DNA of 64,000 nucleotides from Octopus vulgaris. Lineage: Eukaryota. Positions 1 to 64,000 of this stretch are shown here, piece by piece. The notes below the pieces were generated by a model, which saw only the letters and a list, made by a program, of their open reading frames with translations, searched no databases and had not been told where the DNA came from. The stretch's first letter is position 1. Every line of letters starts with the position of its first letter. Location of the stretch: assembly GCA_951406725.2 (NCBI GenBank), contig OX597827.1, forward strand, positions 6,138,001-6,202,000. Direction: 5' to 3'. The position numbers and the translations under genes are program-made.

Positions 1-521
1 CTTTAAAATCTTTATTTAGTAGCATAAAGCAATTATTGTCATTGTGGTAAAATTTGGATAAGTTAGGTCTAGTCTGAGACTAGAAAACAAGATTGTCTAC
101 ACGCAAACAAGGCACATTTTAATACTTGGGATAATGATCGATTTACAAACTCTAACTTTTTTCAGAGAGACAAAGTTTATTAAAATGTAAAAACAAAAAA
201 AAAATGCCATTTGACTTTTAGGTTTGCAAACCCATAAAAATAGTGATACCTTCTTGTATTCCAGAAGGTGGTATGTATATCAGGGATTTTAAATGGGAGT
301 CCATATGGTCCTTTCGGGCCCATATAAGATTTTGTTGTTTAAATTTGAGAGCAATTAATTGTTTATACTTCTGCAACACACAAAATACTTTAACAATGTC
401 CTTATACAAGTCCTATTGATTTTTAATTATAAAAACATGACAAGACTTTTTAAACATCAAATGGTTAGCAGGGTCTATCAAAGGGACCCATAAGTAAAAA
501 ATAGTTGAGAACTGCTGGTTA

Positions 522-570
<49 letters not shown>

Positions 571-1413
571 ACTGAGATATCATTTATACAATTTTTAATA
601 GATACTAAGAGTAAACAAAATGTAAGTTCTATAAGTATTATGAAAACTACATGATGCTACCACAGCCCTAAAATGTTGATAAATAAAGCAGCAATATCTA
701 TAAATATATAACAAAGATAGTTGTAAGTGACATAAAACTCCAAGTACAGGAAAAAAGTTTTATCAAATTATCTGCCTTCTTTAAGCTAGATCTGATATTA
801 ATTACTTATTAAGGATAATATTATTTTTCTTTTAGAATATGATTATTGAAAATAAAATAAAAGCCACTCAAAAATAGATATAAATAAAATAAAACATTTC
901 TAAAGTCAGAGAAAGCTGATTATATGAAGCCTTAACTTGTTCTTCTATATGTGAAGTGAAGCTAAAGGATGTAAATTGTGGAGATCATCAAATAAAAAGT
1001 CCCTAATTTTGAAGTGAAAGTTTCTTACAGTAGAACCTGCAACTTCTATGTATTATGAAGGACTTCAAAGCTTTATACATTATTAAAACAAAAAAAAAAT
1101 GCATATGAACATATTAGCAGAGAATGTACACACATGCACACACATACACATGCATGCGTCCATGCATGCACAAACACACACACACATATGCATGCACACT
1201 TACAAGTCATTTTCATGTTTCAGAAGTTTTGGTTCAAAATCTAATTCAACAGAGTTAACTGTTTGATAATTATGTCTAGTAACATAGAAAGTTTTATTTT
1301 TTTTTTATGTATATAACTTTTCTTTGCAGTATACATAAATAGAATGCTTGATGAAATCAAATTTATTTCAATCCTCTATCAACTAATTCAAACTTAATGG
1401 AGAGCAAAAGAAA

Positions 1414-1453
<40 letters not shown>

Positions 1454-1893
1454 CATACATACATACATATATACATACATACATACATATACATATATCT
1501 ATATATGTATATATGTAAATATATGCATATGTGTGTATATATATATATATATGTTGCAAGAGACAGAGAGATAAAGAGAGAATCATAATATTCTTTATTT
1601 CAGGATTAAAAAAACAGAATGTAGGAATAAATAACAGTATTGTATAAGACATAAAAAATTTCAAAGAAATTCCAAAATTTAGTTTTACTACTTTTCTATA
1701 CATCAACAAATATCAATATTACAATGTGATAGAATACTGTTATTGCCTCCAAATCACAAAATATTTTATGACAATACAATATCTATACTGTTTGTTACTA
1801 CTCAATATTCTGATATCAATTATTTTTTTTTTAATATCCTCAACTTGAAAAGTAATAGCAAATAACAAACAAACTATAAAGAAAGATATTTAC

Positions 1894-2175
1894 CAGCGAT
1901 GCCCAATCTTTGCTTCTGTATCATTTCAGATGTGTATCCTGCTGTAGAGTTGTAAGGTAACTGCTGCTGCTCTGTGCTGGCAGGTTTATGTAGCATGATC
2001 TGTTGTTGGCTGAGGAGTAGGAATGGTTGAGTAAGTGAGAGAGAGAGAGAGAGAGAGAGAAAGAGTGAAGGAGAAACTGAGAGTGACAGAGTAAGACAGA
2101 CAGATAAAGAACGACAACAGAGGATGAGGGAACTGGGATATGAAAGAATGAAAGAGAGAGTTTGGTAGTTTCACT
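1894..2175 (-). other. Probable first exon of the next minus-strand gene (5'UTR plus ATG-led 34-codon frame MLHKPASTEQQQLPYNSTAGYTSEMIQKQRLGIA)
   Basis: Begins at an Inr-like TCAGT (A at 2175), includes a (CT)n tract, has an ATG at 1996 open to the donor CTG|GTAAAT at 1894/1893 (phase 1). Confidence 0.5.
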
Positions 2176-2230
2176 GAGTGAGAAGTGTATGTCTGTCTAT
2201 ATTAACTGCTGCAGCCCAATGATTGGCAGG
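2173..2230 (-). promoter_or_regulatory. Candidate Pol II core promoter (palindromic double CCAAT box, TATA-like element, initiator)
   Basis: CCAATCATTGG at 2226-2216. TTAATATAG at 2205-2197, about 30 nt upstream of TCAGT (2177-2173), which is canonical spacing. Confidence 0.5.
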
Positions 2231-2299
2231 TTGTGGCTCCCATTGAAGGGAGACAGAATTACTATCATAGACTTTACTTTGCTCACAAGTTGATTTAGC

Positions 2300-5376
<3,077 letters not shown>

Positions 5377-5959
5377 GTGTGTGTATGTATGTATTCTTAT
5401 CTGTATAGAGACTGATAGGTAGATAGATACATGTTCTATGCATATGGTGCTGGTGACTCTGTATGTGGTAATAAAGTAGAGTAGACAAGATTCTTTAGAG
5501 TCATTATGGCCAGTCTCTCTAGAAATGGTGTACCACAATAAATATTCGTGTACATTATGTAATGTGATTGTCAATAGAATGGGACTCGGTCCATAGAAAG
5601 TATTCCCAAAATTGTAACACAAACAACATGTGGTCCACATCCTCATTTGGACAGATGCAATACTTAAATAAGTGAAGAACTAACTTGATTCATGATAGCC
5701 ATTCAAACACATGCCAACAGGGAAAAGTGATTGATAATTCTGCTGCACATATGTGCATGTGTGTGTAATATATGCATATGCATAGGCATGGCTGTGTGAT
5801 TAAGAAGCTTGCTTTCCAACTCTGCGGTTTCAAGTTCAATCCCACTGCCTTGTACTTTAGACAAGTGTCTTCGACAATAGCCCTAACTAACCAATTCCTT
5901 GTGAATGAATTTGGTAAACAGAAACTGTTTGGAAGCAAGTAGCATATACGTATGCATAC

Positions 5960-6004
<45 letters not shown>

Positions 6005-6010
<6 letters not shown>

Positions 6011-6182
6011 TAAAAACGGTAAGATAACAAAAGAAAGAAAGAGACATCAATATTATGTAAATAGAGGAAATTTATCTATAAAATAATATGTTACATTTAC
6101 TCAATAGTCAAGATAAAACTCTGAGTTTCAGATGCCGAAGTGGAAATCCACAACACCATCTCTTCGGTTATCTGGCCATCTG

Positions 6183-6217
<35 letters not shown>

Positions 6218-7192
6218 GGGTTTGAACAAAATAATGAAAACCCCTTAAAATTTCCAACAAATTAATTTTAATATGGGGTAGGACCACCTTTGGCAGTAAT
6301 TACAGCTTGAATTCCACAAGGTATAGACTCATACAAAGTTTGAATTATTTCCAAAGGAATTTTTGTCCATTCTTCAGCTAAAACAGTCTCCAGTTCTTCT
6401 AGTGATGATGGTGGAGGATATCAACTCATTACTTGTTTTTCTTAAATGCACTATAAATGCGTATGAGACGTGTATCAGCCAAGTTTGTACCAAAACTTCT
6501 TTCAGCTGACCAAGAAGATATTTAGGTTTCAGTTGCACAAGATCTCCTTGATTGCGTCGAGAACAATGAAAACTTTTTGAAAATAGATAATGGGAGGTGA
6601 ATCGTAGATCTATGGCTATGACCACGAATCAAAGGCTCAGTCTCCTGAGGGGAAGACCCCAAACTCTCTGAGACCAAATGGATCAAAGCAACAGGAAGAC
6701 ACTGTTGATCATTTTTTACGACTACAAGGGGATTATTCATCATGAGTATGTTCCACCTGGTCAGACAGTAAACAAGGAGTACTGCCGTGATGTTTTGTGG
6801 CATATGTGGGATGCTATTTGTCGGAAAAGGCCACAACTGCATGTATCCGGGGAGTGGCAATTGCACCATGACAACGCACCTGCCCATTTTGTGCAGCTTG
6901 TGCAGCAGTTTTTGGCTAGGTATAGCATTCTCCAGGTCCGACAGCCACTGCATTCCCCATATCTCACTCCTTGCAACTTTTTCCTCCTTCCAAAAATTAA
7001 TGCGACAATCACACGCTACACATGTTCCTTCCAAGCACTGCTGTAAACAACAGAAGTGAGCTGGAATGTTAACACTTAGTGTCCATGCACAGTAGAGTTC
7101 AAGGTCAGTCTCTTCTAAGCAGCTTCACTCTGTGTGCTTTAGCTTTGTCACTATTGTAACATCCGGATACTTATTGATCAGACCATTTATGT

Positions 7193-7228
<36 letters not shown>

Positions 7229-7428
7229 CGGTATTTTTACATAGCGTTTTTTCAGATGGCCAGATAACCGAAGAGATGGTGTTGTGGATTTCCACTTCGG
7301 CATCTGAAACTCAGAGTTTTATCTTGACTATTGAGTAATTGTACATATTATTTTATAGATAATTTCCTCTATTTACATAATATTGAGGTCTCTTTCTTTC
7401 TTTTGTTGTCTTACCGTTTTTACCAATA
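6005..7428. mobile_element. Inverted pair of about 175-bp hammerhead-containing repeats (6005-6183 and 7252-7428) enclosing Tc1/mariner fragments
   Basis: The arms are near-identical reverse complements. Each has AGATAA-CCGAAGA-GATG...CATCT-GAAAC-TCAGA-GTT-TTATCT (6111-6173 minus, 7262-7324 plus). Same family as the copy at about 53105-53310. All copies adjoin (TA)n. Confidence 0.75.
6420..7185 (+). mobile_element. Mariner transposase relic with right TIR
   Basis: GIIHHEYVPPGQTVNKEY...WQLHHDNAPAH...HSPYLTPCNFFL matches the mariner HDNA and YSPDLAP motifs. The terminus CCGGATACTTATTGATCAGACC is shared with the element at 26963-27783. Confidence 0.85.
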
Positions 7429-8282
7429 TATATATATATATATATCCCCTTATCACAGTACTTCTGAAGCCAGTTCTTTAGGCTCTCAAGCTCAAGGTGA
7501 CCCTCAAGAAAAGTCTTACAATCTTCCCTTATATGTTTCTTCCATTCTGCTCTTTCCAAAGTTAGTTCTTCCCACTTCTTTACATTGCTCTGCAGTTCCT
7601 TCAGTTTACCTTTTATGCAACTTTTATCTCCTTTTTGTGGTTTATGCTGAAAATGCTTTCCTGTGCATTACTCACTATAGAACACTTGCACTGGAATCCC
7701 GTTATCTTCCTTATACACAACAGGGCCTGACCAATCTCTGAAGAGATATGATGAGTGACTGGGTGCTTATATATCCTGCCTTTGCAAGGACTTCTATGTC
7801 AAGTCTTTTTACTTTGCAACTTGATGTTAAGCATGTGTTTTGAACATTTTGGGTGAAAGCACTCAAGCAGCTTGAGATGCCTTCATTTTAGAAGATGGTA
7901 TATTTCAGACGAGTTCAATAAAACTGTTTGTATACATACCTTGTAAATGCTCAACTTTGTATGTCAGATATTGCGGCCAAGAGAGAGAAAATATTGTATT
8001 GGTAAGGGCATGTGATGCATACAGATCAAGGTAGGGCTATAGTTCAGTGCCAATCAGTTAATATTGATGGAACTTGTAGAATAAGACTCCCAGGAATACT
8101 TGGGATAAAGTTAGTAGGAAGGCTCATCTCAAGATTTCAAATCTCACAGAGGACAAGGGATCACAATAATTGGCAATACATGGTGCTCAAAATGTATCTG
8201 TGATGGTGAAATTGAAATTCTGGAAGCATGGTTTCTGGCAGGAAAGGATTATTCCCCTTACATCAGTTCTGGCTATGGTAAT

Positions 8283-8474
8283 ATTTGGAGTTGTGGCAGG
8301 CATATTCAATGAATAGGGAATTCCAAGTTTGTTGTGGGAAATGTTTTAGATGAGGGCATTGAATAAATACTTCTGTCCTGGAGTTTAAAATGGTTCCCAG
8401 CCCTCATCTAAAATGTTTCCTACAACAAACATGGAATTCTCCATTTGCTGAATAGGCCCACTGCACCTCCCAAT
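8283..8474. repeat. Imperfect inverted repeat (arms about 75 bp, spacer about 40 bp)
   Basis: GAATTCCAAGTTTGTTGTGGGAAATGTTTTAGATGAGGGC pairs with GCCCTCATCTAAAATGTTTCCTACAACAAACATGGAATTC. Confidence 0.75.
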
Positions 8475-8833
8475 GTAAGCAGGCAGACCCCATCCTGTCT
8501 GCATCACGGGCATTTATTTTATGTTTATAAACCAACTGACTGTTGCATATTTCTTCCTCTATTGGTAGAGAGGTTATGCAACTTCAGCTATTTGAGTCTG
8601 GCAAGTCGCCCATACAGCTAAGCTCTTTATAGGTGCAAAACCAATGGTCACTCTATGACTGGCCATAACTTTAACTTCCTAAAAAAATATAATACTGCTC
8701 TAATGCTTTAGAGTGTGCTTTGTTTTCTGGTATATCACCTGCTGACGATTTATATCTATACATACATACATACATACATACATACATACATACTTACATA
8801 CATACATACATACTTACATACATACATACATAC

Positions 8834-8889
<56 letters not shown>

Positions 8890-9381
8890 GTGTGTGTGTG
8901 TGTATGTATAAATGTATGTATGTATATCCACTTTTCCATGGGTCAGACAATTTGTTGAGGCAGATTTCCTTTGGCCAGGTGTCCTTCTTGTCACCTGCTT
9001 TCACCTGTTTCCAGGTAAGGTAATATTTTTATGATCAGAAATGCTTCTACAGCAAACTTGAAATGAAGAACAACTATCATGTGATGACAAGGCAAAGAGA
9101 TGCACACACAGACAGACAGACACGCACACATGCACACATGCACAACACACTCACGTATATACATACATGCAAATATATATATGTATATATATATATGTGA
9201 TTGTGTGTGTGTATGTATGTGTGTGTATGCGTGTGTGTGTATGTGTGTGTGTGTATGTATACATGTGTATATATGATATATATATAAATATCAATTATAT
9301 TTATATATATGCACATTTATATATGCATATCTATATTGTTTCCCCATCTGGTCTTTCTGTGCTGGCATTATATATATGTAT

Positions 9382-9534
<153 letters not shown>

Positions 9535-9577
9535 TATATATATATATACACACACATATATATATATATATATACAC

Positions 9578-9609
<32 letters not shown>

Positions 9610-9948
9610 TTATATATATATATAAAATATATGCATATACTGTATTTTTTTTTCGTTAATTTTGATAAAGACAAAAATTATTTAAATACATTTTTGCTTT
9701 TTATCCAACAGAATTTTCTTTGAAAGTGTTTAATATCCTCTATTTTACTATTTCAATTTATCAAGTTAAAATTCTAAAGTGCATTTCGTGTAAAATATTT
9801 GAATATTCACATATCTATATAAATGAATATGTATGTTTGCTATGTGTGTGCTGATGCACATACATACATGCATGCATATACATACATATATATATATAAT
9901 GTTATATACACATATACACACTCTCTCACACGTACACAGAGATACCCA

Positions 9949-10013
<65 letters not shown>

Positions 10014-11372
10014 TCTATATGTGTGTGTGTGTGTATGTATGTATATTTATATATATATATATATCCATATATGTAATGTTTGTGGAAGTGTGTATTGAAT
10101 TATTTTCACTTCGTTCACAAATGTTTGTGAAAGATATTGACTTTATATAAATATCTTTTCCTATGAATGAATAAACTCTAAAATAATAAATAGAAAAGCA
10201 ATAACAACAATAACAATAATAATAATAATAATGATAACAATAGTTAAACTAATATATATATATATATACATATATGTATACATATATGTATACACACATA
10301 TGCGTATATTTTTATTTGCTGTTTTAGATTTTATTTTCTTTCAGCAGTGTAAGAAATAAAAGAAGTCCTGTCGAATAGCAACATAATATACATAGCCTAA
10401 AGAACATATTTCCATATTGTCTGTGATTGTCATGTATTGGGAAAGATTCACCAAACTTTAGAAAATCTTACTTAATGTTCAAGAACGACAATAGATAAAA
10501 TGGATAAGCACCACAACCCACATCTCTAAAAAAAAAAAAAATGGAAATGAAAAATAAAAATAAAAAAAAAACAAATGTAATAAAAAATAAAAATGAAATA
10601 GAATGAAATGACTTGAAGAAAAGGAAAAACAAACTAGATGAATGTATATAGGTAATAAATTGAACATGTTTGTTTTATAAACTTCAGCACAGAAACAGAT
10701 TCAATATTTTATATTGTTGTTGTTGCTGATGATGACTTTTAAGTAAATCTATTTTTTATTTATAATTTTGTTGTTGATGTGACTTGTTTTCTCTATTTTT
10801 TTTTAATATTTTGTTGATGTTTTACATGTTGTTGCTGTTGCGATCGTTTTAAATTTGAATGAAGAATTTCTTTATTTCGTTTGTTTTTTGTTTTTTTGTT
10901 TTTACAATGCTGTTTATATTAGCATTATTTGTTTTTACGCAAAAATATAATCCCTCTTTTTTTATTTAAAGTCTAGCATTAGGTATAGGCACATGTGTTT
11001 GTGTAACCATTTGTATGCCTTCCTCAACATGGAGCATTTGCACACATATCTCTTCCAACAAACACACTCACACACATATACATACAAATAAATAATGCAT
11101 GAAATAAATATATACATATATATGTGTCTGTGTGTGAATGTATCTGTGTGTGTGTATGTATATATATATATATATATATATAGTGCAACTGGAGAGTGAT
11201 TTGATCCTCACTGCCTCACTCAAGTGGAGCATACAGGTTAGGCAGCCAAATGCATGCAATCCTGAGACTCACCTCACTAAAGTTATTAAAGGTTTTCCAA
11301 CAATATGAATGCTTTACTTGAGTTGTTATTAAGAGAAAGACCTTGCAAAATCATTAAGTAGTTCCTATATTA

Positions 11373-11604
11373 AAGGTGACGAGCTGGCAGAAACTTTAGC
11401 ATGCCGGGCGAAATGCGTAGCTGTATTTCGTCTGCCGCTACGTTCTTAGTTCAAATTCTGCCACGGTCGACTTTGCCTTTCATCCTATCAGGGTCGATAA
11501 ATTAAGTACCAGTTACGCACTGAGATCGATGTAATCGACTTAATCCGTTTCTCTGTCCTTGTTTGTCCCCTCTGTGTTTAGCCCTTGTGGGTAGTAAAGA
11601 AATA
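11373..11604 (+). mobile_element. SINE-like family B
   Basis: GAGCTGGCAGAA...GTTCAAATTC...GACTTTGCCTTTCATCC. Related sequence at 45514-45630(-), 48290-48505(-) and about 63650-63720. Confidence 0.7.
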
Positions 11605-11854
11605 CATAATATCTGTTTGGAGCTAAGCATCTCTGATGTTTCTCTTGCATAAATATATTTTCCTCGTTTACATATATTACAGAGCCAAGCCTTCCCTGAA
11701 ACTGTAAAATTTGTAAACCTTACAAAATTTTATCATTTGAATATATATGCGTGTGTCTAGACATGCAACTATATGCATGAGAATGCGTACATAAAACGAA
11801 ACATATACATCTGTACATGCACTGACTCCAAATACTGTATATATACATACATGT

Positions 11855-12881
11855 GAAGTGGTATCAAAAAGTTCCTGGACTTGTTATGTTTAATAAAAAA
11901 TAACTTACTTTCCTAAGTTTTGACATCATCTCCCCCCCAAAATAGTCACTTTCCACAGCAATACACAGTCTCAGCGTTCCTGCCACTTTTGGAATCCAGT
12001 CTGAGAGTCAAGACTATTGAAAAGGTTGCAAGAAGCAACAAAAATTTTAGGAAAATAAAAATAAGAAATAAGTAGAAATTTTACCAGTGAGTGTGTTGAA
12101 TTATAAGGCACAAAAAGAAAAAGACTCCCCAGACACAGTCTGGAAGTTATTTTCCATAAGTGAGTCAAAGACCTTTTGTGAGTCACTCTTGATTTTGACA
12201 ACTGTGTTAAAACTGTCACGTTTGAGCTGCATTTTCATCTTGGGGAAGATCTGGAAGTCTGCAGGTGTTAAATATGGTGAATAGGGTGGGTGCAGAAGGG
12301 ATACTATGTTGTTTTTGGTGAGAAACTCACAAGCTTGGTGAGAGGGTGAACTATCATTGTGAAGAATCCAGTTCTTCGCACTCCATAGATCCGGTCACTT
12401 TTGCCACAGGTCCTCCTTCAAATGCTTCAAAACATCGCAGTAGAACTCCCGATTGATGGCCAGGCCCTGGGAGGGGGGATGAATGTGCAATGCTGTAGAT
12501 GAGGAAGAAAATGACGAGCATGCTCTTGACTGAGCTGTACCATTTTTAAAGCACCCATGCCACTCAAAACATTGTGTATGAACCAATGCCTCATCATTGT
12601 AAGCTTGCTGAAGCATGTTCAATGTCTCTGTTGCAGATTTCCTTAGTTTACCACAAAATTTCACGTTTGCTCTTAGATCCAACTTCCTGTCCATGACAAA
12701 ATTGCAGACTACAACATACATGTGATCACGAAAACACAAATTTCACAATTTGCAAAGTAAACACAGCAATGTCACTTGGCACACTGCCTCATGAAGGTCA
12801 CTGCTAACACTCACTGTGAATGTAACCATGTGCTGCCATCCATTGGTGTGCTACTGTCTGGGAACTTTTGATACCACCTCA
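11855..12881 (-). mobile_element. Mariner-like deletion derivative with both TIRs
   Basis: TIRs GAAGTGGTATCAAAAAGTTCCTGGAC and GTCTGGGAACTTTTGATACCACCTC. ORF remnant RANVKFCGKLRKSATETLNMLQQAY...FEWH..FK.G is a mariner N-terminal HTH. Confidence 0.85.
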
Positions 12882-13390
12882 TATGTGCAAAAATACCCTG
12901 TTGATGTTGGAATTCCAATGAAGGGGCCTTGCATCTTGGTTAGAAACTAGCCCTTTCTCTATTGACAAGAAATCTTGAAATGAAACCTGAATAATGATAT
13001 ACATCCATCCATCCATACATACATATATACATGCATACATATATGTGTGTGTGTGTGTGTGTGTGTAAGTGTGCAAGTGTGCATATATATATTTATAAAA
13101 AATTAATAAACAGTTGTTTGCAATGTTATACTGTATAGTGAATAGGACTGGCATACTCTTTACTGTTTTACTTGTTTCAGTCATTTTGACTGCAGCCATG
13201 CTGGAGCACCGCCAACCATCCAACCCATGCCAGCATGGAAAGCAGATGTGAAAGAATGATGAAGATGTCCCTTTATATGTGTATATATATATATATATAT
13301 ATGTGTGTGAGTGTGTGTGTGTATGTATGTGTGTCTGTGTGTATATATATAATAGTGTGTGTATATATATATATATATACACACACACAT

Positions 13391-13429
<39 letters not shown>

Positions 13430-13926
13430 AATTATAGATGTCTTTCAATCTGTCCAGCTATATAGACATATATTAGACAGACATACTGAGAAAGAGAGAG
13501 AGAGTGGGGTGAGGGAAAGTGAGCAGTATTAAACAGATGTAAAATGAATCTCATAGTAAATTTCATAAGTAATATTGAATATTGTCAGGAAAATCCAATG
13601 CCTTAAGCGAGGCAAAATGAGTCACAGAATCAAGCTGTCTATTCAAAATCACCAATAATACATCTGCAGTTAATATGAGCTCTTGAGTGTGGGATTGGCC
13701 TTTAGACAAGGTGACCAGCAGGATTCTGATGTTTCTTAGGTTGGTGCATCTGCATTGGCCTCAGTTAATGACAGAAACAAACTAAAACAAACAGATCTAC
13801 AAACAAACAAAACAAATATAAAAAAATAGGTGCGATGAGAATTACATTTTTTTTAAGCGTAAAATTATTATCTGTCTTATATATATATAATATATATATA
13901 CATACATATATATATATATATATATC

Positions 13927-13966
<40 letters not shown>

Positions 13967-14921
13967 GTGTACATTATGTGGTCAGTTGAGCTGAAAATAT
14001 GCACACCTATGTTAGAAGGCCTCCGTGCTGGTGGCACGTGAAAGACACCATCCAAGCATGACCGCTATCAGCATCGCCTTACTGGCACCTGTGCCGGTGA
14101 CATGTGTAAAAGATTTGAGCAAGGTCATTGCCAGTTTGCATGGCAACTATTTTTTTCCTCAAATGAAAGGTGTGACCTCTAGGACAAAATTCCTCATCTT
14201 ATAAACCGTGGCCCGAGTAGACCTGAACGAAATCGGGTTATATTAACCAAAATGTGAAAATGGGGCTGGAAGGGGATTAAAATTTACAGGAGCGGGTGTT
14301 TAGGAATTTCCTTTTACATCAAGTTCAAAATTTTACGCCAGCTGTTAAACTTCCACTACGTTGCTGTCCGTCATTAAGAAATGCCAGCCATGGTGACTCT
14401 ACTATCCTCAGATTCTATCCCTTCAAACTTTGGTTTCCAATATCTTTTATTTTTATTCAGCTCACAAGTTCGTCCGTCCCTTTTAAATGTTAGTGTTTTG
14501 CTGTCTGCATTGAAGCAGACCTTTCCATTGTCACTGCCTGATATTTATGATTGATCTTTCAAAACATTTTTCTTTCTCAACTTACTCAAGATCTTTTGTT
14601 GTTTATAAATGGGAGAGAGATAGATAGAGAAAGATAGAGAGTAAGAGAAAGCTAGGGAGAGTCCGAGAGAAATGAAGAGTAAGAGAGTGGGGAAAGTGAG
14701 AGAGAAAGGAGAGAGAAACAAAGAGGGAGAATGTGGTGATAAAAATCAGAAAGGAAGCAACAGAAAGTAACAACCACACTCTTACCCGTGCGTAGAGCGG
14801 GTCCCCTTAAGCTAGAATTTTTATATAATTGAATATTAAGAATAGTATAAAGAATTGTTAAAATATCTTGTGTATCATAGAACTATAACCAATTTAGTGT
14901 GCATAAATTTTAAGAACAAAA

Positions 14922-15434
14922 TCTATATATATAAAACTGTAGTTGTGTGAGTGTCTGTCCCCTTCGATTTAGATTCCTAACTACTCCCACATTTTGCAGT
15001 GCAGTTTAACCAAATTCGGGTATCTTATAGTCGTGATTCATATCGAGCCTGTCTGAGTATTAGCGCACGTCTACGATGAGTCTACGATTTTAAAAATAAT
15101 TTAACATCATTTTTTATTCCATTTTAATGCATAATTTTTCGTGTGTCGATGGCGGCGGAGTTGGCGTCCATGGTCACACCTGCACCTGTTTGCTTCTCCC
15201 CCTTCTTCCCTCCCTCGTGAAGCTGTGGGGAAGGGAGTGTAACGAAATCAACGTCGTAAAGCGTTGTCAAGGAGACCAGCGTTCTTTTAGAACAATGACT
15301 TCATGGCTTGAAGACACCAAAACAGAAATGGCTAAGAAAGCCCGAATTGGCATCTATAAGGGAAGTAACTCTCTAAAAATGCTTATATAGTTATTTCACT
15401 TACAAACCCGAGCAACGCCGGGCGATACTGCTAG
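14922..15434 (+). mobile_element. Non-autonomous Helitron
   Basis: 5' TCTATATATATAAAA after an A. 3' hairpin CCCG-AGCAACGC-CGGG followed by CTAG then T (A|T insertion site). A second Helitron-type 3' end (ACCCG..CGGGT...CTAG) lies at 14784-14815. Confidence 0.75.
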
Positions 15435-15599
15435 TCTTATATAAACCCCTGAATATCATTTGAACCCTGGGTCAGAACCACTGATATAAAGTAACATAGC
15501 ATCACTGGGGAAGACGCAGGCAATGATGCTCATGACCAAAATTATTGGAAACTTCTTGCAACCCAATGGGCAGGCTGACATAGCTTTGGTTGGCTCAAG

Positions 15600-15982
15600 A
15601 TGGAGGCGCAATGGCCCAGTGGTTAGGGCAGCGAACTCACGGTCATAGGATCGCGGTTTCAATTCCCAGACCAGGCATTGTGAGTGTTTATTGAGCGAAA
15701 ACACCTAAAGCTTCACGAGGCTCCGGCAGGGGATGGTGGTGATCCCTGCCGTACTCTTTTGCCACAACTTTCTCTCACTCTTACTTCCTGTTTCTGTTGT
15801 ACCTGTATTTCAAAGGGGCCGGCCTTGTCACTCTCTGTGTCACGCTGAATATCCCTGAGAACTATGTTAAGGGTACACGTGTCTGTGGAGTGCTCAGCCA
15901 CTTACACATTAATTTCATGAGCAGGCTGTTCCGTTGATTCGGATTAACCGGAACCCTTGTTGTCGTAACCGATGGAGTGCTT
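15600..15982 (+). mobile_element. tRNA-derived SINE family C
   Basis: Head GGAGGCGCAATGGCCCAGTGGTTAGGGCAGCG...GGTTTCAATTCCC with A/B boxes. A related head lies at 48870-48934(-). Confidence 0.75.
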
Positions 15983-16407
15983 CCCAGGTTGGCTCAAGGC
16001 CATAGTAAAAGATACCTAGTCAGAATGTCACAACATAGGACTGAACCTGGAATCCTGTGACTGGAAAGCAAACTGCTTACCACACAGCCACAACTGCACC
16101 TAGATACATATATCTCAAAAGAAGAGGCTGGAGAAAATTTCTTACTGTAGCTTTGTGAGTGTATCTGGCAGACAGAAACTTATAGAAGTCTGTTGTGTAT
16201 GTATGTTGTTGTATCGCACATTCTACTCAACTCTCGACGTCTAGACTTCTCCCTCTATATCTATGTATTGGGCTAGCCTACTTCATCATCTGGGGACGTC
16301 GACAGAACATATGTACACACACACACACATATACACGATGTGTGTGTGTGTATGTACTTATATGCATATATATAAATATATATATATATATACATACATT
16401 TATATGC

Positions 16408-16446
<39 letters not shown>

Positions 16447-16480
16447 CATACATACATACATACATACATACATGCATGCA

Positions 16481-16513
<33 letters not shown>

Positions 16514-16753
16514 TCAGTAAACAGTGGTATCGCTATAGAAACGATTTGTGGGTAATTGATCAAGTGAAATTGTCAAGTTTCCAGACTGAAGTTTTCTTGT
16601 TTGACATGACAATATTAACATCTTAAAAACTTAAATTGCCTCGAGTTCTGTTTAACTCTGTGTCTACTTGGTAATATTTCAGCGTTTGATTTTGTCAGGT
16701 ATTAAAAGCCACTAGTTTAGGAGTGAACTAAAATAATTAAAACAAATACATAT

Positions 16754-17180
16754 AGGCGCAGGAGTGGCTGTGTGGTAAGTAGCTTGCTAACCAACCACAT
16801 GGTTCCAGGTTCAGTCCCACTGCTTTGCATCTTGGGCAAGTGTCTTCTGCTATAGCCCCGGGCCGACCAATGCCTTGTGAGTGGATTTGGTAGACGGAAA
16901 CTGAAAGAAGCCTGTCGTATATATGTATATATATATATATATATAAGTGTGTGTGTATATGTTTGTGTGTCTGTGGTTGTCCCCCTAGCATTGCTTGACA
17001 ACCGATGCTGGTGTGTTTACGTCCCCGTCACTTAGCGGTTCGGCAAAAAGAGACCGATAGAATAAGTACTGGGCTTACAAAGAAGAAGTCCCGGGGTCGA
17101 TTTGCTCGACTAAAGGCGGTGCTCCAGCATGGCCACAGTCAAATGACTGAAACAAGTAAAAGAGTAAAGAGTAAAGAGTA
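16754..17180 (+). mobile_element. tRNA-derived SINE family A, representative full-length copy (about 400 bp)
   Basis: A box TGGCTGTGTGG, B box GGTTCAGTCCC, internal (TA)n(TG)n and an (AAAAGAGT)n tail. Other near-full copies: 38186-38594(-), 41461-41861(-), 43546-43913(-), 44580-44990(-), 51508-51961(+), 54215-54620(+), 54770-55188(-), 56068-56484(+), 56980-57378(+), 61149-61568(-), 62415-62840(-). Many older partial copies. Confidence 0.92.
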
Positions 17181-17424
17181 TAACAAATAATTAAAACAAG
17201 TGCTATTAGAAATAGTTTGGCTGTACGGTAAGAAGTCTGCTTCCCAACCACACGGTTCTGGGATCAGTTTCACTAGAGACAACCTTGGGTAACTGTCTTC
17301 TACTTTAGGCTCTGGCTGGACAAAGCCTTGTGAATGGATTTGGTAGAGGGAAACTGAAAGAAGCCCATCATGTGTGTGCATATATATATATATACATATA
17401 TATATACACACACACATACATGTG

Positions 17425-17456
<32 letters not shown>

Positions 17457-18065
17457 CATCATCATCATCATCATCGTTTAACATCCGTTTTCTGTGCTAG
17501 CACGGGTTGGACGGTTCGACCGGGGTCTGGGAAGCCAGGGCTGCACCAGGCTCCAGTCTGATCTGGCAGTGTTTCTACAGCTGGATGCCCTTCCTAACGC
17601 CAACCACTCCGCGAGTGTAGTGGGTGCTTTTTACGTGCCACCTGCACAGGTGCCAGGGGGGGTCTGGCATCGGCCACAATCGGTTAGTGCTTTTAATGTG
17701 CCACCATATATATATATATATGTGTATGTATATAAATATATGTTTCTATATAGTAAAATAAAGATTCAGATAGAATCAGGTACTGAAAAGATCTGCACCA
17801 GGTAGGGTTGGATAAACCTGTGGTCCCAGCTTAAGTTTGGTAAGTATCAAATTGGACATTCCAGTTGTGTACACAGAGAAAACCTACCCTATGAGTATTT
17901 AGTGCCTAGGGGCTAGGCCAAAGCACACATCACATTAAATTGCCGGTATACTCTAGTGTGTCCAACAAGTTGTAAATGCCCTCAGTGTATTATAATCAAA
18001 TGAATAATAAAAGATGATGGATGATTGTCTAGTTATCCATTGTCTGTTATTATTCATCTGATAAT

Positions 18066-18161
<96 letters not shown>

Positions 18162-18269
18162 TCACAATAAGGGTGAAAAAAATTGAATATTAAATAATAA
18201 CTTCAATTTAAAACACCAAGTGGTCTAGCGTATAAAAAAAACTGGGATACAGTAAAAATTATTAATACG

Positions 18270-18364
18270 AATAATAAGAGAGAGTCCACCATGTGGTCCA
18301 CCATTCCTTTGCAGATCTATTTCTAGCATTAGAGTGACCACATGGTGGACTCTCTCTTATTATT
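18270..18364. repeat. Inverted repeat with arms of about 29 bp next to (TA)n
   Basis: AATAATAAGAGAGAGTCCACCATGTGGTC pairs with GACCACATGGTGGACTCTCTCTTATTATT. Confidence 0.8.
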
Positions 18365-18415
<51 letters not shown>

Positions 18416-19029
18416 ATGTATGTGTGTCTTGTTGTATATGTTTGCCCCCTACCACCACTTAACAACTGGTATTAGTTTGTTTGCATCCCTATTTGTTTGT
18501 AACCTATCAGTTTAGCAGTAAATGAGGAAAGACATGCACAGGCATGACTGTGTGGTGAAGACGCTTGCTTCAAAGCCACATGGTTTTGTATTCAGCCTCA
18601 CTACACATGTGCAGCACCTTGGGCAAGTGTCTTCCACTCTTCTACTATAAGTCCAGGCTAGTCATTGTATTGTGAGTGGATTTGGTTGATAGAAACTGTG
18701 ATGACGCCTGTTTCATACACTCACACACACACATACAAGATGGCCTGAAATTAAAGCAACCAAAGTTTTGAGTTTTAATAGCTATCAATAAATGTGATCA
18801 TCATCATCATCATCATCATCATCATCGTTTAACGTTCGTTCTCCATGCTAGCATGGGTTGGACAGCTCGACCGGGGATCTGGGAAGCCAGAAGGCTGCAC
18901 CAGGCTCCAGTCTTATCTGGCAATTTTTCTACAGCTGGATGCCCTTCCTAACGCCAACCACTCCGTGAGTGTACTCGGTGCTTTTTACGTGCCACCCGCA
19001 GAGGTGCCAGGCGAGGTGATAAGATATGA

Positions 19030-20290
19030 AAATTATACATTATTGTAAAAGCTTAGTGTGTCTTCTTTTTGTGTCTTCTTTTTCTTTCAGACTAAACAAA
19101 TTCAGATTTATAAATTAGATAATGGCTGTAGACTGAAATGCAGTCATAATCCTCCACAAAGAGGTGAAAGTAATACAGCTATAGTAAAAAGGCTTAAAAT
19201 TAACAGAACAGCAATCTGGAGAAGTGTCAATACATTTAAAGAGACTGATTTCATGGCTTATAGACCTGGACGTGACTGAAATAGAAGTGCTACACTTTGA
19301 TCTTAGCCAAAAGGCCGAAGTGTGAAGACCCCTCAGCTTATCAAAAGTACAAGAAAAAAGATATGGCAAACTCCTCATTGTTCCATCAGAAGACTGGCTG
19401 CCACAGCAAAAATAAGCCAGACATTGATGTGTCTATTGCTGAAGGAGGATCTCAGGATGCACCCCTACACGATTATTTGCTGTTATGAGCTCATGCAAGT
19501 TTATAAAGCCATGAGATTGGAGAGAAGTCGTCTTATCTTGTGTTAGATTGCTGAAGGCACACTGCCCAACCTTGTGTCCACTGATAAACAGAAATCTGAC
19601 ATTAAACAAATAGTAAACCACCAGAGTGACCAACTTTGGAGTGTATCTGGCTCTGCTCTATCAAGGGTAGACTCATAAATCAACATCAAAATCCACAGTC
19701 AGTTATGGTTTGGGTGGCTGTGACAGCCACTGGAAGGTCTCCCCTTGTTTTTGTGTCCTCAAGTGTTAAAATTAACACCCAGTGATACATTAGTGACATT
19801 CTGGAAGCTGGACTGCTTCCATGGGTGAATGAGCACTTTCAAAATGCGCCTTGGGGCCTCCAACAGGAGTCGGTAACATCCCACAGCTCCAAACAGATAC
19901 AACACAGGATTCAGAAAAACAGTCCATCGTTCATAGGCAAGTATGAATGGCACTCAAGAAGCCTCGATCTCAATCCATTGGATTTTCTGTTTGGCCTGTT
20001 TTGGAGACTATCTGCTCAAGCACTCCTTATATTTCACTAGATGCTCCGATGGCAAAACTGCACCAGGAATGGGCTTTGATTTCACAAGAACAGCTGCATG
20101 TTGCATGCAGAGCATTCTCACCTACACTTAAGGGTGTGATTCGAAACAGAGGTGGTCATATCGAATAAATGTGATTGTGTCATAATTGTGCTTCCTTTAC
20201 AACATTGCAGCATTTGGACCCAAAATATAACAACATTTTTTTGGGCAAAATTGGAAAAAGTTGATTGCCCTAATTTTGGAACACTCTGTA
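19030..20290 (+). mobile_element. Decayed Tc1/mariner-superfamily transposon
   Basis: Fragments including VMVWVAV...GRSPLVFV, QQES..SH and EWHSRSLDLNPLDF..W (WPxxSPDLNPxD motif), and RGGHIE at the C-terminus. Confidence 0.8.
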
Positions 20291-20316
20291 TAAATGTATA
20301 TATATATATATATATC

Positions 20317-20348
<32 letters not shown>

Positions 20349-20381
20349 TATATATATAGATATACAGGGTGCCCAAAATTA

Positions 20382-20427
<46 letters not shown>

Positions 20428-21044
20428 TACATATGTGGGAAATTCTGTCTGTAGGTGTATTTATGGAGTTGTTAGCTAACTCCTCCTACATCGTTTAATC
20501 GATTTTGATGAAGCTTGACATGTGAAACCTCATGGCATACTCAAATTGTTGTAAAAATAGATAATAGGGCCCCTGGAAGGGATTCTTATAAATATATGAT
20601 GTATTTTATTTTAAAAACCAAGGGAAATAACCCATTTATTTTCCTAAATTATTTGGTAAAAATTAAATTGAGTATACTTATTTCTTAGTATTTTAACTGT
20701 TAGAGTTATTTTCACAATTTATCCAGTACAGTCCTTAAACAAGTAAATAGTATTTTCCTAAACAACAGATCCACTTTTTCAGTTAGTGATTTATTCATGA
20801 ATATACCAATACTAGCGCCCCTGAGGGTAATATTCCCTGGAACACACAAAAGCCTTTTTCAGAGTTATTTACTTTGCATTGCTATTATCTCATATATGAT
20901 TAATCTGTTATTATGTAGCATGCTTCACGATTTTAGTATACATACCTTATTAGCATTTCCTCCTATGTTCTCTATACCATTGGAATGCATTAAAGCCCTT
21001 TTCAGGGCTACTTTATATGAATTCTTACTAGCACACGCCCAAGT

Positions 21045-21470
21045 ATGCTCAACAACACAGTATGCTCAACATCAGTAAGAAAATGTGGAAGACCTAACTG
21101 TGGTTTATACGTCAACCTAATTGAGGGATCGGAGTTCGCTTTCAAACAGGGTCAACATTTAACAATGGAAGACAACTTCACACGTACTTTGGAGAACCTA
21201 ATATATATATTTACTTACTCTGGGTGTTGAGAGCAATATATAGGCTAAACCAAAAACAGTCTACATCAAAGGATGGCTTACATAGATCCTGGATCAAAAT
21301 TTGGGAATGCAGAAAAATAGCATTCAGAAAACACATTGACATTTGCGTCACCAACAAACAACCCAGCTTCAGAATTCTTCCCCTCTATAAATTCAAGAAT
21401 GCAGCCTGTAGTCAACACATTAGCAAATAGTTATATTTTATCACAAAATATAAACCCCTTTTGAATGCAT
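21045..21470 (+). pseudogene. Decayed Penelope-like retroelement, GIY-YIG endonuclease region
   Basis: Translation across stops and frameshifts gives CGRPNCG...IEGSEFAFKQG...ENLIYIFTYSGC*EQYIG*T...FRILPLYK...YFITKYKPLLN. This matches the Cys-rich linker, LIY...YIG and FI.KxKP.LN pattern of Penelope endonucleases. Confidence 0.7.
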
Positions 21471-21702
21471 TCACCACAAATGACACTATTACAAGGGCCT
21501 TAGAATAATACCCACACAAATATTAAAAACGATATATTCAGAACAGTCACTACCCACGAATTTATTCAGAACAATTCCAATCACTACTATTACAACCACA
21601 ACAGGTTTGGCCATTTGAGAGGATTCCACCAAAATCCTACTACTGTCATACCACTCCTGCATTCTTCTTCTTCTTCTTCTTCTTCTTCTTCTTCTTCTTC
21701 TT

Positions 21703-21764
<62 letters not shown>

Positions 21765-22158
21765 TCTTCTTCTTCTACTTCTTCTTCTTCTTCCTCTTCT
21801 TCTTCACCCCTTCTTCAGTTACTACTGTTGCTTAAACAATCAAAACCAAGAACTCATATCAAATATTAGGACTGCTACTGCCTGCTACCTCCTACCAAGC
21901 CCTGACAAGAGTAAAAATGTGAGACAGAGACTGACCTGAAAAAAGGAAAATGTCCCTTGCATTTGAAACCTTTGGAAATATTTTTAAAAAACATTTAATT
22001 TAATTTTTCCACAATTTTATGTTTTTCATGTTTTACTCGAAGTTGAAAAAGTCGCAAAGACTGAAACTGGTACTAAAATGTTTTTCATGATAAAATTATT
22101 CAAGCATTTTGTACCTTGTCTTATTTTGTGTGTTTTTTCAACCTTCTACACACACAGA

Positions 22159-22301
<143 letters not shown>

Positions 22302-22667
22302 GCAGATTGATGGATAGATAGATAGAGAGATAGATAGATAGACAAATAGAGAGATAGACAACTATTTGTAGGATCCAATAATACCAAAGTATTTTAATAA
22401 TAATAGGGGCACCAAAGTAGATCCAAGGACAACATACCCATGTATCAACAATGTGTATGTACACTCATGTACTATAAACCAAATACACTCAATGTATATG
22501 TAATATTACTCAACAGTATACACTGGCATGCGGGCCATGTAAGCTCAGGATCTAATGCTGGGAAGGTTCTGAGGGTAGTGTAGTAGAAATCCTAACACAG
22601 ATGGGCTGAGGTTCACTACAGCTGTTTCAGATGTATTTTTTATTGATGAACAAATCAATTACATCAT

Positions 22668-22979
22668 TTCATTTCATTTCATTTGAGTTTGAGTCCATGC
22701 TCAGGCCAAGTCGAAGACTCCACCCTCAGAGTCTGGTGTGGTTGCCAGGTTGTATTCTCTGTTTAATTTTGACATGTGTAGGAGCGAGTTTGAGTCAGTT
22801 TGTGCTCGTTGTGTATATCCTGGGAGATGGGGTTCATCTCTAATGGTGCTTAAGTATCTATCCAGCTGCAATTTGAATGATTCCACACTGCATCCTGATA
22901 GATTTCTGACATGTACCGGAATGGAGTTGAATAGTTGTGCTCCTCGAACCAACAGACTTGATTCTCGCAGACTTGATTT
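22668..22979 (-). mobile_element. 5'-truncated LINE (CR1/L2-like ORF2 C-terminus) with a (GAAAT)n tail and 9-bp target site duplication
   Basis: ORF fragment VRGAQLFNSIP..VRN...FKLQLDRYLSTIRDEPHLPGY...SNSL. TTACATCAT is duplicated at 22659-22667 and 22980-22988. Confidence 0.75.
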
Positions 22980-23161
22980 TTACATCATGTAAAAAAAAAA
23001 AAATTTCTTCAGAGGAATTAAAAGTAAAAATATAATTTAACATTTAGAATTTTTCAGAGCAAGAGTATAGAATGTATACTGACTCTTTCATCCCAATGCC
23101 AGTTCATTCTATATTCTCTGTGGGAAAAATCATAAATGCTAAATTTAATTTTAATTTCAGC

Positions 23162-23243
23162 TCACCTGAAGAAAAGGATTTTCTTTGCATGATGTAATTA
23201 ATTTGGTCATCAATACGAAACATGTCTGAAACAGCTGTAGTGA
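23162..23243 (+). ncRNA. Type I hammerhead ribozyme motif with decayed stem II (inverted partner at 22612-23016)
   Basis: Stem I TCAC/GTGA. CTGAAGA at 23166-23172. GAAAC-AGCT-GTA at 23228-23239 with palindromic ACAGCTGT. Confidence 0.6.
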
Positions 23244-23350
23244 ACCTCAGCCCATATGTGCTACTATATATATATATATATATATATATTTATTTATTTT
23301 ATAGAAGGAGCTTCTATAGACTAGAACTGTTTCATTCAAATGAAATCTTC

Positions 23351-23393
23351 CTGAAGATTTCATTTGAATGAAACAGTTCTAGTCCTGTAGAAG
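23351..23393 (+). ncRNA. Hammerhead-like core missing the 5' strand of stem I, at the centre of a 120-bp palindrome
   Basis: CTGAAGA-TTTCATTTGAAT-GAAAC-AGTTCTA-GTC. The sequence 5' of the core is an inverted copy of the downstream part. Confidence 0.5.
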
Positions 23394-24553
23394 CTCCTTC
23401 TATAAAATAAATTAATTTACTCTGCTATGTATTGAGTACCTTATTTACTGTGGTTAACCCCGACTCAACCCGGAACCTACATGTATATATATATATATAT
23501 ATACACATACACATATATATATACATATATATACATGAATGTGTATGTGTGTTTGTGGCAGTGTTTGTAGCCCCTATCATGTGACAAATGGTGTTGGTTT
23601 GTTTACATCCCTGTACCTTAGCAGTTCAGAAAAAGAAACATGGCTATAGTCCAGTATGGCTGCAGTCTAATGAGTGAAACAAATAAAAGATAAAAGATAT
23701 AGTTATAAGTATGAAAATTATCCTTTTTAAGTTTTAAGGATTTGACAGAAAAACTTAGCATTTTGAGGAACATTTGATATAGCCATGGGCAAACTGCTGC
23801 TTGTAGGACTTTCTGGATTTCACAACAAACGAAATATTACCTCAAATCCCTCTTCAGTAGAGCAGCCTCCTTGATGATGAGCTGGTTCCATGTGGCCCAC
23901 TTCTTAATAAAGGTTGACCATACCTGATAAAATTCTTATCTTCAATAATCAACTTATGTTCAAGTTTTGGTTATTGTTGTTGTTGTTGGCGTTATTATTC
24001 TTTTTTATTTAACCTCTGGTCAACCTTGTTCAAGAAGGTCTGTGATCAAAGGTAATTTAGGTCCAAGAGTACCACATTTCAATAGGTGTGTCTTGGATTG
24101 TAATTTCTAGCATGTTATATGAAAACGGTAAGTACTATAAGTAAGATTTCAAGGAAGATTTGACTGCTGCTTCAAGCACATCAAGCAAAACATAATTTTT
24201 GGACTTTAAGTTATGTGGACCTGGTATGCTATAAAAATAGCAAAAATAAAAATAAAATGCTAAGACAAATAATTTAATTTTGAGATTTTTGAGGTGCTTG
24301 TTAGGTTGCCTCGCATGGATTATATAGATTATAGACTAAGGTTATAGAGAGGAACGGTAATGAAAGTAATATGTTTATTATTAGAAGAAGACAAAAAACA
24401 TTATTCCTAAGAATGTAAGTAAATCGGCAGGATATCTTCACTCTAATATAAAGATAACGAAGGTGATATTCAGTGAGTAATACGCTACTCACTGTACACT
24501 AATTACTGTATTCAAAACAGAGCAGTATATCATGCTAGGATAACAAATAATAA

Positions 24554-24584
<31 letters not shown>

Positions 24585-24896
24585 TGTGGTGGTGGTGGTG
24601 GTGATGATGATGATGACGGTGAAGATAATGATATTATCAACACATGACTTAGTGTATAATCAGGGTTTAACAAACGCAAGAAATTACTCAGATCTGTAAT
24701 GTAAGGCTTAGTATATATCCAAGAATGTGAAACAGAAGATGTGACTTGAATCCTATCTGACAGTTAGCTACACTTTCTTTTCTCTCACTTTCCTTTTTCT
24801 TTTTAGCCTGTTCCATTTCAGTACATACATGCACACACACACACACACACACTCACACATACATACATACATACATTTACACATATACATTCATAT

Positions 24897-24944
<48 letters not shown>

Positions 24945-24987
24945 TTATACATACATACATATACACATATACATTCATATAGGTATA

Positions 24988-25037
<50 letters not shown>

Positions 25038-25054
25038 CATATACATATATATAC

Positions 25055-25131
<77 letters not shown>

Positions 25132-26271
25132 TATATCTATTTTTGACATTGTATTATATAAATAGATAAAGGCATTCAACCTATTAATATGAAAATTTAG
25201 ATGCTCTTCCTTTTTGTTCCCTTTTTTCCCCTTTTTTTTTTTTGCTTATTTTCTTGAATTTTGTTTGATATTCTTGTAACTTTTGCCAAATTGGAAATCG
25301 TTCACAATTTTATTCTGACACATAAAGGATAACATTAAAGTTATTGACACTCTTTTTATGTGTTTCATATATATATATTTTCTTTTATTAAAAGAATGTA
25401 TGATTTTTCTCAGATTAGGGGTTACAGAGATAACACAAACGGAAATTTGATTATAAAAGAACAATTAGTCATTATTGGTTTAATTAACAAAAGACAATTA
25501 TCAGTTATCAATTTTAATTTCTCTCTATTGAAGATAATGTCCACATGTAAAATATAGATTGTTTAAAATATTTCTGTAAAGGTGACAGAGAATGAGTGAT
25601 AAATGAGATCTTACAAGACATCACATGACAAGAATATTTTTGTTGCGTGTTTTTGAACAATCTTTTTTTTGTTTCTTTTCTTTTCTTTTCTTTTCTCTTT
25701 TTTATTGAGGATTTTTGGGGTTTTGTTGTAAAATAAATGAAGGTGTCAAAAAAGTTTTCACAAACTCTGAAAGCTACATACATATCTTCATCAACTTCAC
25801 ATAGACTTGTAATGTTCCTGTGTGTCACAGAAGAATTGTTTTTTTTTTTTTGTTATTTTTAGCTAAATAAGCATTCTAAAGAGGCTAGAATTATACAACC
25901 TGAGTATGGATAGTTTATTGCCTCTGTTAAATAGAATATTACACCCAAGTGGAGGTAGTATATTGAAAAATGAGAGTACCATATTCTATTGAACTAGGAG
26001 CCAGGTATATTACACAGATGAAAACTAGAGTATTTTACTTTGATAGTATCCAGGTAGAGGCTCAATGTGGTTGTGTATGTAGGAGCCCTGGTGTATTGTT
26101 TTGTCTGTGGCCTGTAATGCTGTTCAGGGTAACCCTGGTGGTGTCAAGTATTAGTCAACAGTGGCCAAAGAGTATTTTAATCCAGGAAGAAAATAACAAA
26201 TTATTCAAATTAATTAATTAAACCAATTCTAGCAATTTTTGTATTGGAAATGTATTCTATTTAATTAAATT

Positions 26272-26600
26272 CTATTTTAAAGGAACTTTAGCATATTTCT
26301 CAGAAGATGGTACTTTTAAAGAGTTCCATGGATATGGTAATGCTGGTAATGGCTTTGAATAAGACGTAAAACTATTCCTCATGGGCAAATTCCAAGATTG
26401 TGAAGCAGTCTTTGGGTCTGTATTATTTACTCTATATGATTTCAGGTCAATGACATCATTGTGTGAAGATGGATTCTGAATAGCTTCAGTTTGGTTCGAT
26501 AGTTTTGCATGAGAAATGGTGTCTTTATATCTACTAATTGCCAATGGTAGAGACAGTTTGGCTGAGCTTTGGAATTCCACAGGCAAGCAGGATTTTATAC
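26272..26600 (-). CDS. Protocadherin terminal coding exon (G-IKSCLPVEFQ...WNLPMRNSFTSYSKPLPALP...KVPLK*)
   Basis: Acceptor TTGTTGTTTTGATTTCATCTTAG with a phase 1 entry that matches exon 2. Non-repetitive open frame to TAG at 26272. The WNLPMRNSF...KPLP motif resembles, from memory, the C-termini of octopus protocadherins. Confidence 0.85.
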
Positions 26601-26850
26601 CTAAGATGAAATCAAAACAACAATTATATATATTATATATTTATGTTCATTGTTTAAATAGAATAACAAAAGTAGGTTTACTGTATAAAATTATATAATA
26701 AAATTGTGACTTAAACACACCAATATTGAACATTCATTATTGTAGACATATAGGAATGCATAATAAGAGGACTTTGAGGCAGCGGCTAGCAACAAAACAT
26801 GGTATGCAAAAGTAATTATCAACTTGGACACACACGTGCACACACACACT

Positions 26851-26882
<32 letters not shown>

Positions 26883-26962
26883 TACACACATGAACTGATA
26901 ATTGCTGTTGAATGACAGAAAGTGGAAGATTTATTAACAGAAGTTAACAACATTGCACACAT

Positions 26963-27783
26963 GTGGTCTGATCAATAAGTATCCGGACTGTTGCTATAGT
27001 AACGAAGCTAAATCATGCAGAGTGAAGCCGCTTGACACAGATTGACCTTGAACTCTGCTGTGCATGAGTACTAAGTTTTAACATTCTAGCTTACTTCAAC
27101 TGTTTACATCAGTGCTTGGAAGTAACATGGTTGCAGGTAACCTGCTCAGAGGACTACGCAAAGTTTTCAAAAAGTTTTCATCGTTCTCGACAAAACCAAA
27201 GAGATCCTGTGCAACTGAAACTCGAGTGTCTTTTTGGTCCGCTGAAAGAAGTTTTGGCATAAATTTGGCAGACACGCGTCTCATACACAAATCTTCAGTG
27301 ATAATGGACTGAACTGAACTGTAACTAATCTCCACATCCTCTGATAACTCATGGATGGTGATTCGATGATTTCCCCTCACAGCTGCACACACATTTGCGA
27401 GGTTTTGCTCAGTATTGCTGGTTGCAGGCCTCCCAGAACGATCGTCACTATCGACATTTTCTCAGCAATCTTTGAAACGTCTGAGCCATTCAAACACTTA
27501 TGTGTAGCTCAAACACTCCTCTCCATACACTTTCTGCAACTTTGCATAGGCCTCTCAGCAGGTATCACCATGACAACTTTCTCTGTCATGGTCAATGCGA
27601 TGATCACACACTACACACCTTCCTTCATGGTACTGCTGTAAACAGCAGAAGTGAGCTAGAATGTTAAAATTTAGTGCACATGCACAACAGATGTCAAGGT
27701 CAATTGGTGCAAAGGGACTTCACTCTGCATTCTTTAGCTTTGTTACTATGGCAACAGTCCTGATACTTATTTATCAGACCTTG
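26963..27783 (-). mobile_element. Non-autonomous mariner with both TIRs, in the last protocadherin intron
   Basis: About 45-bp TIRs, GGTCTGATCAATAAGTATCCGGAC... and ...GTCCTGATACTTATTTATCAGACC. ORF remnant RITIHELSEDVEISYSSVQSIITEDLCMRRVSAKFMPKLL (WVP-region homologue). Confidence 0.85.
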
Positions 27784-28244
27784 TATTTATGTGTGAGTGT
27801 ATGTGCATATATGCCTTCATATATATGCATATACAACACAATATATATATATATATGTAAATATATTCTTTTATTCTTTCACAAGTTTCAGTCATTTGAC
27901 TACGGCCATGCTGGAGCACCACCTTAATTGGATTTTTTAGTCAAAGAAATCGACCCCAGGAATTATTCTTTGTGATCCTAGTACTTATTCTATTGGTCAC
28001 TTTTTACAACACCACTAAGTTATAAGGACATAAACACACCAACAGTGGCTGTCAAGTGATAGTGGGGGAACAAACATAGACACAAAGATACTCTCACATA
28101 AATATAAACATACATACATATATGCATTAAGATAAGCCTGAGGAGATGAATAATGTGGAACAATGCATCAATCTTATCAAGGAGGATATAAACAACAGTG
28201 TGCATCAATAAATCATTAAAATGACATATTGATGCACACAGTTC

Positions 28245-28350
28245 TTTATATCCTCCCTGATGAGATTGATGCATTGTTTCACATTATTCATCTTCTTGGA
28301 TTTATTTTAATGCATCTATCGAAACATATGTCGGTGGTATGGTGATATAA
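28245..28350 (+). ncRNA. Type I hammerhead ribozyme motif, canonical core
   Basis: CTGATGA at 28257-28263. Stem II GATTGATGCATTG/TAATGCATCTATC, closed by G-C. GAAAC at 28321-28325, palindromic minimal stem III (ACATATGT), GTC triplet at 28330-28332. Stem I is CC/GG plus TTATATC/GATATAA. Confidence 0.8.
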
Positions 28351-28481
28351 ACAATTTAAATAACATCTTGAGTGTTTGTCTCTATTTTCCATTATTCTTA
28401 TGTTCTCCAAAACACATCTTGCTTCTCCCAAGAATTAACTCCCATGCAAGCTTGATCACCAATTCCTAGGACATTTATGTA

Positions 28482-28529
<48 letters not shown>

Positions 28530-28686
28530 CAATAATAAATCTCTGAGTGAGGCAAATACTGATTGGGCACAGAAAGTGTGTCAATAGCCAGCTGGAAGAG
28601 GTGTCCTCCTGGGGCTACAAGCTACAGTAGCATCCACCCTTAAGGGTTAGCCACATTTAAGTGGCAAATATGCTTCATGATATATA

Positions 28687-28760
<74 letters not shown>

Positions 28761-28997
28761 CATATACATATATGTAGATAAAAAAGAGGGAGATAGAAAC
28801 GAATATTCCCTTGCAGGTTGAAAAATAGGTGCTTTAATGAAACATCTATAACTCACCTTTATATGATAAACCCTGTCAGTGGGCAAGACGAACAGAATAA
28901 TTTTTTAAAAATTACTGTGATTTAATAGTTTCAGGTTTAACTTACAAATTAAATAAATTAATTTTGAAAGAATTAATTTAATTTATATTTATGTGTG

Positions 28998-29050
<53 letters not shown>

Positions 29051-29057
29051 TTCTATA

Positions 29058-29088
<31 letters not shown>

Positions 29089-29103
29089 ATGTGTATATAT
29101 ATA

Positions 29104-29148
<45 letters not shown>

Positions 29149-29257
29149 TTATGTAAGTATGTCTTTGTTTCTACATTTGTTCCTCCAATTTCAATTGACA
29201 ACCAATGGTGATGTGTTTATGTCCATTATTCTTATATACCTATATACATACATATAT

Positions 29258-29306
<49 letters not shown>

Positions 29307-29911
29307 CATATATATATATTATACATACACACAAACATGAACACACACACACACACACACACATGTATACTGGTGTTGGTATTTCTCCTGTCATTAAAAT
29401 GTCCATATACTTTGTGTCTCCTAAGCCATGTGGAATAAGAGATCTCTTACTTGGAAAACAGGTAAGGATTAATGTCAGGAATGTCACCTAGCTGTAAAAC
29501 AATGCATTGAAGACATATTTGTCTAACACCTATGCTACCATATAAAAAAAAGGACACAAAAAAACCCAACAAATATATGTGTTGTTGTATGTTTGTGTTT
29601 CTGGGAATAATAGATCTGAAAGCACTCCTACGCATGTAAATATTACGGCTGGAAAACCTCTTTGGACAGAAAAAAGTAAAAGGCTGTCTGTAGGACTTGA
29701 AACCACCACTTTGTCATGTCTATTAAGCAACCATCAGGATTTTCTATCCAAAAGGAATTTTTAGCCCCAAATTTCCATGGTATTATTCATAATTTTCTGT
29801 GCTTCAAGACCCTCTATTCCAAAAGCAAATTATTTTACATTCTCTGAAATGTCTCTAAAATTCTTTCAGCATCAATAACATAATGTATGCCAAATAAATA
29901 CAGGCACTGTC

Positions 29912-30174
29912 TATTCCTTCTTCACTTGTTTATTACTGTTCTTATTCTAACTCATGTCCATTGTCTGGAAATCTTTCGCCAGACATCTGTGACCTCTTCA
30001 GCAAAACATTTCACCTTCGTTTGTGCTCTTGCTCTGCTTATGGAAATAGCAGAACAAGAGCACAAATGAAGGTGGAAAGTGTTGCTGAAGAGGTCACAGA
30101 TGTCTGGCGAAAGATTCCCAGACAATGGACATGAGTTAGAATAAGAACAGTAATAAACAAGTGAAGAACGAATA
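29912..30174. repeat. Inverted repeat with arms of about 125 bp, carrying a degenerate hammerhead
   Basis: Arms about 29912-30038 and 30050-30174. The right arm has GTGTTG-CTGAAGA ... CGAATATATGG-CAACAC. Confidence 0.8.
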
Positions 30175-30656
30175 TATGGCAACACAAAAAATGACCATCC
30201 CGAAATACAACAATATCTGTTTCAACACATGGTTTCACATCAAGAATCTTGCAACACAAATTCATATATATATATAGGGTGCAAGGGGTATTTGAGGACA
30301 GTTTTGGTATACAATAAAACAACAATATTTCAGCATAAATAAGTATGTATTTTGAATAAACATTTGTACACTTAATCTTGGTAAGGACTTTTTAAGCAAA
30401 TTATTCTATGAAACCACCTTTGGCTTTGATGACTGCTTCAATGCAGGACCGAAGCCACTGGCATGCTGGCACTATATGGTCCTTATTCATTTCGGACATC
30501 ACCTGGACAATTTCAGCCTTCAGTGAAACTCAGGTATTATGAGAATGACAATTAGTCTGCCTTTCAACATTACATGAATTTAAATGCAGAGTCATCCTCA
30601 GCTGCATAAATAAATAGAATTTTAACAAGTTGGACAGATTAAAATTCTATTTATTT

Positions 30657-30744
30657 GTGCAGCTGATGATAGCTCTGCATTTAAATTCATGTAATGATTG
30701 CATTGTTCAATTAAATGGAGCTGCTTGAAACGGTCGTACTGCAT
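30657..30744 (+). ncRNA. Type I hammerhead ribozyme motif, base of stem II degenerate
   Basis: Stem I GTGCAG/CTGCAT. CTGATGA at 30663-30669. Stem II TAGCTC..CATTTAA/TTAAATG.GAGCTG. GAAAC-GGTC-GTA at 30727-30738. Confidence 0.7.
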
Positions 30745-30801
30745 CACTTCTTGATATCCTGTTGCTTATTTTGATTATACACACACACACATATATATAT
30801 G

Positions 30802-30871
<70 letters not shown>

Positions 30872-32585
30872 ATATATATATATATATATATTTGTTTTTT
30901 TGTTCATTTATAATAAATGACTCTTCCCAGACATGATAAAATATGCTTCAACACACGAATTCGCATAAAGAATCTTGCAAACCAATACAAAAAAGAAATT
31001 CTAAAACAAAATATATCATTAGTGGGGTGGAAAGAAGCAAAAGAAAGGTAGATGATATAATGGAGAGATTCAGTCTGTGAGATAACTTATAGGATAGAGG
31101 TTTGCAAGTGTGTGTGCTTATGTATGTCTTTTTGTGTATGTGTGTGTGTGTATGTGTGTGTGTGTGTGTGTGTATACATGTATATCTACATGTGTTTGTG
31201 TATGTGTATATATATATAAAAAGGGTCAGAAAGTTTGTGTGAGAAATGAAATCCATTTTGAAATAAATTTATCATTTGTAAGGGTGTCTACTTTGTTGAG
31301 ATGATGGTGAGGATGATGATGATAGTGGTGTTGATGATGATGATGATGGCAATGATGATGATGGCGATGGTGATGACGACGATGATGATGAGCATCTTTG
31401 ATAATGAATACAATAAATAACAACTAAATGATTTGAATAAAACCAGAGATTTAACTGAAAGTTGCTTCATCAATAAGTTCTATCTTGGGAGAAAGAAAGA
31501 AAGAACAAACGTAAGAATAAAGAGATGAAGAAGAAGAAGAAGAAGAAGAAGAAGAAGAAGAAGAAGAAGAAGAAGAAGAAGAAGAAGAAGAAGAAGAAGA
31601 AGAAAACGGAGGAGGCGAATGAATACTTGAGACAAAGCTTTCATCTGAAGAACTGGACAGGTGTGTGGTCAAACTTCTAAGCATGGCTATATGCATGTAT
31701 GTGTGTGTGTGTGTCTGTGAGTGCAGGCATTTGTGCATGTGTGTTTGTGTATGCATGCCTGTATGCTTGCATGTGTCTGTGTGTCTGTGCCTTAGCATGT
31801 GCTTGCATGTGTGTATATTGCATGTGTATCAGAATGTGTGTGTGTTAGTGTTTTGAAAATGATGAAAGTATTTAATTGAGAAGAAAAAGGGAAGGAGAGA
31901 AAAGTGAGAGAGAAAGGGAAGGGGAGAGAGATAGAGAAAGAGAAAGGAGAGAGGAGAAAGGAGAAACAGATTGACAGAGACAAGGAGAAAAGGAGAGACG
32001 GAACAGAGAGGGACAAACAGAGAAAGAAGAATAAGAGGGGCTACAAAAGAGATTATAAGAATGTGAGAAAGAAGAAAATGAGAGAGAAGGAGCAACAGAG
32101 AGGGAGAGGGATTATGAGAGAGAAGGGTGAAAGACAAAAAGAAGAGGAAAAGAAAGAGAGAGAGAGATGGAGAGAGAGATAAGGAATGAGTAAAAGAAAA
32201 AGGAAAACAGAAAGAGTAGACATGTTAATATCTTGAAATGTTCTGTGATGAATGCCAACCAACTTTAGATCAGTATCCAAAAAGACCAAATCTCCTGACT
32301 TCAAAGGATAAATTTCTGGCACTCCTTCTATGCTAACGTCTTCTGCTAGCTGACAGCAGCTGCAATGATCGCCACCGGCAACCACGGCAGCCAGCAGGAT
32401 TTTTACTAGCTGCTGCCATGCAGAAGGTTACAACAACCATTAAAATGAAGCGAAACTCTCTATTTTCTGCTTAGAGAAGACGACAATCAGCTAATTGGTA
32501 AATTATTTGAGCATTCTGAACTTACACTTTCTGCTATTAAGAGAAAACTAATTCATTCATCTAAACAGCATACATACTTAAATAC

Positions 32586-32618
<33 letters not shown>

Positions 32619-32708
32619 TACATATGTGTGTGTGTGTGTATATATATACACACACACACACACAAATATATATATATATGTGTATTTATATGTATGTACA
32701 TATATATG

Positions 32709-32804
32709 CAGTATGGCTGATGAGTACGGGTCACTTATATTTACTGCAATATTTGCAGCCTTAATAAAGCTGTCTTCGTACGAAACAATTGTACCGAAAT
32801 ATTG
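32709..32804 (+). ncRNA. Type I hammerhead ribozyme motif, canonical core
   Basis: CTGATGA at 32717-32723. Stem II GTACGGG/TTCGTAC. GAAAC at 32782-32786, palindromic stem III ACAATTGT, GTA triplet at 32791-32793. Stem I CAGTAT-GG pairs with CC-(GAA)-ATATTG. Confidence 0.8.
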
Positions 32805-33010
32805 ATCCATTCTTGTTGCCTTTTTCTTATTTATATGCATATATATGTATGTATATATATATATGTGTGTGTATGTGTGTATATATATATATATGTATAT
32901 AATTTAAAGAAAAACTTCTATTAAGCAATTCATGTGAAATTTGATTTAGTATTGCTAAACTGAATTTTTCCCTGTAAGTTTGGACTTATATTCCCTACTA
33001 TTATTACCCT

Positions 33011-33045
<35 letters not shown>

Positions 33046-34128
33046 AGTGTAGGTGGCATATGAGTGGGTATATATTTATAAAAAGAAGTTTGAAGATGCC
33101 ACTATATAAGATAAATTTTAATTTTCTTAGAGATTTTACATGTTTTGGTTCTTCTTGAAAAACGAACCTTATCAAAAATATTTTTAAAAGTTAAGTGTAA
33201 TAAAAAAGTTCATAATTGTTTCTTACTGGTCTCAACAGAGTCCATGTGGTGGTGTTTTGTGGGGTGGGGAGCATAATGGCTGTCTTGTGCATTGACCAGA
33301 TTCATTGGCTGTAATTGTGAAAATGATAGCAGCTGCAATAGCTTCCAGCTGACCAATTCAAATTTATCTTATATAGTGGTGTTTTCAAACTTCTTTTATA
33401 TATAGAATATATATAAGTATGATGATGATGGCTGTCCGCTTGTGACTAAGGAAGACCACTGCTGATCTTTAGGAACATTGTGTGCTCTAGGACTAACTTA
33501 CATTTTGCATTTGTAGTTCCGTTGATGGCTAATAAGCCCTGCTCTTGATAAGCATATACGACTGCAAACATTGCAAACCAAGCTTCCCCCATTCACCACT
33601 CTAGTAGTGCACTTTCAAGAAGCACACTTAAATTCTTCATGAAGAATAAGTGCTTTTACTAGGCATCGACCCACTCCTTAACCTGCTTCCTCCATCTGTG
33701 GTGATGACAGGCATTGCTCTCCCGGTCAATATCCTGCATATCACAGGCCTTTAATGAGGACTTGACACAGTCCTTAAATTGCAGCCTTGGTTTCTGCTGG
33801 GGTCTCTTTACACACACACACACACATAATATACATGTGGCTTGCTTCCCAACAACATGATTCTGAGTTCAGTCCCACTGTGTGGCACTTTGAACAAGGG
33901 TCTTCTACTATTGCTTCCAGCTGACCAATGCCTTGTGAGTGGATTTGATAGACAAAAACTGAAAGAAGCCCATTGTATATTTATACATATGTATATACCT
34001 ATGTGTGTGTATCTTTGTGTCTGTGTTAGTCTCCTCTTCACTGCTTGACAACTGGTGTTAATTTGTTTACATCCCCATAACTTAGCAGTTCAGCAAAAAG
34101 GACCAATAGAATAAGTACTAGGCCCTAC

Positions 34129-34260
34129 TGTGGCCCTACTGGAGCACTGCTTTGAAGGATTTTAATTAAAAAAATTGACTCCAGGACTTATTTTAAAATA
34201 AGTCCTGGAGTCAATTTTTTTAATTAAAATCCTTCAAAGCAGTGCTCCAGTAGGGCCACA
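34129..34260. repeat. Perfect 132-bp palindrome inside a SINE A copy
   Basis: Exact reverse-complement symmetry about 34194|34195. Confidence 0.9.
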
Positions 34261-35433
34261 GTTGAATAACTGAAACAAGTAAAAGAATAAAAGGATAAAA
34301 GAATGTATGTGTGTGTGTTTGTGTGTATTTGTGTTTGTCCTCTGCCACCACTGCTTGACAACCGGTGCTGGTGTGTTTATGTCCCTGTAACATAGTGGTT
34401 TGGCAAAAGAGACCAATAGAATAAGTTGTTATGTGGTACTACTTTCAGTTAATATACAAAAGCTAACAAAGATTTAATGATGCTTGTGACGAAGCTTGAT
34501 CCCTTGCTAGACAGAGTAAAATTGCTTGTGGGTTAGAAAGCTTAGTTGATGGAAAGCTTTCATGACTTTAAAAGAATACAAACCTAATTATAGTAAGAGA
34601 CCCATTGGTAGAGTTTTAAACTCAGTGAGGACTGGAGCAAGTTAAGTAATCAGGAAAAAAAGAAAGTAATCATGAAATATTAACACAAAGGCACCCTGGT
34701 GTCATACAAATGGTACCTGTACCGGTGGCATGGTAAAAGCACCCATTCCACTCTCAGAGTGGTTGGCATTAGGAAGGGCACCCAGCCATAGAAAATCATG
34801 CCAAATCAGACTGGAGTCTGGTCCAACCCATGCCAGTATGGACAAAGGACGCTAAATGATGATGATGAGAATAAGGGGCCTGCTAAACTGCAGCAATGGG
34901 CTATAGCAGCACTGCTACAGATTGATTTAGGACTATAAAGATGAGTATAGAGCTTGATTGACACAATTTGACAATGTAGAATTTTAAACCTCATTATTGA
35001 GATCTTTACTGGCTAAGACAAATGGGTTAAAGATATGTCAATATTGACCATATAAACCTTCACCTTATCATGCATGTATGAAAATCCTTCAATTCCACGA
35101 AGGTCCATCAGGCACCTATTTGGCGCTAAATTTTGAAACCGGAACCAAGCTGACCAACATTTACTTGTTCTGACCCAGTAGAGGTAGGACATTATTATTG
35201 TTCACTGATATTTTTTCCTATCATGTCAGTAATAGATTTGTGTCTATTTAGTGGTACAGAAATATTTTTCGACTTCTATTTTTTAGCGATATAGGTACTC
35301 ATATGTATATATGTATATATGTGTATATATGTATATATCTAATATTGTATGTATATATTTTATTAATTTGCCTGTACGGCTGATAATTTGCTTATCACTT
35401 GTGATGGTATTCTAATAATATCATCCCTATATT

Positions 35434-35472
<39 letters not shown>

Positions 35473-36080
35473 CATACACACACTCACACACACACACACA
35501 CACATGCACAAACACACACACAGAGGCTTCTTTCAGTTTCGGTTTACCAAATCCACTCACAAGACTTTTGTCATTCCAAAGATATAGTAGAAGTCAATTG
35601 CTCAAGTTTCCACACTGTGGGACTGAACCCTGAACCATGTAGTTGGAAAGCAAGATTCCTACCACACAGCTGCACCTGTGCCTAAATTCGACAACAGATG
35701 AATTCTCTCTTTCTCTCTGTCTGTCTCCGACTAAGGTGCAGATTATTTATCGTTCATATACGTAAAGTATAATATTGCATAGTGGTAGCAAAATGTAGGA
35801 ACTGGATGCAAAGTATGTATTAAGGCTTTCAAAGAAATAATGTGAACATGCTTATACTATATGTGTAATGTTTGTGTACTTGAATGACGGAGGACGAATG
35901 CAGAGAGAAAAACTAAAATGGGGAATAAGAGGAATTAAAATTCATATATAGAGTGCAGCAGAAATAACTCAATTTCCATAGCTATTCCAATACAGAATTG
36001 TATATCTACTTTGTGGTTCCATTATTTTTCAAGCATTTAGACCAAACTTAGCTGTAAGCATATTTAAACATCTCTCTCTG

Positions 36081-36125
<45 letters not shown>

Positions 36126-36156
36126 GTGTATATATATATATAATTATAAATATATA

Positions 36157-36249
<93 letters not shown>

Positions 36250-36329
36250 CATATATATATACATGTAATTATATATATACATATATATATATATATATGT
36301 ATATATATAATTATATATATATATATATG

Positions 36330-36388
<59 letters not shown>

Positions 36389-37084
36389 CATATATATACA
36401 TGTATATATATACACGCACGTATATGAATGCATGCACACGCATATATGAATATATGTATGATATATATATATATTTATATACATATATAAAAAGCTATAA
36501 TGCATATCTGATATAGACTACAGCCGTGAGTTGTAGTTTATTTAATTTTATTTTATTTTAAATCATGTTTCTTGCAAACAGTAGCAACATTGATTTTAGA
36601 TTCTCATTGAGCCAATCACAGGTTCACTACATTTTCACTGGGTAGAGGGATAAGTGAGTGTCTCTGTAAATCAGACAGAATTAATACCACTAGGTATTTT
36701 TGTTTGCAAGCTTTGGTTTATAGGCAATCCTTTCACTGACACGTATGTACAAGTATACATATATATATACACATACATATACATACACATATATGTCTAT
36801 ATATGTGTGTGTGTGTGTGTATATCTTTATATACGCACAAGCATTCACTTAAAACACTGACACATATTAGAAGATGATATTTATAGCCTATGCCCAGACA
36901 TGCGTATGCACATGTATATATTTAGCTCATAGAATCATACCAATGTGCATACATACACATATATGTTGTACTCACACACACATAAGCATTGAAGTAAGAG
37001 GTATAGCATCACATTTACATCCATGCACACATACACACATATACGTATATATGTGTGTATATGTTTGTATGTATGTGTATGTGG

Positions 37085-37156
<72 letters not shown>

Positions 37157-39269
37157 GTATATGTATTTGTATATGTATATGTATATGTATATTTATTTAT
37201 TTGTATGAAGCAATCAATACAGAAACAAATAGCTTGGCTCAATATATATTGACAAGCTCATACATATATGCATATTCATGCATATATCATCGTCCGAGAC
37301 AGAGGTCCACTGACACAAGTGTCTATGGGCAGTGCCAATGAAAATATACCAAATAAGAGTTCAGCTGCAGTCTATGGATCATTTATACTGTAACTTTAGT
37401 GCCAAAACTATTTCTGGATCTGTGTTAATGGATATGGATGTCGAAGTGAGATATAGTTATTTTCAGTAAGAAATCATTTCATAGATGTTTCGTAGCCAAG
37501 AAAATGATGGCAATTTAATCAATTTGATATTTGCAAAGCTAAAAAAACAAATAATAATAATAATAAAAAAGCCAGAATTCTGAAATAGCAATTTTCTTGG
37601 TTTCTGGCCGTTGCTATTCTAATTCTAATCATTACCATGATTGTTGTCATTAGTCATCATCATCGTTGTTTAAGCCATTGTTACGATCATCATCATCACC
37701 ATCACCATCAGGATTCTCATTGTTCATGTTGTTGTCGCCATCGTCATCATCATCATCATTGTTGTTATCATTGTCGCTATTACCACCACCACCATCGTCA
37801 TCATCATTAATACCTTCATCACCATTATTGTTATCTTTATCCTGGTCATCCACCCCATCGTCATCATCATCATCATCATCGTCATCATCATCATCTTAAT
37901 CACCTTCATCATCATCATCACTGTCATTGTCATTATTGACATCGTGCTCATTGCTGTTGTTGTTGTCTTCCTCCTCTGCCTCCTTGTTTCATCATCATCA
38001 CCATCATCACTACCATAATCAAAGTCCAGGAGAATTCAAGGCAATGAAGGCCACTCAATCTCTGAGTAAAAGTAGCCAAATTTCCTCCATATAACACCTG
38101 GCAGGCTTTATTTACAGAAACAACACATTAGTTAACATAGTGCTAATTATCTCTAAATTGACTTTGTATACCTCCGATCATTTGTCTTTACTCTTTTACT
38201 CTTTTACTTGTTTCAGTCATTTGACTGCGGCCATGCTGGAGCACCGCCTTTAGTCGAGCAAATCGACCCCGGGACTTATTCTTTGTAAGCCCAGTACTTA
38301 TTCTATCGGTCACTTTTGCCGAACCGCTAAGTGACGGGGATGTAAACACACCAGCATCGGTTGTCAAGCAATGCTAGGGGGACAAACACAAACACACACA
38401 CACATACATATATATTTATACATATATATACGACAGGCTTCTTTCAGTTTCCGTCTACCAAATCCACTCACAAGGCATTGGTCGGCCCGGGGCTATAGCA
38501 GAAGACACTTGCCCAAGGTGCCACGCAGTGGGACTGAACCTGGAACCATGTGGTTGGTAAGCAAGCTACTTACCACACAGCCACTCCTGCGCCTATGTCT
38601 GTTCATAAGTTGGTCAGATATTGTCAGGTGGAATAAACAGAAATAACATTAGTATTACTATATGTCCTGCACCTGTTGGGCAGTGTGGTTTCTTCTTGCA
38701 GCATTGTAACAAATTGAAGTGTCTCCTGGGTGGATTGTTGGTCCTCTGCAGAAAAGTCAGATGATGGGGCTGAAATTTTAGCAGTGATAGAAAGCACTGG
38801 TGGACCTGGTCAGCTCTATGCCTTATGTGTCTCTGGGACATATGGGACATATGGGATGACCTGGGATGACCTGAGATCCATCAAGCAAGAGCATGAAGAA
38901 AGCCTGTACCTGTTATGTCTTTTGCCATTATTGCCTGAATTACTAAAATTAAAATAATGAGCACTTTTGCAATCAGTTCTATTACTTTTATTCCTAAGGT
39001 GGAGGTGTTGTTGTCAGTCATGTTTGTTTGTTTCTTTGTCTGTGGACAAGATACCTCAAGAACTGCTGGATGAAGTGGTGAAGCACAACCTTCGAACATT
39101 AAGCCTCACCACAGAAATGACTAGCGACCGAGGCTTTTGGAAATATATGCTGTGCTCGAGAAGACCCGGCAAGCTAGATGAGACCATAACCTGTGGCCTA
39201 TGCCAGGAGCATAACCAGCCCGCTTATGCGTACCTTTTCCTTCTTTGATCACTAAACTCTGCTTGCAAA

Positions 39270-39746
39270 GACCTGTTGAGGCAAGTGAAATCAAAATCAA
39301 AATCAAAATCAATTCGATGACTGGCATCCGTGCTAGTGGGGTACAAAGAGCACCATACGGGTGTGATCTTGACAGAGTGGCTATTCGAGTATGATCGTTG
39401 CCAGAGCAGCCAACTGGCTTCTGTACCCGTGGCATGTAAAAGGGCGCCATTGGAGCATGATCGTTACCAACATCACTTCACTGGCACCTGTGCCGGTGGC
39501 ATGTGTAAAAAGATTTGAGCAAGGTCATTGCCAGTACCGCCTGACTAGCCCCTGTGCCAGTGGCACGTAAAAAGCACCCACTACACTCTCGGGGTGGTTG
39601 GCGTTAGAAAGGGCATCCAACTGTAGAAACTCTGCCAGATCAATATTGGAGCCTGGTGCAGCCATCTGGTTTGCCAGCCCTCAGTCAAAAATCGTCCAAC
39701 CCACGCTAGCATGGAAAGCGGAGGTTAAACGCTGATGATGATGATG
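39270..39746 (+). mobile_element. Retroposon family D with an (ATG)n tail
   Basis: AAAAGCACCCACTACACTC...GGGCATCCA.CTGTAGAAAC...GTTAAACG.TGATGATG. Reverse copies at 17455-17705, 18797-19012 and 47508-47712. Partial copies at about 14010-14135, 34715-34868 and 52675-52780. Confidence 0.75.
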
Positions 39747-40551
39747 TGTGTGTATGTGTGTGTGTTTGTTTGTATGTATGTTGTGTATCTGTGAATCTGT
39801 GTAAATGCATACTACATCTGTGTTTAAATTGATGTCAGCTGGGCAGTGTTTACATTTGTGATACAAAGATTAGGGATAAACAACATCTTACTTTAAAAAC
39901 AGAGGATGGTGTCAGAAGGGGTATCTGGCCTTAAGAATGTTCACCCCAAAATGGGATGATGATGATGATGATGATGATAATGATCATGATGACCGTGATG
40001 ATGGTCATAATGATTATGATATTAAGGAGAATGTGGATGATGACAATGTTGATGATGATGATGACAATGATCATGATACTCTATTTTAGAGAGAAATATT
40101 TCCTTAACAAAATACTAATTTTTGTTTTTGTTTTCTCTTTTCTTTTCTTTATTTCCAGGTGAATATATATACATTTTCTATCAGCAGAATAAACAAATTT
40201 TTTCCTTTTTTTGGGGGGGATGGGGAGTTGTTTTTGCTTGGTTTGTTTTCCAACATTACCAGTAGAGAGCCTGAGAATGCAGAATTATTCCCTGAATGGA
40301 GAGCACACTTTATCTTATATATGTTAATCAAGAAATCAAAAGCAGAGGAATGGAACAGTGGTAGCGTTATTCCAAGGCCCTTGTTAGTCAGTCTAGTGAG
40401 TTCTACGCAGAACAACTCTGTCTTACTGAACAATGAACAGCATTAAATACCTACACTAGCATAAGTAATTTGGTAGGAAAAGTATCCACAATAACAACAT
40501 GTCTGGCTACAAATAATGAAAACCTAGACAGAAACTCTGTCTGTGTCTCTG

Positions 40552-40595
<44 letters not shown>

Positions 40596-43131
40596 TATTT
40601 CTTTCTTTCTTTCTTTCTCTTGTTTCATTTTGTTAAAAGCAACAATGAAATCTTCCTTTAACAAAATGTCTGCATCACAGTCGTAATAATTGAATGAGTT
40701 TTAATAACTAAAATAATTAGCTTAACGTGATTATAAGACTAATTTATCACACAACCAGTATACTAAGTTTAAATGTAAATTGGTTGCGTAGGTGCTATTT
40801 TGGATTTCATGGTAAATAGTCGGGTTGTTGTTGTTGTTGTTGTTGTTGTTTTTGTTCAGCCTCAGGCCTGTTGTGATTGAAGAGACCAACGATCAAAGAC
40901 AATCCAGGCTTGACCACCAGCTGACAGATGAAGTCTACTGTCTACTAAATAAAAACAAGAATGACCCTGCACCTGACAAGCTTCTACACTATTTCCATCT
41001 ACCAAATTTCAATCTCTAGATTCTGGTTGACTCACGGTGGTAGTACAAGACATCTTGGAGGGCAATTTTAGTCCTGACTAAATTATTAACTTTATAAAGA
41101 AAGAGCATCATTTGAGGGTATTTTTCTGCTAAATTTAGAGGTTTGAGAAACCACAGTAGATGTTATTTTGTTATCTCATGATAACCTGGTTGTTTTACAA
41201 AATATCAAAGGTCTTTCCTGAGCTGGGTTCATAAAGCTGGTTCCTTCTGATTCTGTGGCATATATATTCCCCCACTGGACAGGATGCTGCTCCATTGCAG
41301 AATTACTTATTTTTGTCAGCTGAGTGAACTGGAGTAACAAAAAAATGAAGTGTTTTGCTCAAAAACGCCATGCATCAATTAGTCACACTATCTTTTATTT
41401 ACTAATGCAACACCTGTCCATTAAGCCACACCTGAACATTAAGCAACACCTCTCTCTCATTTACTCATTTACTTGTTTCAGTCATTCGACTGTGGCCATG
41501 CTGGAGCACCGCCTTTAGTCAAGCAAATCGACCTCAGGACTTATTCTTTGTAAGCCTAGTACTTATTCTATTGGTCTGTTTTGCCGAACCGCTAAGTTAC
41601 GGGGACGTAAACACACCAGCATTGGTTGTCAAGCGATGTTGTGGGGACAAACACAGACACACAAACATACACGCACATACATATATATACATATATACGA
41701 CAGGCTTCTTTCAGTTTCCGTCTACCAAATCCACTCACAAGGCTTTGGTCGGCCCGAAGCTATAGTAGAAGACACTTGCCCAAGATGCCACGCAGTGGGA
41801 CTGAACCCGGCACCATGTGGTTGGTAAACAAGCTACTTACCACACAGCCACTCCTGCGCCTATTTGGTTGTTTTTTAGCCTGCAATTAATTCATTCTGGT
41901 TTAAAACCATGCTGGATTAGTAAAATATAAATCAACATACTCAGACACTTAATCAAAGCATTGCTGACTATTTGCTTCAGTAATGTGTTTGTAGAAGTGA
42001 CTTGGCCAAGTGGATACGATGCTGGGCTACCATCTTATGCAACTGGTGTTCAAATCTATTGCTAGCATTTCATGGATAATTTTCAAGTTTTTTTATCTTT
42101 TGCTTGTTTCGGTCATTAGTTTTCAGTTATGCTTGGATATATTTTTATTGTTTGATCAAAGGAAGTAGAGTAAAAAACCCCAAGCATTTACCAGGCCTCC
42201 AAGATTACAAAGAGAAGAAAAAGTTTTCATATGACTGTAGACCTGACTTCAGTGCTTACAACAGAGTTAGTTCTACTGAAAGCATCTAATACCAAGTGGT
42301 GGTATTAAACAAAGAATAAGTCTGCCGCCCAAAAACAAGAATGATGCCACTGACAAACTTCAACATAGTTTCCATCTGCTAAATTTCACTAACAGTCTTC
42401 TGGTAGACCTAGTGTCATACTAGAAGAAAATTGCCAAAAGTACTCTTAATAAGATCAAAATTAAAATTTCTCTTAATCACAGAAATCTTGACTTCAGAAT
42501 GGGGTCGAGATTTCTGTGTTTGTTTAGTTTTATGAGTCTCAATTCATTTACCTATAGACTTAATTGAGCATTTTGTTTACAGTAGTTTTTTTCTTTCATC
42601 TAATTAACAACAAGAACTAATTACATATATATATATGACATATTTGGTCACCTACTTTCTCAAACAAAGAGTTCTCAACCTTTTTTTTTTACCTACAAAC
42701 TCCTTTGATTCCTATTTTACTCAGGTGGACTCTCATAGTCATTTGGGGTTTAAAAAATCTTCTTATATTTTCATAATTAAATATTATCAATGACTGTATA
42801 AAAAAATTGTTGAAATATTTTGTGTATTACTCTTTTACTTGTTTCAGTCATGTGACTGTGGCCATGCTGGAGCACCACCTTTAGTCGAGCAAATCGACTC
42901 CAGCACTTATTCTTTGTAAGCTTAGTACTTATTCTATCAGTCTCTTTTGCCAAATCTCTAAGTTACTGGGACGTAAACACACCAATATCAGTTGTCAAGC
43001 GATGTTGTGGGGACAAACACAAACACATAAACATATACACACACATACATATATATATATGTATTTTTCACTATGGGCTCCGTGTGAGCAGTCATCTAAA
43101 AGTTTTTTGTGCATCTTGATGTTGACATAAG

Positions 43132-43230
43132 TTCCTTGCTTTTCCTGATGAAAAAGCGGCATAATGTACTCCTTATTCCTTCGCAATTAGGAATATGCAG
43201 CCTTCGAAATATATGTCGAAAATAAAGGAA
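43132..43230 (+). ncRNA. Type I hammerhead ribozyme motif, partly decayed
   Basis: Stem I TTTTC/GAAAA extended by TTCCTT/AAGGAA. CTGATGA at 43145-43151. Imperfect stem II AAAAGCGGCATA/TATGCAGCCTTC. GAAAT-ATAT-GTC at 43206-43217. Confidence 0.7.
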
Positions 43231-43280
43231 TTTTGTTAATTCATCGTTCAACTCCATTCTTTCATATATTTATATTTTTA

Positions 43281-43315
<35 letters not shown>

Positions 43316-46117
43316 GACGGGCTTCTTTCAGTTTCCATCTACTTAATCTGCTCACAAGGCTTTGGTCGGCCCGAGGCTATAGTAGAAGACACTTGCCCAA
43401 GGTGCCATGCAGTGGAACTGCAGAAGTATAACCAGTTTATTGTACATAAATTTTTACAACAAAATCTTAGATGGACCACCTTGCAAGGGTCATCTTGACC
43501 CTGGTTAAGAACAACTGATCTAAAGCAAAATGCACAACCTACTATTTACTCTTTTACTCTTTTACTTGTTTCAGTCATTTGACTGCGGCCATGCTGGAGC
43601 ACCACCTTTTAGTACTTATTCTATCGGTCTCTTTTTGCCGAACCGCTAAGTGACGGGGACCTAAACACACCAGCATCGGTTGTCCAGCAATGCTAGGGGG
43701 ACAAACACAGACACACAAACACACGCATACATACATATATACATATATACGACAGGCTTCTTTCAGTTTCCGTCTACCAAATCCACTCACAAGGCATTGG
43801 TCGGCCCGGGGCTATAGCAGAAGACAGTTGCCCAAGATGCCACGCAGTGGGACTGAACCCGCAACCGTGTGGTTGGTTAGCAAGCTACTTACCACACAGC
43901 CACTCCTGCGCCTATTGTGATTTTTTTGTTTTAAATTGATGAATTACAAAAGATTCTTGATGTTGAGCAGCCAATTTTTGTTTTTGCTAGTGATTCTGAA
44001 CTATAAATACTATCATTTTTGCATAGCATATAAGACATGTATTTTTTTCTCCAAAAATGATCTCAAAAATTAAACTCCATGCCCTTCATGTAAAGTTGGA
44101 CCTACATTACATACTTTAATGCACAAGAAAATATTTCTCCTGAATGTATGCGCAGCTGAATTTTGAAGTGCATCTAATATGCCTGTGTATCTCTTATGCC
44201 ATCAAACACAGTATTTTATCTACTTTGTTTTATGTGTTGTGGTGTGTAATAATTGTGTGATCAAAATAAAAGAATTGAATTGAAACGCTATAATTTTACC
44301 AGATTACAACAATCCAACAATAACAATGACCAAAATAAAATAGTAACCATAGCAACAGTGACAAGAGCAACAACAGAAAGATGAAAAGCAGAATCTGTAA
44401 AGGAATGGCCATAGGAACAAGATTTAATAAAAGCTAGCAAAGCCAAAAGAAATAATTGCCAAGGAAGAAACACCGCAAGCTAAAAATAGCAAAAGTAACA
44501 AACCACAGAAAGAGAGAGAGCTCTACGTGGTCACCTAATCTGCTAAATATAACAACTAAACTCCTTCACAGTACATCATACTCTTTTACTCTTTTACTTG
44601 TTTCAGTCATTTGACTGCGGCCATGCTGGAGCACCGGCTTTAATCGAGCAACTCGACTCCGGGACTTATTCTTTTGTAAGCCCAGTACTTATTCTACCGG
44701 TCTCTTTTGCCGAACTGCTAAGTAACGGGGACATAAACACACCAGCATCGGTTGTCAAGCAATGCTAGGGGGGACAAACACAGACACACAAACATATACA
44801 CACACATAAATATATATATATATATACGACGGGCTTCTTTCAGTTTCCGTCTACCAAATCTGCTCACAAGGCTTTGGTCGGCCCGAGGCTATAGTAGAAG
44901 ACACTTGCCCAAAGTGCCACGCAGTGGGACTGAACTCGGAACCATGTGGTTAGTAAACAAGCTACTTACCACACAGCCACTCCTGCGCCTCCTTGATAAA
45001 AAAAAAGGAGCACATTGCATAATGTAGTCCCTAGTATAAAAATATAGGGTCGTTGCAGCTGAAGTCACATCAATTATAATTCTGTTCCTTGAGGATTGGC
45101 CTGGGGCCAAGCAACATAACAACAGTAGCAGCAACAGGAAGAACAATAATGAAAGCAATAGGGGTCCCTTACAAGAAGGCACATGTAATAACAGAAGCAA
45201 TGTCAGCGTTCTAAACTCAACAGATCTTAATACTAGCATTGTTGTCTTTACTAATATTTTCATATCACTAATAATAAATTTACTCCTTCATACAAAAGTA
45301 ACCATTTAACCATTTTGATATCAAACCATCTGAAATTTCCTTCATTCATTGTTTCCTTCCTTCAATCCTTAATTCCTTCACTCCCACTCTTCCTCCCTCC
45401 CTCCCTCCTTCCCCTCCCTTCATTTCTTCCTTCCTTCCTTCCGTCCTTCCTTCCTTCCTCCCTTCCTTCTCTTGTCTATTTTCTTTTCTCTTTCCTGTCT
45501 TTATATATATATATATTTCTTTACTACCCACAAGGGGCTACACACAGAGGGGACAAACAAGGACAGACAAATGGATTAAGTCGATTACATCGACCCCAGT
45601 GTGTAACTGGTACTTAATTTATCAACCCCGGGGGTCGAGTTGTTCGATTAAAGGCGGTGCTCCAGTATGGCCGCAGTCAAATGACTGAAACTAGTAAAAG
45701 AGTAAAAGAGTAAAAGAGTATAGTCCTAAAAGAGTTAAATAAAGAAATAACCAACCCAACTTCTTTCCTATTTTATCCCATAGAAGATCTGCAGCAATTA
45801 CTTGGTTCTTACAATAACACTATTAAAATAATTTTGAAATACAGGCCTTACTTGTATCACAGAAGCATTGCATTCCTGAAAATCCTTGCTGTAGCATGGA
45901 ATACTGTAGCATGAAACCTATTTTCTCATCCGCTTCCTTATTATGTAACAAGAAAATCAATTAGAAAATAGGTTTTCGATATGAAATTCTATGTTATGGC
46001 AAGATTCTTCAAGCAAGTAATGGTTCTATAATATGGAGTATGCTTGTAAATAAATATATTTTTGGGTGAGAAATCATAAGCTTTATTGCTATTTGCAAAC
46101 TGTTTATGAAGACATAC

Positions 46118-46271
46118 CTTTTAATTCTTCATAGTGCCCTATTTCCCTTTCTGCCCAGTTATGTTCTCTATCATTAGCATGGCAAGATCTTGGTTTTTCT
46201 CCACAGAGTTCAACCACCTTAACAGCCTTTTCATCAATCTGAGAATTCTTTGGGTTTCTTAGAAGACTTCG
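46118..46271 (-). CDS. Protocadherin cytoplasmic exon 2 (RSLLRNPKNSQIDEKAVKVVELCGEKPRSCHANDREHNWAEREIGHYEELK-G)
   Basis: Acceptor TTTATCTTGTAG and donor AAG|GTATGT. The 154 nt are open in phase 0 at the start and end in phase 1, fitting both neighbouring exons. It is not in the supplied ORF track. Confidence 0.85.
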
Positions 46272-47506
46272 CTACAAGATAAATATATTGAAAGGGATAA
46301 TTGAGTTAATTTAGAATGTTCTAGATATATAGACATGAATTTGGTTTTTAAAACATAAGTTATTTGCACATAAAGTTTTTTGCTAAACTAGCAGATTCTC
46401 AACAGTTTTACTGCTTTCACAAGGATGCTTTTTCCAATCGCGTGCTTGCAAGTGTGTGTGTGTGTGTGTTTGTGTGTGCGTACACGCACACATGTTATAT
46501 GCAACAAAAGCAGTATTAGATCAAAATAACCATTCGTATATCATACTAAATGTAAATACATTTTGCTAGGCAAAATTTAGAGCCAAATTTATCTGGAAAT
46601 ATTATGGACATGCTGTGATGAAAAACACAATACATATATCAGAGGGGCCCAAAATCCCTCCTAGCAATAGCAGGTGAAAACACAAGATGCATTGTTGGAT
46701 GTTTTCCATATTGTCTACTCACAGTCAGTATGCCTACTCAAAATCCATCACCATCGATGTAAAGGAGAACAGTGAATAGACTATCACTGATGTTTCAAGT
46801 AGCTGCTTGGCTGAACAAAAATTTGTCATATGCAATGGAAGCAATATTAGACTAAAATAACCATTTATGTATAATACTTAATATAAATACATTGTCATAT
46901 TTTACTGTTGTATTTGTCCAAAGATAATCTCTTATGGACATGCTGTGTATAAAAATCGATATATATTTCCCAAAATGGTGAAATACAAAATAAATTCAAA
47001 AACAAATTATGAAGTAAGATATGTGTTATCTTCTGCCTATTCCTTAGTTTCCAGACATTTTGTTAGTGCCATCAGATATACACCAGTGTATAATGATGGC
47101 TTCTTCAATAGAAAGTTGTAAAAAGTTTATAAGCAAGTGAGCCTGTATATATACTGCATAAATAGTTGATATTGGGTGGAAAACCACCCACCAAAGACAA
47201 AAAACAGAAATATGCATTACATGCTTAATTGCAGTTTACAAACACAAATTGTTCCAAGGGTGTTCAAAGTGGGACAGTTAATAATGTATAACTGTACGTA
47301 AATCAGTTATAATATATAGAATTATTCTGTCATGCGAAACAAGTTAAGAAGAATGCTCAGTAAATTGAAAAAAATAAAGTTTGGAGTAATTAATTAGTTA
47401 GGAGACAGATTCTCAACAATGTCCAGTTGCATAGCAATAAAATATCTATCGACAATACCCAATCTCCATTCATGCTACTTCTGTCAATTTGCATATGTGA
47501 ATATGT

Positions 47507-47557
<51 letters not shown>

Positions 47558-49259
47558 GTTTAACGTCCATTTTCCGCGCTAGCATGGGTTGGACGGTTCG
47601 ACCGGAGTCTGGGAAGTCAGGGCTGCACCAGGCTCCAGTCTGATCTGGCAGTGTTTCTACAGCTGGATGCCCTTCCGAACGCCAACCACTCCGCGAGTGT
47701 AGTGGGTGCTTTATGGATGTATTTTTTTATCTTATGCTTGTTTCAGTCATAAGGTTGTGTGCTATGCTAAGGCAATGCTTTGAAAGGTTTTAGTTGAGCA
47801 AATCAATCCCAGAACTTAAGCTCTTTTTTTTTTTTTAAAGTCTGGAACTTATTCTATCAGCTACTTTCTCCAAACTGCAAATTTATGGGACAGTAAACAA
47901 ACCAACATCGGGTGTCAAGTATTGGTGAGGGAAATAAACACAGACACACAAATATATACATGCATACACTCATACATACACACACATACTTACACGCTCA
48001 TATACATGTATATATGTTGGGCATCCATATAGTTTCTGTCTACCAAATTCACTACAAGGCATTGTGGTTACAGTAGAAGATACTTGCCCAAGGTGCCACA
48101 CAGAGGTCCATGTGGTTGCAAGGCAAGCTTCTTAACCATACACCCATGCCTGTATGTACACATGAATGCATGCATGCATGTATGTATTCATGTATGTTTG
48201 TATGTATGTACCTCTGTCTTTTTATCTGTATTACCTGCCCTTCCTCAGGGGTTTTCAACTATGCCATTACTCTTTTTTTATATTAAATACTGGTTTCAAA
48301 TTTTGGCAAAAGGCCAGCGATTTTGGGGCAGTTGGGTAAGTTAATTATATTGACACCAGTGCTTAAATGGTACTTATTTCACCAACTCCAAAAGGATGAA
48401 AGGCAAAGTTGACCTAGAGAGAATTTGAACTCAGAATCTAAAGATGTATAAAATGCCACTGAGCATTTTACCTGGCATGCTAATGATTCTCCCAGCTCAC
48501 CACCTTCTCTTTTGCATTTAATATTATCATTAATTGAAGTAAATATTTTATTCTCTGTTCTTACTCTGAGTAAGATTTCACAATTCATCTGTCAATATAT
48601 ATTTACTGCATGTCCCAAGTATGTTGTTGTTTTGTTTTGTTCCTTCTCGAGCTATGCCTGGCTCATAAGGGCTGGTTTCCCAGTTTCTTGGCGCATAGGT
48701 TCCCCACCTGGACGGGACGCTGGTCTGTCGCAGGTGAGCTGCAAGATGCAGGAAGAAAGAGTGAGAGAAAGTTGTGGCGAAAGAGTCAGCAGAAATTTGC
48801 CACTACCTTCTACCGGAGCCGCGTGGAGCTTAGGTGTTTCGCTCATAAACACACACATTGCCCGGTCAGAGATTCGAACCCGCGATCCCTCGACCGAGAG
48901 TCCGCTGCTCTAACCACTAGGCCATGTGCCTCCATATGTCCCAAGTAGATGTACACCCTCACCTCCTCAGTTTCATTTCTTTCTGCCAGTATTTGGCCTT
49001 TTACTATGCATTCAGATCATATGTATTTTGTTTCCATATGGTTTATTTTGAGGTCTACTGCCGAAATCTGGAGGAGCAAGCTTTCTCACAATGATTTACA
49101 TATGATCTGAGGTTTCTGTGATCATTATTATGTCATTTGCAACTTGTGGGTGCATTAGTAACTCATTAATACTGATCCCACATTTTCAGTCATATCTCTG
49201 ATGACTATTTTGGGTTACACAATAAAGAGTTTTGGAGAGATGTTACCAAGATACAACTG

Positions 49260-49480
49260 GACAAGTCTCAGCATACCAATCTTTCCAATAGCAGTTCTCC
49301 ACCTACACCTTTATGCAAATGAAACATGGGCTATTAAGAAGAAAGAAGAAAAGCTACTAACTATGACATGGAGGCTCATAGAAAGAACCATGCCAGGAAT
49401 ATCCCAGTGCTAGCATATCTAAAATGAGGTATTTTAACAATGAAGGTAATTGTATGAGAATTAAGATCTCGTGGCTAAAC
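49260..49480 (+). mobile_element. Old RTE-like LINE fragment
   Basis: AVLHLHLYANETWAIKKKEEKLL...IERTMPGI resembles the LLYGxETW...MERxMLGI region downstream of the RT domain in RTE elements. Confidence 0.6.
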
Positions 49481-50837
49481 AGCTCAGTGGCTCTCAATAT
49501 TTTAATCTTCCTGAAGGGCAGAGGACTGACAGAATTGCAGAATGGTGGACTACCATTTAGTTTCTGAGTTCAATCTCAACAGAATCAACTTTGCCTTTCA
49601 TGCTTCTGAGGCTAATGAAATAAAATACCATCGTATAGTATTGTGGTGGGGGAGGGTGTTGATATAATTAACCATATCATCTCCCTTACCAAATTTAAAG
49701 CCCTGTTTTTATTTGAGAAATCAAATTTCTGACTTTTCGGTGTACAGAAGATTAGATAAAATTTCCTGGCTCACTTGACATAGTCTAAAATTAAAAAAAA
49801 AATTACCAAAAGCTTTTTCCATTTTAATGCATTTTTTCACTTTATAAAAGCATAACTCTCTAAAAATGTTTACCTTGTTTCAACGATTTACAAAAAAATG
49901 CTTACCAAATTTTTTTTGGTTTTAAGGCATTTTTGTGAAAGGCCTGGTAGGAGGCCCAAACTTATAAGTTATTTCAGGGCTTAGAAAAACTGAAGGACTG
50001 AGGCAATAAGTGTGTGAATCTGACAAGGGAATATGTTGAATAAAATCATAATTAACAGATCCTCCTGAATTTTTTTTTACCAAAAGCCAGAAACTTTTCA
50101 GCATCCTCGTTGTGTAAAACAAAATAAAGAACAGCGTGCTTTCCATGATGCTTCATTATAAACACCAATTTTCTAAAGCTGTTGATTATGTTTTTAAACT
50201 GCTGCAATCACCACCCAGACATCTCTTATCCCATGGTGCAGCGCTGCACCACAGAACACTAAAAACCACTAAGAAAGCAACCAGATCATATTATTTGAAA
50301 GTTGTGCAAGAAAAAGCAAGCTGAGAATGCAGGAAAAAATGAAATAACTACAGAATGACAGAGAATTTAGGAAGAGAATTATATTTAAGTGCAATCATAT
50401 TTTATTAGCAACCTCATTATATCACATAACATATAACCATTTTCATCTATTTTATCTAATTTAAATGTCTATCATTCATTTCCAAATCATAAAAATTTCA
50501 TACAAGATTTTCTTAATAGAGATTCCAGGCAAGAATGGCAAACATGGTATTGAATGCATTTATATTAGAGAAATATTTCATTTCATTTAATAAATGTTCT
50601 AATGGATTACTTTATAAATCTCTAATGGATCTGTAATATCATCTGTAATGGATCTGTAATACACCTGTAATGCATTTGTAAGATAGCTTAATTTGTCTAT
50701 TATCCACCAATGTTGTCTAGTTTGTGCCAATGTCATGATCAGCAATTTTGCATTTTGTAGGAAAAAAAAGTGGGGCTCTTTACTTTTGGTTATTTTTTTT
50801 CTCCCCAAGTGGTGGAAATCATATAATTACACACACA

Positions 50838-50896
<59 letters not shown>

Positions 50897-51114
50897 ATAC
50901 ACACAAAAATTTACACAGATGCATATATAAATATACATATTCATATGCATACATTATATGTGTTGTGTGTGTGTGTATGTGTGTGTATGTGTGTGTGAGT
51001 GTGCGTGCGTGCATGTGTGCATGTGCGTGTGTGTATGTGTTCATTAACACATATATATCCTAAAACATATTTCACTATTTGAACTATTTACATCTCATCA
51101 TTATTTGCTGGCAT

Positions 51115-51177
<63 letters not shown>

Positions 51178-52877
51178 GAATGTATGTATATGTTTATATA
51201 TGTTTCTTCATTGCATGAATGTATTTTCAATTTCATAGAAAATATTTTACATTAAATTATCCAGAATTACATGTATGCACACAGACACACACACACACAG
51301 ACAGACACACACACAAATATGTGAGCTTATATTTTTAAAAACATGCCTATACTCCAGTTTTCACTTATTTTTTGCATGATTTCGTATATTCCCTTATTAG
51401 TCCTTTTGTTTGGAATAATATATTTCCGTTGTATATTTAGGTTCCATGCATCACTGCTCAACTATATTTTATATAATGTGTTGTAATGACTCATACATAT
51501 ATACACACAGGAGTGGCTGTGTGGTAAGTAACCTGTTTACCAACCACATGGTTCCGGGTTCAGTCCCACTGCATGGCATCTTGGGCAGGTGTCTTCTACT
51601 ATAGCCTCGGGCTGACCAAAGCCTTGTGAGTGGATTTGGTAGACGGAAAACTAAAAGAAGCCCGTCGTATATATGTATATATATATATACATATATACGA
51701 CGGGCTTCTTTCAGTTATATGTATGTGTGGGTATGTGTTTGTGTGTCTGTGTTTGTCCCCCTAGCATTGCTTGACAACCGATGCTGGTGTGTTTATGTCC
51801 CCGTTTCATTAGCGGTTTGGCAAAAGAGACCGATAGGATAAGTACTGGGCTTACAAAAGAATAAGTCCTGGGGTCGAGTTGCTCGATTAAAGGCGGTGCT
51901 TCAGCATGGCCGCAGTCAAATGACTGAAACAAGTAAAAGAGTATAAAAGAGTAAAAGAGTACATGCTTATATCCATACATGCATTAATATGTGTGTGGAT
52001 ACATATGGCTTAGTGGTTAGGGTGTTGCATGCGTGATCATAAGATTATGGTTTCAATTCCTGGACCAGGCAATGTATTGTAATCTTAAACAAAACAGTTC
52101 ATTTCATGTTGCTCTGGTCCATTCAGCTGGCAAAAATGAGTAATCCCTTGATGTATATGCCATAGAATCCAGGAAAATGGCTGATAATTAAGGGGGTCGC
52201 CCACTAGCAGACCATTGATAATGAAACAGGGGAAGTTTAATGATGTAGTACTATAGTTAAGTTATTCTAAACAATGTGTATTAGATTTTCTCAAATTTGA
52301 TGGATATTTAGTGGTATGCAAGCCAACACAAGAAATCTCTAGTGCCACTTTTTTATCGATGTACCCAAAGAGACACAGAATGATGGGTCGAAACATATTT
52401 TGTAAATAATGAAGTCTAATACACATTCCATCAAAAGGATAGAAATTTATGAATACTTTTGAGTATATACCAAACTTTTACCACAATAGAGGGAAGAAAG
52501 AAATTATTCAGAAATAGTTTAATATTTATACATATTGCATGCTTAAATACTAACTCATCAGATGGTATCTGTAAATAATGATTAATTGGTATATATTGGT
52601 ATTAATAAAGGAGTATTGAGGTAAAGGAACATGTTAATTATATATTAATAAAATTATAATCTAAGCAGTATTTTAGCATGGGTTGGATGATTTGACTGAG
52701 GGCTGATGAACCAGATGGCTGCATCAGGCTCCAATCTTGATCTGGCAGAGTTTCTACAGCTGGATGCCCTTCCTAATGCCGAGAAGTGGTGAATTTGAGG
52801 ATTTAATACAGTAATTGGATTCAAATTAGTCTTGCCATTGGAACTGAGTTATGGTTTGTGTTGGATTTAAATAGTGA

Positions 52878-52982
52878 TTACAATAAGCTTCCTTCATCGA
52901 CAGAAGGATGAGGGATACTCTTCCTCTTATCAAGGTTCAGTGAACTGATAAACATGTCATGACAATCTCCTTTACTTTTTTC
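52878..52982 (-). CDS. Candidate alternative terminal exon of the protocadherin (EKSKGDCHDMFISSLNLDKRKSIPHPSVDEGSLL*)
   Basis: Strong acceptor TTTTTGTTATTCTTTTCACAG, followed by 34 open codons in phase 0 (the phase required after the large exon) and TAA. Unique sequence within a repeat-rich intron. Confidence 0.45.
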   Translation of the reverse strand, partial: EKSKGDCHDMFISSLNLDKRKSIPHPSVDEGSLL

Positions 52983-53209
52983 CTGTGAAAAGAATAACAA
53001 AAATATTCTTATCTAAGGATTCACCTCAAAAGACTTTTAAAAACTGTATTTTAACATGTGTGTATGTGTGTACAGATGTTAAAGAATGATGATTATATAT
53101 ATATATTGATAAAAATGGTAAGATAACAAAAGAAAGAAAGAGACCTCGATATTATGTAAATAGAGGAATTTATCTGTAAAAGTAATATGTAGCAATTATT
53201 CGGTAGCCA

Positions 53210-53272
53210 AGATAAAACTCTGAGTTTCGGATGCCGAGGTGGAAATCCATGCCACCATCTCTTCAGTTATCT
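53210..53272 (-). ncRNA. Type I hammerhead ribozyme motif, sense to the protocadherin pre-mRNA (intron after the large exon)
   Basis: Stem I AGATAA/TTATCT. CTGAAGA at 53266-53260. Stem II GATG...CATC(C). GAAAC at 53228-53224, stem III ACTC-A-GAGT, GTT triplet at 53218-53216. Confidence 0.65.
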
Positions 53273-54975
53273 GGGCATCGGGAAAATGCTATGAAAAATG
53301 ACCGTTATACAAAGGGAAATTACTGTGTTATTGACCGCTATTAAGACAAAAGAGCTATTCTAATGACCATTAAGTAAGGTAAGAGGGTAAAAAATTCATA
53401 GTATTCACGTAAGTGTGCCTGTTCATACCTACACATGTGTGCCTGCACACCCACATGTGTACGCATACATTCATCCACCCTCACTAGAAAAACGTATACA
53501 TCATCACTTGCATCCTTCGCCAAATGTATATGCATATACATACAACCCCCCACACACACACATGCACACCGTAAAAGTTCATACATACGTCTACATGTGT
53601 ACAGGTATAAGAAAAACCAGGATTAAGGGTAACAATACAGAAAAAGGCATAGATAAGTATACAAAGAGTAAATCACGTTTATATACGCACACACCCATAT
53701 ACACACATACCTGTATACCGTATGTATAATCCTTTTTGTGCGTGCATGTGTGTGTGCATATATAGACGTGTGCAGGTATGTGCGTATATGGGTGTGTGTG
53801 TGGGTGTGCATGATAGGTTTCAAACAAAAGGTTGTTTGATAGTACAATATCTTTCTAATTAGCTGAGTAGAGTCAGTTATTTAGTATGTATTATCCCAGG
53901 AGGAAAAGTTTGGTTAGCTTAAATCAAAGATTGTTAGTGATTGTGAAACCAACTAAAAATAGCTTAGAACTGTTGGAATATTGATTAGAACAGAGAAGTT
54001 ATGTAAAAATATTTAAAAAATTGACATTGGAGTGGCTGTGTGGTAAGTAGCTTGCTTACCAACCACATGGTTCCGCGTTCAGTCCCACTGCGTGGCATCT
54101 TGGGCAAGTGTCTTCTGCCCAATTTAGGTTCCAATTTAGGCATATTTAGGTTCCATGCATCACTGCTCAACTATATTTTATATAATGTGTTGTAATGACT
54201 CATACATATATACACGCAGGAGTGGCTGTGTGGTAAGTAGCCTGTTTACCAACCACATGGTTCCGGGTTCAATCCCACTGCATGGCACCTTGGGCAAGTG
54301 TCTTCTACTATAGCCTCGGGCCGACCAAAGCCTTGTGAGTGGATTTGGTAGACGGAAACTGAAAGAAGCCCGTTGTATATATGTATATATATATATAAGT
54401 GTGTGTGTATATGTTTGTGTGTGTGTGTTTGTCCCCCTAGCATTGCTTGACAACCGATGCTGGTGTGTTTACGTCCCCGTCACTTAGCGGTTCGGCAAAA
54501 GGAGACCGATAGAATAGGTACTGGGCTTACAAAGAATAAGTCCCGGGGTCGATTTGCTCGACTAAAGGCGGTGCTCCAGCATGGCCGCAGTCAAATGACT
54601 GAAACAACTAAAAGAGTAAACAAGCATTTCATTTGATAGAGTAATCTGAATAGCAACGATTTCAAAAACTACGACCTGAAAATTTGAACAGATGTAAATG
54701 CGTCTTATTATTCTCTTTGTTCAATGGAAAATATAAATGGAGTGTCCTCTTTCTCTCTCTCTCTCCTTTTTCTCTTTTTTACTTGTTTCAGTCATTTGAC
54801 TGCAGCCATGCTAGAGCACCGCCTATTAGTCAAGCAAATGAACCCCAGGTCTCATTCTTTGTAAGCCTAGTACTTATTCTATCGGTCTCTTTTGCCGAAT
54901 CACTAAGTAACGGGGACGTAAACATACCAGCATCGGTTGTCAAGCGATGCTGGGGGGACAAACACAGGCACACAA

Positions 54976-55008
<33 letters not shown>

Positions 55009-55500
55009 CATATATATACATATACGACAGGCTTCTTTCAGTTTCTGTCTACCAAATCCACTCACAAGGCTTTGGTCGGCCCGAGGCTATAGTAGAAGGC
55101 ACTTTCCCAAGGTGCCACACAGTGGGACTGAACCCGGAACAGTGTGGTTGGTAAGCAGGCTACTTACCACACAGCCACTCCTGCGCCTAACATATTTCCT
55201 GTTACATTGAATATTTGTAAAAGAATAAGTGCATGAAGAGAACTGAGAAGAAATTGACATTTAAATATCAAACATGAACAAGAATGTAGCTGTAATGGTA
55301 AGACTACACAGCCATTGTGGGTGTGGTAAAGCAATTGATAAATATTCATGCACAATGCAGCATGTATTTATAAGCAAAATTAGTTGTTTTGAAGCTTTTG
55401 ATGTGAAAAGCACCTTGGACATGTGTCTTCTACAATAGCCTGAGGTTGAACAAAAGCTTTGTGAGTGGATTTAGTAGATGGAATCTGAAAGAGGCCTATC

Positions 55501-55579
<79 letters not shown>

Positions 55580-55741
55580 CATGTTGGGTTAAGGAATAAT
55601 TCATATATGTATATGATCTTTGCTAAATAAACACTAAGTCCTTTAGATTCCACAACTGAAATTTCTTCTCCAAGTCTAGTAGAGTAAGAACAAGATCAGC
55701 TTAGAGGAGCTCCCAAGGGCAACCAGGCTTAAATTCCTCAG

Positions 55742-55792
<51 letters not shown>

Positions 55793-55796
55793 TATG

Positions 55797-55865
<69 letters not shown>

Positions 55866-56014
55866 ATATACATATATACATATATATATGACAGGTTTCT
55901 TTCAGTTTCTGTCTATGGAATCCACTCAGAAGGTGCCATGTAGGGGGATTGAACTGAGTACCATGTGGATGGGAAGCAAGTTTCTTACTACACAGCCATA
56001 TCTGCACCTATGTG

Positions 56015-56070
<56 letters not shown>

Positions 56071-56979
56071 CATAGGAGTGGCTGTGTGGTAAGTAGCTTG
56101 CTTATGAACCACATGGTTCTGGATTCAGTCTCACAGCGTGACACCTTGGGCAAGTGTCTTCTACTATAGCCTCAGGCCAACCAAAGCCTTGTGAGTGGAT
56201 TTGGTAGACAGAAACTGAAAGAAGTCCGTTGTATATATGTATATATATATATATGTGTGTATGTGTATGTGTGTCTGTGTTTGTCCCTCCAACATCACTT
56301 GACAACTAATGCTGGTGTTTACATCCCCGTAACTTAGCAGTTCGGCAAAAGAGACTAATAGAATAACTACTAGACTTACAAAGAATAAGTCCTGGGGTCA
56401 ATTTGCTCGGTGAAAGGCCACAGTCAAATGACTGAAACAAGTAACAGAGTAAAATAGTAAAAGAGTAAAAGAGTAAAAAGAGTATACATAAAAAGATCAC
56501 TATGATTTTTAACACTAGGGTAAAGACACCCCTCAGTCATGAATGACCATGAGATTGCACCTAGAAAGTTCCCCTCTGAGGCACAAGGCCAAGCAATATT
56601 GTTTATAGAATGCCAGCAGCTACCCATGCATACCAGCCTCTCCTCTCTATGCCACTGATATTATTCAAGGGAAAGGCAAAGGGGCCGATATAGCTTGGCA
56701 CCAGTGACATCAAAACTCATTTCTACAGATGGGTGAACTGGAGAGCAACGTGAAATAAAGAGTTTTGCTCAAGAACACAACACACAGCCTGGTCTGGGAA
56801 TCGAACTCACTACCTCATGATTGTGAGAACAATGCCCTAACCACTGAGCCCTGTGCCTTCACATAATTCTTAACATTAACCGTTCAAAGTTTTGTTAAAA
56901 TTTTCTGTACAACATAACAATTTTTCTTAGCTACTAAATTTTATAAAACTGGATGATTAAATGCTACTAAAAAAATCAT

Positions 56980-57144
56980 AGGCGCAGGAGTGGCTGTGTG
57001 GTAAGTAGCATGTTTAATAAGCACATGGTTCCGGGTTCAGTCCCACTGCGTGGCACCTTGGGCAAGTGTCTTCTGCTATAGCCTCGAGCCAACCAATGCC
57101 TTGTAAGTGGATTTGGTAGACGGAAACTGAAAGAAGCCCGTTGG

Positions 57145-57178
<34 letters not shown>

Positions 57179-57378
57179 GCGTGTGTGTGTTTGTGTGTCT
57201 GTGTTTGTCTCCCTAGCATTGCTTGACAACCGATGCTGGTGTGTTTATGTCCCCGTTACTTAGCGGTTCGGCAAAGGAGACCAATAGAATAAGTCCCGGG
57301 GTCGAGTTGCTCGATTAAAGGCGGTGCTCCTGCATGGCCGCAATCAAATGACTGAAACAAGTAAAATAGTAAAATAGC
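56980..57378 (+). mobile_element. SINE family A copy abutting the donor of the protocadherin large exon
   Basis: Full head-to-tail copy. Its tail ends about 10 bp from the GTAAGT donor at 57392-57387. Confidence 0.9.
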
Positions 57379-57392
57379 ATAGTATGACTTAC

Positions 57393-59810
57393 TTGGTATG
57401 TGCTGTCTGCTACTGTCTTCAGTTGAAAATCTGAAGTAGCGCCTTCGTAGTTGAAATTTTGGTTAAACTCTGTTTGGGATTCTTTCCTTAGTGATGCCAC
57501 TTTTGAACTCTGGCTGCTACAGGGGTGCTTTAGTATAGGTACAGGGACATCATATTCAGGACACATCAGCTCAGTGGCACACTCAGATTGTCTTTTGTCT
57601 CCGATGAATTCATTATTCGTATCTGTCCTGTAACCGTACTGAACCTCTCTTTGATTCTGTCTTTGAACAATGCAGACTATTATAGAGACTACAATAGCTG
57701 TAGATATTATCACAGCAGCTATTACGATTATTACTACTAAACTGATATGTATCATATCATCTGACTCAGTGTGTTGAGCTGTGTAAAGCTGAGAAGTGCT
57801 GTTGCTGACCGTTAGAGTCAGAAATACTGTGGTGGTTGCTGACAATACTGGAGTCCCACTGTCTCTGACCACAAACTGAAGGTCATATGACCCAGCATCA
57901 TTTTGGTAAACTGGACGAGAGAAAGACAATACTCCAGTATAAGGATTAATAATGAATAACTGTTTGTGGTTTCCTCCTATTATTTCATATCTGAGGAAAG
58001 CATTCACATGGCTGTCTCTGTCAGAAGCTCTTAATGTTGTGACGTCATTGTTGCTTTGTGGTTCATAATGGATATCAAGATTGAAAGGGTTAACACTCGG
58101 AAATGTAAAATATGGAGCATTGTCGTTCTCATCCATAACTTCAATAATAACATTAGTGGTATTATTGAGCAACGGAATTCCACTATCTCTCACTAAAGCC
58201 TGGAATTCATAAATATTCTGCTTTTCGCGGTCCAGTGGCTGCAATGTTGAAATAAATCCAAAATTCGAAATCTTGAAAGGAACAACTTGATTCTTTTTAC
58301 TGAATAAAGAATACATCAATTGACCTCCAAGTCCTAGATCAGGATCTGTAGCATTAATGAAACCAACAGGAAAATTTGGCTTTTCATTCTCATAAGTCAG
58401 AAATTTGAATGTATCTTTAGTGAATTGTGGCTTTTCATCATTGACATCCATCACTTGGATGGAAAATCTGCGTTGTGTTTTCATTGGTGGCGATGCTTTG
58501 TCCTTACAAGTAATGGTAAAATCAATATTGCTTTTTTCTTCTCTATCAATTCTATTCTTAACCAAAATCTTATATTTCTTTCTGCCCAGACTTTGAAGCA
58601 GTAATATATTATGGTGGAGGCTGCAGCTGACCTCACCATTTGACCCCACATCATTGTCTGTTATTTTCACATAAGCTATAAAACTTCCAACTTCGATGCC
58701 TTCAGAAATAGTAGCGACATTTCCTCGTGATTCTGAGATAAAGTTCATATCTATAACTGGAGCATTGTTCTTTTCACTGACCAAATTTACAATTACCATA
58801 GCAGTGGAACTTAATGGAGGATTGCCTCCATCTTTAGCTTCTATCTGAAGAATCTGTACTTGTTTTTGAGCCAAAGATGGTGTTTTAAGTAAGAAAATTT
58901 CTCCTGTCGACTTTTTTAATTCAAAACAAGTTTTGACAATATTTGCTGTTTTTGAACCAAAAAAATATGAAACTTTACCATTTTGCCCCAAATCATTATC
59001 TGTTGCTGATAGAATTACTATTGGAGTGTCTCTTCTATGTTTAGTACTAACAGACACATTATAAATATTCTGAGAGAAAACAGGTGGATTGTCATTTACA
59101 TCCGTAACATTTATATGAACATTTAATACACTCTGCATTGGTGGATAGCCTTCATCTATGGCAATGATTTGTACCAAATATTTATCTTTTACTTCTCTGT
59201 CCAGTTTCTTCTCCAACATTATTTCTAATTTTGAAGAACCAAATCTTTTTTTGGTAACTGAAAGTGTAAAAGGTTCATTTGCATATTTCCGTAGCTGATA
59301 ATTAATTTGGGAATTAATTGATGCCATATCTTTGTCAATTGCATTTGGAATAGATATTTTTGATCCTTTGCTGTCTCTTTCAGAAAATTTTATGTGAATC
59401 TCTTCACTTGGAAACTCTGGTTTGTTATCATTGATATCTTCAATAAACACTTTTATTTCTATTATTTTTATAAATGACTCCTTTTTCCGAACTGCAACTT
59501 CCACCATTTTGAAGCAATCTGTGTTGTATTTACAAAGAGATTCAGCATCTAATTCTTTAGCAGTGTACAGCGTTCCTGATTTTGAAACGTTAAACAACTC
59601 TGAGCCTCTGTCTGTACCTTGTTTTAATCGACTAAACCAGATTTGCTTTGTCTCTGACCTGGATAAGCTATCTAGGAACTGTGTGCTGTGTGCAATGTCT
59701 CCAACTTTACTATCTATATTTTGGTTTTCCTTTACTCTGAAGATCACCTCTGCACATATTAATGTGTACAGCAATGAAAAAAGCAGACCTGCTTCTAGAA
59801 TCTCAATCAT
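57393..59810 (-). CDS. Protocadherin, large first coding exon (signal peptide, EC1-EC6, TM, juxtamembrane tail; 806 codons)
   Basis: ATG at 59810 with an in-frame stop upstream. Hydrophobic leader, then cadherin linkers DINDNKPEF, DVNDNPPVF, DVNDEKPQF, DENDNAPYF, plus LDRE/IDRE and AxDxG motifs. EC1 has CxxxxxC (CKYNTDC). TM is ISLVVIIVIAAVIISTAIVVSIIVCIV. Consensus donor CAA|GTAAGT at 57393/57392, phase 0. An acceptor TTTTTCATTAATTTCAG lies 63 nt upstream of the ATG (exon starts at 59873), so a non-coding exon lies further upstream. Confidence 0.97.
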
Positions 59811-60859
59811 TTTTAATGGAAGTGACAGACAGCATCACAGTAAAATGTCTAAATGAATCCATCAACATTTAACCTGAAATTAATGAAAAATAAGATTTTA
59901 GAATTAATTATTTAAACAATTTTCAATAAACATGTCAAAATATGCAACAATAACTCAATCCAAATCTAGACTTTCATCAGAAAACTATAAAGAAAAAAGA
60001 AAAAAATAGCTGTAATTTCTATGATTTCCTTCATCAGAAAAAAAATAAATATCAAGAAAATAATTAAGAATTTCCAATAATGGTAAATTTTCATTTTTTT
60101 TTTTATAATTGAACGTTATTTTTCTTTTTAAAATTTTGAAGTCTAGAATGTTTTGAAGTTAATATATCTCTTGATGCATTTGCATCAATACCTATTGATA
60201 CATATTGTAGGATGGGCAACATGTTTGGTCATCTCTGATTTTTAAAATATTCTATAACATTAAAGATGTTGTTGATTATCTAAAAAAAATTTTAATGATT
60301 ATTTTGAGGGAGCAGCTTTTTAAGTTAGGTACAGGCTGTGAAAAAAGGGGCTACAATAGTTCTGCATTATTGTAAAACCTAAATGAATAGAATTAATATT
60401 GAATATTGAATATTTGCAGCACAGTTGCAAAACTGTAAAAGCGAAAATACTATTACTTATAGTTCAATTTAATCTATTTAGGATCTTGCTGATTCGACAA
60501 GGTGGTTGTGTGCAAAGGCAGTTCTCATTGATCACTTCCACTTAGCAATCCCTGATGCAGCTACGTGCCTCTTGACCCTACAAAAAGCTGGTGACTCCTC
60601 AATGTGTCAATGTGCCACTTCTACCTTGTCCATCCGAATGTGAGTACCCTCACTTCCACTGTCAAAAAAAAAAATAGGCGTAGGCATGACTGTGTGGCAA
60701 GAAGTTTGCTTTGCAATCATGTGGTTCCAGGTTCAGTCCCATTGTGTGGAACCTTGGGCAAGTGCCTTCTATTATATCCTTGGGAAAAAACCCAAGCTTT
60801 ATGAGTGGATTTGTTGGATGGAAACTGAAAGAAACTCATCATAAGTGTGTGTGTGTGTA

Positions 60860-60901
<42 letters not shown>

Positions 60902-63215
60902 CTTATGTGTTTGTCTCTCTGTCTGTATTTGCTCCACACCATCACAGCTTGAGAACTTGTGTTGGTGTGTGTACATCCCTATAACTTACTGGTTCAGCAA
61001 AAGAGACCAATAAAATAAGTACTAGGCATAAGAAATTAGTCGTGGGTTCAATTTGTTTGACTAAAACCCTTCAAGGTGGTGTGCCCCAGCATGGCTGCAG
61101 TCAAATAACTGAAACAAGTAAAAGAAACAAGAATAAAAGAATATATTTATACTCTTACTCTCTTACTCTTTTACTTGTTTCAGTCAGTTGACTGCGGCCA
61201 TGCTGGAGCACCGCCTTTAGTCGAGCAAATCGACCCCAGGACTTATTCTTTGTAAGCCCAGTACTTATTCTATCGGTCTCTTTTGAAACGAACCGATAAG
61301 TGACGGGGATGTAAACACACCAGCATTGGTTGTCAACCAATGCTAGGGGGACAAACACAGACACACAAACACACACATATACATATATATATATATACAT
61401 ATATACGACAGGCTTCTTTCAGTTTCCGTCTACCAAATCCACTCACAAGGCATTGGTCGGTCCGAGGCTATAGTAGAAGACACTTGCCCAAGGTGCCATG
61501 CAGTGGGACTGAACCCGGAACCATGTAGTTGGTTAGCAAGCTACTTACCACACAGCCACTCCTGCGCCATTATATTTATAAAAACAAACAGTTCTCCCAC
61601 CTATCTTACAATAAATATTTTCGGTAAGTTCAGTTTCTAAGCATAGCTAAAATTTCCAGTATCACAATCTAGTTTAAATGATAAAAGATCTGAAGCTCTG
61701 AAAAACTGAGATTCCAATTTGAAAACACAAATTTTCTGATCTTGTTTATAAAAATTGATACCTATTATAGAACTACTAAGTAGCTATATACATTTAAGAA
61801 AAATAAAGATAAAAAATTTTGTCAGATGTTAGATAATCTAACTGATAAGAAAATATCTGTTTTTTTCTGTTTTTTTTCTATAAAGAAAAAAATACATAAA
61901 AAACAACTTTTTCTTGTTGATAAAAAAAATAAAAACAAATACTGATATCAAAACAATTCCTATTTACCAAATGTAAATTCTTCCACTCTTCAGAAATCAA
62001 AATCAGAAATATTAAAACTAATTTCTAGATGAGTTTGTTTATGCATAGAATTGCTTGCATTTTTCTTCTTATTTTTTCTTTTCTTGTTAGACAAAACTAG
62101 ACAGGATTATTGATATTGCATCTAAAGAGACAAGAAATTTCTCTCTTTAGCTGGCACCAGCCAACATAATCAATTACCTATAATCTTGATGTTGCAGAAT
62201 TCCATGAAATACCGCTAGGAGATATAGATATCTGGTTTTCAGTGGAAATATTTGACAAACTTTAGTGTAAAGCAGATGCTTATTTTTGTATTATCTTTGT
62301 CTATACCCTAATTGATCGATAATGATGTGTGGAAAATATACTGACAGTAATACTGAAAACGCAGTTAGTTGATGATGTGCTAGAAATAGCAGTCAAGTCT
62401 TTCTTAAATCACACCCTCTTTTACTCTTTTACTCTTTTACTTGTTTCAGTCATTTGACTGCGGCCCTGCTAAAGCACCGCCTTTAGTCGAGCAACTCGAC
62501 CCTGGGACTTATTCTTTTTGTAAGCCCAGTACTTATTCTATCAGTCTCTTTTTGCCGAACCGCTAAGTGACGGGGACGTAAACACACCAGCATCGGTTGT
62601 CAAGCAATGCTAGGGGAACAAACACAGACACACAAACACACATACATACATATATATATATATATATACATATATACGACAGGCTTCTTTCAGTTTCCGT
62701 CTACCAAATCCACTCACAAGGCATTGGTTGGCCCGGGGCTATAGCAGAAGACACTTGCCCAAGATGCCACGTAGTGGGAATGAACCCAGAACCATATGCT
62801 TGATTAGCAAGCTACTTACCACACAGCCACTCCTGTGCCTATTCTTAAAAATTATAAAAACAAGAAAAGACAGAATGAATGTAATAGCTTTATATATATA
62901 TTTATACAAATGAGATGTCCACAGCTAGAATGCATTTGATCATAAGTCTATTTGATCTGTGCTGACCTGTGGTTAAACAACACCACCATCACCAATAGCA
63001 ACAGCAACAGCAGCCGTTCAAGAATTTGGACCTGGAGATCTCCATTTCCAGCGACTTCGAGGGCCACCTCCCAGTGGTGTCGGGCGTCAACGAAGACCCC
63101 CGACTACAACAAGACGACCAAAGTTTTTTTTTCTTTCTAAGGTCTGGGGTCTCCTGCCCCTAAGCCCTTGACCATCACCTAATCACCCTTACCCATCTTG
63201 TTGCTTAACAACAAC

Positions 63216-63249
<34 letters not shown>

Positions 63250-64000
63250 ACAACAACAACAGCAGCAGCAACAACAAAACATGCTTACTAAACCAACTAG
63301 AAATATTAACCAAATCATCTTTAAGTGACATTCTGCTGTCTTGAATAACTAAAGGATGAATCGCATAATAATGCAATCATAAATATCCCTAAAAAGACAG
63401 GATGGTCAATTCTCAAACTAACATCTTTTGAACCACTCAGTCAAGACAGACCTGAAGTTAAACCACAACACAAGCAACAACACCAATACCAATAACACCA
63501 CCACCAAATACAAAATGAAAACTTTACATATTCAAACTAATTAAAACTTCATTTCTTCATCATTTATGTTTCTCTCCAAATAAGACAGTAAATTATCTGA
63601 GTCATGGATGGGAACATTAGATAGTAATATGTCACAGCATTTACTCTGACACTTTGTACTCTGAGTTCAAATCCTGTCAAGGCTATCATGACCTTTTGTC
63701 CTTTAGGAGTCAATAAAAAAGTACAAAATCAAGATGGTAGATTGGTAGAACTGTAAGAATGATGGGCTGAGTGTATTGTGGTGTTTGTTCCTAATCTTTG
63801 TATTCTGTGTTCAAATCTCATGGCTTACTTGGGTATAAAGTTAGTCCATTAGTTGGTTTAACCCTACTGGCATCCAGGGCTCCACTCTGTTGCAAGCATT
63901 TGTACCATGTCACTCGCTTAAGAGTAACATTGTCCCTCCGACCTTACTCAGAGACTCTATAAAATGCCATGTGCTCAACATTCCCGCTTGGCTAAAAGAT

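Follow-up and report, generated by a model that had tools for sequence, protein, structure and literature searches.

A hammerhead ribozyme motif in an intron of an Octopus vulgaris protocadherin gene very probably belongs to the 5'-truncated 3' pLTR end of a Hydra-clade Penelope-like element (PLE), likely left in a TA microsatellite when reverse transcription stopped after ~120 bases and predicted to be catalytically dead. This assignment draws on features observed directly in the DNA: the match of the motif to a repeat family, the loss of the 5' strand of helix I, the RT and endonuclease sequence upstream in longer copies, the (TA)n flanks, and the antisense orientation relative to the protocadherin gene. 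The window is the whole 64-kb stretch of DNA that was analyzed, and the window copy is the repeat within it at 32715 to 32835.

The hammerhead motif in the window

A strict hammerhead descriptor matched one site in the 64-kb window and gave a match in 2 of 100 dinucleotide shuffles; the motif is more than chance. Its parts and immediate surroundings are as follows.

32582 to 32707, no strand: left TA/TG microsatellite, the insertion target (TRF)
32707 to 32714, plus strand: 5' junction bases, not colinear with the element
32715 to 32835, plus strand: 5'-truncated 3' end of the pLTR, assigned to a Hydra-clade PLE, 121 bp, short-end type (ending ...CTTATTTAT, then TA)
32715 to 32716, plus strand: GG, the remnant of the family's helix I 5' strand (TTTTTTCGG)
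32717 to 32723, plus strand: hammerhead core CTGATGA (RNA CUGAUGA), by sequence reading
32724 to 32781, plus strand: helix II, with base GTACG (32724 to 32728) and CGTAC (32777 to 32781) and a 48-nt irregular extension (32729 to 32776), by reading, folds, and compensatory changes
32744 to 32749 and 32753 to 32758, plus strand: helix II tip hairpin CTGCAA/TTGCAG (CTGCAA-TAT-TTGCAG), by sequence reading and folds
32763 to 32768, plus strand: AATAAA hexamer on the 3' arm of the helix II extension, 25 nt upstream of the cut, by sequence reading
32782 to 32793, plus strand: GAAA (32782 to 32785), helix III palindrome ACAATTGT (32785 to 32792, dimer type), and GUA site
32793, plus strand: predicted cleavage after A32793 (A17 of the GUA triplet), by sequence reading
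32794 to 32799, plus strand: helix I 3' strand CCGAAA, left without its partner TTTCGG in the window copy
32810 to 32828, plus strand: U/GU-rich tract TTCTTGTTGCCTTTTTCTT before the element's 3' end, common to sister subfamilies
32828 to 32901, no strand: right TA/TG microsatellite (TRF)

The window copy carries the complete type I hammerhead core (CUGANGA, GAAA, a UH triplet, and the G10.1-C11.1 pair). An earlier sequence-only reading had described a GUA-site hammerhead with all core residues and a G-C pair closing stem II, and this description stands. It was also right that the motif is of type I with a palindromic helix III in need of a dimer (helix III has a 2-nt loop), that microsatellite lies on both sides and, as far as position goes, that the expected site follows A32793. 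The extra hairpin that it placed in loop II is present, as the predicted tip of one long irregular helix II rather than as a branch.

Rfam reported no hammerhead at gathering score across the 64-kb window, and none at E ≤ 10 in 32400 to 33100 (701 bases), where only microsatellite-driven matches appeared; the 48-base insert in helix II is probably the cause of this miss. The free fold of 32700 to 32815 was not a hammerhead, and its stability was no better than that of shuffles (z = -0.56).

Two further sites in the window resemble hammerheads. At 53204 to 53272 on the minus strand lies a second type-I-like motif, with an AGATAA/TTATCT helix I, a CTGAAGAG core, an ACTC-A-GAGT helix III, and U at position 17. 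This motif is on the same strand as the protocadherin pre-mRNA, in the intron from 57393 to 46271, and is part of a different high-copy repeat (2,761 first-look candidates, best matches 92 to 95%). At 23300 to 23415, a near-perfect head-to-head palindrome centered on 23350 holds a hammerhead-like core (CTGAAGA...GAAAC) and adjoins a TA tract; it is likely another clipped, inverted PLE end.

Copies of the family across the genome

The exact 22-base core occurs in 92 genomic copies, compared with 0 for the reversed control, and a looser pattern retrieved 3,155 long-helix-II motifs, again compared with 0. Other copies with conserved pairing, which the sequence-only reading had expected of a real ribozyme, were thus looked for and found. 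Tandem arrays of the unit, also proposed as a search target, were not seen: counted by eye, no close same-strand pair exists among the 92 exact copies, and 40 of them form 20 opposite-strand pairs within 4 kb (19 divergent and 1 convergent). This inverted arrangement is as described for PLEs.

Among 61 copy contexts, 36 stop at the short end followed by TA, 24 continue into a ~125-bp tail, and 1 has a mutated tail; the window copy is short-ended. The 64-kb window contains no other piece of the hammerhead pLTR family and no same-family dimer partner.

Some RNA contigs covering two of the longer copies (L081:1845-1990 and L031:5700-6360) carry clusters of A>G or T>C differences across the hammerhead, as ADAR editing of inverted copies would give. 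These contigs came from guessed RNA runs and were compared with the DNA of another animal, so that strain differences are a possible source.

Structure of the family ribozyme

Structural conservation was gauged on an alignment of 22 sequences, hand-picked to cover the subfamilies and including the window copy. The core columns are invariant, and the family fold is paired in 94.8% of cells, compared with 30 to 47% in slid controls. Changes on both sides of a pair occur in 7 of 21 pairs: 2 of 5 in helix I, 2 of 5 in the helix II base, 2 of 7 in the tip hairpin, and 1 of 4 in the palindrome. The count of such pairs was not above that of shuffles (215 of 500), and the other measures are raised by relatedness, which the shuffle control ignores. 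A-T/G-C covariation preserves the palindrome of helix III, and the helix II base and tip show compensatory changes across subfamilies. At the level of the family, helices I, II, and III thus appear to be backed by covariation. Run on the same 22 sequences, RNAalifold returned the tip hairpin and an alternative GTAYGA/TTGTAC hairpin, not a hammerhead; the family structure was therefore named by the analyst and then counted. When the hammerhead was forced, the insert formed in 6 of 6 sequences a single long irregular helix with the CTGCAA/TTGCAG hairpin at its tip.

Helix II inserts of ~30 to 75 nt are also present in six unrelated hammerheads (L070:2795 and L100:2377 on the minus strand; L046:9070, L026:1177, L020:1322, and L073:1218 on the plus strand), three of which have AATAAA just past the cut site. 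Long helix II seems to be common among the hammerheads of the Octopus vulgaris genome.

The truncation junction and predicted activity

The window copy is 97.5 to 99% identical to longer copies from 32715 onward. A DNA search with the window repeat, in which the best 40 of 1,552 first-look candidates were scored, gave 46 top matches of 93 to 100% identity. All of these begin at or after query base 8 to 24, and every top match among these best 40 candidates except the self-match leaves the window's 5' flank uncovered. Since homology to the element begins at 32715, the CAGTAT strand is flank and not element. In other copies, the core is preceded by ...CAGATGTTTTTTCGG, which gives a straight TTTCGG/CCGAAA helix I. 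TTTCGG precedes the core in 80 of the 92 exact-core copies. Ten of the other 12 keep the upstream pLTR and differ by point changes or small deletions; in the last 2, the window copy and L118, the truncation falls within helix I. The junction of L118 carries an inverted piece. The junction 16-mer of the window copy has one other place in the genome, in unrelated sequence. Its TGCAGTA (32707 to 32713) is the reverse complement of the element's TACTGCA, and the flank could possibly derive from a micro-inversion, although a 7-base match could also be chance. A target-site duplication was not readable within the microsatellite around the window copy.

These observations alter how the motif should be described. 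It had been called intact, yet only GG is left of the helix I 5' strand; the supposed bulged stem I is accordingly a junction pairing with flanking DNA, its distal strand supplied by 32707 to 32714 and private to the window copy. Across the 22 family sequences, the distal pairs of that stem are formed in 43.6% of cells, compared with 92.7% for the family's straight helix I, and one distal pair occurs in only 1 of 22 sequences. A tertiary contact between the stem I bulge and loop II, suggested as a means of fast cleavage, finds no support in a bulge that is not conserved and is found in the window copy only; intact copies may make other contacts. What had looked like a solo ribozyme cassette is, in 32715 to 32835, the 5'-truncated pLTR end of a probable PLE.

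Constrained to the hammerhead fold, the window copy lies 6.9, 12.1, and 12.6 kcal/mol above the ensemble with flanks of 16, 30, and 60, compared with 1.8, 4.0, and 3.2 kcal/mol for an intact copy, L002. This contrast is a relative one, because intact family copies also fold poorly as monomers (3 to 6.5 kcal/mol at longer flanks). In the unconstrained ensemble, the helix I pair probability of the window copy is 0.000 at all three flank sizes, and a stable helix I was not found; the forced fold does form a bulged stem I of 3+5 bp. The palindrome forms a self-duplex of -6.4 kcal/mol, and helix III, with its 2-nt loop, cannot close as a monomer and needs a partner. Because one arm is lost, the window copy is predicted not to cut and is likely inactive; in the same models, weak activity with a partner in trans, via the bulged stem I of the forced fold, is possible. 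Cervera and de la Pena (2014, PMC4209133) describe single metazoan PLE hammerhead motifs that did not cleave in vitro.

An intact, stand-alone ribozyme whose bulged stem I contacts loop II for fast cleavage would fit the presence of all core bases and a bulged stem that can be drawn and that appears in the forced fold. We consider it highly improbable: that stem takes its 5' strand from flanking DNA private to this copy, its distal pairs hold in fewer than half of the cells, helix I vanishes from the unconstrained ensemble, helix III cannot close within one molecule, and the motif is antisense to the host gene.

The parent element

In longer copies, the hammerhead is preceded on the same strand by a 3' UTR and, further upstream, by RT and GIY-YIG-type endonuclease sequence. 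Five such copies (L084, L031, L036, L046, and L121) have RT (PMGS, YRDD) and/or the CxCX5C linker, endonuclease, CxxC, and CxH upstream of the hammerhead and on its strand; in L084 and L121, the last three motifs (linker, CxxC, and CxH) read CNCRIRSKC, CQLC, and CIH. A search with an RT fragment, in which the best 150 of 8,308 first-look candidates were scored, found many of them in open frames of about 980 aa. In sister subfamilies, ORFs of 842 to 1,091 aa are open and include RWK/RWR, DKT, and CxCX5C, the full ORFs carrying RWK/RWR, ADKT, PMGS, YRDD, the CxCX5C linker, Y(I/L/V)GC, CQLC, and CxH. RWK occurs in L066 and L068 and RWR in L072, and ADKT is also present in L122, a carrier of subfamily-A hammerheads. 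RT followed by a C-terminal GIY-YIG-type endonuclease in one ORF is thus the order in the sister ORFs, and the same order is seen in the broken copies of subfamily A. Among the fetched subfamily-A copies, none has an unbroken full ORF or the N-terminal RWK, and RWK/RWR is known from the sister subfamilies. A further Cys/His set (CCHH) is absent from the ORF alignment.

Pfam gave only a weak RVT_1 match (E = 0.011) and no match for the full ORFs, so the Hydra assignment rests on motifs read in alignments rather than on a tree; Hydra reference proteins from the supplement of the relevant paper were compared by eye. The Hydra-clade traits described by Craig et al. (2021, PMC8557442) include RWK, DKT, and the CxCX5C linker, and by these motifs the parent is a Hydra-clade PLE. 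A pLTR with a hammerhead, in direct or inverted arrangement, and a (TA)n target are likewise present. In L071 and L081, direct repeats in the order pLTR-ORF-pLTR span about 4.65 kb from pLTR to pLTR, with the hammerheads about 4.66 kb apart; this length is above that of Hydra elements, which are generally <3 kb as a tendency and not by definition (PMC8557442). Neptune was considered as the parent and rejected, since the CxCX5C linker and DKT match Hydra. Naiad was also rejected: the endonuclease is C-terminal and the hammerhead canonical, whereas Naiad has an N-terminal endonuclease and no canonical hammerhead.

In the ORFs of L066, L068, and L072, long low-complexity inserts rich in Asn lie between the RT thumb and the endonuclease linker; in L077 they are absent or short. 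Such inserts make the elements longer than published Hydra families. In L031, a foreign insertion of ~0.9 kb (L031:3144-4055) splits the RT thumb of a subfamily-A element.

The same evidence bears on whether the repeat might instead be the monomer of a tandem non-LTR retrozyme, that is, a noncoding, circular-RNA repeat and not part of a coding element. Molluscs are known to have retrozymes (PMC7229834), and a type I hammerhead within TA microsatellites would suit one. The upstream sequence of longer copies is nevertheless PLE 3' UTR and ORF, head-to-tail tandem noncoding units of a few hundred bases were not encountered, and the 92 exact copies include no close same-strand pair. The retrozyme reading is already largely refuted, and we give it scarcely any credence.

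The host gene

The long ORF at 57315 to 59834 on the minus strand encodes a protocadherin. Over the region searched, it matches at 100% identity a protein that bears the name of Octopus sinensis; this match clusters with O. vulgaris and O. bimaculoides entries. The relevant gene features are as follows.

About 59.8 kb to 57393, 46271 to ~46113, and ~26598 to 26272, minus strand: coding exons of the 966-aa isoform (tblastn on the window)
26598 to 46113, minus strand: host intron with approximate ends, the last coding intron of the 966-aa protocadherin isoform (tblastn of the P0124/P0125 C-termini)

Placement in the last protocadherin intron, as first proposed, is correct for the 966-aa isoform; in other isoforms, splicing leads to about 2000. 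The motif is, moreover, antisense to the gene: the hammerhead lies on the plus strand and the protocadherin on the minus strand, so the ribozyme strand is absent from the protocadherin pre-mRNA. An alternative last exon at ~1895 to 2018 (minus strand), 55 kb from the ectodomain exon, is read in two frames in different annotated isoforms.

A function co-opted by the host, such as that of an antisense terminator or RNA-structure element acting on protocadherin, could be read into the intronic location and into the AATAAA and GU-rich tract on the plus strand. The identity of 98 to 99% to dispersed copies marks a young insertion, however, and with thousands of such ends genome-wide, intronic matches are expected. 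Co-option is very unlikely.

Proposed course of insertion

The steps of insertion can be inferred from PLE biology as described for another element (PMC11167929). In the preferred reading, a truncated PLE end, the element's endonuclease would have nicked TA-rich DNA, and RT would have started from the short end of the family on an RNA still uncut by the ribozyme. Copies run on for about 40 bases beyond the cut site, which fits the report of unprocessed RNA as the insertion template (PMC11167929). cDNA synthesis would then have halted two bases into helix I, and the cDNA end would have been joined to the flank, perhaps via an inverted piece of 7 bases. A full element has a hammerhead in each of its two pLTRs, about 4.7 kb apart, and these would cut as a dimer by pairing their palindromic helices III. 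The lone window copy lacks a dimer partner and a proper helix I, and the host gene does not transcribe it in the sense direction.

AATAAA within helix II

A poly(A) signal consists of a hexamer and a downstream element. In 3,048 motifs, compared with the 3,155 long-helix motifs in all (the spacer ranges are nearly, not exactly, nested), a nearly invariant AATAAA or ATTAAA precedes the helix II 3' strand by 4 to 14 nt; it is also present in the distant L078/L079 family, where the insert is otherwise unlike. Together with the downstream GU-rich tract, AATAAA resembles, by its arrangement, a poly(A) signal superimposed on the cut site; the hexamer may equally be kept by descent and pairing.

It is conceivable, but unlikely, that the hammerhead has swallowed a poly(A) signal, such that folding would hide AAUAAA and choose at each pLTR among three fates: polyadenylation (giving mRNA), self-cleavage, and read-through (giving RT template). 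If true, the long helix II would gain a role, and a repeat found at both transcript ends could avoid premature termination. Against this idea, descent has kept many neighboring bases just as well, forced folds differ in whether the hexamer is paired or open, and genomic copies extend 60 to 70 bases past it. Among the RNA contig alignments listed for the pLTRs (24 of 48 in one set and 22 of 32 in another), none had a poly(A) end near AATAAA, which counts neither for nor against the idea, as such contigs do not show transcript ends or strand. A literature search that reached few subscription papers found no paper joining hammerhead, AAUAAA, stem II, and retrotransposon.

Comparison with known systems

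The closest likeness is to the Hydra-clade PLEs of Craig et al. (PMC8557442), including Hydra-1_Obim of Octopus bimaculoides. As described there, these share the C-terminal endonuclease, RWK, DKT, CxCX5C, CxxC, and CxH, the (TA)n targets, a type I hammerhead with palindromic helix III near the 3' end, and inverted 5'-truncated partners. Hydra-1_Obim is given as 2,507 bp with an 8-nt loop II, whereas the elements here measure about 4.7 kb from pLTR to pLTR and have Asn-rich ORF inserts; on these features, the present octopus family differs from Hydra-1_Obim. In the Hydra rows of File S2 of the same paper, loop 2 is 3 to 10 nt in 26 of 26 cases, compared with the 48-nt extension here, and two spike-moss PLE-X entries in that file have a loop 2 of about 30 to 35 nt and are marked non-canonical. 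The 48-base helix II extension is a family trait that differs from published Hydra loops, in a family that may already be catalogued.

The dimer hammerheads of PLE pLTRs (PMC4209133) are likewise of type I with a short palindromic helix III; they are reported mostly as single genomic motifs from truncated PLEs, and opposite-strand pairs 100 to 700 bp apart are a further likeness. Compared with those described there, helix II is much longer in the present family, A9 and G10.1 have no bulged base between them, and a 4-bp palindrome takes the place of a minimal helix III. The Poseidon element PAc of Anolis (Frangieh et al. 2024, PMC11167929) is reported to have the same two fixed 3' ends (short end and tail), AT-rich targets, and insertion from uncleaved RNA, as we infer here. 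PAc belongs to another clade, and its hammerhead, as described, is without helix III and overlaps the ORF start, whereas in the present family the ATG follows the cut site at a distance of ~200 nt; the tail here measures about 125 bp, compared with 30 to 40 in PAc. Animal non-LTR retrozymes (PMC7229834; bioRxiv 10.64898/2026.07.22.740005) share the type I hammerhead in a PLE-linked mobile repeat, as presented in these sources, and differ in that here there are no tandem short units and the parent is protein-coding.

Implications

The locus itself is one of thousands of clipped retrotransposon ends and of ordinary origin. It offers a caution for ribozyme scans, in that truncation junctions can create convincing but private helices. 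Hammerhead cleavage has been reported as dispensable for PLE insertion in vitro (PMC11167929). The young Hydra-clade elements of this octopus, with their open ORFs and thousands of long-helix-II hammerheads, are natural variants for testing whether the embedded AAUAAA is a regulated poly(A) signal and what role the PLE hammerhead has.
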